NCBI GenBank assembly: GCA_965202585.1 | Contig: OZ241827.1 | Span: forward strand, 57,722,001 to 57,786,000 | DNA from: Thalia democratica | Lineage: Eukaryota | Length of the DNA: 64,000 nt | Direction of reading: 5' to 3' | Shown here: positions 1-64,000 of the stretch, piece after piece | Layout: every line of letters starts with the position of its first letter | Position numbering within the stretch: position 1 is the stretch's first letter | Program-made: the position numbers and the translations under genes | Notes under the pieces: generated by a model | Seen by the model: only the letters and a program-made list of their open reading frames with translations | The model's database searches: none | What the model was told of the DNA's origin: nothing

Positions 1-2519
1 CTTTTTTTTAGTTAGAATTCTACTCAGGATTTTTACCATGCTGCGGATTTTACTTAATCTCGAACCTTAAGCTTAGCATGTTGTTGGCTTTCTATTAACA
101 ATTTTGAATTTGTGTAAAATTTTGTTAAATATTTTTCAACAGGCTTGTTAATACTTACAGTTAAGACGCTAATTAAGGAACGAACAAGTTTGAATATATT
201 GTTAACTGCTTTTTTGCACTAACATGAATTTTATTTCGAGTGTTGAAACAACTTAAAGCTATTACTGGACAATTAACCTCAATTAAACAAATATTTTTTT
301 TTGGAAACACAGCAACTTCAAAGCCATCTAGGACGCCTGATGTTTACAAAACAGCAGTTTAGCAGCTAATTACGCTGAAATTTGCAGTAAAATTGTGTTA
401 TTAGTACAGCGCAAGTCAGCCAAGGTTATATGCTTGTGAGATCTTTTTTACAATTACTTTCCTCAGTGATTAAATCAGCGAGCCACCTACTAACTTTTTC
501 TTATCATCAGACATTTTCAACCGCTTCAACTCTCTTGTGCTACTTAGCTACTTTATATTTTGAACGGATTTTAACGGCAATGCCAGATTTAATTTTGATC
601 TGTATTTAATTGCAACACTAGCATATTGTGAAGTAGCTTTCTGCGAAAGGGAAAGGCATGGCGCGATTAAACTTTTAAATTTATTTCTCATTTAAGTGGG
701 TGGCACGGTTTGAAGTGCACTCGCTTCTGTGTTTGTTTCGAAAACTTTCCTTTTTATCTGAGGGGCGTTTTACTCGCCTCTCGAAGAAGAATGAGATTAA
801 GTCGCTTGACAGCTCCTTAAAAATTTTCACCACGACAGCTTTCAAAGCTTTTTTTTTTCAAGATTCTTTCAGGGTTGAATAATTTCTTTCTGCTCGAAAC
901 CGCTTCCCAGACGACCGCTTCTTTTTTTTTCAAGCAGAGGCAGAAAAACTCAAAACAAGAAGTTCTCTGAAGGGAAAAAATTTAAGTGCTTGGAAGGGAA
1001 TTTCTAATGTAAACTGATGGCGTTTTTAGGGCTTAAACGCAAAATTTAAAAAATGAAAAGTGAACTGTTTAAAAGGCACTCGAGTTGTGACAGAGAAGGA
1101 TTGTACGGTTGCAAGCGAATAAAAATAAAATAAAGTTCAAATAAACATTTGTCATTTCGCAGCAAACTCGTGACTGTTCGTGTAACGCCTACGCTTGTCA
1201 TATTGTATACCGGGAGAAAGTTTTGTTGAGCTTAAAGTAAAATTTACTTGCTTCTTGAATTTTTTTGCTTTAGAAATATTTTTACAACGACTAATTCAGA
1301 ATAAATTTCCGAGAAATAATACTTGTTTTTATTTATATGGTCACTTACACTTAAATCTAATCTAACAAAAAATAAATTTAATGCTTATTCGTATGTTTAG
1401 ATTCTCAAATAAAAAACTAAATTTGAAAAAAAAAACATTTATTTCATAGAAATCTAATTTTAAATAAGCTTACAGCTGTAAACTTGCTGCTATCTTACTT
1501 TTCTGTATCGACCGAGCCAATTGAAAGTATTTGCTCTTCAAATAAAACGCGCTCCTAATTATAGCATTTAATAACTGTGTGCAAGATAACAGCGTCTGCT
1601 GTTTAGAGACTGAGCAAAATGACAAGATATTACATGACACTTGCTTTGTTATATATAGTAAAACAGCTTAAGTCTGAGAGACAATAGTGAAATTTTGACA
1701 TGTTCCCATGCTTTGATGCGATAACACACATTATGTTATGTTTGAAAGTAGGTCTTTTCATAATCGGTAATTATCAGAAATAACTTTATTTGGTAAAATT
1801 TTTGTTTTAACTTCACGAAAATGATTCTTTGTCGATTAATTTAATGCTTTTAAGTTTAAAAGTAACCGTTAATTGAAAAACTTGAAAGTTAAAGTTTTGG
1901 TTTTCGATGTTTTCATACTTAAAGGCTTAAAAGTATCTTTAATTTACATCAGTTTTAAAAGAGTAAATATGTTAAAATATCTTTGTGGTATCATAAGCTC
2001 ATCTGTCAGTACATGTTAAATGATTGATAGATTGTTAAAAGGTACCTGATTTTTTATGTCTGAATAATTAAAATTTTTCGAACACATTTGCAGAAATTTA
2101 ATGCTGCATTAATATAGCACCCTAAGCGCAAAGTATATCAATCATATCAAGTGTTTGTAAACAAAATTAATTAGGTTCTAAATTAAGAATTGGCTCAGTA
2201 GATTGATGTACTTTATTGCATGGTGTAAATAAAAACCTTGCGTGATAAATTATAACAAGCAAGCATCAGTTTACATTGACACGCAAAATTTAAACCAGAC
2301 AAGTCAATAACCTTCATAAACAATTAATCAATCATAAACAATAATCAGTAAACAAGTAAATCCGCTCAATAAATTGCAAATTATAACGCGCAGATAAACA
2401 CATCTCGCGCGTAATTCGTTGATAAGACAGGTAAACACAACTGCCGCTAATAGCCCAACAAAATTCAAAACAAAGTCGGTTGCGCGATCAACGTCGCCGT
2501 AAATAAAACTTCTCTTAGA

Positions 2520-2700
2520 TACACAACAGTGACGTTACAAACAGCGGCTTTTGGCGGGCCTTTGTGACGTAACAACTTCTCACCACGTGCTGTTTGCTCG
2601 CCAACCCCCAGCAGCAGTGGAGGTTTGTGCGCGCAGTCACGCAAGCTTTTGTTTGTTGGAGCAATCACTTCTACCGCTTGCTTCTTTTTGTTCAGCAATT
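2520..2700 (+). promoter_or_regulatory. Putative proximal promoter region of the ADAMTSL gene
   Basis: GC-richer patch just upstream of the candidate ATG, with two CRE/ATF-like GTGACGTT/AAC motifs (about 2529 and 2564) and an E-box CACGTG (2584-2589). Motif-level evidence only. Confidence 0.3.
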
Positions 2701-2728
2701 TGTTTGAATTTTGATAATTTTGAAATTT

Positions 2729-2773
2729 ATGGGATTATTGCGTGCCTGTGCAACTTTGTGTTTTGTTGTTTAC
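2729..2773 (+). CDS. ADAMTSL1: ADAMTSL candidate exon 1 (signal peptide [15 protein letters not shown])
   Basis: Joined in phase 0 to the 3228 exon it gives [20 protein letters not shown]|DE, a plausible signal peptide. The donor (GTTGAT) is weak and the exact boundary is uncertain. Confidence 0.5.
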
Positions 2774-5700
2774 GTTGATCTTAAGTGTTTTCAACGTTTG
2801 AATGGCCTTAAAAGCTGACTTTTCAAACAACAGGTGAATAGAAATACCTTGTTTAAGTAGTTTTGTATAATTCTAATGCATACATTTTGATAACTTAATA
2901 TATAACAAACTTTAAAAAAATAAAAGCATAAATTACAAGCGTAATTAAATAAAAATGATATACCTGAGTTACAAGAAGATTTAGCAAAATTTTTTTTGAT
3001 GGTTTATAAGTGACGGTTATTTATAGAAATTAAAGTTATAGAACTGACCACAAACAATTAAAATAATTAAAAGTACATAAAATTAATTTCTTTGGCAGGT
3101 GTAACATGAGCTTAGCGGCGAATTTAATTTTATTCGATTTAAATGATTGGCAAGTTTTTATTAATCGGTTAGAAAGTGATCATTATGAGCATGATACCCC
3201 TTATATTTAATTTTCATTTTCCTGCAGATATTAGTCAAGGCAGATGAACTCGTGACGTCAGACGACGAGGATTATGACGTGACAGGGGGAAGCGGCGATG
3301 ACGAAGCGTGGAAAAGCGCAGTCAAATATGTAAGATTGAAAATTTTCAAAATTTAAAAAAGTATTAATGATTTAAAAATATGTAAAAACATGTTTTTAGT
3401 TTTTTCAATTTGTTGTTTTTCATATAATTGTATCTTAATTTGTCGTTTTATCATTGTAAAGCATCAGTTCTTATGATTAATTAATTTCAAATGTCAATTA
3501 TTGGTTTGTTTTTAAGCTCTCAGAAATTGTTTTTTGACCTACTTGTAGATTTTTATTATTTTACATAGATTGAATATATTTAATGCTTGTAAATTGTTGT
3601 AAGAAAATTCCATGTATAAAGTTTCTCATACAACACTGTTGATAACATCGCTTGTAAAGTAGGTGAAAGATTATTCAGTTTTAAAACAAGCCTACAAACT
3701 AATGTAGTAGTAAACGTTTAAAGATTAGTTTAATATGAATTTTTAATACTAATAGAAGCGAAATTTTTGGTCAGAATGGTCAAGTTGGTCAGATTGTACA
3801 AAAACCTGTGGCTTTGGAATTTCCAAGTCTTCAAGATCTTGTTTGAAGAAGTTAGAGTTTTTTTAAAATTTACAGTTTTCAACTTTTTCTTTTAAGGATA
3901 GTTAATAAAAATTAGCTTAAGAACTCTTTTTAACTAAAGATCAGAAAACTACAATAAACTTAATAAAATTCTCGTTGATCTTTAAAAACTGTTTGATGTA
4001 AGAAAAAAGCAAATTCGTCATAAAATTTTAGTTCTACAGTAACAGTGTAATTTTTGTATAAAACATCTGTATTATATGTGTTTGTAACATTTTCATTTTT
4101 AAAACTTTAAAATCATTAGAAAAGTTATTTTGTAAAATAAAAACTTTTAATACGTTCGTTGTTTAGTATAAAGTTTTGTTTTGAATTAGTTTAGATTTTA
4201 AAAAAGCTTCTTCCAATTCTCGTTTAGAAATTATTTTATTGCATGTTTTTTACAGAACATGCACTGGAGGATATCATAGGTACAAACTGTGCTCGACTCA
4301 GGTACGTTTTTTACTAAACATAAAGTTAAAAACACTAATACAAACTTATTTAGTCATAGTAAGGTCAGGTATGTTGTTGCGAGTCATAAAAAGCCGCAGA
4401 CACGAGAAAAGCATTCATAAGCGCAAAGCAAACACTTTCCAGTGTGTTGGGGCCCAATAAGGGTATTAAAGTATTTGCAAGGTTCTTGATAACTGCGGTG
4501 CTTGAAAACAGTAGCCGGGTTTAAGAAAAGTTTCAAGTTTCGCAACGTTTTGTTTGTAGAAGTCTTACCAAACCCTTGCATCAACAAAGTCTATTATGCA
4601 GGCGTCCATTGAAGTTATTACCAGATTAGTTTTATGTAAAATGGTGCCAAGATTTCAGCCTTATAACGTAATTGTTACACTGCCACTCTTTAATTAGTCA
4701 TGTTCGTAAGGAGTTGTGCAAAAATTTAAAGTTAATTGTTATCTTAAGGTAATAATTGAAAATATGTAACTGAAGTATGAACTCTTTGTGTATTAACTAA
4801 TTGTAAAAAATATCTTTTGAGATACAGTTAGATACTATAGAAAATAGTTAGAGGTTGTTTATATAACAACTTATTTGAAATGAAAGGCTTTTTTTTAATA
4901 AAAAACTCACATAAATATATACAGACAAAAAATTAAACTTGCAGTCTTCTTTTATCAAAAACTTGAAGAAAACATACTTAAAAAGGAAGCTATTTTTAAT
5001 TCTAAATTAACTTTAAAAGCTAGATTGGTATAACATACAATTAAAAAGACCATCTTATTAAAAACACTTCATTTTATTTAGTTTCTACATGTAGAACAAA
5101 AAATTAACTTAAAATAAAGAAAGTTTGTTATCAAAAAATAAATTGCAGGACTGTCCGCAGTTCTCTGTAAGCTTCAGACAACGCCAGTGCGAAAGTTTCA
5201 ACTCGGCAACTCAAAAGTGGACGCTTCCCGTGCTGACCGCCTCCGACCTCATCGACAACAGGCTGCAGAGGGACCTCAATTCCCACTGCTCCCTCCACTG
5301 CAGGTCGAGCGTGACGAGTAAGGTTGCCATGGTAACCGACAAGGTAGTTGACGGAACCCGTTGCCAGGCGCAAAAGAGTTTCGGGGTTTGCATCGAAGGA
5401 AAATGTGAAGTGAGTGAATAAATAGGATAGGCTTTAATATTTTCTCTTTATAAAAATAACTTAATATAGGTTCAAAAAAGCTTCTCATGAAAACATTAAA
5501 CAATGTATGAAATTTTTTAATTGTGTGGTTTGTTTATTTCTTGAACTTTAAATAGTAAAAGTACAAACGAGTTTCTTAATCAGCCTCATGACAGACACCA
5601 ACAAACTTCCATTGAATTTTCAATTGTTTAGATTAAACGGAGTGCAAAGTTCACATTTTCTCCTTTGGCATTTAGTGCTTTATTAATTATGAAAACAGTT

Positions 5701-8700
5701 TGTTATCAAACGCTGAAGTTTCCTTGCGCACTTGAAACAAAAAGTTCGTCTTTTTATATAAAGTCGGGTTGGTGTGAGAAATTTCTGAGGATTTTATTCA
5801 AAGCACAAAGCCGCAAATTTCTTGATTAAAATACCGTTTGGATTTTCTTAATTTTGCCGAAAATTCCATTAGTTTAATTAGCCTGCTGTGTGCATCTTTG
5901 CTTTAAATAAACCTGAAAACTGTAATATCCATTGTTAGATTTCCTTTTCTTTTGGTTGTTTAAAAAAAGTTGTGGTTGCGAATAATGAGCAATAATACAG
6001 CATTAATAAAGAGATTGCGTGTATCTTGTTGGTGAAAGTTATAAACATAATAAATCGATCATTCACGAAATTATTATTCCGATCATTAACTTTTGCTTGT
6101 CATATGATTTATTCAACCTTATATGGTTCAAAAAGTAAAAAAGTAGTACATTACTTTATCATTACGCTATAAAAATATCCGAAAAGAGCTGGAGTAATTT
6201 ACAATTTTAAACAAATGACGAAAAGTGAAACTCGTTTCTCATTAAAAACTAAAAAACAACAAAAAGGAAAAACTGTAATTGAAACAAGAATTTCTCGGCT
6301 CGTTTGCTAAATCGTTTGTTTAACATAATAGCGAGAATAACCATGTTATTTTGCAATTTACATGTCTATGTGGTCTGCATATGTGATTTGTTAATGTAAA
6401 TGTTGGCTTTATTAAATCGTGAACTAAAATTTTCTTTTACGGAAATTCAAAAACAATTGCATTGAGTTGAGATATTTTCGCTTTAAAACGGTTTAAAACG
6501 TGTTACAGAGGTCGAAATTAAATTATTCGGAATAAGCCATAGCCAAGTTGGAAACAGCAAAGACATATTTCTACTAGTGTGTGTGTTTATCATACATACC
6601 TATTTTATGTTTTTTCGTTTTGTAATCACAAGACGCGATTATTCTTGTGTATCACTTCAGAAGTAGCTGAAAGTATTACGTAAGGAACAGTCGGATAAAA
6701 GTACTGTTTTGCAAGAAGCTATTTCTGATTAATTATGACTCAACAAAACCGAATGCTGTTCAAACAATAGTATTTGCGCAAGTTGTTAAAATATAGCATA
6801 ACCGGATATTTTTGTTTGTTTGTTATTTGTTTTTTGAAGACTTTCCTGTTGTAGTTATCTTGAGTCACACAGAAACTTGATAGCCATAAACAAATGTTCT
6901 GAGCATTTCTGTTCAGGATGTTTTTTACTTTAACAAAGTTATACTTTAACAGAGTTTTATAACTAAACCTTTGATCTACTATACCTTCGGTTGTTGTGTT
7001 TTTTCAAGGAATTATTTATGCAAAATGTATAAAAATGATTTGAAAAAGTTAAAGTATGCAAATAAGTATAAGTTTAATTACTATTGTATTTTATTAGTTT
7101 TTATTAAAAGAAAATATTAAGAACATAAAAGTAAAAAAATCTCTAATTTATTTCTAAATTAGTTTTTTACATTAATTAACACAACAAGCTATTTAAAGCA
7201 CGCTTAAAACTTTTTGATACAAAAAAAAAATCCTTCTACTCCACAGCGGGCGGGATGCGACGGAGTTTTGTACGGAGGAGAAGTTTATGACGAGTGCGGA
7301 GTTTGCGGAGGAGACGGAAGTTCATGCAGATTGATCAGCGGTATTGTGACGTCATCAAGTGATAACGGTACGTAAATATTGTGAATAAAATATGCTTGGT
7401 TTTAAATATATTAGCTGTGAAAAAAGTATGTTCCAAAGTTTTTCAAAAAAAAAAAAGTTAAAAGTTTACTTATCAGCATTGAGAATAAAAAACACTGTAT
7501 CGTTAGTATTTATTATAATTGTTAGTTACAGAGAAATATTTTTAAATGTTGTGCAAGACAATTTTTGCATGGATTTAGTTAACTTTATTTTTTTTAAATG
7601 TAACTTGAAATATTAAAAGAGCGTAATATTGCTAAAAATAAAAAACAATATATGTAAGTTGCAAATGCAAACAATTTTTCTCAGTCTCTTAAAAAATAAA
7701 AAGTTATAACAGATAATAAACTAAAAAAACACTTATTGCTAAATCATTTAGACAGTAATGCAAAGTTAATGTGTTTACAATTGTATAAAAATTATAAATC
7801 TAATGATTGATAATGTTTTACGAAGTGCTTTCTTGGAAAATACTTAAGTTGAATTTTAAATCAGTTTAAAAGGCTATCAAACTGTATTCAACTCCTTAAT
7901 AATCGTAAGATACACTTTTTATATTGCAAGTAGTATTATAAATATTTAAATACGTTTTTAACTTAGTTCCAAATAAAGTTGATATTTTATCTGTGCTGAC
8001 TTAATATCTGTAATAAATCATATATATATATTTAATTTTCGCTGCTTTAAATTTAAAAATACCAAAATTCAGTTTTCACGTGTTTAAGTTGACAAACTAT
8101 TTTTTTAGGTTTTTTATTAATTATAGCTGTTAAATATGGGAAGGGGTCTAAACTACACGAATACAATATTGCACGAGGTTACTTTATTGTACGAGGGGAC
8201 AAAATTGCACGAGAACAAAATTTCACGAGTGTACAAAATTATACAAGTTACAATTTTGCACGAGAGTATAAAACTACAGAAAAAAATTAAAATAAAAAAG
8301 AAATAAAAAACTGAAAATTAATTTGATAAAAAAATTGAAAAAAACAGTTACTGACCGAGGGTTTGGGTTAGGGGTAACAGTGATAGTAAATAAAAAATAA
8401 CTAATAAAAAAAAATAAATAAAAAAGCTACCGACCGAGGGTGAGGGTTAGGGGTAACAGTGATAGTAAAATAAGATAAATATAAAAATAAATAAATTTAA
8501 AGTAAGAAATAAAACATAAAAATAAAAAAATAAAAAAAAATATTTAACTTACCGACCGAGGGTAAAGATTAGGGTAATTTTACCCCCTCGTGCAAAAGTT
8601 TCATCGTGGTGAATATTAATCCTCGTATAATTTTGTTCACTCGTGCAATTTGGTCCCCTCGTACAAATTTGACAGCAACCCGTTAAATATAGTTAACACA

Positions 8701-11700
8701 AAATTAAAACAATGTTCTATTTTTTAATGCACTGCATTTTACTCGTATGTAAATATTTAGTAAAAAAACAGTTATAACTTATTGAAATTGAAATTTTGAT
8801 ATGCAAAAAAACCTATCATAAGTACTTAGAATTAGATACTTTGCTTATTTCTTTTAGTATCATGTGTTTTAACAAAAATTTAATAGAACACAATTAAAAA
8901 ATAACCAGAGGTAACTATTTGTTACATTTTATAAACTTTAATTTAAGTAAATCAATAACTTTTCAGAAACAATTACTGAGATTCCAGCATCAAGCACAAA
9001 CATTATAGTTTCCGCGGATGTTAGCTTCGGTAAATTAGTTTAATTTTTATACATAATATTATATTGAAAGCAATTTATATTTTACTTAAGCTTCTTGTCG
9101 TTATTAAAATTAAAAAAAAACTTTTTTATCGCTCACTTACATTACAAATACTATTTATTACGTTTTAATTTTTTAACAGCTCTATATTCATGTTTAATTA
9201 AAATACGTAGTCATAAATAAAACCAAAAACGATAAATCTAAGCTTCTTAATTTTACAAATACACGACAACTATATTCGGCTTACGTAACAAACTTCATTG
9301 CAGATATAGTATCTGAGGAGAAAAACCTCAGCTTGATAGAAGTGAACGAAGAAGTAAAACAACCGCTAGCTGACGCCGAAGAGCTGTCAAATTTAGACGA
9401 CTTTGTTTACTCTCTCGCAGGGCCGATTAAAGAAAACGCGAAAGTTGTAGTAAGTTTGCATGATGTATTACTAGTAACTTTATAAAATTATGTGCTTGCT
9501 CTTTACTTTTTTCTTTCAATCTTTTTCAATTTATGTTCGTTATATTTTTTCCATTTTTAATAAACACTATTTCATTTAGGTAATTAAAATATCACCTGAA
9601 TTTTGTTAAACAATTGTTTTTATTTGTAAGTTTTAAATCTTTAAAAGCGTTAGTTTAGATTACGTTTCTGCTTATTTTTACTTTAAAAGTATTTATATAA
9701 TAATAAACAGATAGACTTTTTAAGTTAAGGCAAATAACTATATAACAATAAACAAAATATAAGTTTTCCTTTCAAAATCTACAATACTTATACCCATACA
9801 AAAAACACAAAAAATATTAATAAAAGTAAAAAGAAAGCTTACATTATAGAAAACATAAAACTTGTGGTTTAGTTTTTAAATTTACTAAACATCGCAAGTC
9901 TTAAACTTTAGAACATCTGAAATAAATAAAAAATAATTTTATTTTTATGTTTGTTGCTTTTGAAATTACTAGTTAACAGCTAATTTCCTAAAGTAAATTT
10001 GTGTTTGACTATTTGAAATTCTATAATTTTAGTCTAAATTAATTTAACTAACTATAAAATTGTTTTTTTTAAGAAACTTCAGCTGATATGATTATTTCTT
10101 AAACCATACAAAAAACTAGTTTTAAATGTAATTTAAATACTTATATTAGAAAACCTTTTATTCTTAATCAGCTTATAAGTATAAAATTTAAAAAAAACGA
10201 GTTCACATAAACTTTATTACATAAATTGTTAAATGTTGTTTTACTTTCAACGATTATTGAAAAACAAACAAATTTAGCTATTTGTTTTAAAAGCTGTTAG
10301 TATACTTTGTTTGGTAATAGTTAACAAGTTAAACAAGTTAATAAGATTTAACACATGAAAAAACTGTTTTTTAGTTATGTTAGTTTTAAGTATTTCGCGC
10401 TAGAATTTCAAAAAATCTTAAGTTAATTATTAAAATAAAGCATAAGTTTCATGACAATAAATGGTAGAAATGTTTTGTACGTTGAATGTAAAATGCCAAA
10501 AAGATTACCAAACAAAAACTGTAATTGAATAATTCATACTTTGTACAAGCTCCCATAAGCCTTACGAAGTAAATTTATCAGTACGATATTCAAATTTAAA
10601 AAATATTTTCAAGCATAATACGAGCTTGTGTCATTTCATAATTGTAGTTTATCATGCATTTTCATACTAAAATGTCCACATAAAAATAGTTTTACTACTA
10701 AAATAAATTAATAAATGTGTACACACAAAAGGCAGAAATAAACTATGTCAATAATTTTTTATAAATTTAGAAAAAGAGCAATACGAATATATTTTGTGTT
10801 CATACTTGTAAATATTATTTGTACTTACTGTTTTAACAGTCTCACAACAAAATATGTTGAATTTTTTATTTAAAAATAATCAAAGTTATATTATAACAAG
10901 TTCAATAAAAATAAATTAACATTTACAAACTACTAACAAAGTATTTAAAATAAATACAATAAACTCGAGTCTTGCAATGAAGCAAGTTGTTTCTCTGCTA
11001 CAGTGTCTTTATTTTCTATTTTAGGTTGAGTAAATTATCAAAGCTTTTTAAAAAAAATTAAAAACAAATTAAAATTTTTAAAATACTGTAGGTAAAACGA
11101 CAGACGATGTTGGTCAACAGAATGTGCCCGTTCATTCAGGGATGCAAGCATCCGCACGAGGGCGCCAGAACCATCAGATACAAATACTACAAACTGAAAC
11201 CTGTCATCTGGTCGCTGCCCGTTGCTACTGGCAACCACGCTCCTTGTTCGGCCACTTGCGGCGATGGTGAGTCATTTGCATGTTTTAATAATTAGCAGTT
11301 GTAACAATTAGTAACTAACTAGTTGTTTTTCAGTTTGTTTATATTGGTTGTATTTGTTAGTAAATTTGTTTCTTTACAGAAGCTTTTAAACACTTTTAAT
11401 TATCTTTTACTTTTTACATTTGAGTTTAAAGTAACATTGCAAACTTCTGTACAAACCGATTAAAAAATAGTAAATATTTTGTTTTCTACTAACTTAAGTA
11501 TTTTAAATTATACACACGAGATTCTATTTGAACAAGGTTTTTTATATAATTACTGACGAGGTCTTTGACCAAAAAGTATTTTTTCTTCTTCAAAGGTTGA
11601 GATCTTTGTATTTGTTTTCGAAAAAACAAAACAAATAATATTATACAAATAAATGTATTTTTAAAATATTTAGTTGACAATTGTAATATATATGCATATA

Positions 11701-14700
11701 TTTAAACCTTGAACAGAAAATTTTGTAAAAAACACTTTACGAAAAATATTTTTTTCTTTATACGGTAGTTTGAAAGTAATTTAACATAGTTTTAAACAAC
11801 TTTTAAACATTTTCTACAAATATAGGCCAAAAATAGAAAAATGTATACTAAAAAGAATGATTTTTATTGCGGTTTAATTAAGTTATCTATGTTGCATACC
11901 ATTTGAAGATTATGATATATACATGTATTATTTAAGAATTCGTTCTATCACTTAACTAGGTTTCAAAATTAAACACTCCAGTATTTTAGTTTTTATATGT
12001 AACATTAATAATTTTGTGCAACTATGAATTACATAAAGTATATTTTCAGCTGCCTAAAAAAATGGTTAAACTTTTAATAAAAACATAAAAATATGCAAAC
12101 CTTTGAAAATAAAACATCCAGTATCATTTCCAACAACCAGTAATTTTATTAATAAAATTAAACATAAATCAATTAATTAATTTCGTTTAGCTCTTTATCA
12201 GAATATACTTGCTAAAAACTGATAATAATGTAGTATAAATGTAGTTATAAACATTAATTTTGAAATACGTAGCTAAAAGTTGTTACGTCAGAAAGCATAT
12301 AAGTCTGTTTGAAATGCTAAATTAGAATTGAATTATACTTAGCTGATTTGAAGCTGCCTGTAAAACAAAACTATTAAAACAAAAACATTTAAGATAGTAG
12401 AAATTTTACCTGAAACAAATTAAATAAAAAGTACATTACAAAAATACGACAATAAACGACAACAATAATACTAAAAAATGCTATTTGTTTAAATCTTTTT
12501 GTTTGCAAGCTCAGGCTCACGAGTTTTCACCTTATAGGAGTGAAAACTCAATACGACTGGCTAAGCAAGCTTCATTAGCTGTAAAATCCACCTTTAATAG
12601 CGTTTCGCTACGTGTTGTGTACAACACCAACCGCCCTCTTAACGGAATTGTGAAAGATGTCACACCTATCCATGATTTAAGTAATGTAGTATACATATTT
12701 AAATGTCATTGCGGAAATGACTACGTAGGTCGAACATCTCAGCATTTCCACCTCAGGCGAGAGCAGCATGTCACGAAAAAACTAAAAAAAAATATTTTTA
12801 ATGACGACGTTATGCCGAAAGGTGAACAGTCATCTATCCAAGAGCACCTCCTCAACAACCCTGTTTGTGCTGAGAACTACCTGGATACTAGGTTCAAAGT
12901 TCTTTATAGAGCGAGAAACACTTACCATCGCTCAGTTCTAGATTCTTTGTTTATTAGAACTCGTGAGCCGAAAATTTGCAAACAAAGAGATTTTTACAAT
13001 TTAAAACTTTATAAATAGCATTATTTTAGTATTATTGTTGTCGTTTATTGTCTAATTTTTGTAATGTACTTTTTATTTAATTTTGTTTCAGGTAAAATTT
13101 CTATTATCTTAAATTATTTTGTTTTAATAGTTTTGTTTTTTACAGGCAACTTCAAATCAGCTAAGTATAATTCAATTCTAATTCAAAATTTTTTTACAGA
13201 CTTTTATGCTTTATGACGTAACAATTTTTAGCTACGTATTTCAAAATTACTGTTTATAACTACATTTAAACTACATTATTATTAGTTTTTAGAAAGTATA
13301 TTCTGATGAAGAGCTAAGCGAAATTAATTAATAAACCTTTTTGAAAATGAAGAACTTATGTTTAAATTTTTTAGTTAAAACCGGTTTTAAAACCAAACTA
13401 TTCATTAGTAATAAATATTAACAATTAAAATAAAAACTGCTAATCACAAACTTATCACAGTCTAGTGTTGAAATCTATTGCCAAGTTTTAAAAAAATTTA
13501 GATGAATACAACTAAAAATCATTCTAGTTTCATTCTCTAAAGCGGTTAAAACATTGTTATAGGTTTATAACTTAATTTTTAGTTTTTATTTTCAATATAA
13601 ACAACAGACAAAATCTGAAAACTAAAAACCTGATTAAATTATGTTTAACTTCTGCTTTCGATTTCAATTAAACAACATTATTTTCACTGAAATGTTGAAA
13701 ATGGTCAATGCGGTTTGTGAACCAAACTAATATAAAACTATTGTGGCTTAAATTAAATTTTGTAAAGTTTTAAAGTTGCATGAACGTATAAAACCTACAA
13801 GGCAACTACTTAGTTTATTTTAAGCAACATATATTTCATAAAAAATGGATTAATTGGATTTAAATAAAATCACGTCATATATTTTTGTATTTACTGTAAA
13901 ATTCACTGAAAGTTTTAATTTACTTAATTAATTTTTACAAGCATATGGAAACTTCTGCTATTGTATAAAAACAAAACCTGCCTGATGTACACTTACAATC
14001 AAAGCGCTTTTTAAAAAACTTTCCTTTTATTGGAAATTTTCCTCAGTTTTTGCTTATAGTAATGATTTTAGATCAAAAATTATCTTATTTTTAAAACATC
14101 ATTAGCAATTTGTAATAAAAATCAAAATTTATCTGAAGTTCTATATCAAAATAAAAAATAATAAGTCAATATACTTGTTTTTACACTACTCCAATATATT
14201 TTAGGCTACAAAGAAATAAGGCCAGTGTGCAAATCTTCGAATAGCTCAGAAGTTTTTCCAGATTCCAGATGCATTGAGGAGGGTTTGGGTGAGGCGAAAA
14301 TTCGCCGGGTGAAATGCGTGCTACCCCTATGCAAGGAAGCGCGCCCCTCTATCAATGGCACCAGGTATGTTGCTCATGGTGAAAGTTTGCTTAAAGCTAA
14401 ATTTTTATATTTAAATAAATTATTACTTACTAGTTGTTCGGGTTTTAAACAAATATTATATTACAAAATTCAAAATACTTTATTAACAAAGTCTGGTTTT
14501 TGAATGAATAAACATGCAAAAAATAAAAAAATTCTTTTCAGACATTTTTTTAATAAACTGAAGCTTAGCCATTTATCTTTTTTTTTTAAATAAACAACAT
14601 TCTTAATTTTAGATTTAAAGTAGTTATTTCTTAATGAAAGTGTCTAAGTATTGTAAACTAAATAAGTACTATATATAACTTGTCAGTTGTCTACTTTAAC

Positions 14701-17700
14701 GTTTTTAAAAAGTATACATTTTAGAAACTATAGTTATAGTTATTTATCAATTTATCACAACAGATTTTACAAGTACCCAGAGCAACACTACGAATACTCG
14801 AGCATACACACGTGAGTTATTTCTTGTTTACTTTTACCGCTAGGGCGCGCTATAGCTCTTTAAAAATACCAAAAACGAAATATTACATGATGTTGCGTGT
14901 AATCGTTTTATTTTTCCGCTTCGAGGCGCTAAATACTCAATTTTGTAGCTGGAGGACGATCGAGAAGGGAGCGTGCAGCGTGAGTTGCGGGAACGGGACG
15001 CTGCAAAGGACGATCAGATGCGTGGAGGAGAAGTACAGCGGAGATGTGATCAGGATCCTTGAGGACGAGTCGAAGTGCGGGAACTTCGTGAAACCGGAAA
15101 ACATTGAAGCGTGCAACACGTTCGAGTGCCCGAAGTGGATCGTTGGAAACTGGTCCGATGTAAGCTGGCTGAGATTTTATTTACTACACAATTTTTTAAG
15201 ATAAGATTTTTAAATTGTTTCAAAAAATTTAAAAACCAAATTAAAAAGAAGAAGCATTAGCTTAATTTTTTTTTTCAATAATCATATATAAATAGACATT
15301 TTATAAAAACATAATTGTTAATTGATTACTTCAATTGTATTCAATTATATAGTCTTGAATAACCACAAAACATTTTTAATTTCTCTATTGACCCAGATCC
15401 TATTTTTATCCTTAAATGAACAGTGTAGTGTTAGTTGCGGTAGTGGAGTGCGAAATAGGTACATCATATGCGACAACAGAGCGACTCCTACAATAAATTG
15501 TGACACAAGACGACAACCCAACACTGTGATGGAGTGCAACAAAGTCTGTAAAAAGAGTTAGTTACTTCTGTAATTTCGTAAAACTATGCTTTTTGAAACA
15601 TGTTTACAGATTCGAAGAGTCACAGAACTTTATCATAATTTCGATTAGTTTAACTTTTAATCAGTTTTGTGTTTTATAAAATAATAAGTCTTTTGCATTC
15701 AATATAAATAATGGTAGTTCAGTATACAGTTTAAACGTACAAAGTTTATTTTAACTAGAAAATATTCTGGTCATTTATAGCTTAATTGTTAACTTAGTTT
15801 TTATGACGTATTATTGCGGATGTAGCGTTTGTTTAAGTGAGTAAAAAATGTGATAAAATATTTTATAGCTTTCCTTTAGTCATGCCTTATTGTGCTTCTT
15901 GGATTAAGCTAGGTTTCTGAATAATTAGTTTTTAAACATCACTAAAAATATGTTTGAAATAACTAAACACAACTACTACTGTGGCAAATAGAACGATTTT
16001 TCCCAGGTAAGACCGGCAGAAAAATCACGAAGAAAACTAAATCAAAGAAAAGGAAACAGAAAACAAACCAAATAAAAAAACCTGTTCTGAAATTCACTCC
16101 AGTTGCCAAGTAAGTTTTAAATTTTAAAGTCCGTATAGTTATGCTAATAAAACTAAGTCCTTAAAAAATGGTTTTAAAGTAAATGATTAAAGTTAATATT
16201 TTTAAGCCTGATTGTTTTATTATTTAAGTATTAAACTACTAGTTTGACTTTAAATTAACTTTATATCAATGAGGAAAAGAAAACTTTATCCAATATATTC
16301 AAACTAAGTTTTCTTTGGCTCGCTAGCTGTCAGAGAATAAAAAAGTTAGCAGTTACATTGTACTTGACTAAATCAGTATAGGACTTTTGTTGGTATCAAA
16401 CAAAAATTCTTTTACACAAACATCTGTGATAATTTTTTAAGTTTAACTAAATACAAATAGATGGAAGGCGAGGGAGTGGAGCGCATGTTCGAAATCTTGC
16501 GGGATGGGAGGATTCAGGACGAGGAGGGTGGAATGCGTGGAGGAGGGGATCACAAAAGAGGAGGAATTGTACAAGAGCGAACCCAGGTGCAGGGGACCGG
16601 CTCCCGTTCATACCGAGGTATTTAAAGTAGAAATTATTTAAGTAAATGAAATATAATTTTAAGTATTTGTGATGTTGAAAATCTAATGATAATTTTCTAT
16701 AAAAAAAATTAAAACTCAGTTATAAGAAAATTAAGGGATAAAAATATAATAAAGTTTTGTTAGGAAAAAGGTACTTATTGGTAAATATATATATTCTATT
16801 AGGACAGACTGAATTACTATAACAAATTATATAGTTTAGATTTTTAAAATAGTTTGACATTAGCTGGTTTAATCTTTTTATTTTTTATTTATAGTTTAAA
16901 AATAACCTAGTTTAGTATTTTTGCTTACTCTTTTTCGGAATTTTCTAGTTTCAGACTTTTCGTTTTTTTAATTTTTTAAATTGTTTTGCTGGTGTAAAAC
17001 TGTTATTTATTTTAGCTTTCGTTTTTATTTTATAGACTTAGCAATTTGTTATACAACTATAAACTGTTTTTATAAAGTTTAAAATATATGTAGTACTAAA
17101 AAGTATAACACATAAACTACAGTTTTAGGTAGGCCGTATTTAAGTCTAAAATGTTCAGAGTATTTTGACTGATTTTATCGACTGATATATCAAATGAAAT
17201 GCAACAATCTAATTACAAAAAAACTTTTGTTGCAAAGAATTTTTCCTATTAATAAACGGTAGCATTAATGAGTTAAATTGAATTTTAAAAGTCATCCGAG
17301 TTTGACTTTGGATTATCTGTTGCGATAAGAGCCGATACCCCAAATGTTTCTTTCGTGTTGTAGTTGGGTTGTGACCTCTTGATTAAACAAACTACAGTTT
17401 ATAATGTTTGCTTCGCATATTGTTGGCTTTGTAGTTTGTGGCCGGCTTTTCGAACGAGGGTGATTTTACAAGCGCGAGTTAAACATCAAAAAGTTGAAAA
17501 GGGGGCTTCGCTTAAACCGCTCAAGTACTTTAAAGATTACTTTGATTCTACCTATTATAATCTAAATGTGACTGAGTTACTCCTTTACTCGAAAATTAAT
17601 TTTAAAGTGATAGTTTTTTTAAGTTTTATGTCTAAAAAATTCTTGAAATTTATTCAGAAAAGAAAATGTGTACAATGTTTATACTTGCAGAAATGCTTTT

Positions 17701-20700
17701 TGGGTTTGTGCCCCTTCGACACGCATCGACGGGTGAATGAGGCGATGGGGTCGCCGATATCGGTTGTCAGGGTGATCGAGAATCAGGTGGTGGTTGTCAA
17801 GGAGGAGTTTGTGTGGAGATTTGTCAAGTGGACAAGCTGCAGCGTCACTTGTGGATTTGGTATTTTTTTTAATTTTATTTTTTTTCTAAAAACAGTTAAT
17901 TAAGTCATCATTTTCTTTTTTAAGTAAGTTAAACTAAAAAAATATAAATAATTTATTCAAGGTTTGTAAATACTTGAAAAGGTCCTATACATATTGTTAT
18001 TGTATTATTTATATTATTCTTATCAATTTTATTCTCAACACTATAGGTTTAACAAAATTAGGTGGACTGGTGTTCTGTAAAATTTAATCATTAAGATATA
18101 AAAATACTTTAGTATTGTTCGCGTGCAAGCTACGCGTGTTACTAGTTATAATATTTATCAGTAATCTTCTGTAAGCTTTCACAGATTAAATATACTTCAT
18201 TATTTTAAATTTATCTAAAGTCATCTTTTTCCTAATTCTTATTGACTGCGAACAAATTCATTTCTGCCACCAAATATTTTTGCTAAAATATAGTCTGTCT
18301 CTGTTTTTTCGAATAAAAGCACAACTATTCATTACAGCCAACAAAAAAAAAAATGTAAAAAGTATGACTACATGTGTATCTTTTTTATATGTATGAATAA
18401 AATAGGAATATTTTATATGAGTAATCGACAATAAATATTTTTACGTATTAATTGTCAAAAAAAGTTTTAAGTTTAATAATCCTTAGTTAAGAATTAGTTA
18501 ACAAATTTTCTTTAAAATGTTTATGGTGTAACAAAAAAAACTACTACACAAGTAAGTATATGATAAGTATACACACAAGAGTTATTTACTTGTGTTTATC
18601 AAATTTCAACTTCAAAAAGTGTAAAATAAATATATTTATTTAGTTCACACTTTAATTGATTAAGATTGATAAGAAAACCATAAAATTGTTTTTTAGCAAT
18701 TTCTGTTCAATATGTAAATGTGTTACATTGTAAACTTTTGTTATTTAGATTTATTTAGTTTCTAAATAAAACAAGTGTTTTAACTACTTAAAATGGACAC
18801 ATATTTTAGAGTTTAGATTTTATAAATCTGTTTAGTAGTTGTAATTACTAAGCAAAAAACTTGTTTGATCTTAAGTTTATTGTAATCGTTAATCATCACA
18901 ATATATGACTAAAGTCAAATTTTAATTAAAAAACTAGATGTGTAGCATACAGCTTAACTTGTTAATTTTTATCACACATTAAAAAAGGATTTTGAAAGAT
19001 TAAACACTAATAACCTACTTAGCTGCCATATAGGTTACTTTTAACCTTTAAAGTACCCTAATTGTTTACTTTAGAAATTAATATTAGTTAAAAATTTTTA
19101 TAGATGTAATATTTTGTATTTGTTAGTAAATTTTAACTTGTTGAGATAACCTTAAACTAAGTTAACTTTATAGTAGCTTTCAATCACCTAGAAACTTCTT
19201 ACTAATACTTATTTGATCAGAAATACGTGTATAACTAAAAGCATTTAGTAAACACTTGTAACCTCTATAACGTTTTCTTACCAAAATTGAATTTGGATAG
19301 TATGGCCATAAATTTATCGTTAAAGATGTTTTATCAGAAAAATAAGTAACATAAATTTTATCACTTTTAAATACTATAAATAATTCTATCTCAAACTTTA
19401 TTTTGTGTTATTCTATAAAAATGTAATTTTTGTATTTAAGCTTATGATGAAGACTAGTTTTGAAACTTTAATTTATATATAAATACTGTTTTCTATTATG
19501 TAAATTTGCACTATTAAAACTACTACATGACATTTAGATGCTATTTTTAGTTATAACTTAAAAAAGTTTATTGCGCCATTAGTTGTAATAAAAGATAGAA
19601 AGCCAGCAATTTTTTCTAACAGCCAACAAATTATACAATTATCACTTTTTCTTCGCGCCATCACCTTTTGTCTGTACCCAACTTTGCGTATCCAGACACC
19701 GAATTGTCGACTGTGGTACTTAAACTTTAGCAAATACTCCCCGGCAACGTGAAGTTAAAACCTTAGTTTAAGGGCTTAGAGCGGGCGAAAAGGGATTTGC
19801 AGATATTCGAAAACGTTTGTCGTTCGGACAAATTGGTGTTTTTGGCGGCATGGAGCGAGGCAATTACGAGCGGATAATTCGATATTTTCTGCACAACTCG
19901 ATACGCTGGCACCTGTTTGTTGTTGGGCCGGCACCTGCAAAAATACCTCCATCGTATCGGGTTGCAAACACATCGCGGCTTTGATCCGACTTTAAAAGGA
20001 TGAAGCTCATAACCTGTTTTCATACCGTAAAAGTATGCTAGGAATGACGGTGAATTGACACTGTCAACACAATTTTACTTGGATATTGAAGGTTTTATCT
20101 GAAATTACAGCGTTATTAAAGTGTTTTTGTTTGTAAACAACGCATTAGAAAAGTTGTGTTATATTGCGAGCATTCATTGGGCTGTAAAAAAAAATAAATA
20201 TTTTATATGCAAATATTAGAGTTTAAATTAGTTTTTAAGTTACTTATAATTAAAAAAACAGTTATAACAGTTTTATCAAAAAGATAAAATTTCATTTAAT
20301 GTAATTTAATAATATATATGTATTCTATATTCTATATTTTTATATTCTTTAAAAATATAGAATATAATTTATTGTATTTTCACAGGAATGTCGGTGTCAA
20401 TACCGTTCTGCTACGACAACCTTACAAATCGCCTGGCAGCAGACAGCAGATGCGATCGATCGAAACATCCCCTTCCGAAGCTGGCCACCTGCAAGAGGGA
20501 CCCCTGTCCCGTTCCATCCAAAACTGAAAACGAGACCAGGTAACTTTTATTTGCTTTAATTATTTTGGTGGCGGTTTTTCTAGTTTGTGAAGCAAAACTG
20601 CATGAGAAACGTTAGTACGGTTTTCTGGGTTGCCTGTCAAAAATTGAAATTTGGTAAAATATGACATAGTTCCTTGTAGAAGTGTTCTGATGGGAACAAA

Positions 20701-23700
20701 AGAGCCGTGTAATTGGACTGTTTTCAACGCGCACTGCTTAAGTAACATCATTCAGGTATCATGTATCACTCTTAACCTTACTAAAATTGAATTAGCAATC
20801 GTTACGATCAAAGTGAGTCAAGTAAAACGCGATTGAATCAATAAAAGAAAAAGGAAAAGCAACACAAAATTTTTTTAAAAGTAACTCAAAACATGTGAAA
20901 TTAAGCTAAAAAACCTTTACTTTAACAAATTCATTAGTTTTTATCAAAAATTCCGACAAATGCTATTTTCAGCTAAGTCTAGAATTTGTAAAAAAAATGT
21001 AAAACTAAGCTCATAAAAACTATTGAACAAATATTGCCAATAATATTTATAAAGTGTAAGCAACTTAATTTAAAGTTAACTAACTTTTAGGCTTGGTAAA
21101 ATATAGGCGTTAATATGCTTGAGTAAAGCTTCTTTGATCAGAGCTTTGAATTCTTATGATTGATGTTGTTGAGATCTTATTTTGCTCCTTTAGAGACTCT
21201 TATCGAGCGAGCTATTACGTAAGAAGCTGTCAACGCCAAGAGGAGTGCAAAACTGGTAAAGTTCAATCACTCAAAACTTTTCCCAAACACCCTTTTGAAG
21301 TGTTGCACCTCAATGTATTTATGCCTCGAAACGATACCTTTTATGTAGGCAATTTAGATATCTTTTGTTCGGCAAATCAGGGATAAAGGGTTTATTTTGA
21401 AACAGTTTTGGCCACCTGCAAAACTGAAAACGAGACCAGGTAACTTTTTTTATTTGTTTTAGTTTCTTTGATGGCGATTTTTCTATTTTGTGAATCAAAA
21501 CTGCATGAGAAACGTTAGTACGGTTTTCTGGGTTGCCTATCAAAAATTAAAAATTGGTAAAATATGACTTAATTCATTGTTGAAGTGTTCTGATGGGAAC
21601 AAAAGGGTCGTGTAATTGGCCTGTTTTCACCACGCACTGCTTAAGTAACAGTATTCAGGTATCATGTATCACTCTTAACCTTACTAAAATTAAATTAGCA
21701 ATCGTTATGATCAAAGTGAGTCAACTAAAAGGCAATTGAATCAATAAAAGACTAGGGAAAAGCGACACAAATACTTTTAAAAAGTAACTCAAAACTTAAA
21801 TAGTGAGAATAAACCATGTGAAATCAAATTAAAATACCTTTACTTTGACAAACTCATTAGTTTTTATCAAAATTTCCAACAAATACTATTTTTAGCTAAG
21901 TCTAGAATTTAAAAAAAAAATGTAAAACTAAGCTCGTAAAGACAATTGAACAAATATTGCTAAAAACATTTATAAAGTGTACGCAACTTGTATTAGAAAT
22001 TTACTGACTTCTAGACCTGATGAAGTATAGACGTTAATATGCTTGAGTAAAGCTTCTTTGATCAGGACTTTCAACTCTTATGATTGATGTTGTTGAGATC
22101 TTATCTCGCTTCTTTAGAGACTCTTATCGAGCGGCTCTAATACGTAAGAATCTGTCAACGCCAAGAGGAGTGCAAAACTGGTAAAATTTAATCACTCAAA
22201 ACTTTTCTCAAGCACCCTTTTGAAGTGCTGCACCTCAATGTATTTATGCCTCGAAACGATACCTTTTATGAAGTCAAATTAGATATCTTTTGTTCGGCAA
22301 AACAGGGATAAGGGGTTTCTTTTGAAACAACTTTGACTTGAGTCAGCTGATAAGAATTAAAGTGCTGCTGGTAATGTTCTGAAGGCAATTTAAAATAAAT
22401 TTGAAGTTTTTATTTCTAATATTACGTTTCATCAATTTGTCTGCTTCTTAATGTTTATATTTACACTTAAAATTTTAAACATTTAAGTTTATTTTTTAAT
22501 TTTACATCAGTTTAGCAGCTTTTTTATGTTTATTTTTACGTTTAAAATTTTTAACATGAAACATTTATTTTGAAAAACGAAACCAGTTATAATAGTTATA
22601 AACTAAAGTCTATTATTTTAATCTTTGACAAGAGAATTAATGCTGAACTTAATGTTTTTCGCTACCAAATATTCAACTTTGGTTAAGAACACTACATTTA
22701 TAAAAAATAATTGTAAACAATAAAACATATATTCCTAATGCACTTAATTGACTTAATAAAAAAAAATGAAGTAAAAAATACATTTAAGACAAACTAATAT
22801 TTTTGGTTTTACATTAGATATTTTAACGAGTAATTAAAACTATTTAACAAAGCAAAAATATTTTGTAAATTAAAAAATTAAAACGTCAATCGTTTTATGG
22901 TAAATAATTAATGCTTTAATTTTAACATTTAAAGTGTTAATGTAACGGATATTAGTGGTATATTTGAATTACTTTAGTGTAAAAACTATTTTTATAATAC
23001 TAAGACGGCTATGTACATAATTTTTTTTCTAAAAACACTAAACAGAAGAACTTTATAAACAAAAGTTTCTTTATAATTCATTAACACGATTAAAACTTTA
23101 TGAAACTACATAAATTGTTTTAGACGAAAAATCGTAGAAAAATAACAGCATTTGTAGTACAGGTAAATAGCGAACATGAGATAACTTTCCATGTAAAGGA
23201 AAAAGGCTAGAACTTCTTTGCTCACAAATTATTTTGAGTATGTAAGGCTTTGCATAGGAATTTGTGTAAAAGCAGAGTTAGACAAGATAATTTTTGAGTA
23301 AAACAGTTTTTGCTCAGCTGATAAGCTAAAAGGTTGCATTTTTGTTTCTAAGTTTATTTCAGAGCTTAGATGAAATTTAGGTTCTGTATTATGTTTTTAT
23401 AGTGCAAACGAAATCAGTTTTGTTTTAATATTATTTTTTTTATTAAATGTGGATTAATAATCTCTCTTACAATTACTTTAAGACGAATTTTCATTAATCA
23501 AATTCATAAAAAAAAATTAAAATCACCACAATTAAGTTATGTGTTTATCAGATTTTAACTCTTTAAAAGTTTTCAAAAACAGTAAGACAAAAGAAAAACA
23601 CAAGTATTTTAAGATATGTTAGTAAGCTTTTGTAGTAAATCCCTTTATTAATTTAGAACTTTTTTTTACCTAGAATGACTTAGATTGTTTATTTTTACTT

Positions 23701-26700
23701 TATGTGTGTTTGACTACAGTTCAAAAGTAAATTAATTTACCTTTTTATATGCAAGCTTTACTTGCAATAAAAGTTTTTGTAAATTTAAGTAGAACTGATA
23801 GCATCAAGTACAAATAACTGCTGACACATCATTACATATTAAAGTGTACATTAGACAACGTGCAATTTTGCAGTTAATAAAACCGATCGCAAAGCAAGGT
23901 ACAAAAAACAATTAATAAATTTTCCATTGTAGATTAACGACTAGACGCCATTAAACAAAGAATTTCATTGTAGTCAGTTTTAATCTCATTAGCTTCCTGC
24001 TTTATCAAACTTATTAGTAACTATATCAGAATTAAAAAAAAAATATATAAACTTGGATTCTGCCCAACTGGTTACTAATTAATTTTCATCAATCAAAATC
24101 ATCATTTCAGCAATTAAAACCTAGTTGTGTGTAAAAAAGTATACGAGCATGCTTATCAACAAATTATGAGGCAGAGATCCAACAAAGCAGAGCACCGAGT
24201 AACTGTTCAAATAGTCAGATGATATCAAAAAAGTGAAAACAATGTCAGCAGCTAGAAGTAGCAGCAGATTTCTATTTTACAAATTTGTCATCGTTTTTGT
24301 TATTTCGCTCGAACCGCGTCTCCACGGCAACCTTATTGTCGCCGCCGTTTATTGGCAACCGACCGGCGATTATTTCACGGCCAACAAGCCGCAATCAAAC
24401 GGCTCGGGGGTTGAAAGCGGGAATGCAGGTACAAAGCTTCCATTAGAAAGTAGTTTCCCGCTTAATAATAAAAGGAGGTCTGTTGAACTGGTGAACGAGG
24501 CATCGCGTGAAGTCAGAGCCCAGTTAGTTTGCTATTTTTTTAAGATAAAATTATTTTTTTTTTTTATTAATTATTTTTTTACGTTCAAAAATAATACTTT
24601 AAGAAATACTTTCTAAATAAGAAAAAAAAAGTATGACCGAGTTGTAAATATTTTGATGATGCTTGAAAAAAATAATTACAAAAAATTATCGTTAATGGTG
24701 TTACAAAACAGTAAATTTAAGACTAGTTTAAAAAACATTTAAAAAATAAATAAATTTTTAACACAAAAACTGTTATTAAACTTATAGTTGAAATATATCA
24801 TGAAAAAAGTCTGATTGTTTTTTTGCTTATTTATTATCTAAAACTTAGGTTGGTCGATTCATAGAAAGTTTTGAATATAGACTGCTTTTATAACATTTAA
24901 TTGAGACAATTATATTTTAAAAAAATGGATAAACAAACTGCAACAAAAAATTAATAATAACAACGAGCAATTTTTTTTTTGTGATTGCATTACCTGAGCG
25001 ATCTTTAACTACAAATAGTTGCAAACATATAGTCAAATGTAAATATTTGCATAAAAAAAAAACCTTTCAAAGCGGGTTACTTGGCCTTCGCACAGCGTGT
25101 TTTATGTGTTTTTGCTTTTGATAATTTCTATCATTTAACACTTAAACACTCGTCGATATCATCTATTAACTTTGCACTGTAGAGTGTTATAATCAAATTA
25201 ACACGTTTTTATAATTGACATCTATCAATTACAAAGTTTGATTTTAAAATATCAAAAAAAAAAATGAATTGTTGAAAGTAACGCAAAATAAGATGTGGAA
25301 ATTTTTGAGAGCTAAATTTTTGAGATAATTTTGTGATTTTACATTGATGAAGATTTTAAATATTTTAATATGCTTACGTGATCTTTTTGTAGTAATTTTT
25401 ATTTGTTTTTACTTAATTAGTCTAAAACATCATATTTAGTTTTCTTAATGAATCTAATAATACAAAAATAAATTATATTAATCTATGATGTTATAATAAA
25501 GTAAGTAAATTTTTACTGTTGTTTAAATTTTTAACATGTGCAAGAGAATTTGTTTCATAAAAAACGTATTTAAAGTCAAAATTACAAAGTTTGAAAACTT
25601 TCAAATAGTTGTTGTGAAAATTTTGTGTTTGCTTATTCATTAATGTACAAACTTTTTTTTATATTTAATAATTTTTTTGTCACTAAGCAGAAATAGATTA
25701 GTACTATTTGTTTAGTTATAACTGTCAAGATAACTTATTGGTTTTTATTTGCATTTTGTCTGTTAACAGTTCAAAAGGACTTCTACAAACAAAAGGCTAG
25801 TATTAATTATGGTGTTAAGTAAAACTAATTGTAAACACTTTTCACATTAGTAACAAAAACAGTTTTCAAAAACAAGTTAAAGACCAGCCTTTAAGTTACA
25901 ATAAATCATTTAAATTTTAAACTTGAAATAGTTCTAGAAAAAAATATCATGCTGATAATAGACCCTAAATTAATTGTAGACTATGATTCATAGATTAAAA
26001 CTTGATTATTATGAAGTTATATGGTACTATATTTTGTAATGTCTAGAATGAAATACGACAATTTTTTTTTCTCGATACAATGTTTATAAAAAAATAGTCT
26101 CAGCTTACAAAAAGCTATAAACTATCAAGTTTGTATTAAAATGTTATTTAGTTGTTCGCTAATAGTATGTTTTTTTTTTATTAAAGATCAAAAATAAATT
26201 TTTCTTGACAAGTATATTTTGAATGAAATAAAAACTTGAACTTTTTGTTTAATAGTCGTTAAAAAACCTTCCTTTGAAGTTTTTAGGAGTTTAAGTATTA
26301 TTTTATCTAATAAAAGAAATATTTACGAGATGAAACAACATTGTTTTACAACCCTAAACCAGTATTAATTGTGTTTGACAAAAAACATCGTTGGATAATA
26401 AAAGATTATTTAATGTGATTGTTTAAGCTATTTCACTATATAATGAAATGTGAGATTAACAATATAACTTTATTTTCAAATTATCTCAAAGCTAAAAGTT
26501 GATACAGATTATCTAAAAATAAACATTATTTGATTATTACTTTTTAAAATTTTAAATGCTTTTATCACTTTTGGTAATGCTTTTTAGACACTATTTTATT
26601 TAAATGTTAATTCTTTAATCATCAAAGTTTATTGATGATTTTTTTTAACAAAAAGAATGTTGCATATTTTTTAAATATCTTACTATAATATGGAGAATTA

Positions 26701-29700
26701 GTGAAAAAACAATTATAAAATAACATCAAAAAAACTGCTAACAACTATTAAAGCATTTATCTTAAAACAACTTGATCAATATTTTATTGTAATACGGTTT
26801 TGTATCAAAATTAGCACTAACGACTTTTGAAAACTTCCGAACATAACAGAACGTTACAAGTTAATAACGCTAAAAGCCCAAGCGAAAACAAAAATGATAA
26901 TTTAAGGGTTTAGTAATAACGCGAAAGTTTCAACTTGGTTATTTAATTTTGAGGTTTTCAGCTTTGTTCGTCGGCACACCTTTAATTTGGCCCGGTGTCA
27001 GATCTTATGAAAATTTGTATTCATGTTGTTTTAAAACGACATTAATCCCATAACGCATTGTGCTGCTAATACACTAAAGTTTTCGGCTAAACAACCTTGC
27101 ATTTGTAAAAGTTTTTTATGTGTTTTCACAAGGCTTTTAGATGTTGCAAATTTCTTAATTATCATCCAACGCAGATTTAATTAATGTAACTTCCTTTTTT
27201 GATCAAAAGCACCTTGGTTCGACAATTCCAAATTTAGAAAGCAGGCATCATCATTACAATGCTTACATTATGAAAAGTTAAAAATTAAACATATAAATAT
27301 AGTAAAACAAAACTGATAAATAAGCGTCTTTTTTGTGCAAAAATAACGAACAAAAGTCTCAATTCTCCAAAAAAATTTAAAACAGTTACGTCATAGACCA
27401 ACTCGTAGTAAATTAATCGTGTTGCGGCAATAATACACACAAGTTCATATAAAAACTCATTGGTGGTCTTTTGTCATGAAAAAACAACGAGTTGCACTTC
27501 TGTGCCACTTCAACAATTTGTTGTACTACGACCACCCCGACACACAAAAACCTTTTTTCTTTTTTTTTGTCGCAGGCTCTGTTGTAGCACAATAGTGCGA
27601 TGGCTGCGCTGTGTGTTTACAGCAGCTACTCGACAAAAGACACAAGCTCGATTAGTTTGTGTTCAGATTTTATTTAGTAGCGGCAATGACTAGATTAGAT
27701 TTTTAAGTGATTATGGTAGTAGGAAGTTAACAGGTTTTCGTTTTTTATAAGTCAGTTTAGTTTTTTTTTCGACTTTATGTTCAACTAAGTTTCAAAGTTT
27801 AAATCAACTTATAGACAATAAATTGTTTATGTTTCGTAATTTTGTAAACATAAGAAGCTTTACCAGTACCAATGATATTTTTGTTAGCTAGTTCTAAAAA
27901 CTTTTTGTTCGACTAAAGTTTATCTTGATAGTGAAAAGTATGGTTTAAAGTAATACTTCATGATACTTTGTTTACAATTCTCTATTCCTTAATTATAAGA
28001 TAAAATTTTGTCAACTAGTTTTATTTAATTGAATATATGTATTTTCAGATTGGTTTTTGCACTTTGGAGGGGATCAAAAATAAAAACTAAAGTAATAAAC
28101 TTGTTCACACCTACATTTCTAAACTCAGAAGTTTAAAACTTATACCAGTAGTAAACTTAAAAATTGTATAAAAATAAAAAATAAGTTTTTAAAATACTAG
28201 CATTAAATTAAATTTTCTAAAAATAAAAAGGTACCGCACTAACACTTAGTAATAAAAATATTTATATTACTGATAACGATAAATCAACTTGCAAATTTTT
28301 TACGAACAATTAAATTTTAACTATTTTCAGAACTCAAAATCACTGATTTGCATAAAAGCATTTTTATTTAAAATTAAATCGTCAGCAACGACGCTCTTGT
28401 CCGTTCAAACTCAGCAACAAAGTGCAATATATTTAGTTATTACAAATACGGTTTGTTTATCACTAAACTGTCACGCGCAGGATACTGTTTATGGACGCCA
28501 GTATTACAACTGCATTGTGGCATATAAGGTCGATTTCGGTTGTATAGGAAACGGTATGATGTATTTATACTGATGTGATCCATCACTCCAGTGCAACGAA
28601 TTAGCGCGGCTTAACCAACCGACGAGACGCTGTTCTGACCCCACCGAGAACAAATCCCCACCACTTTGTGTTTGCGCCGGTGACCGCTCATGCGGATCGA
28701 CGTGAGAGTTGTTGATTTCACAACTCGATGCGGTCGGCTGCGCTCGCTAATATTCTAATGCGCTCTCCGGTTCTAAAAAATTTTGAAACTGCTGTGAAAA
28801 ACTGTCAGGATAAAGAATGAATAAGCGGAGTTGATGATGATGAATTTAAGTTTTACTAACTGATGGTACAACAGTTTAATTTTAGTTATTTGCATAGAGT
28901 ATTAAACAGTCATTTAAAACTATTAACAATTTTAAACTTAAATCATAATTAGGACTAAATATATGATTTTGCTTCTTTTTTCTCCATAAATTCTTTTAAC
29001 TTTTTGTGCTTTCTGAAAGGTTATTAAATGTTAGCGCTCATACTAAATTTTGAAATTGTATGACATTTCCGAAGTATAAATAAAGCTTCTTTCATGAGCA
29101 GAAAATTTAAGTTCTACACATAAAAATTGTTTTCTTAGGTAAATTTCTTTTACATATTGAAAAGCGTATATAACAAACGCTTTACGAACATAAAAATGCG
29201 ACCGGTCGAATTTTCCAAACAAAAATAAAAGGGACATTTACGACACCAAATGCGCACTTTCCTAACCAAACAAAACGCGTTTCCGGCATTAAGCCCAGTC
29301 AAGACGGCTTCGCTGTACAAACAGCCCTGTGCTTGTGATTCTACGCATAATTACCCGTGTATAAAAACTTGTGAAAAGTTTCGAAAGTTTTAATCGTAGT
29401 CAATGAAGTGGTGTAGTTCGGAAGTGAGCAAAAGTGCAAATAAGAAATTGTTGAGAATTAGAACGAATGTGAGCAAATATTTATTAAATATGTTTGTTCT
29501 TTGCCAGTCAACTCGTGTTTGTTTTGGTTTTTCGACACAGAAAAAGGTGAAAGCGTTTGCAACGTTTTTAAACAGCAATAAATATGTTTTTTGTTTCGTT
29601 TGAACGTTCAGTTGGCGCACACTTAGTTAGCAAAGCGAAGTGTATAAAGTTGTAAGATTATGTTGCAGAAATATTTTGATGCACAAAGTTTTATTACAGA

Positions 29701-32700
29701 AATTTTAAATCAAAGACTACTTAAGTACTGCACTTGGTTAAACTGAATTAGTGATTACAGATATAAAAATATTAAAGCAGACATTTATTTGTACAAATTA
29801 AAAAGATAGAAAATTTACCAAACAGTTCTCGTAGGTAATTTGTTCTTTAAAAAAGACTATTTAGTATAATGTAAACGTATTTTGTGTATTCATATTTAAG
29901 AAATAAACTTTTTACTGCTTATTATACTTATAGTTTAGTTGTTTTTGTTTCCAAGATATAAAAGAAAATCTTGAAAAGTTGAAACTTCATCAGAGAATTT
30001 TTTTAGTAACTACGTTTTACTTTTAAGTTTTTCAATCAAATTTATAGCTTCAGGTCTAAAAATAGCATTTACCCTTTGAACCATACTTAAGCTGAAGCAA
30101 TTTGTTTTAAAGCTGAAGTTTATGACAGACAGATTTAATAACATATTGTTTTCGACAATGTTTTTGTTTTCTGTCAACATTACAATTTCGTGTAAATAGT
30201 TTGAAATTTAAATATGAATACTTTTTAATTAGAAAAACTTACTCATATTTCATAATATTTTCAACTGACCTTTTCAAAGACTTGTCGCGTTTTTTAACGA
30301 AAATCTTCTTTATACATTTTTCAATTACAACTACATGAACATAGTGGTGTAAGCTGTTTACGCGAGACTAAAAACAATAAAATTTTGTTTTGAATGTGTT
30401 TATAAAATTGTATAGACACGAAAGCATATTCATATTATGATGTCAATTCAATTTCAATATATAAGGTAAATTTTATGAAAACTTTAGTTTAAGCTTTTTG
30501 CAGTAAAAGATGCAGTCAGTCTATATAAGGATTGTAAACAAAGAAGCTTTAGCTGAAAAAAAACACAAAAATAATATTTACACTAAATACTGTTAAGTTT
30601 GTTGATAAAAAGATCAGAAAAATGTTTTTTTTACTAAAAACAAATTTGTTTGTTTTGGTTTGTATTTTAAGTTCGTATTTTATAATTTAAAGCAATATTT
30701 TTTAAAAGTTTTTGTTTATTTTTACTTTTTTATCGCACTATAATACAGCTTGATACTTTTAAACGTTTAGAATAAAAAACCATTATAAGAAGTTGTTTTC
30801 TAATTACTATTCAACTCAGATTACCATTCAAATTTTTAACTTATTTCAATTTTTTTTTACTTCAAATCCAAATTTTTAGTTGAAAATAAAACAAACTGTC
30901 TTTACTTATATTTAACAGTTTCGGAATGTTATGTATAAAACAAACATAATTTTCTTAAGTACTTATTATTGTTACTTGGCAGTATTTTTAGTTGCTATTG
31001 GACCCTGTCAAAGTATCCCAATTAGGTAAGTACCTTTAAGAAGCAATTCTAAATAGTTTTTAAAGTTGTCATAACTAAACAGTTTAAAAATACTTATGTT
31101 GTACCTAATGAAAACATGATTTCTACAAGGTTTTTATAACATCAAGTGAAAACGTTTTACTGTGATATCATTTAAGCCTCATGTTATAAATGAGAAAGGT
31201 TATACGCTTAATATAAAAATTTCAAGTCTTTAGTAGAGCAAAAAATAATAATAACCAGTAAATTAGTACATGAGAAAAAACATACTTCACAACTTGTTTA
31301 TATAGAAGATTAATTTCAGTAAACTTTTAAATGTTTGTTTCGTATATACTCATAGAACTTTAAAATTCTTATTAAAAACTCAAAATTTGCATAAGCTACA
31401 AAGAAAAGCCAATAGATAGTGTAATAAAGTTTTCAATAATTTTAGACCAAGTTTATCTGTTCTAAGTATATTTTTATATCATTAAATCTTGCTGTTTTAC
31501 TATATTGTTTTACCCATTTAGCCGAATTAAAATAACGACTTCTGTATTGGTATGTTTATACAAAGTAGGTTTTTTTCTTTTATCTAAACATAACTATAAT
31601 GTTTTATTTAAACTTGATTAGAAAATTAGACGAAAAAAAGCTAACTTACAGATTTGTATTTTTAACCAACTATGTATTATACTAGTTTCTTTAAAAACTC
31701 TGACAGTATAAAACATAGCCTTTCCGGTAACATTTTTACAAAGTAGAAGAAAAATGTAGGTTGATTTAAAACATTTTTTAGTATTTTTAATAGGCTCTAC
31801 TTATCTTTACATTAAATTAATAGCGAAAACTTAAAAAAAATTAAAAATATTCCAAAAAATTTTCAGATGGGAAATAGGTCAGTACGGTTCGTGTTCGAAA
31901 ATGTGCGGCAGAGGGATCAGAAAAAGATCTGTCACGTGTAAGTTTATGCCTGAAAATTCCACTCACCACGTCACCAACGATGACGTCATGCCTGAAATCA
32001 TGTGCCCGAACCCGAAACCTCAGTCGGTTGAACCTTGCGGGTTCGCCACCTGTCCCCCTGTCTGGATGAAGTCTGGTCTCGGGAAGGTTAGTTTTAAAAA
32101 ACCTATTGACATACCAAAATATATTCTTGATAGTAAGATTTTTTTCTTAGATTATTAAACCAATTTAAGCAAGGTTTAAACATTTAACAATTTTATAAGC
32201 TTAAGACCATTCATTGAGCTTAGCCTAGTAATTGAGCCTAGTCATCTACTTTAAGGAATACTTTTTCATTAAAAAAACTTTTTAGTGTTCTGAGCAATGC
32301 GGTAACGGGTTTCGTGAAATTTCTTACTTGTGCAAACAAAGAATAGGAACTGGCAAATTGATCCAGGTTCCTTCAAAATATTGTTCGCAGAACAAACCGT
32401 ATCGGTTGACAAGGAGAAAGTGCAAAGTTAATGAGTGCGAACCGAAATTCACTGCGGAAGATTGGAGTGAAGTATATATATTTTTCAATTTAATAAGTAT
32501 CTTGCCTGTAATTGACATAGTTAGCAACAATTAAAACAGTTTAAAAGATTTTGTATATAAGAATGTTACTACTAGGCATTTATTACTATAACTCATAAAT
32601 AATATTCTCTTTGTTAATTTACTTTGTTGATGACTTTTCAAAATACAAAAATGCACAGCTAAACCCTTTTTTTAGTGTAAAGGTGACTGCACTAAGTCAC

Positions 32701-35700
32701 GAAAAGGTTGGCAAACAAGAAAAGTTGTCTGCATGTACATGAAAAACGGAAATTGGCACAAAACTAGTGCGAATTCGAAATACTGCAAAAACTTGAAACC
32801 ACTTCCGGTCAGAAGAAGTTGCTCACTGCACAGGAAATGTATGTCCAGCTTGGGTGAGTCAACCGTTTGTTACATTTAAAAATAGTTAATTTTTTTTAAC
32901 GTCTTTTACGTCTAAGTAATTTGTATAATGCTGTAATTAAAGCTGCCAATCAAGAAGAGCATTCCACGATCCAAAGGAGGCCCAACCCGACCAAGATCAA
33001 CGGAGGGCTGAGAGTATTCGTGCAGAAGAGCGCCAGAAAAATCCCCCTCCAATTGACCCTCCCGCTGAAGGCCTTCGTCATCCCTGGAACCACCATCATC
33101 GTCAAGTGCAGCTTCAAAAAGTGAGTTTTAATGCAAACAATAACGTCATGTGCAAGGTCAATGCGCTACAAAATAAAGTTTGCTTATCGGCAAGTGGGAG
33201 AGAATGATGAAGGCAATTAGCTTTGATTATCTGCTGCTTTGCTTGCTCATTTGACGATTTGATGGCAAGTGGGCAAACAAGGTTACATCAATCAGAGGAA
33301 GTTTTGCCTCCTGTTTGCCCAAAAACTTCAGACAATGGCCTAGTTTTACATTAAAAAATAAACAAATATCTGCAAACAACTTTTGCTATTTTGGCTTCAA
33401 AGAGTCACAGATAGTTTTGGCGCGCTATAATGAGTATTGCAGTGCGAATTTTGTGATGTTTCGTTAATGGGAGATATTTTCGGACATTAATCTTCCTTTT
33501 GGAGCTAATTAACGCTATTTTTACATTGCGGCGGTCCTAAATGTTATTTCTTCCAGCTAATTAGCTCTATTTTTGCTCAGCGGTGCGCCATCAAAACACG
33601 CGTGGTTTGTCAACAAGCGGAGGGTGAAGAGCAGGCGGGGGAAGGTGATGGTGACGAAGGGGGGCAACCTGAAGATGAGCAAGATCAGGATGAGGAGGAG
33701 GCAGATGGTGAAGTGCCAGGGAGGACAGGGCAGGAGCAGGCTGCTCGTTCTCATCAACAAAAGTTTAATTTTTATTTTATTTCAAATAATCCTAATTACC
33801 AAAAGAATATGTTAACTGGTTTAATTAAAAATTAAGACTGTTGTAGCGTTTGAGAACTGAGTTAGTAAAACAAAATTTATTTTAATTTTAAATTGTGTTA
33901 CTATACAACCTTAATACTAAACTATACAATGTGTTGCTTTGAAGCTCAAGTTCAATTAGTTTAAATGCTGTTTAGATGATGTGTGTGTAATAAGTAACAA
34001 ATTCAAATCAGCTTGAACTTCAGTAGTTAATTGAATTAAAGATTTGGAAAAAAAGTTTGATTTTTGTGTTTTTCTGAATACAGCTCTTTGTGTTTACAAA
34101 TTACGTCACTTTTAATTTTATTTACGGTTCAATTAAAATAAATAGCAATTTCTCAAACTTAATTTTTTAATTAAAAACGTGATTTATATGCTGATAAATA
34201 ATGTACAATGTTTGTAATGAGAAGTGCATTAAAAATTAAAAAACAAAAAACTTTGCAAAGCAGGTTCGAAATAAGAGTTCTTGAAAATTTATTACCAGTT
34301 TATTTTCTCTTTAAATTTATCCACTGAACATGTTTTGAATGAGCTTTTGAATTACGTAATCCTTTGTAGGCTAATAAAGCTTTAAAATTTAACTTTATTT
34401 GTAACACAATTTCAACAAAAGGTTTTAAAAAAATATATGGTTGTAAAAATTTTCACATTCCGTTAAAACTTTTGTTTTAAATAAGAACTGTATAGTATTT
34501 TTCTCAGCTATAATTAGTAGAAAATTATGAAAAAGCTTAGCTTTATAAAAGTTTGAAGTAGTTCAAAATCAAATAATACTGTCTTTTTACGTATAACAGC
34601 TTTACATTGCATGACAACGCGTGTAAGAACATTAAAAGCAACTAATTAAAAATTTTAAAGATTAAATTTGTATTTAATTAACCTTTAGGAGCTGCCAGCG
34701 GATCGCATAAAGGTTTAGTGCAAGTTAAAGAGAACCATTTGAAAGAAGGGGGTCAAGCTTTTCAACAATCCATTACCAAGTACAGCGACAGAAAAGTTTG
34801 TCAATTTTTCACGTGCAAATTTTACATAAAATATAAAAAGCTGCCTTTAATTTTAAAAGACTTGAACTAGTTAAATTACTATTAAATTATTTAAAATTTT
34901 ATAATCATCAGGTAATTTTTAATTGAGTTTGTAACAACAAGACCGAATAAGTTTAAATATTTGTTCAGTAAATTCTTGGCATAGGAGTGACTTCCATCGT
35001 ACAAGTTAATTGTATTAAAATTCCAAGTATACACACAACTTCGCGTTTCAACTCTAACATTTGCAGCATTTGAAGCTCGCAACTGGAACTAAAGCTGTGA
35101 ACAAGAAGGTAATTAGAAAGAAACCTCACATAATCAACGATTACAAAGTCGTCCAACTACAAGAAATTGTGGCTGCTAAAACTGACTTTTTAGGTATTTC
35201 TAGTAATATACATAGATATTTTCAAAACTATTGATTGCTTATATATTTTATTTTATTAAATTTAGGAATTAGTTGTTTTTTAATGACTTAATAGCTTTAT
35301 GCTAATATAACATCCGTTAACAACCTTTCATAAAAAAATCAAGGTTATGTAGTTTAAAAAAAAATCTTGGTTTCATTAACAAGTTTTCGACGAAACATGT
35401 ATTGTACTTTAAATTCTGTTTCCTAAATTAAAATGTACTTTAAGGCTACAGAGAACGAAAGCACCTTCCGTTGGACTCGAAACAATCCACTGTGGTTGTC
35501 ACGATAACTCCTCCCCCTACCGACGAAAACGGGGTGAAAAAGGCGCCATCTATCCATGTTGAGCCGACTATCGACCCCCTTCAGTACAATGATGACGTCA
35601 TAGTCAACGTCGGAGGGTCGGTGGTGGTCGTTGGGTCACGGCGGGTGACCATTTTGTGCGAGGTTACAGGGGAATACCCTATTAAGGTGAAATGGATGAA

Positions 35701-38700
35701 AGACGGACAAGAAATAAAAAATAATGACAGGTTTGATTTATTTGTTACATAGTTTTTTGTTCAAATTTCATTTACACTACTTGAAATGGGTGCACGACTG
35801 TTTAGTTTCTGACAATTCAAATTCCGACAACTGAAGTTCTTATAACTTGTAGTTATTTCAAATTATATCTATTAATGAAGATTGATTTTTATTTTTTTAT
35901 AGTTGTAATGTAATTAATAAGACTTACATTCACATTTTATTTGTTTTATTATTTAATTTTTGAGATAGGGTTAAAAGCAGCTTTAGATTTTATTAAAATA
36001 TACTTGTTTTTATTACTTAATTTTTTTCCCTTAACAACTTTTCAATCTATTCACAATTATAATTTTATTTATTTGAGTTATTATAACTAAGTTGGCCTTT
36101 TTTTAACTAAAAATATTTTTTGAAGTTATGGCCCCTTACATTTTTTGTAAAAACTAGCGTTGTCGAAATTTGAACAGTAATGTAGACACTTGAAATAGGT
36201 TCTAGTTTATAAACATTCATAGTTAAACACATAAAGAAAATATTATATCTTAAAACAGAATGATCAAGCTTGGTGATGGATCCCTGAGAATTTTCAACCC
36301 GGAAACATCAGACGCTGGTAACTACGTTTGCATGGCAACCAATCAGTGGGGAAACGACAGCCGAATGGTTTCACTGACAGTCACCAACAAACCAACAGTT
36401 GTGTCCACGACCAGAGATGTTGACGATTTTGTGTCCATGGACTTGACAGTGACAGTTGGGTCCCATGTCAGGGCGAGATTAGGAGCCCGCGTTGTTATCA
36501 GGTGCCCGACTAGAGGTTAGTAAAGTGAAGTATTTAATTTATAATTCATAAAAATTTCATCTTTAACTTTAATTCGGATAATAATTATCTTTTTTATAGT
36601 GTGTACAACATGTTTTAATCAGACAACTACTAAAACTTACAATAATTTTGAGCTTTCTGTTTACACTAAATACTTCATAATTCAAATCATACTCTCACGT
36701 AGTTGAATTACGTCTGCAAACTTGTAATATTTAAACATTAAGTCAGAGCATTACAAAACTTCCGCCAGACTATATTTAATAAAAAAAATTACGCGAGTTG
36801 TAATATATATATGTTACGAGTTTTTATTTTGTGCATTACGTCAAAAATAATGAAAATTACACCCAAAGCAGCTGCTACTGTAGTTTAAAATTAGATTAAT
36901 TAATTTGTACATTGAATGTATAGCAACGTTGAATTTTTAACAGTGGTGTTTTATTAAAATCACACAGTAGAAACATTGATTAATTTCAAAGTTTTTTGAA
37001 GGTATAAAAGATAAAATTTTCATTTATGAAAAGTTTTATGTTTTATTAAAAATAAACATTACAGGCTCACCAGAACCATTTGTTCAATGGAACAAAGACG
37101 TCAACGGTCTTCAAAGAAACTCGCAAATTTTAATCGACAACTCTTTGGAAATATTTCCCACCACTTTAGCTGACACGGGACATTTCAGTTGCTTAGCAAC
37201 AAACCCTTTTGGTAGCTCTTACCAAGCAACCATACTAGAAATTGTCGGTACGTAAAATTTTTAGCTCTTAAATTAACTTTTAAAAGTTGTAATTATTAAT
37301 AACTTTTTTAAAACACAGAAATGTAAAACCATAACTAAGTGTAAGTTGTTATAAGTTTTACAATATCTAAACGAGAACTAATTAATTTAAAAAAAAGCAG
37401 TTATATTTTAAACTAAGAAATGAAGCATTTAAATATTGTTAAACCATTGCATCAATCATCACAAATTAAATAGTAGTTAGGTTTGAACAAAGTTTTTTAT
37501 GGCCCGAAACTTCTCTCTTACTTCCACTTAACAAGTTTTTAATTAAGTATTTATGTCAGTAAGAGTTCATGTTGTAACCTTAAACAATAGATTACAACAC
37601 TTATTACAATATATAAACTCTGTACAATACCTGTAGAGTATTTATTTCTTTAAATAATTTAAATTTTGAATGTAATTTGATTGCATTTAACTTAAGAATT
37701 GCTCCTTCAAGGTAAAAGTTATACTTTATAAAACAAACAGACCCACCTCATATTTCAAATGATGGAGTGATACTCAAACAAAATGAAATGAACGGACTTC
37801 CAGAACTTTTATTAACCGATTATACTAATCCAATTTACAGAGTTAAAGCAAACACTACTATAATAATGGGTAAGTTTTATTATTAACTAAACTTATTAAT
37901 TAAATAAAAAACATAAATAATTTAGTTAATGACACATATAGGTTGTCCACTGAGTGGGTATCCGGAACTAACAGTAGAATGGATGTTCAAAGGAAGTGCC
38001 ATAGAAACAACAAACAATTCGACAAAATACAGACTGATGCACAACAACAAAGTTCTTTCAATCAGCAACTTCAACAACGTTTCAGTTGGCGATTACTCTT
38101 GCAAGGGAACAAACACAGCAGGATCGGCAGATGCTAGTCTTCAACTGAAAATTATCAGTAAGTTTACTTTGAAGCTTCATACTTTTAAGGCTATATATCA
38201 AAGTATTCTTCTATTTATGTTGTACATTAAACATTATAAAAAAACAGTAAAATTTGTTGATTGTGTTAAATATTCATGACTAACTTTATAACACTCAATA
38301 TTATTTCTGATGTTAACTTACATCAATGTATACTTTTGCTTTTAAAGTTTTGTGTTAGCTTTTTAAAACACAGCCTTGCATTCAACCTTCTTATTTATTT
38401 TCAGTATACAAGTACCGAAAGGAGGGGTTGACGGAATGCAGTGCAAAGTGCGGGAACACGGGAACCATCACTGACAAGCTGGTGTGCATAGAAGACGGGG
38501 CGAGGACGGTGGACGATTGGTACTGCAAAGGAGTGGCCAAGCCGCAAGTTGAAACCCGGTCCTGCAACAGAAGAGACTGCCCGCCACAGTTGGTACTTTT
38601 TTAAATTTATTAAAACAAAATACAAACAAGTACATTACAAAAAAATATTTTTATTTTTTGTTCTACAACAGTATACAAACAAGTTTTATTTATGTCTAGA

Positions 38701-40310
38701 TAAAAGTTTTTGATAAACATGCCTATACAATACGTATAAAATGACGAGTAAATGTAAGCGATTTCTTTATGCCTATATCAATACTGAATTATGGAAACAC
38801 TTATGAAAATAAAATAGAAGCTAAACAAGCAATAAAAGCACTTTTTACATTTTTCAACAAATTTAGGTCATAGAAGTTTTTACCTAGATTAGGCGGATTA
38901 GAGTTCAAACATGTTATTTAAAAATTTTACAGGAAATAATTGGTCTTTAATGTCAAGTGCTGACTTCTTAATCACTCATATCTGGCTTTTATTTAACTTT
39001 TAGCGCATTAAAATCCTTATATTAAAAAGAATACTTTGAATTTGAACTAAAACTACAATTTGTCTCATAAAAAAAAAAAAATTTAAGCAATAAGCATTAC
39101 GTTTAAATTTTGTAACCAATTTTAGGCTTTTCACAAATTACAGAAAATTTACATACAATAAGTTTTTTAAACCACAAAAATTTATACTGTATATTGTTGT
39201 GTACTTTTTAACTTAATTTAATTTACAAATGCTGTAAACAGCAGTAACATAAAAATTCATCATATCAATGTCTTTAACAAGTACTATAACAACCATTAAA
39301 AACCTCTATATTAGAATCAAACTAATTACAAGAAATAATATAACAGATATTACGCAAACGAATGGAGCAAATGTTCAGTTGATTGCGGAAATGGAACAAG
39401 ATTCAGAAAAATATCCTGCGTGGTTCTCATGTCAGACGGAACTGTTCGTCAGGTTGCCATGGAAAGTTGCCGTAGCAACCAGCAACTTCCGCCACAAAAA
39501 GAAACCTGCTTCAGTAACTCGTGTCCTGAGTGGAAGCCCAAACCATGGAAACAGGTTAGATTCGGTGATTTTTTGGAGGGTTAAAATTATTGTACTCACA
39601 AGATTTTTAGAATTCTACTTTTGTTAAAGCTTCAGTATAAAAGTTCTAAAAATCTGGTTAATTAATCATATAAGTATGTTTGTTTTTTTCTTTTTTATCA
39701 ACAAACAAATTAAAACATTTTTGCTAAACTTAAGTAACAAACCAGCAGTGTAGCAAGAAGTGTTACGGAGACGGAATTGGAATTCAACTGAGGCAGGTCC
39801 ACTGCGTGGCTAACAACGGCACAATCATCCAAAAGTCCCACTGCAAAAACCTGCCGAGACTAGAAAAGTTTGATAATAAAGCTGCACAAGCAACTTGTCA
39901 TTTATTAACGATTAAAAATAATTTATCAGACAACTTGAGTTTATTTCATTGAATTTACACATTTTTCTTTATAACACATTATTTTTATAAGTAATAATTG
40001 AAAATGTTATCACAAAGCATTTTTTATTTCTAATTGATCTCACTGTACTTATATTAAAAATTTCACCAGAAAACAAAGCTGTCTAAACATCCGATGTAAG
40101 CCAATTTGGAGACCGAGTACCTGGTCCGTTTGCTCGGCAACTTGCGGCAGCCAAGGCATAAAAACGAGAATTCTTGCCTGCTACTACAAGGGCAGGCCAA
40201 AGCAGACCGCCAGGGGGCGTTGCCTAGCGACGAAACGGCCTCAGGTTTCCGCCCCCTGCAACAGAATCCCCTGCAGCGAAAATCTTGTGAGAGTGCAGGG
40301 AAAAATTTAG
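2729..40310 (+). CDS. ADAMTSL1: ADAMTS-like protein (punctin; ADAMTSL1/ADAMTSL3/MADD-4 family), 33 coding exons, about 1729 aa: SP, TSR1, Cys-rich, spacer, 8 TSR, 4 Ig, 4 TSR
   Basis: Manually chained GT-AG exons with compatible phases throughout (total 5190 nt, divisible by 3). Motifs: [17 protein letters not shown] (TSR1); [10 protein letters not shown]...VVDGTRC...VCIEGKCE...[25 protein letters not shown] (ADAMTS Cys-rich); repeated WxxC-S-x-x-CG TSRs; Ig domains with DAGNYVC, DTGHFSC, VGDYSC. No metalloprotease domain. Assignment to ADAMTSL1 versus ADAMTSL3 is not resolvable; this is probably the single pro-ortholog. Confidence 0.93.
3228..3329 (+). CDS. ADAMTSL1: ADAMTSL exon 2 (acidic N-terminal linker [34 protein letters not shown])
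   Basis: cctgcag acceptor, GTAAG donor, only one open frame, phase 0-0. Confidence 0.85.
3756..3850 (+). CDS. ADAMTSL1: ADAMTSL exon 3 (TSR1: [27 protein letters not shown])
   Basis: aatag acceptor, GTTAGA donor, phase 0-2, canonical TSR motif. Confidence 0.9.
4256..4301 (+). CDS. ADAMTSL1: ADAMTSL exon 4 ([15 protein letters not shown], end of TSR1)
   Basis: tacag acceptor, GTACGT donor, phase 2-0. Confidence 0.88.
5149..5409 (+). CDS. ADAMTSL1: ADAMTSL exon 5 (Cys-rich module, [14 protein letters not shown]...VCIEGKCE)
   Basis: ttgcag acceptor, GTGAGT donor, phase 0-0; matches ORF 5125..5421. Confidence 0.92.
7247..7367 (+). CDS. ADAMTSL1: ADAMTSL exon 6 ([25 protein letters not shown], start of spacer)
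   Basis: ccacag acceptor, GTACGT donor, phase 0-1; hallmark ADAMTS motif. Confidence 0.92.
8138..8681 (+). mobile_element. Non-autonomous MULE/foldback-like DNA element, copy 1
   Basis: Perfect 9-bp TSD GTTAAATAT (8129-8137 and 8682-8690); ends GGG...CCC; inverted subterminal arrays of AAATTGCACGAG / CTCGTGCAATTT; three internal units containing GGGTTAGGGG. Confidence 0.75.
8967..9029 (+). CDS. ADAMTSL1: ADAMTSL exon 7 (spacer, [14 protein letters not shown])
   Basis: tttcag acceptor, GTAAAT donor, phase 1-1; resembles the spacer IP-G/S-A/S-xNI motif. Confidence 0.8.
9304..9449 (+). CDS. ADAMTSL1: ADAMTSL exon 8 (spacer, ...[16 protein letters not shown])
   Basis: ttgcag acceptor, GTAAGT donor, phase 1-0; GP-I/L-xE spacer motif. 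Confidence 0.82.
11092..11266 (+). CDS. ADAMTSL1: ADAMTSL exon 9 (end of spacer IRYKYY, start of TSR2 PCSATCGD)
   Basis: ctgtag acceptor, GTGAGT donor, phase 0-1. Confidence 0.88.
11521..11680 (+). repeat. SL-like 16-mer plus hammerhead-core repeat, copy 1 (internally deleted)
   Basis: ATTCTATTTGAACAAG at 11521-11536, then CTGACGAGGTCTTTGACCAAAA at 11553; the downstream sequence aligns with 42981-43150. Confidence 0.6.
12172..13332 (+). mobile_element. Penelope-like retroelement remnant: GIY-YIG endonuclease C-terminal part with inverted pLTR arms
   Basis: ORF 12485-13018 has [19 protein letters not shown]...LRREQH...SSIQEHL...F.VL...VLDSLFI...P.IC.Q, the PLE GIY-YIG pattern. Arms 12172-12486 and 13013-13332 are diverged inverted repeats. 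No RT domain is present. Confidence 0.85.
12485..13018 (+). pseudogene. GIY-YIG endonuclease fragment of a Penelope-like element
   Basis: Motifs as above; 5'-truncated; the expected catalytic Glu appears as Asp (VLDSLFI). Confidence 0.8.
13288..13341 (+). ncRNA. Degenerate minimal type I hammerhead ribozyme-like motif in the PLE pLTR
   Basis: AAAGTATATT-CTGATGA-AGAGCTAAGC-GAAA-TTAA-TT-AATAAACCTTT: core boxes present, palindromic TTAA stem III loop, stem I TATT/AATA; stem II is imperfect. Confidence 0.45.
14205..14364 (+). CDS. ADAMTSL1: ADAMTSL exon 10 (rest of TSR2)
   Basis: tttag acceptor, GTATGT donor, phase 1-2. Confidence 0.87.
14764..14811 (+). CDS. ADAMTSL1: ADAMTSL exon 11 (48-nt Tyr-rich microexon [15 protein letters not shown])
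   Basis: cacag acceptor, GTGAGT donor, phase 2-2, open frame. Confidence 0.7.
14949..15159 (+). CDS. ADAMTSL1: ADAMTSL exon 12 (TSR3, start of TSR4)
   Basis: ttgtag acceptor, GTAAGC donor, phase 2-0; [16 protein letters not shown]...[16 protein letters not shown]. Confidence 0.92.
15424..15556 (+). CDS. ADAMTSL1: ADAMTSL exon 13 (TSR4, [16 protein letters not shown])
   Basis: aacag acceptor, GTTAGT donor, phase 0-1. Confidence 0.9.
16007..16109 (+). CDS. ADAMTSL1: ADAMTSL exon 14 (polybasic linker [29 protein letters not shown])
   Basis: ttcccag acceptor, GTAAGT donor; phase 1-2 bridges the flanking exons, which are otherwise out of phase. Confidence 0.8.
16461..16617 (+). CDS. ADAMTSL1: ADAMTSL exon 15 (TSR5, [17 protein letters not shown])
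   Basis: aaatag acceptor, GTATTT donor, phase 2-0. Confidence 0.9.
17691..17859 (+). CDS. ADAMTSL1: ADAMTSL exon 16 (end of TSR5, start of TSR6 [10 protein letters not shown])
   Basis: ttgcag acceptor, GTATTT donor, phase 0-1. Confidence 0.88.
20386..20539 (+). CDS. ADAMTSL1: ADAMTSL exon 17 (rest of TSR6, ...[17 protein letters not shown])
   Basis: ttcacag acceptor, GTAACT donor, phase 1-2. Confidence 0.88.
20482..22335 (+). repeat. Tandem duplication (unit about 0.9 kb, 2 copies) including the exon 17 3' end and donor
   Basis: AAACTGAAAACGAGACCAG|GTAACT at 20521-20545 and 21421-21445; long colinear similarity of 20540-21405 with 21440-22330. Confidence 0.9.
24242..24522 (+). CDS. Candidate alternative first exon of a short ADAMTSL isoform (own signal peptide)
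   Basis: GC-rich [41 protein letters not shown]...[18 protein letters not shown] ending CA|GTTAGT, phase 2, in frame with exon 31867. No transcript evidence. Confidence 0.55.
31867..32086 (+). CDS. ADAMTSL1: ADAMTSL exon 18 (TSR7, [24 protein letters not shown])
   Basis: tttcag acceptor, GTTAGT donor, phase 2-0. Confidence 0.92.
32286..32471 (+). CDS. ADAMTSL1: ADAMTSL exon 19 (TSR8, CSEQCGNG...)
   Basis: tttag acceptor, GTATAT donor, phase 0-0. Confidence 0.88.
32676..32853 (+). CDS. ADAMTSL1: ADAMTSL exon 20 (TSR9, [19 protein letters not shown])
   Basis: tttag acceptor, GTGAGT donor, phase 0-1. Confidence 0.88.
32943..33120 (+). CDS. ADAMTSL1: ADAMTSL exon 21 (linker and start of Ig1, VFVQKSARK...[13 protein letters not shown])
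   Basis: ttaaag acceptor, GTGAGT donor, phase 1-2; resembles the punctin VYIQ...AYLLPKTAVVLRC segment. Confidence 0.88.
33581..33762 (+). CDS. ADAMTSL1: ADAMTSL exon 22 (Ig1 second half, very basic)
   Basis: ctcag acceptor, GTTTAA donor (weak), phase 2-1; Ig Trp (AWFVN) and second Cys (MVKC) at the expected spacing. Confidence 0.8.
34689..34795 (+). CDS. ADAMTSL1: ADAMTSL exon 23 (linker)
   Basis: ctttag acceptor, GTTTGT donor, phase 1-0, open frame. Confidence 0.7.
35067..35193 (+). CDS. ADAMTSL1: ADAMTSL exon 24 (linker)
   Basis: ttgcag acceptor, GTATTT donor, phase 0-1, open frame. Confidence 0.72.
35445..35730 (+). CDS. ADAMTSL1: ADAMTSL exon 25 (linker and Ig2 first half, [21 protein letters not shown])
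   Basis: ttaag acceptor, GTTTGA donor, phase 1-2. Confidence 0.88.
36259..36515 (+). CDS. ADAMTSL1: ADAMTSL exon 26 (Ig2 second half DAGNYVC, start of Ig3)
   Basis: aacag acceptor, GTTAGT donor, phase 2-1. Confidence 0.92.
37065..37247 (+). CDS. ADAMTSL1: ADAMTSL exon 27 (Ig3, GSPEPFVQW...[11 protein letters not shown])
   Basis: tacag acceptor, GTACGT donor, phase 1-1. Confidence 0.9.
37741..37869 (+). CDS. ADAMTSL1: ADAMTSL exon 28 (start of Ig4)
   Basis: aacag acceptor, GTAAGT donor, phase 1-1. Confidence 0.82.
37942..38157 (+). CDS. ADAMTSL1: ADAMTSL exon 29 (Ig4, [13 protein letters not shown]...[10 protein letters not shown])
   Basis: atag acceptor, GTAAGT donor, phase 1-1. Confidence 0.9.
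38405..38588 (+). CDS. ADAMTSL1: ADAMTSL exon 30 (TSR10, [10 protein letters not shown]...CNRRDCPP)
   Basis: tttcag acceptor, GTTGGT donor, phase 1-2. Confidence 0.9.
39347..39554 (+). CDS. ADAMTSL1: ADAMTSL exon 31 (TSR11, [11 protein letters not shown])
   Basis: taacag acceptor, GTTAGA donor, phase 2-0. Confidence 0.9.
39749..39867 (+). CDS. ADAMTSL1: ADAMTSL exon 32 (TSR12, [19 protein letters not shown])
   Basis: cagcag (NAGNAG) acceptor, GTTTGA donor, phase 0-2. Confidence 0.85.
40070..40310 (+). CDS. ADAMTSL1: ADAMTSL exon 33 (TSR13, [12 protein letters not shown]...CNRIPC; reads to TAG 40308-40310)
   Basis: caccag acceptor, phase 2. The 3' end is uncertain because a possible donor GTGAGA lies at 40287. 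Confidence 0.85.
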
Positions 40311-41828
40311 ATTTTATTTAAATTTTTTTTTTGTAGGAAAGACCCAAAAATATCTTCTTAGCATAATTTTTTTATATAAATTTACTTGACTTTTATTTAC
40401 ATAAGTTTATGAAACTGTAGTTGATGGTAGTTTTAAGCTATGACACTTTAAGCCTTTATTTAATGAAAGCATTAAAACTTGGTGAAACTTATAACAATAC
40501 ATTTTAAGGATTTTATTCTGACGAAAATTAAACTTTAAAAGTTTCTAAAAACTGCTTTTAATTTTTAAAAGGTATTATAGTCCTAATTAGTTTCTTATAT
40601 TAATTAGTTTAGAAATTTACTTGTTTTTCATGTTTAGCTTGCTGCTATTTAAAAAGAAATCTTTTTTCAAATTCCTTCTTCGAGACAGCCTTTTCTATCA
40701 AAGCAAACGATAAGCTAATTAAATTTGCTTTAAGTCTAAGTAGTTATGGAATTAGGAAAATATTTACTTTCGTACATCTAAAAGAACTTTTTTTTTTACG
40801 AAAAAAAAAAATCTTTTTTTTTGTTTAGCATACTGTTTCGATTTAAACAAATCATATTTAGTTTTATTTTACTTTTACTTTTCATTCACTGCCTAATAAA
40901 CTGCTTATATCCTAAACATTTGTGTATTGTTTAAAGTACTTCTTATGATTTTGAAAAACATACAATTGTAGGTTTTACTTTGATTTTGTTTTATGTTATA
41001 TTTTTTAAATCAAACTACTGTTATACTTTAAACATTAATGTTTGCCAACTAAGTAGGTATTGAACACAGCGCAAAAATGCGTACCTAGGAAATTTTTTTC
41101 TTTAATTACTAACATTAAGCCTTATACAAACATGTTTAAAACCACTGAAGTTTACAAACGACTACTAAAGCAAAATCTTTGAAACTAAATATTTCAATCA
41201 TAAGTTATAAAAATTTTAATCGGTGTGTTCTTTATATTCGTTAACTTCGCCTTTTTATACGCTTTTTACATTTATTTTGTAATCATAGGTAAATAAATGT
41301 CAAATTGCACTGTTCATCGTTTTGACTTATTTAGATTTTATTTTAGGTTTTATTTTTATATGTTTTTTACATTTATGCTTTAATCATTGGATATGTAAAT
41401 GCCAATTGAAGTGTTCATTATTTTCATTTATTTAATTATTTTTATTCCTTAACTTTACATGGGGTATGAAAGATTAGATTGCCCTGTTCGTTATTGTTGC
41501 TAAATAAAATGACTGCAGTATGTTTGGTTTAAAATTCGGAATTGATATACAACATTTATGTCTATAATATTTTTCTGGCTAATTTAGTTTTAATTGAATT
41601 TAATTTTATTCAGTATAGTTTATGTTATGATTTAATAATCTTATTTAGTAGTCTTAGGTTTATTTTTAAAATCTAAAATACAATAAGTGTTTTGAACATA
41701 GCGTTTTTCGGCTAAAAAAGCGTACCGTATTGGCAGTTCGTACCTATTAAGTGCGTACTTATTTTGCAGGTTACTGTATTAACAACATTTAAGCTGAACT
41801 TCGCTATATAAATTGATATAAATAAGGT

Positions 41829-42728
41829 TGCTCTCAAATAAATTTAAGAACAGATCTACGGAGTCTATAAAATGTTAACACACATTAGAAAAAAAGCAGA
41901 AAAAAGCATGTATAATTATGTATAGTGTTTATCTAGGTAGTAACTATAAATGGACTTTATGGTTTAAAAACAAAGTTTGGGATAAAAGCATAAAATTATA
42001 AAAATATCTACAAAAAAAACAAATTTAATAAAAGTAGGCACTAACCTCAAAAAGCTCTAAGAATAGGCAGGTTTTAAAAATTAAAATTAAATTGAGTTGT
42101 GCAGAAATGTTACGTCATAATAATTTTAAGAAATTGTTCAATAATTTATACAGCTTGAAAACATGAAGTATTAAACTTGCAAGTATATGTAAGTTTTGTG
42201 AAATAAATTAGTACATAAGTAGACAGAGTTATTTAAAGTAGAATCGTCGGTTATGGGGACAGATATTCGATAAATCTTGCCGCTTATTCAGAAGTAGGTC
42301 TTTATCTTCTGCTGCAATTACTGCTCTTTCTGTATTGCTTATGTACTAATTTATTTCACAAAACTTACATATACTTGCAAGTTTAATACTTCATGTTTTC
42401 AAGCTGTATAAATTATTGAACAATTTCTTAAAATTATTATGACGTAACATTTCTGCACAACTCAATTTAATTTTAATTTTTAAAACCTGCCTATTCTTAG
42501 AGCTTTTTGAGGTTAGTGCCTACTTTTATTAAATTTGTTTTTTTTGTAGATAATTTTATAATTTTATGCTTTTATCCCAAACTTTGTTTTTAAACCATAA
42601 AGTCCATTTATAGTTACTACCTAGATAAACACTATACATAATTATACATGCTTTTTTCTGCTTTTTTTCTAATGTGTGTTAACATTTTATAGACTCCGTA
42701 GATCTGTTCTTAAATTTATTTGAGAGCA
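41829..42728. repeat. Long near-perfect inverted repeat (391-bp arms, 118-bp spacer)
   Basis: 41829-42219 is the reverse complement of 42338-42728, with one mismatch seen. Confidence 0.93.
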
Positions 42729-42980
42729 GTGAAACGCCGTTAGTTGAAATAAAGTTTTAGCACAAGAACATCTGTGATATACATTCCGATAAGCTTAGCT
42801 TATCAGGATCTCCAGGATTTAACGCCTTATAACGTTACATCTTATAAATAAGGTTGTAAATTTTTGTTATAACTACATGTATAAACTATTAAAAGTCAAA
42901 TGTTTTGACTGAAATAGATTTAAAAAATATCAATTTGTATAAACTGTTTTCTTATAAAATATTTTATTTGAATTTGAAAA

Positions 42981-43150
42981 ATATCTATTTGAATAAGATT
43001 TATTTAAGCACTGACGAGGTCTTTGACCAAAACTTAGTTTGTAAAATAAATTCTTGAAAGAATAAATTCATTATTTCTCCTTGAGTAGTTAAGATTTCTT
43101 TATTTGTTTTTTTTTAAACCAAAGCATATAATAAAATATTTTATTATAAA
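42981..43150 (+). repeat. SL-like 16-mer plus minimal hammerhead ribozyme repeat, copy 2
   Basis: TCTATTTGAATAAG at 42984-42997, CTGACGA-GGTC-TTT-GACC-AAAA-C-TTA-GT-T at 43011-43040, then a 3' strand complementary to the 5' flank. Confidence 0.6.
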
Positions 43151-44666
43151 ATAGATTAAGAACAACACATACAACACGTGCTTGTCACATGTAACTTTAT
43201 CACGTGACGTTTACATAACCTTAAATTTGTTTAGTGCTTGACTTTTATTTTTATTAACACATAACAACCGAAAATAATACAAATTATCTAATCGCAAAAT
43301 AGTTGTATGTTGTAAAAACAGTGGTAAACATAAAGATTATGATTTTTTTTTTTAAATTTATATCTAAATTAATAACTAAATAACTTTTATAAATAAAGTT
43401 AAATAACATTAACTTCTATTTTTTATAAATTATTTTTATGAAGTACCAATAGAAGCATTGTACTTTTGATAGCTTTAATCGTTTTCATTTTTATTATTAT
43501 GATTAACAAAAAAGATTATAAGACCAGCTAAATTTAAATAAAAATGCTTTTATTTACTTTTTTGTTTTGAAGTAAATTTTACTGTTTATACATTAAATTC
43601 ACGCTTTCTAATTTTGCTATGATTTAAATAGTGAACTAATTCTAACTTTTATATAGAATTTAATATGTTTTAAACATGTTAATTGAAATAAAAATTGTTT
43701 TTATAAAAAAGTTATTTATGTTATAACTACTGTAAAACTACTTTAGTATGAAATATAATCTAAACATTGGATACAATATCTTTCACAGCTTTTTGATGGG
43801 GTAAGTTTTTAATAAAGATTTTAAAACCAGAATGTGTACTTTTATTTTTATAGTTTTAAGTATTCGTTACTTTTTTAATGAGATAGAATTTACAAAAAGC
43901 CACTAAAAGTAGCAACTAACGAATAGTTTTGTTGATTTGACTGTTTAATATAATTTAATTTACATACACTAAACAAAAATTAATAAATAAGAAATAATTA
44001 TATTTAAAGTAATATATATAATAAGAATAGTTTACCTTACTTAAAATTAAAATTAGTTATATATTTTGAACACAAACTTTTTGTTTAAAATGCGAGCTTA
44101 AGCAGCAGTCTGAACTCATATTTTGCAAAATTAACCGACTGTGCTACTTCACGAAGTATGAATCCAACTGACAGTCTACTGCAATTGGAAATCATAAGCA
44201 ATTTAATAAAAAAAAACGGTTTTTGAAAGTGACTTTTCAATTACCTAAAAAAACAGTATCAGTTCTGCTCGGTTGCAAAAGCTGTAGTTTAAATATAAAG
44301 TTATGAAAATGTTGACTTTTTTAAACTAAAAAATAAGGGAAAATTACTATACTACATCTTTTAACTGTAGCTAAATCATTTGGTAATTCATTTGCTATAA
44401 AAGTCTTGCAACTATGCCTAGTCAAAGACAGTCAAAATTAACTCTGTGGAGACACTAAACGATTATAATGTTTTGTACGTTAAACTTCCTATAAAACTGA
44501 TAGAAGGGCAATATATAGCTATAAAAGTCTAGCAACTGCCTCCGTCTCTTAAAAATTCGAGGAACAGCTCTAGGATAGAGTAGTTTTCGTATAAAAGCAT
44601 GTATTTGCAAGACACCAACGTAAGGCAGATTTGCAGAAACGTACCAACCTGGTTATCACTACGATT

Positions 44667-45739
44667 CAGGGGCGTAGCGTGGGGAGGGACACTGGCGCAT
44701 GCGTGCTACCCAAAAAAAGAAAAGAAGTAAAAAAAAAGAATGTAATATCTTTATCCTTTATTGTTTTTTTTTTTTGCTTAACTTGCCTTTTTTCAAGTAT
44801 GTTTATCTAGTATTGAAAAAGTTAAACGAAATTTTGAATACCAATTAGTGACAAGTTAGGAAAATTTCTCAATGTACTGATTCGGTGCGCAAACGAAAGT
44901 GCGCACTGATGTTGATGTAAAACTCCATAAGGAAAAAGTTAATAACTTTATTGATTTCATAAGAATTTAGACTCAAAAAGTACGCAACTAATTAGTGCAC
45001 CGCTGTAGTATAACCTTATGGCAGATTTTTGTACAAAAAGTTTACAAAAATACGTCACGCATAAAGGAAAATTAAACAATTTTACAATTCTTTTTTATGT
45101 TACAATAAATGTTAAGACAACTGCTAGTTTTCTGAACTTTTTTTTGTAAAAATACAAGAAAAAGCGTTTCGGCCAATGAAAATAAATTTTGTTTGTGATT
45201 TTTATTTTAAACAAATACAATCAGATGAATTAAATTTGAAAAGTATACTTTTAACTATTTTTAAAAGTTGTAATAAATTTTAATAATAGTTATAAAATCG
45301 GTCTATTTCAACTTCTGTGTAAATTTATTTAACTTATGTGCAATGAGGTGTTGTTATCACTGTTGTATTGTATATTAAAGAGATTGATAATTTTTCATAA
45401 ATAAAGCAGATATTTTCGTTTTATTGAATATATTCATTTTTAAACATATAAAGTTTATTGTAAGTAGTAAAAACAATTTTTATTTAGTAAGTTTACATTT
45501 GTGCAAGTATAAGTAATTTTAATGAAATTTATAGTATTTTTAAATTGTTTAATTTGTAATATATAAGTATTTTTTGAAACAGTTACTTTGAACTTACTTA
45601 TTTTACTTAATGAATTTAATTGAATTATATTACTTATAAAAAGATCTTTTTATAGCTAATTACAAAATTTTTATTTTAGGGGATTTTTTGAGAAAAAAAT
45701 TTGCGCATCCCCTGATCAAAATACCACGCTACGCCACTG
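44667..45739. mobile_element. Non-autonomous hAT-like DNA transposon
   Basis: 16-bp TIRs CAGGGGCGTAGCGTGG / CCACGCTACGCCACTG (15/16 match); 8-bp TSD CTACGATT / CTACGACT (7/8); no transposase ORF. Confidence 0.8.
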
Positions 45740-48471
45740 CTACGACTACATGTAACTATCTAAAATGAATACTTTATAAATTTACGCATTTATCAACTAA
45801 CAAACTTAAATCAAATTATGTTGCTAATTCTCATAATTATACTAATGCTAGTAATTTATTTTTCAAAAATTGTTGATGTGCTAGTGTAAAGCAAAGAAGT
45901 AAAACAATAAGAAAAGAAAACTTGAAATTTTTTAAAATTTATATGCGCATAATTATTCAAGATGAAAGCAAGTTTATAAATTTAAAGAGAAAGAAGTTTC
46001 TAAAACTTTTATTCAATAATAAATCTTAAGAGGAAAATGTTAAACGAAAAGTGAAGTTGCTTTTGATGATTTTATGAACAATTAATCAGATTTTAGTTAT
46101 TCTTAAACTGAAGTCTTGTTTATGTTTACTTATGTTTTATTTATATTTACAAACAATTTTTAAGGTGAGTTTTTATTGATTTTTACACACAATTTATTTT
46201 TCAATTTACCTGTTCGTATGCTGCCCAGACAAAATCTAATTAAAAAACAAATATCGTAATATTTTTAATTTTATAGTATTAAAAAAAACATAAGTTTTAA
46301 TTTGATGTTGATAATACTACAACTTTTTAATTGTACACTTGTTTAAATATCAGACTTTAAATTTTTTAATAATTAGTTATAGATCTAAAATTGCATATTG
46401 TACTCATAAATTTAAGTACAAGTTGCTTGAAAATATAACTAATGTTATTGGTAATTATAAATTTTTGTAACGATTTTCAACTAAATCACAAAAAACTTGT
46501 TAATAATATTTGTTTTAAAACATGACTTTAGAAAAAAAAATTTACAACGTTTAAAAATCTATAAAAATTTTTATTGAAGGTTAGTAAAATTTGTACTAAA
46601 AGTAAATTTTTGGACAGAACAAAAATATTAATTTTGTATATATGTTGGTGCTGTAAAAATTAGTTAACGAACTTTGAAACTAAAGCTTTATATGCTATTT
46701 TCCATGTTTTTTAATTTTAATTTACATTTCGAATTTTTTGACAGATTTGAAACAAAAGTCATGTTTTTTGGGAGTGCTATCATTGAAAAAAAAGTTCTTT
46801 TATTAATATGTATTTAAAAAAAAAAGATTATTTTATTAATTAAAATTAGTTTAAATTTTGTTGAGATACAACTAAACTTCAAAATTTGTTATACTGTACA
46901 TCTTAAATTTTTAAACAATAAAATGTTTATACATCCTCATAAGAAACAAAGAAATTCATTTAAAGAACGCTAATGGCTTTGAAAAACTTGATTAAAAGAT
47001 TAAATAACGCGCTTTATACAAATTAACCTTAACCAAGTTGAACTATAATACTAATAACTTTTTAAATACTTAAAGCCAGAAGAATTTAAATAAAAAATAT
47101 ATTTTAAGACTTAAACAAAAAAATTACATTTGGTTACTTTTTAAGTACCGAAAAAAACTTTGTTTATCAATAATGTTTTATTTGTTTTCAACAAGTTGAA
47201 AAATATTTAAAGCTTTAGTTCACAGATATTTAACTTTTTGCTAGAGTAAACAAGAAAAAAAATATTATTTTACGCTTGATAGCTAAATTATAAATTTGTT
47301 AAAGGAAATTTATCGAAACTGTTATTTGCAATTTAATTTTATATCAACCTTAATTAACATATTCGAAATGATAAAAAGCATTTTATTTCCTATTTACTTC
47401 ATTTGGTATTTAGAAGTATTAGTTATTATTTCAATTTTAAATAAAAAAATACACTTTGCTGTTGCGTTTTTTTAGTTAAAAGGAAATTAAAAATTACCAT
47501 GTTTATTCATTTCTAGTTTTGTTTTGCAATATAACTTTAAAAAATACATCAGTAAGGTTTTTTTAATAACTTTAGTATTGATATTTAGTCAAAAAAAGCG
47601 TCAACTACTAAACTTTATTTATATTTCAATGAAAAAGGTAGGAAAAAACAGCAATAAATAATGTTATTTAAAAATACAGTTATAAATTATTTTAATCTTT
47701 TTACTTATTGTTAAGATCAGACTTAAGTGCTTAATTGAATATAACATAAATTTTAACATAATTAAACTAACTAAAAGTATGACATTTAACGATTTCAAAA
47801 GGTTTTTAAAATAGAGTATAAACGTCTGACAGAAAAAAGTACAAAAGTTACATTTTAATACCGTACTATAATTTAAAGTATTTTATTTACAATTTTTTTC
47901 TAACATGTTTTAAACTTGGTTAAGTTGTTATTTGTAAAGCACTAAAAACGTAAGTTATATCGTTTAAAATGATCTCATTTTATAACAATTCATAACTTTA
48001 ACACAATCAATGACTGAAAATATTTGAAAAATTAATTACTAAAAAAAATTATGTTATCATAATAGAATTATTTGATTTAATTTAATGTTTGTAATACTAA
48101 ATTTTATTTTTTGTAAAGTGTTTCTTTCCAACTTAAACAATAAAATCCTTAAACATTTTCAAAAAAAAAAACTCTTAGTATTTTAATAAAATATTTTCAT
48201 TTTAAGTTATTAGACATAAGTTTGTAAGACAAGAATAAATCAAAAAAATAATTACTAATTGTAATACAAATTAAAAGCCAAGGTAAAAATCTAACTACTA
48301 TGAAAGTTTTTCTTAACAGTTTTCAGCTTAATTTTTAGAGTAATTTCAAAATAAGAATAACACGTATGGAAATATACCTCTATGACAAAAAAGTTTAGAA
48401 CTTTATTGAAATATTATAAGCTTGAAACAGTTGTAACTTTTTCACTAGAACTTGTTTACTTTTTTAGTTGT

Positions 48472-51400
48472 TTATTTTTGTGTATTAAATTTTGTAATCA
48501 GACTCTTAACAGTTTTGACCAAAAGAACATCTAGTTTTGAATAGATAACCGGATTAAGTAAACTGTTGATTGGTAGGAGAACTATTGATGTAATTGAATG
48601 TACAATGTCAGGAATTTGGTATCCAAGAAAACTTCTAAAAGAAAATAAAATTATAGGTAGCCAGCAATTTATGCCTGTTGCTACAATTAGAGATACTCTC
48701 CAGAGCATAGTTTTTTTCTTTTTTAGAGTTGTTTTTAGAAAGTTTCTCAGTGTTAGTTTACTTTATTTTTATAAAAATCAAGACGTACCCGATTGAGATA
48801 AAAGTAACTAGCAGCAAATTAAAATTCATCAAAGTTACATTAAACTTTGAAATAAAAGAAGAATGTATTTAAAAGTCAAGTAGGCACACAACATAAGAGC
48901 TATAAAATCAAAAAACTTTTTTGATATCAATTCTGGTGTTTGGATACTGATTTTTAAACGTTTCTGAATTGAAATACAATTTATTCAAATCGCTGATTTT
49001 ATAAATGCTATTAAAGGTGGTTTATCGTTTGTATGGGAAGCTGTCCAAACATTCTCAATGTTTTCAGCTAGTTTGAATAACTCGTTTGGTTTAATAATTC
49101 GGTTAACAAATTTGTTGGGAAATAATAAATTGTTTGATATAATAAAATCCTGCGTCAATTCCTTTTTAAAAGTTATTGGTATTAACGATATAAATATTGG
49201 AAAAACTGGACAAACTATCATGATAAATATCACTCTGGTATTTCTAACGTCTAAAATTCTAACAGGTTTATAAACAGTATACAGCCTAAAGCCTTTCATT
49301 GCTACTAGAATGTTTAAAGAAGTCTGAAAAGAGATTAATGTTAAAACCCCTATTCCGTTACAACTTAAATTTGATCGCCATTCAAGATCTTTTGTGCAAA
49401 AAACTCCTGAAAACTTGTGTGATGAGACTGCTACTGCACTAGGAACAAATCCAAAAATAATGTCAGAAAACGATAAGTTTAAAATAAATACCAAATTGTA
49501 ATACTTTGCTGAAAGCTTATTACCAATACAACTTGATATCTTTAAATTTTCAAGTATTACTACTGTATAAAATAGAAGTATTCCTGTTAAAGTATACCAA
49601 ATAAATTTGTTTAAAAACTGAGTTTTTTATCATTTCTTTTAATGAACTAATCGGATTTTCCTTACACTCGTCGGAATAATCTTCACAATCTAACTTATCA
49701 TCATTGACTTTTTTTCTGTCTATTGAAACGGAAAAGCCTTCAGTACAATTAAAATGAGTTAAATTAGAACAACATTTTTCATCAGACTGATCTTTACAGT
49801 CATACACTAAATCACATACTTTTTGAATGTCAATAAGTTCGTTAGATTCACACCTGAAAAACCATGGGCAGTCCAGTAAGTTATTTTTGCATGTTCCGTA
49901 CAAATCTTTTTCATCAAATACAAAACTCAAGTTTCGTAGTTTGTTTGTGAATGAAAACATGAAACTTTGTTTATTCAAAGATACTTTAATATCGGCTGCT
50001 ATTTTAGCATTACTCAGAGGAATATTGTACAAAACTAAATTATTAAAATAAAATATTTTGTCAGAAGCTAAACCATCTTCGTTTAGTTATACCGGTAATA
50101 GAAAATACTTCTAAGTTTTTGAAAAGAAAATTAAAACACCTAATGAAACGATACAACTTAGTGTAATAACATTTATGTTTTACGAATATAGAAGTAAGAA
50201 AGTGTTCCTGTGAGCACTCATTTTCTAAGTAAGGGCACTCAAAATTAGCATTTGAGGATCCGTATTCATTTGATAAAGTATACAATTTTTGACTTTTAAA
50301 CATATATTTGTTTTTATTTGAGTGATAGCAACGATTTGGACCAGAATTTGAAAAAAGGCCGGAAAAAAATATAGCTTCAAGAAAATAATTGTTTGATAAA
50401 ACTTTTACTGAACTATTAAAAGCTGTTTTACCATGAGCACACTTTACCACACTCGACCTTTTAACTTTAATTGCGGTATTGCAAATTTTTCATCAATACC
50501 ACCTGGCAAAACAATCTCTAAATTAAAAATGATATCAAAATCAAATTTTTGTTGTACAACCTGTTGTTGCTGTAAAACACGTCACATAGCTGCTGTTTAA
50601 CTTCAGATGCTTCACAAGTGCATTCATCAGATAAGTCAGGGCAATCTATTACTCCATCACATACTTGACGTTTAAGAATAATTACGCCATCAAAACATCG
50701 AAAACAGTAGAAATTTCCAGTTTTATCAAAACACTTGTCTTCCTCATTAGTACAGAACGATTTATTAGATAGTCTTTGAGTTGGTTGAGGTACTATATTA
50801 AGGTGGGGTGTTATAAAGTCAGCTTCACGTTTTGAAAATAATTCGTTAAACATCATTGTTTTGCATTTTAAACCAAAGTTATTACTTTTAAAAACAATTT
50901 ACTTCTCTTTAACATTTTACTTTGGTCGACATTTATTATATCAGTGAAGCTTTCATTTGTAAAAATAACTACAAATTAGACAAATCGTATACAATAGTTC
51001 CGTTTAATAAAAAATATCGTCCAAAAGTTGTATAGTTTTTACACACTTCTATTTCATCAGATCCATCAATGCAGTTTATAACTCCATTACACTGTAATCT
51101 TTTTGGTAAGCATCTGCTTTGGTCTAAACACAAAAATAACTGACTATGAGAGCAGTTATGTATTTTCGTCTTTGTTACTTAAACAATCTTGTTTACCATC
51201 TTTTACCTTATCATAAGAAATACATCTATTAATTCTACACTTAAACTCCAACTCAAAACTGTCAAAGTTTGTAACATTTTCGTTTGATCCATCACTGCAA
51301 TCTCTCACGTGGTCGTTTACAGAACTTCTTAGAATGCACTTTATACTGCCAGATGTGCATTCAAATTCAGTTTTGGGGTTGCAACTAGTTGTTGATATCT

Positions 51401-51842
51401 ATTAATTAGCTTAAATTGAAAAAAAAAAAATCAAAAAAGATCAAAAACTTTAGTTATATAAACTTTAAAACACAATAAAAGAGACACTCAACCGTAAAGA
51501 ATTTATATCATTTTATAATCGCTCACGTTTATTTGAGCACTCTACTATTATCTAGCTAATGATTTTTATAGTCTATTGTATCTATATGTTTTTGAAGCTT
51601 ACGGTTTTACAGCTATCTACAATTCTGTTATTGAATGTTTTTCTGCTTTCATTTTTACTGAAGTTTAATCCAAACAAAGGACGTTCTTCACTGGTATTTC
51701 TTTTAAGACAAGTAAAGCAACTGTAAAAAAAAGCAATGATTAGACTTTATGTGTAAATAAACAAAAACAAAGTTGTAGCAGTCATTTGTTACTGAATTAA
51801 CCAAAGTAATAAATATTATCCATTTTTGGGGCTTTTTGTCAT
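48472..51842 (-). pseudogene. Disabled LDLa-repeat G-protein-coupled receptor (GRL101/RXFP-like 7TM, no LRRs)
   Basis: At least 6 LDL-receptor class A repeats (e.g. CLPKRLQCNGVINCIDGSDE, CDGVIDCPDLSDE, CDLVYDCKDQSDE), hinge CKENPISSLKEMIKN, TM2 FILNLSFSD, TM3 after W..S..CN.IG, ECL2 YSSYVVCL, TM6 CWLP, TM7 LPINSLLNPVIYS. Many frameshifts and stops. The boundaries of the first two exons (about 51793-51842 and 51494-51720) are tentative. Confidence 0.85.
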
Positions 51843-52643
51843 TCGGTGGAAATAAATATGAACCAAGCAACTCAGTAAATAGGCGATATCTAATAATTTT
51901 TTTTTTATGTCAAAGAGGCAATTATGAAAATGAGCTTTGAAAACCCAAATGCAACTTTACTAGTTTTTAAGAATTTTATAAAATGTTAAAATCTTCTGCT
52001 ATTACATTATCGTCTGATAACACATTGTGTTGGTAAGTACTTTTACGAGCATGCCTACTGTTATCTGACGTCTTTTCAGCCGATTGGCAGTAGATATTTA
52101 AGTTTAACTAGTGGTCAAGATATGATTTAATGTAACGTCTAATATATATCTATCATAATTGTAATAAATAACCGGATATACTATCTTAATATAGCCTAGA
52201 AAGTAAATCTTTAATTTAACCTTATTGACTTCAACGTACACCTTACTTTATAAACTTAATACAGAACAAAATACCATGTACTTTAAAACTACGAGGGGAA
52301 TGCCCCGGAGTGGTAGTCACATAAATTGCCATGCTGAACCGCGATGAAGGTTTTCTAAAAGGTAGTTTAGCTACATCTAGACTGTAGGGGCTTTATAATT
52401 AGGGTCCATGTTAGATATGGCTTTGAGTCGAAGATAACTTCAAATAATAAAAAAAATCAAGACAAGCAGCAATTTTAAATACTGATTTTATTCAGGTTTA
52501 AAATCAATATAAATAAATACAATTCTAGAAAATTGGCAAATTAGTCAAATATAAAACTTAGCAATGTAATAATTGAAATTTGTATAAAAGAAGTTAGAAA
52601 TGTTGTTTTAGGTTAAACAGAAACAAACTGCTGGGTTCCAACT

Positions 52644-52845
52644 CAACTACTCAAAGTAAAATACAAAAGTTGTGTTCCATCAAGCAGCAAATTCAAATCA
52701 GTTATAAGTGAACTGCTTCGACCACTCAGAACCAAATGCACAACCTGTGTTCAAACAAGCAGCAAAATCAAACACAAATTAGTTATAAGTGAACTGCTTT
52801 AACTACTCAAAGCCAAGTCTACAACCTGTGTTCCAATAAACAGTG
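52644..52845. repeat. Degenerate minisatellite, about 2.5 copies of an 85-95 bp unit
   Basis: Recurring AACTACTCAAAG...TGTGTTC..CAAGCAGCAAA...AGTTATAAGTGAACTGCTT. Confidence 0.7.
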
Positions 52846-55800
52846 AATTGACTGCAAGTATAAAAATAGAATTTTATTAATTATTTTACATCAGGAACAA
52901 CGCATTTAAAAATTAATTACAAGTGACCAAACTTCTTGATTAATTATTGGCCGTTCAGTTTCATGTTGATATTCAAGAAACTACTTATTATCAGGAATGC
53001 ATTGCCAGTGGATTAAATACTGATACTATCAATATAAAAAAAAATTACTTAACTACGTTCTACCGATAATACTAAAAATATAGATTCAGCACTAAAAATT
53101 TATTTTATAATTCTACCATAAAACAATAAAAATAACATTCACAAACGTGCAAGTCAGAGCTCGACGGTTTGTTTGCAGGGCAACTTTTATTAAAAGTCTT
53201 AGCGTTTCTTTACAGTTCTCAGCAATTCTTACTGAAGTCCGAGCCAAGCTAAGACCTGAAGCGTAAAAATAGTCTAAAATTCTGCTTTGGTTGAACTACA
53301 ATAGAAGTTTCTACTTTAGAAAAAGCTGTCAAAAAACAAACGAAAACTGGACGTACATACAAATCAATATACACTTTTTTTTTAGTTTTTCGGCGGTCTT
53401 ACAGGGTTAATCGAAAAAACGGTTGTAAGCGATCAACGAAAGCTAAAAAGTGTATTGAGATACACTTGTTTTCGTTTCTTAGCGATTTTACTGAAATCAG
53501 TGGACTATAATATAAGTGCAATGCTTAGTAAAAGTCGCCAATAACACCGAAAGCTGAGCGCATATGTTAGCTAAATTACAACCTAAGTGACGTTCACAAT
53601 TAGACCCGAAACACGTTCTGGTAAACGGTTCTCTAGGTCTTGTTTCTTACCAAGTCAACAAATACACTATTCTAAAAATAAGTGAAATCTTGTTATTATC
53701 AATCATCTTAAGGGATGACAAACTACTATACTGTAAATAAATTGAAAGTTTATAAATTATCCGTTTCGTTTAAAAAACTTTAATATATATTTTGAATATC
53801 ATATAACATAATTTAGAGTTAAATCATTATATCGTTTATAGTAAAATACATAGTAAGTAATCTAATTTTAATTTATTCAATTTGACTACTTACATTACAA
53901 GTTATATAACTATTTTTGCTTAGTAATTATCATTTAAGCTTTTTAGCTTATCAATAAGAAATTAATTTTTTTACAACAAAACATATTTTTAAAGTCCAAA
54001 CTAAAACGTTTCATTTTTTTTTTATTTTAAAGCAATTTAGTAACCTTTTAAATTCCAGGATATGCAATGAACTAACTAGCTTAGTTTTTAATAAGTTCAA
54101 AATAACTTAGAGAGTCTTAATGATAGTGTTAACTTAAAGTTATTTAAACAAATTTGTTGTTTAATTTAAAAAAAATTGGGAAAAACAAATATTTTTGTTT
54201 CGTGAACTAAAACTCACATTAATACGTCATACATAACTAAAATCTAAAGGTCATTATTACTATGTATTTGTAGACAAATATATTTTGTTTGATACATAAT
54301 ACTTGCCAGCGTACATTTAACTTAAATAAATATTTATTTGAATCTAAATTAAACCTATTTTAAAGTTATCTAAAATTAAAACCAAATTAGTATAATACAA
54401 AAATAACCAGAGTAATTGCGAATTTAAATAATTTTTTTATATTAGATAATACTTTGAAGCTGAAAAATAAAAAACCTAAAAAATATGATGAAAACTAGTT
54501 TAAAGTTTAATGAAAATAAAACCTTACTAAACCACAATTGTGTTCTATTTTGTATTAAACTCTAAACAAACTTAAACTGAACGTAGCAACAACTTGGTTT
54601 TTAATTTCTAAAATTACATTTAATGCTATTATGTATACAAGTTTATATTAAACTTCTTTGAGTATTACAGTGATTAAACTCAAAGAAATCAAACTACATT
54701 TTTGAAATATTATTGGTTATAAATTATACATCTATACTTTTAATAATATCTTAAATAGTGCTATCTTAGATAAAAATATTCTTAAAATCTTTAAACTATT
54801 GTTCTGAAATTAACATGTGAAAATGAACAAAGTTATACATTTTTTCGTGTTAACTCTAACCTATAAAAACGAAAACAAAATTAAAAACTTTTAGTTTAAC
54901 TGTTTAAACTTTTTAAGTATTAAAAGTTTAAAAACTTTATTACAGTAGATAACCTAAATTCAATTGAAAAAAATTGAATGATTTTTTTTTTCTTTACAAC
55001 TGTAAATTAAATAGTAAAAATAGGAAGTCGAACTATATGACGTAAAATATTAAGCTATATCAAAGCAAATAGTTTACAATTTTTTACTAGCTTAAACAAT
55101 ATTTTTTGAAATGGTGTTGATTTAAAAGAATAGTTATATTTCGCTAATGAACATACTTTTATTATCTAGATAATCTTGAAATTATATTTTAGAAAAGAAA
55201 GAAAAAGACTAAGTTCCCTAAAAATTAATTTTATTCCCTAAAAAAATAAAATATTTCATAGAAAAGTTTGACTTTACTCAGAAAAGTAAATTAAAGGTTA
55301 TATTTTTAAACAAGATAAAATTCAACTATAATTTTTTTTATGTTTGTCATACTGCATTTCTAAGTTGTATACAAAAAAATGTAGTCCTCGAGGGCCTGTG
55401 GTAGGAACAACTTTAATAGCAGGAAGTCCTTTTTTTGTGCTAAACGCTTACCGCGTTTAGCTCTTAAAGCTTTTACTGAATTTACCTCACTCATTTGTTT
55501 TAAATTTATAATTTTTAAGTATTTAATAAACTTAATATAAATAATTTCTTTAATGAAGTGAGTTTATTGAACATGTGATTTTAATATAAAAGAAAGTAGA
55601 AGTGATAAAGCAGCCAATATATCAGCAGAATAAAACTGCGAAAATAAACACAACAAATAAACACAAAGTTTTACAAATATAAATGTTCTTAAAGTGTTTG
55701 AATGTCACAATCTTAAATACAAAAATAGGTCTTACTAGTTACTCAAAGTCTTAAATTGTTATGTGCTTCTTGCACGATCTTATGGTTGAACTAAGCACAA

Positions 55801-56255
55801 TATAGTTCAATAATGCAAATAAACATCAAATTCTTGTTAAATGAAAATAATAAAAAAGTTCTTATAATTAATTAGTGTGCCTCTCGCACGGTCTTGTGGC
55901 TTAACTGAGCGCAATAACAAACATTGTTATAGTTTTATTGTGTTGATTTGATAAACAATCGTCGAACGCACCCTGTCGGTCATTTTAGAACAACAAAATT
56001 AACATTTTGGTTACAAAATAACTTATTGTCTAAAAGCTATTGTCTTTAATACTCTTAAAGTTTACTTATGTGAAAAACAGTGAACATTTTTTGTATTAAA
56101 ACAAAAACACATTGTTTTAATCAGTAAATCTATCTTTAGTAAAAAAAGCTGAACTTGATTATTATGTCAATACACTAAAACGATATCCGTAAGTTATCAA
56201 TTTATTATTTACTACAACACACTTTTAATTAGTTTATTACATTTCACTATCACAG

Positions 56256-56437
56256 ATGGAAACAAGATTCGTGTAGTGCAGACAGCAAATTGAACTCAGA
56301 ATAAGAAGAGCTACAGTTTGAACTTAAAAGCAACAAGAAGGAAATGAGGCGGCTCACCGCAACTTTGGCGGGAAAACATGCAGATAACCGCCACCTTGCG
56401 GAAGAGTTTAACAATTTGAAAATCGATAACAACGTTG
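56256..56437 (+). pseudogene. Orphan exon-like relic encoding a coiled-coil-like peptide with one in-frame stop
   Basis: cacag acceptor, GTATTA donor, GC-rich island; WKQDSCSADSKLNSE*EELQFELKSNKKEMRRLTATLAGKHADNRHLAEEFNNLK. No partner exons were confidently found. Confidence 0.4.
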
Positions 56438-59400
56438 GTATTAAATGAGTACTATTTTTATATGGGTTTCTTAGGTTTTTCAAAAGGAGCTTTGTAACTA
56501 GTTCATCCTCTAACAAATTAGATTAGCCAGTAATTATTAATAATTTAAACATTTGTAATGCTTATGGTACTTTTTATATTACCTTTTATCTGTTTATATG
56601 CTAAAATATCCGATTTTTTACTAAAATTTTTAAATCAGTTTATGTATATAAATCTTACAAAATGTATAAAAAAGTTAAATTGAATTTTAAAGATAGCCGC
56701 TAATACTTTAAAACTTGATTTTAAAGTTATTCTATTTAAAACAATTGTATTTAAGTTAAATATGCTTGAATTCGATTTTTGTGTATAATACTATAAAATA
56801 ACTTAATAATTACCATAATTAAAATGAAATACAAGTTAGTTGATAGCATTTTAAATTATCGCAAGCTTTTTCAAAATTTGCAGAAATCCAATCTTCAATT
56901 AACAAAGAGTCTCTTTGTTTATATCAAGTATAAAATAAACAATTAAAACAGATTCACAAAGAGATTAGAATGAGTTAAAATAAATTAAAATGAGAAAATT
57001 TTGTTGCTATCTTTATGGTATTATTTTTATTATGTTGTCTATTTTTTTACCTTTAAATGTTGTTTGTATTGCAAATAGTATTACAAAGTTTTAAAGGTTT
57101 TATCTATTTTAGTTGGTAATTTTTTAGTGTTCTTCTAAATTTTTAATCATCAAAATGAAAAAAAAAGTTGAATTGAAAAATTTAACAATTTCTAGATGTT
57201 TAAATATAATGCTTAAAGTTATGGTTTTTAGTAATATATGAATTATTCTTTAGACACAAAGAGCTAGGTACGTAGCTTGGTACATGTCTGCAAATCTGCA
57301 GAAATCAGCTTTTAGTACTCGTTTACTCCTAAGAGATAATTTAGACATATATCTCCTCTTTAGCACTTTTAGTGTCGTAAAAGTTAAATGAAGTAAACAC
57401 ATCTAACTTGTCCTGTACAAAACGTTAAAAGGTATCCGAGTAGTGTGCGACCAGATAACCGAAAGATTTTTTCGTGCACCGGGTCTTAGGATCAAACTTT
57501 TTAAGCGATTGTATACATTTATCTCATGTAGATTCATTTTATCAAAAAGCTATGAATTACAAGTTTTATTCTAATAATATCTTTAGTCTTTTCTTCAAAA
57601 TCATACAACTATAAGTTACAAAAGTTTGCATAATTTAATGATGCTTTTGTGCTGAATACTTTAAATGTTTGATTTTTTTTAATTCTACAAATTCTGAGTG
57701 CTGTAAAGTTAACAATGTTACTGCTTAAAACTTAAATGTTTAGTAAAATTGAGGCAAAAATCAGAAATAAGATTTGTTGAAAATGTCAAGATTTTAAGTT
57801 GTTATAAATTAAACAGTATCAATAAATGTGTTGAACTTTATTTTTGTAAATCTCTTCTGCTTTTTGGTAAAGTCCTAAAAGTTTAAAATGTTCATCAAAT
57901 AAATGTAATAAATTTTGCAAATTACTTCTGAATTGCGAGAAATTTTATAAAAAATTTAAACTTTTAGACTTATCATATTTATTTTTGAGTTTAGTTATGA
58001 TTTTCTTATACTTATTTAGATTCAAAGTTTTTATCGATTTACACAAGTGGCACAGGAGTCAAGAGCAACATAAATTGCCTTGTATACAGTTTTTACTCAT
58101 ACTTTAGCATTCTAATTTTGACAATTCATCTTGTTTTTAATTAAATAATTTTTTCTTTATAGAATATTATTATTTTTACACAATAAATTAACTGTTTTTG
58201 TATGTTTAAGTATTTTGTTGTTAAATTACATGTACTAATACGAAATTTAGCAAAGTTTTTATAAGTTGATTTACCAAATGCTAAACCTACACTAGTAAAA
58301 CTTTATACAAAGCTTTGAAAAAATCAATTAGTTTAAAAAACAGAATAAAATAACAAAAACTAAGCACAAATATAAACTTTAAGCTAGATTATTTAAATAT
58401 AATCAACGTAACATCAAAACTTAACCTTACTTTATAATAACCATATTCAGCTTATTTCTGACTCTTTATAATTATAAAATTAACATAAAGGATTGATCAT
58501 ACCACTTATTTCATCAGACTACAAGCTCTCGGTAGACTAATACTCGAGTTTCGTTTCTAGACTTTTCAGTCAGTCGTAACCGCAAATTCCTCTAATTCTC
58601 AATCTATAAACGTTGTATCCTGTATTAACGTGAAGGTAGCATTTTGATAAAAAAGCATTTGAGTAGCAGGATTGCAGGATTGCATAAATAAAGAATTCTA
58701 AATAACTGCTCAATTAGTTTTGTTGTAATTTTCTCAAAGATATACAAAAAGTATTTATTCTGCACTTTTGTTGTGCAGTGCCGAAAAAATGCTTTTTCCC
58801 AGAGTTATTATATTGAATTAGACTAAATTTTAACCGTTTAACTTATTAAAATATTAGTACAAGCACCTTTAACTATTTTTTTTCGGCTTACGACAAAAAG
58901 GCGCTCAAAAAATTTTGTCTAAAGACCCGGAGTACGAGAAAACTTTTTAGTTGTCAAGTCATACTTCAAAGAACTCGGAATTCTTATTCAAAGTATAAGT
59001 CACAATAATAATGAGCAAAAGTAGTTTATTTTTAGTCTTAATACTTATTAGACGTAACCTCAAACATACTTTTTTTTGTGTGTTTAAGCAGATATCCGTA
59101 GTTAAAATTTTTAAATTTAATTCTTTGACTTGCTTCTAATTTATTAAACACTCTTGGACGTTTAAAAATAAATTTCTACATATAACTTAGTTTAAAAATA
59201 AAATTTTTAGACTTATTTGATTTCGTGTTTAAAAAAGGTTTTTAAACAAATTTGCCCTGATTTAAAAGCTAATTTTTTTCATTTTTTATGATCACTATAA
59301 TAAAAATTTTTGCATTTATGGTTTAATTGTGAACTTGATTAAAGAAAGTAAAACGCACTGATCGAAAATATAGCTGTTGAAGTTATGTGTAGATAAAATT

Positions 59401-62400
59401 TAATAGAATATTCACACCTTTTTAAGATGACTTAAGTAAAAGCTGCTTGAATTCGTTTCTTACAAAATCAAAAACCTCGTCTACGTAATCGGTGGATGGA
59501 CTGATGGTGGAAAAATTATATAGAGTGAAAAAATAAAATATTGACGCAAATATTTAGAGTCATGAAATACTTTAGTTTATTGAATGCTTTTGCTATTATT
59601 AATAAGCTCAGTGAATATTTTTTCTAAAAATTAACTCAAAAACAGTAAGTCAGGGATCGGTAGGCATTTGGTGGTCACGTTCCGAATTTGTAAAAAAAAA
59701 GTATTCGCGGGCCGATGCTCTAAATTTTACTTTTCATAACGGAACTAAAATATACAGTGTAACTTTCGATTTTTTTAATAAGTTGATTAAATTAGCTTTA
59801 GTTTTGGTACAAATTAAGATTATACATTTGTTTTATAATATTGCTTAAAAATTAAAGTCTTTGTTTTAACATGATTAGTGAATCTATGGTTTGGTTTTTT
59901 TTTTAACTTTTATCACAAGAATTACTTAGAAAAACTTTTAAAGGATTTCTAAATTTTAAATATTAATCAAGTTTATTTTAATTTAACAATTTGTATATAT
60001 AAATTAAATACTTAATATTGGTTGAGAAAAAAGTAAACATATTTGTATGTAAATCTATACATCTTACAGAATACTTGTACTATGTAGATTTGAATTATTC
60101 GAATATGTCATCTTAAATATAAGCAAAATAAAAAAAACAAAGTTTTGTTGCTAATAAATCAAAATATATTTAAGGTTAGTGAAATGCATAAACGTATAAG
60201 TTATAAAAACTAAATAGTTTTTTTTGGTAAAATAATGATATAGATTAAAGTACTTCTATAAAGATTTATGAAAACTGTCACTTCTTATTTACTTAAAAAA
60301 TTCATCTGTTTTAAAAACAGCAAAACTTTTTGTAAAGTGAAAACGTGATAAATTGATAAAATTTTGTTCAAAAGCTACGCTTTGGTACAAATAAAAACAA
60401 CATCCCCCTCATTTTATTCGTACATAAACACATGTGTAAACACATAAACGTATGTTTGTATATCTTAATAAAACACCATAAGTGCGAAAGATTTCATTGT
60501 TAATTGTTTAAAATAAGGATGTTGTTTACCATTGATAAAGTGTATGCTGTTTTGCTTTGTACTTTTAAAGTATTTCTAATAATTTTTTTACTGAATTATA
60601 CATTTAGTACAGCTTTTTTCAAACTTATCTACTAATCGCTGTTTTGTCTGGTTCTGAAACGATTTTGTCCCCTGATTAATTATACAGATAAATATTTATT
60701 AAAAGTGTATTTAAATATCTTCTTTGAAATTTAGTTATAATATTGAGTTAAACAAATTAAAATAGTATACAAAACCAGTATGAAAAGTTTTATATCAGTG
60801 AAAACAACTACTTAATTTTATGTCTATAAAGGTATATGAAATCTAAAGTAAGTCCCAACAATATTTACATTCAAAGACAAACAAGTTGTTCTTGATTATA
60901 CGTTTGAATTAGCTAGTTGAGAGCTAGTTTTGGGTATTTTCTATCACACACTATTAAAACTCACATATAGTTAAGTAATTTAAACTGGTCTACCTGTATT
61001 GAGAAAAAAAAAGTTTTTGAAACTTATTTTATAGTTTTTTTCATTTCATTAACACTCTTTTGAACGATAATGTTGCTTATTTGTTATATATGAAGTTACT
61101 AATGGAAAAACTAAACTATTTTTAAATGTTTGTTTATTAAATATTTATTTATTATCATAGACAACAAAATTTTGTTTTAAGAATAATTCAGTTTTTCTAA
61201 AACTATGAATTTTATACTTTATTTCTAACATTAATACAAATTCATATAATTTACCACCTATATACATTTACACAAACTGTTATTCCTGCCTTTTTTTTAA
61301 TTTAGATGATAATGTTTGAATCTTAAAATAAGCTTAAGTTTATGATTTATAATGTATCTCATTTTTAAGCGATTAGGTAATTTGTGAAAATTTGTAATGC
61401 TATCAGTGCTGCGTTATTTCTATACTAAACCATTATATTTCCTTAAATTTGAACACAGAATAAAGTTTATTGGAAATTATATAGCTTTTATAAAACGTTT
61501 GAAGGAAATTTCTAATCATAAGATTATCAAATTATTTTTTTAAATGGGTTTATACAAGAAAAAAAAATGTTTGTTCTTGTAAAATACTTTAAGAATCATA
61601 GTTTAAACTAAGTTAAAACTGATTATGTACCTATTTGTTAGTTTTGCTTTTCAAAAGTTGTTTTTATTTAGTAGAAACATTTCTATAGAAAGTATTCTTA
61701 ACATTTGAAACCTACTAACGAATTGTAAAACTAAAGTATTTTGATTAAGTATTGTTTAGATAATGATGAAACAAATAAAAAAGAGGGTTCCCTTTTGTCT
61801 AAAGTTTGAAAGCGCAAAACATTTTTGAGGCTTAAACTTAAAGTGACTATAAAGTATACTTAATCAATTATTGAAAATTTCAATATTGATACACCTAAAC
61901 AACAGTAGGTATTCGTCGTCCTGTATTTATAGTATACCACGTTTGCGCTCTAAACAAATTTAGTAATATTTTTAAGGTAAGTATTGATTAAAGTTTCTAT
62001 TATAACACATATTAAGTTAAAGATAAAAGTCTGGTTATGGAAACAGTAGTTTCCGAATATAACTTTAGGGGAAATTTTTTACATGGGGTTAAATTAATGG
62101 TTATAATTTTCGAAGAAAATATTAACTATAAGTGAAAAACTAATCTATGTTCCATATTGTTGTAGAAAACATTTTCAAAAGTAAGTCTCTGAAAAATATT
62201 GTACAATTTCATGTCTAAAGCAGTAGTGTCAATAGTTTATTTTTAGCATATTCTCTTAATGCTATGAACGGTATTTTATTATAAATATTTACTTTTTCTT
62301 TACTTGAGTTTATCCTATCAATAAGTTTTATTTAAAATTTTAAAGCTTAAAAAATTCAAATTAACGAAGTTTAAGAAGTGTAAAAAGGTTTAAAAGTTTA

Positions 62401-62632
62401 GCTATTACACTACCTGGTTAGCATAAGTGGTGAGACATAAAAATAATCTATACAAAAAACTTATTATTTTTTCAAATTAAAGACCATTTTTTAAAAATTT
62501 TGAAACACAAGGCATACTTATAGAACAATTTTCTATAGTAAAAAATTAGTAGTTAAATTTTAATATAAGTTTACAGCAGTGTAGTAATTTAACAACCGTT
62601 TACGATTGTTGTTATTTGTATATATTTTTATA

Positions 62633-63326
62633 AGGTAGATGTCAAATTTGCACGAGTGTACAAAATTGCACGAAGGAAAAAAATTGCACGAAGACTAATT
62701 TGCACGAGGGCACAAAATTACACAAAGATAAAATTGTACGAAGATACTTTTACACGAGCAGACAATTTCGCACGGAGACATCTTTGCACGGGTTATTTTT
62801 TTTTACATTTTTAGTTTCTGTATTAGTTTTAATGTCTTTTTTTAATTTAGTTTTTTTTTACTATCACTGTTATCCCTAAACCTTACCCTCGGTCGGTAAG
62901 TTATTTTTTTTATTAATAAAAAAATCTTTTAATTTTTTTATTTTTCACTATCACTGTTACCCCTAATCCTTACTCTCGGTCGGTAGCATTTTTTTAATTT
63001 TTTTTTCATAACTATTTTATTAGTAGCTTTTTTTTTTACTATCAGCGTTACCCCTAGCCCTTACCGTCGGTCAGTAATTTTTTTTTTTTTTTTACTGATT
63101 TTTATTATTTTCTATTATCTGTATTTTTTACTCCCGTGAAAAATGTAACAAGTGAAAAATTGACTGTTGGTGCAAAATCGTCTTCGTGAAATTTTGTTCC
63201 TTCGTGCAATTGTGTGCCCTCGTGCAAATTTGGCTTCGTGCATGTTTGTGCACTCGTTCAATTTTTTTCTCGTTCAATTTAGTAACCTCGTGCATTTTTG
63301 TCTTCGTGCAATTTAGACCCGTTCCC
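62633..63326 (-). mobile_element. Non-autonomous MULE/foldback-like DNA element, copy 2 (opposite orientation to 8138-8681)
   Basis: 9-bp TSD ATTTTTATA / ATTCTTATA (8/9); same termini (TTTAGACCCGTTCCC, TGTCAAATTTG), GCACGAG subterminal arrays and three CCCCTAA-containing internal units. Confidence 0.75.
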
Positions 63327-64000
63327 ATTCTTATACTATAGAGTGAATCGTTAACAGTTGCAATAACTTTTACTTAAAAAGGAACTTCAGTAAAGGTTTT
63401 TAATAAGATATATTATTAGTTTTAACATTTAATAATTCTAAATATTTTTTTTAAATTCTTATCAAACTAAAGTGTATAGTGTTTTAATAAATCAAACGTA
63501 AGTATTGCTCGCTATTCCCTATAAAATAAAAATTTCTCCATATTTTTCTATTTACGTGTTAAAACTATCTAAAATGGACCATGTCACCTTTTAGTGAAAC
63601 CCTAAGTAAGTACATTTGTTTCATATCGAAAGTTTTACAAAAATTTAGCTCTAAACCTAAAACTAATATTTTTAGAATTGTTCTTTTTAAATTGAAAAGA
63701 AAAATATTCGTGTAAACAAACTTGTTTTGTGTTAAAGTTTTCAAAGTTTACCTCGCAATAAGCTTACAATAAGCTTTTAGGTGACTAATGTTTATTTTTA
63801 ATACTAATTTTAATGTATTAGTGTTTAAGGAGTCTAAACACTATTAGTTATAGATTAAATAGTTGTTTTGAATAATGTACTGTAAAGTTTCATAATTCAG
63901 GGTAAAATTTGCTTATGTGTTTGGGCTGCTTATGACAGTAAGAAAAAATACTTTATAAGTTAGTTTGAAGAATAGCCTTTTTTAATTTAACAAAAAAAAT

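Follow-up and report, generated by a model that had tools for sequence, protein, structure and literature searches.

A probable alternative first exon for a short secreted isoform within an intron of a Thalia democratica ADAMTS-like gene

Punctins are secreted ADAMTS-like proteins, and in the vertebrate members ADAMTSL1 and ADAMTSL3 a TSR1, a Cys-rich module and a spacer are followed by a TSR block, Ig modules and a further TSR block. In Caenorhabditis elegans, the long and short isoforms of madd-4 (Ce-punctin) have distinct roles, at cholinergic versus GABAergic synapses. These isoforms, PunctinL (MADD-4A/C) and PunctinS (MADD-4B), are made from alternative promoters, and PunctinS has its own ATG exon and is built without the Cys-rich and spacer modules (PMC11385328, PMC13142758). 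PunctinL and the vertebrate ADAMTSL1 and ADAMTSL3 (punctin-1 and punctin-2) have a common domain plan (PMC13142758). A narrow literature search found no description of an equivalent internal-promoter form of ADAMTSL1 or ADAMTSL3. In human THSD4 (ADAMTSL6), variant 2 uses an alternate promoter and ATG, is missing multiple 5' coding exons and has a distinct N-terminus, isoform 2 being 658 aa long versus 1,018 aa (PMC8559271).

The locus described here lies in a 64,000-nucleotide stretch of Thalia democratica contig OZ241827.1, which was analysed as a whole and is referred to as the window. Its gene is an ADAMTS-like (ADAMTSL, punctin-type) matrix gene. Among the exon frames scanned with Pfam, one at 7208-7372 matches ADAMTS_CR_3 (PF19236; E = 1.7e-4, 22 bits, cutoff 21), ten between 14740 and 40307 match TSP1_ADAMTS (PF19030) with E <= 0.002, eight of them above the gathering score, and I-set matches (PF07679) fall at 35444-35749/36254-36517, 36980-37252 and 37926-38276. 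A fourth Ig module is likely at 33026-33785, where Pfam gives no match. No reprolysin or disintegrin domain was found in the frames scanned, and the 5' end of the gene may fall outside the window; spacer and PLAC likewise had no Pfam match in these frames, the exons being short and each scanned alone. Between the last exon specific to the long form and the first exon common to both forms lies an intron of 11,327 nt (20540-31866), in which the preliminary description had placed a candidate internal promoter and first exon of a short isoform. We consider it likely that the segment from 24146, or slightly upstream, to 24522 is an alternative first exon of this ADAMTSL gene, with its own intronic promoter, that is spliced to 31867 and gives rise to a short secreted isoform (Table 1).

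Table 1. Coordinates of the features discussed, as positions in the window.
Feature	Position	Strand	Basis and remarks
Conserved non-coding block, putative promoter or proximal regulatory region	23907..24145	+	Identity to relatives; putative function
TATATAAA, TATA	24044..24051	+	Present; probably not a core promoter element
RNA-covered leader (5' UTR)	24146..24241	+	Three short uORFs (uATGs 24149, 24166, 24219); in-frame stop 24212
Alternative first exon, coding part	24242..24522	+	93 codons + 2 bases, phase 2; ORF, RNA, paralogs, relatives
Predicted signal peptide	24242..24328	+	n-region MSAARSSSR (+), hydrophobic core, c-region EPRLHG; cleavage guessed after Gly29
Splice donor GTTAGT	24523..24528	+	RNA contigs break here and resume in exon 31867; invariant in 8/8 paralogs
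Final long-form-specific exon	20386..20539	+	RNA joins 17858->20386 and 20539->31867; phase-2 donor
Shared acceptor exon, TSP1_ADAMTS repeat	31867..32086	+	First exon common to long and short forms; Pfam E = 1.1e-10
Other common exons: two more TSR, Ig modules, four TSR	32286..40310	+	Pfam and heuristic chain

The frame of ATG 24242 is preceded by an in-frame stop (TAG at 24212) and is open from 24215 through 24522, the coding part of the exon being 281 nt and hence ending with two bases of an incomplete codon. The donor stands in the context cca|GTTAGT, the same hexamer being used at donors 15557, 32087 and 36516. Since the donors at 24522 and 20539 are both in phase 2, both join exon 31867, which opens A|TGG GAA, in frame, and across the join from 24522 the protein reads ...EVRAQ| and then the residues of exon 31867. 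GC content is 47.7% in the start exon versus 26.9% in the remaining intron. All that the preliminary description had read from the sequence at this point, a GC-rich 281-nt ATG ORF with a phase-2 GTTAGT donor and an in-frame join to 31867, was verified. Searches of 23500-25000 and 27000-29600 with Rfam, and of the start-exon peptide with Pfam, gave no match.

A heuristic, homology-weighted exon chain from ATG 24242, in which several small exons are uncertain, forms an unbroken ORF of 1,079 aa that ends immediately after a TSR, with its stop codon at 40308-40310. Downstream of the 24522 junction, Pfam on exon frames gives three TSP1_ADAMTS repeats, at least three I-set Ig modules and four TSP1_ADAMTS repeats. 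An earlier estimate had been about 1093 aa with three TSRs, four Ig modules and four TSRs; both TSR counts stand, the length comes close to that of the heuristic chain, and the Ig count is matched by Pfam to at least three, the fourth being without a match. That the short product would be devoid of the Cys-rich module is borne out by the position of the ADAMTS_CR_3 match upstream of the start exon, where everything else that is lost also lies.

Secretion of the short form is predicted from its N-terminus, which has a positively charged n-region, a hydrophobic core of 9-14 residues and a polar c-region with Gly at -1; Kyte-Doolittle means over 11 residues are 2.0-2.6 across residues 10-25. Transcription would start at an internal promoter within the 11.3-kb intron, and the transcript would be spliced from 24522 to the shared exon. 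Translation from ATG 24242 would then yield a signal peptide of ∼29 residues, a poorly constrained linker of ∼64 residues and the common TSR-Ig-TSR body, in total ∼1,000-1,100 aa, giving a short secreted isoform in which two parts of the long form are missing, its first TSR block and its N-terminal TSR1/Cys-rich/spacer module. Near its end the start-exon peptide reads NNKRRSVEL. The basic site KRR|S noted there earlier is indeed in the peptide, but it is absent from the distant relative introduced below and reads KRSS in two paralogs; with no Arg at P4 in addition, it was rejected as a furin site.

The RNA evidence consists of contigs from two runs of one marine metatranscriptome sample (one study), which reveal neither the strand nor the true 5' end and allow no quantification. 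In the surveyed region these contigs cover only 20385-20539 and 24146-24522, and 20 of 30 bins, mostly intron, are empty. At 24522 they stop exactly and continue with ATGGGAAATAGGTCAGTACGGTTCGTGTTC, the first 30 bases of exon 31867, a continuation that is unique within the window, at 31867, and that is also found behind 20539. The junction, read from the loose ends of contigs, spans 7.3 kb between donor and acceptor here and 7.3-8.5 kb across paralogs, and it is exactly the join from 24522 to 31867 that had been proposed from the sequence. DNA-like runs read straight across the donor at 24522, so the joined form is specific to RNA. Word depth differs little between the two junction contigs (22.3 versus 29.9 and 80.2 versus 86.7), contig depth not being an expression measure. 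The long-form exon 20386-20539 is joined in RNA to an extra exon ending at 17858, and itself ends with two codon bases at AG|gtaact.

The genome contains the start-exon sequence eight times, and each occurrence takes the corresponding position in one copy of a tandem ADAMTSL array: the exon is present in all eight full copies and open in seven, and its ATG and donor are invariant. Over 24100-24522 the eight paralogs are free of indels, compared with ∼1.7 indel events per 100 nt for each pair in the flanks. Mismatch is 0.052, with a mean pairwise value of 0.050 in the leader, versus 0.14-0.16 in the intron on either side. Other GC-richer islands of the same intron are equally conserved among paralogs, and conservation of this kind alone is therefore not specific to the start exon. 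Constraint on the amino-acid sequence is weak, with a dN/dS of 0.70 among paralogs (0.45 in the tail half of the coding sequence) versus 0.08 in exon 31867..32086 and 0.15 in exon 20386-20539, as expected for a signal peptide and linker. The variable sites number 13, 17 and 15 by codon position, and seven open frames out of eight are, as a rough estimate rather than a computed value, about the neutral expectation at such divergence.

Outside the array, the start-exon peptide was used in an exhaustive profile search against 1.84 billion representatives, which returned only two short ORFs, both on metagenome DNA, and no annotated full-length isoform; a 90%-cluster search added one further, near-identical ORF. 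These marine-metagenome relatives, P0001 (L032) and P0002 (L031, the most distant), both keep the ATG, the hydrophobic core and RLHGN, the core and RLHGN being identical in P0002. From the start to the LPLKS segment, beyond which the L031 alignment is unreliable, coding indels relative to these sequences are -6, +3, +6 and -3 nt, all multiples of three, as upstream non-coding indels are not. L031 likewise ends at a phase-2 GT, and dN/dS of the start exon versus the relatives is 0.5-0.86. The reading frame is thus kept in L031 and L032 through indels in multiples of three, and this conservation, with the RNA junction, supports the first-exon and short-isoform reading of the preliminary description.

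Whether the copy in the window is itself the source of this RNA is a separate matter. The exon and junction may be real for the family and the window copy (copy A) silent or decaying, the RNA coming from paralogous copies, which we regard as unlikely and which is compatible with the main explanation. Wherever the window copy departs from the paralog consensus within the start exon (24272, 24277, 24301, 24351, 24372, 24375 and 24435), the RNA contigs bear the consensus letter, so that expression is not assignable to the window copy; one 257-nt RNA contig carries 24214 G>A, a letter exclusive to copy C2:57685679, and copy A alone has replacements, among them Cys44->Tyr, Ser45->Phe and Arg65->Lys, at positions that do not vary elsewhere. 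Set against this, the start codon, reading frame, donor and upstream block of copy A are all intact, and the DNA-like runs X5 and X6 are also without the window letters at 24351, 24372, 24375 and 24435, which suggests that these letters may be private alleles of the assembled individual rather than copy markers.

Two older paralogs, P1 (C2:20.04 Mb) and P2 (C5:17.476 Mb), offer a positional comparison for the start exon. Each contains a TSR exon that resembles exon 18, the shared acceptor exon, and is entered in the same phase (tttcag|A TGG). In P1 a GC island holds a 100-codon ORF that starts with ATG, has a hydrophobic N-terminus and ends ...EIRPQ at CA|GTGAGT, in phase 2, 7.7 kb ahead of the exon-18 homologue, and the downstream exons are collinear with window exons 31867-40310; in P2 the equivalent start exon lies 400 nt upstream of the exon-18-like exon. 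A search of the 40 kb upstream of P1 and the 10 kb upstream of P2 revealed no N-terminal ADAMTSL exons, and P1 and P2 therefore look like short-form-only genes. Their start exons show no significant sequence similarity to that of the window (BLASTP E = 3.6, hhalign E = 0.15, permutation p = 0.03-0.09). A heptamer, AGCATGC, found 96-106 nt 5' of the ATG at four loci was set aside because it reads AGTATGC in P1's relative.

The weak constraint on the start exon bears on a further possibility, that transcription does start within the intron but gives a poorly translated or non-coding transcript, regulatory or prone to NMD, whose ORF is a by-product of GC richness. Along with a dN/dS near 0.7 and no excess of third-position changes, this would fit the three leader uATGs, which could dampen translation, the GC-rich core, in which all three frames are open for 50-69 codons, and the upstream and leader sequence, which is conserved at least as well as the CDS. 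Yet among 20,000 dinucleotide shuffles of the transcribed stretch only 0.25% (p = 0.0025) produced an ORF that opens with ATG, has 93 codons or more and reaches the donor in the correct phase, and the start context of ATG 24242, AAAACAATGT, has A at -3. Taken with the multiple-of-three indels in the two relatives, the hydrophobic core kept in the distant one, the lower dN/dS of the tail half and the clear constraint on the P1 positional counterpart (dN/dS versus its relatives 0.32 overall, 0.12 in the tail), these observations make a non-coding transcript decidedly unlikely.

Upstream of the RNA-covered leader, the block 23907..24145 is 79-84% identical to L031 and 88-94% identical to L032, and past the donor at 24522 identity to the relatives falls to 45-52%, a random level, so that conservation ends at the donor. 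No RNA contigs fall on the block, and we infer that the start exon has its own promoter within the intron, since RNA begins at 24146, no joint is seen upstream and the conserved block extends over at least 240 bp. The start site itself would lie at 24146 or slightly 5' of it. The TATA reported at 24044 is present as stated, but it reads GCATAAAA in three of the eight paralogs and TTTACAAA in L031, and TATATAAA sits 102 nt 5' of the most upstream RNA contig base.

These upstream data also bear on the possibility of an internal cassette or poison exon that would be reached from upstream exons by way of an acceptor (ttcag|C at 24110, for example) and would add a stop to the long form. A conserved AG with a pyrimidine-rich run does lie at 24109-24110, and the RNA contigs, ending at 24146 with the true 5' end unseen, cannot prove absence. 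However, among the best-supported entries of both RNA runs, exon 20386-20539 continues from 20539 to 31867 alone, no joint or loose end connects it with the start exon and no loose end lies 5' of the start exon, one contig (X1, record 4; 24146-24402) aligning from base 1 onward and being free of loose ends. Furthermore, phase-2 entry at 24111 would read AGC AAT TAA, an instant stop, RNA is absent from 23974-24140, and the conserved block reaches 240 bp upstream, well past the needs of an acceptor. A cassette exon is thus very improbable, and an in-frame one was rejected, as there is no acceptor in frame between the stop at 24212 and ATG 24242. Trans-splicing of a spliced leader at AG 24218 was rejected as well, one contig reading through 24218 with no leader-like loose end; at AG 24110, to which this read-through does not apply, no leader-like loose end was seen in the RNA contigs.

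It is scarcely credible that the feature is a transposon fragment, an ORF arisen by chance or a product of DNA contamination in the RNA libraries: ∼3.5 hydrophobic ATG ORFs per 10 kb do pass a loose filter, as the genome is AT-rich, but ORFs of at least 90 codons number only 0.14 per 10 kb in controls, the sequence has only its eight occurrences, all at the same array position, with no Rfam or Pfam match, the DNA-like runs do not contain the spliced form, and RNA leaves the intron bins empty.

The preferred reading, an alternative first exon with its own promoter, leaves room for two accounts of origin, which together we consider unlikely. The internal promoter could be a relic of a free-standing 'short punctin' gene, in which case P1 and P2 would be surviving stand-alone relatives of that gene (a signal-peptide exon and a TSR-Ig-TSR body) and the array genes would be the outcome of that gene's fusion with another that encoded an N-terminal ADAMTS-like module. 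In the second account, the long/short design could be ancestral to bilaterian punctins and may share its origin with the design of nematode madd-4.

Exchange of a signal peptide through an alternative first exon is common, and the result is accordingly more useful than surprising: it is a sound annotation rather than a new principle, the design being already in use in nematode punctin/MADD-4 and human THSD4. The annotation of the eight-copy ADAMTSL array gains an RNA-backed second start, and the unique 281-nt coding exon, the ∼240-bp conserved block and the short-form-only paralogs are targets for isoform-specific work. A division of labour between long and short forms may exist in this animal too, and should the short form prove to be expressed in a domain of its own, the animal could serve to test the generality of the synaptic division of labour of C. 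elegans.

Compared with ADAMTSL1 and ADAMTSL3, the window gene likewise has ADAMTS_CR_3, TSP1_ADAMTS repeats and I-set Ig modules, and PLAC was not found at the end of the window copy. It resembles madd-4 as an ADAMTS-like gene with TSRs and Ig modules and a predicted secreted product, whose short form also starts past the Cys-rich module and shares the downstream exons. However, the nematode protein has one Ig module and a PLAC, whereas the window gene has three to four Ig modules with PLAC not found, and belongs to an eight-copy tandem array; receptor clustering, cell type and control by UNC-3/UNC-30 pertain to C. elegans madd-4. THSD4 belongs to another ADAMTSL subfamily and has no Ig modules, yet its variant 2 follows the same gene-structure logic in a chordate ADAMTSL, and the Thalia gene extends the long/short design of punctin-type matrix proteins beyond nematodes and mammals.

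A search for sequencing runs returned four marine metatranscriptome runs, all belonging to a single study, plus four from two organisms with unrecorded library type; two RNA runs from one sample (X1, X2) and two of unrecorded type (X5, X6) were aligned to window positions 20300-25300. X5 and X6 behave as DNA, covering every bin, including the intron, and reading through the candidate donor (e.g. 24302-24531). The RNA contigs are confined to 20385-20539 and 24146-24522, leaving 20 of 30 bins (mostly intronic) empty; the few intronic RNA pieces are of low depth and repeat-like in appearance. Beyond 24522, X1 and X2 both continue into ATGGGAAATAGGTCAGTACGGTTCGTGTTC, and the same letters follow 20539. 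Since 31867 is the sole place in the window where this 30-mer is found, the junction 24522 to 31867, which the preliminary description had named as its decisive check, exists in both RNA runs.

Coordinates of start exons and associated features (window positions unless a contig is named)
Feature	Coordinates	Character
Candidate first exon	~24146-24522	coding 24242-24522
Last long-form-specific exon	20386-20539	
First exon common to both forms (exon 18)	31867-32086	
GC-richer intron islands	26836-27135, 27436-27700, 28350-28800, 29236-29385	exon-like conservation among copies (0.90-0.97)
Upstream ATGs in RNA-covered leader	24149, 24166, 24219	upstream ORFs of 6, 18 and 5 codons
P1 start-exon candidate	L033:2123-2424 = C2:20036522-20036823	GC island, ATG ORF
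P2 start exon	reverse complement of L035/L036 9514-9593, C5, ~400 nt upstream of 17476227	80-nt signal-peptide-like ATG exon, phase-2 donor

The long form is correctly spliced in the same RNA sample (17858 to 20386), the loose end before 20385 corresponding to window 17841-17858, followed by GT. This joining of an exon ending at 17858 to 20386 means that the upstream exon count may depart from that originally proposed. Among the RNA contigs, no joint or loose end leads from the last long-form-specific exon to the candidate exon; the 5'-most contig begins at 24146, is aligned from its first base, and carries no leader-like overhang. The RNA evidence is limited to a single sample from a single study, and its contigs carry no true ends, strand or levels; the two junction contigs have similar word depths (22.3 vs 29.9, and 80.2 vs 86.7), which are not an expression measure.

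The reading frame is as originally described: open from ATG 24242 through 24522, with an in-frame TAG upstream at 24212, and ending at a cca|GTTAGT donor at 24523, a hexamer used again, as had been noted, at 15557, 32087 and 36516. The coding part (281 nt) and the last long-form-specific exon (...accag|gtaact) each leave two codon bases, and both therefore join the common exon (ttttcag|A TGG GAA) in frame, the short form reading ...EVRAQ before entering that exon's frame. Exon, splice and frame are demonstrated. GC content is 47.7% in the candidate exon vs 26.9% in the remainder of the 11,327-nt intron. When the transcribed stretch was shuffled 20,000 times with its dinucleotides preserved, 0.25% of the shuffles contained an ATG ORF of 93 codons or more that met the donor in the right phase.

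Residues 1-29 begin with a basic n-region, continue through a hydrophobic core (Kyte-Doolittle 2.0-2.6) and close with a polar c-region whose last residues are LHG; they are read as a putative cleavable signal peptide; the rest of the start exon has no Pfam match. The basic KRR|S site proposed earlier is present in the window, becomes KRSS in two paralogs, and is absent from the distant metagenome relative L031. Downstream exon frames match three TSP1_ADAMTS, at least three I-set Ig and four further TSP1_ADAMTS domains in Pfam; the anticipated thrombospondin type-1 repeats (TSRs) are thereby matched, and the fourth of the four expected Ig domains is likely. Built with homology weighting, a chain of exons starting at ATG 24242 encodes 1,079 aa before its stop at 40310, near the ~1,093 aa predicted earlier, with some small exons doubtful. 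Upstream exons match an ADAMTS Cys-rich domain and further TSRs, which the short form would lack; the Cys-rich, TSR and Ig features of the ADAMTSL family are all found. Scanned one short exon at a time, the frames gave no hit to the family's spacer or PLAC domains.

The window spans C2:57,722,001-57,786,000 of the 802-Mb assembly, in which the candidate exon occurs eight times, solely at the equivalent place of copies in a tandem ADAMTSL array (C2:57.67-58.15 Mb and unplaced contig C761) arranged in both orientations. The array holds eight near-full copies, with exons 90-97% identical, and two partial ones (C2:57865200, plus; 57896805, minus) that have an exon-18 homologue and lack both the start exon and the exon ending at 20539. 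It is unusual for a punctin-type gene to be multiplied in this way, a hint that the product has a structural role in bulk. The ATG and the donor are the same in all eight copies, and the start exon is open in seven, the remaining one carrying TCA to TAA at codon 2.

At seven sites private to the window copy (24272, 24277, 24301, 24351, 24372, 24375, 24435) the RNA has the paralog-consensus letter, and one RNA contig carries an A at 24214 found otherwise only in the copy at 57,685,679. Start exon and splice are therefore demonstrated at the level of the gene family, not for expression of the window copy. At four of the seven sites the window's letters are missing from X5 and X6 as well; they may be alleles carried only by the individual that was assembled. 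The window copy has private replacements in its start exon (24350-24376, 24435): S37Y, C44Y, S45F and R65K, at sites fixed in the other copies and mostly also in relatives; their letters appear in neither the RNA nor the DNA runs, and C44Y replaces a Cys invariant in the other copies. A duplication of ~903 nt (20650-22300) is likewise confined to the window copy, the paralogs being gapped over 20686-21286; since contigs from the DNA of two further samples run directly from 20880 to 21784, it is a copy-number polymorphism.

No copy has an indel within 24100-24522, whereas in the flanks pairs of copies differ by ~1.7 indel events per 100 nt; mean mismatch is 0.052 in this stretch vs 0.14-0.16 in the flanks. 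The other intron islands are equally conserved, so this is not specific evidence; the islands, one of which (28350-28800) is present solely in the eight array copies, have no Rfam match and may be enhancers, further exons or merely slow-mutating islands. Codon-level constraint among paralogs is weak: dN/dS is 0.70 (0.45 in the tail half), with 13, 17 and 15 variable sites over the three codon positions, vs 0.15 and 0.08 for the exons on either side of the intron. A signal peptide followed by a linker usually shows high dN/dS.

Comparison with relatives is more telling. An exhaustive profile search of 1.84 billion representatives returned two short ORFs and nothing else; both were called on DNA from marine metagenomes, one of them in a Tara Oceans assembly. 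The closer relative (L032) retains the frame with a +6 insertion; L031 (~76% nucleotide identity in the CDS) retains the ATG, an identical hydrophobic core and RLHGN, and a terminal phase-2 GT. Up to the conserved LPLKS segment, past which the tail alignment is unreliable, L031 indels are -6, +3, +6 and -3 nt, all multiples of three; the neighbouring non-coding leader has indels of 6, 2, 14, 5, 2 and 3 nt. Across 23907-24145 the window is 79-84% identical to L031, compared with 76% in most of the CDS and 45-52% (random level) past the donor. A conserved upstream block, a frame-keeping exon and an unconserved intron together look like a promoter plus coding first exon.

The TATATAAA noted earlier at 24044 is replaced by GCATAAAA in three of the paralogs, and L031 has TTTACAAA instead. 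As it lies 102 nt ahead of the first RNA base, it is probably not the core element. A poorly translated transcript is kept as a rival, mainly on account of the three upstream ATGs with short ORFs in the leader; those at 24149 and 24166 recur in relatives, and the leader ATGs may act in translational control. We consider it quite probable that the candidate exon serves as an alternative first exon, from which a short secreted ADAMTSL isoform is made. An internal promoter would yield a first exon reaching 24522 and spliced to 31867, and translation from ATG 24242 would produce a signal peptide and a short secreted protein.

The exon-18 TSR has two further, more divergent copies, at C2:20.04 Mb (P1, 60% identical) and C5:17.476 Mb (P2, 50%). 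P1's downstream exons are collinear with window 31867-40310, and no N-terminal ADAMTSL-like exons were found within 40 kb upstream. Its only strong start-exon candidate, 7.7 kb before the exon-18 homologue, has GC 0.40 vs 0.23-0.26 and a 100-codon ATG ORF with a hydrophobic N-terminus, ending ...EIRPQ at CA|GTGAGT in phase 2; in metagenome relatives (Tara contigs) the ORF has identical length, with dN/dS 0.32 (tail 0.12). For P2, no N-terminal ADAMTSL exons were found within 10 kb upstream. From their exon content, P1 and P2 look like short-form-only genes, which supports the view that a dedicated start exon and the TSR-Ig-TSR body form a functional unit. Similarity between the P1 and window start exons is not significant, so homology of the start exons, and a fusion or partial-duplication scenario, are conjecture. 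Adjoining the window copy, minus-strand long ORFs at 48400-51400 contain a seven-transmembrane-like segment together with Cys repeats of LDL-receptor class A-like character, and so suggest that a relaxin/LGR-type receptor gene lies there.

In C. elegans, punctin/madd-4 produces long and short forms through alternative promoter usage, with Cys-rich and spacer modules only in the long form (PMC11385328, PMC13142758), and in human THSD4/ADAMTSL6, variant 2 is transcribed from an alternate promoter, omits several 5' coding exons and differs at the N-terminus (PMC8559271). The window gene resembles the former in having a long form and a predicted internal-start short form, and the latter in that its short form has its own ATG and would lack 5' coding exons; it works like both, and the design is already known.
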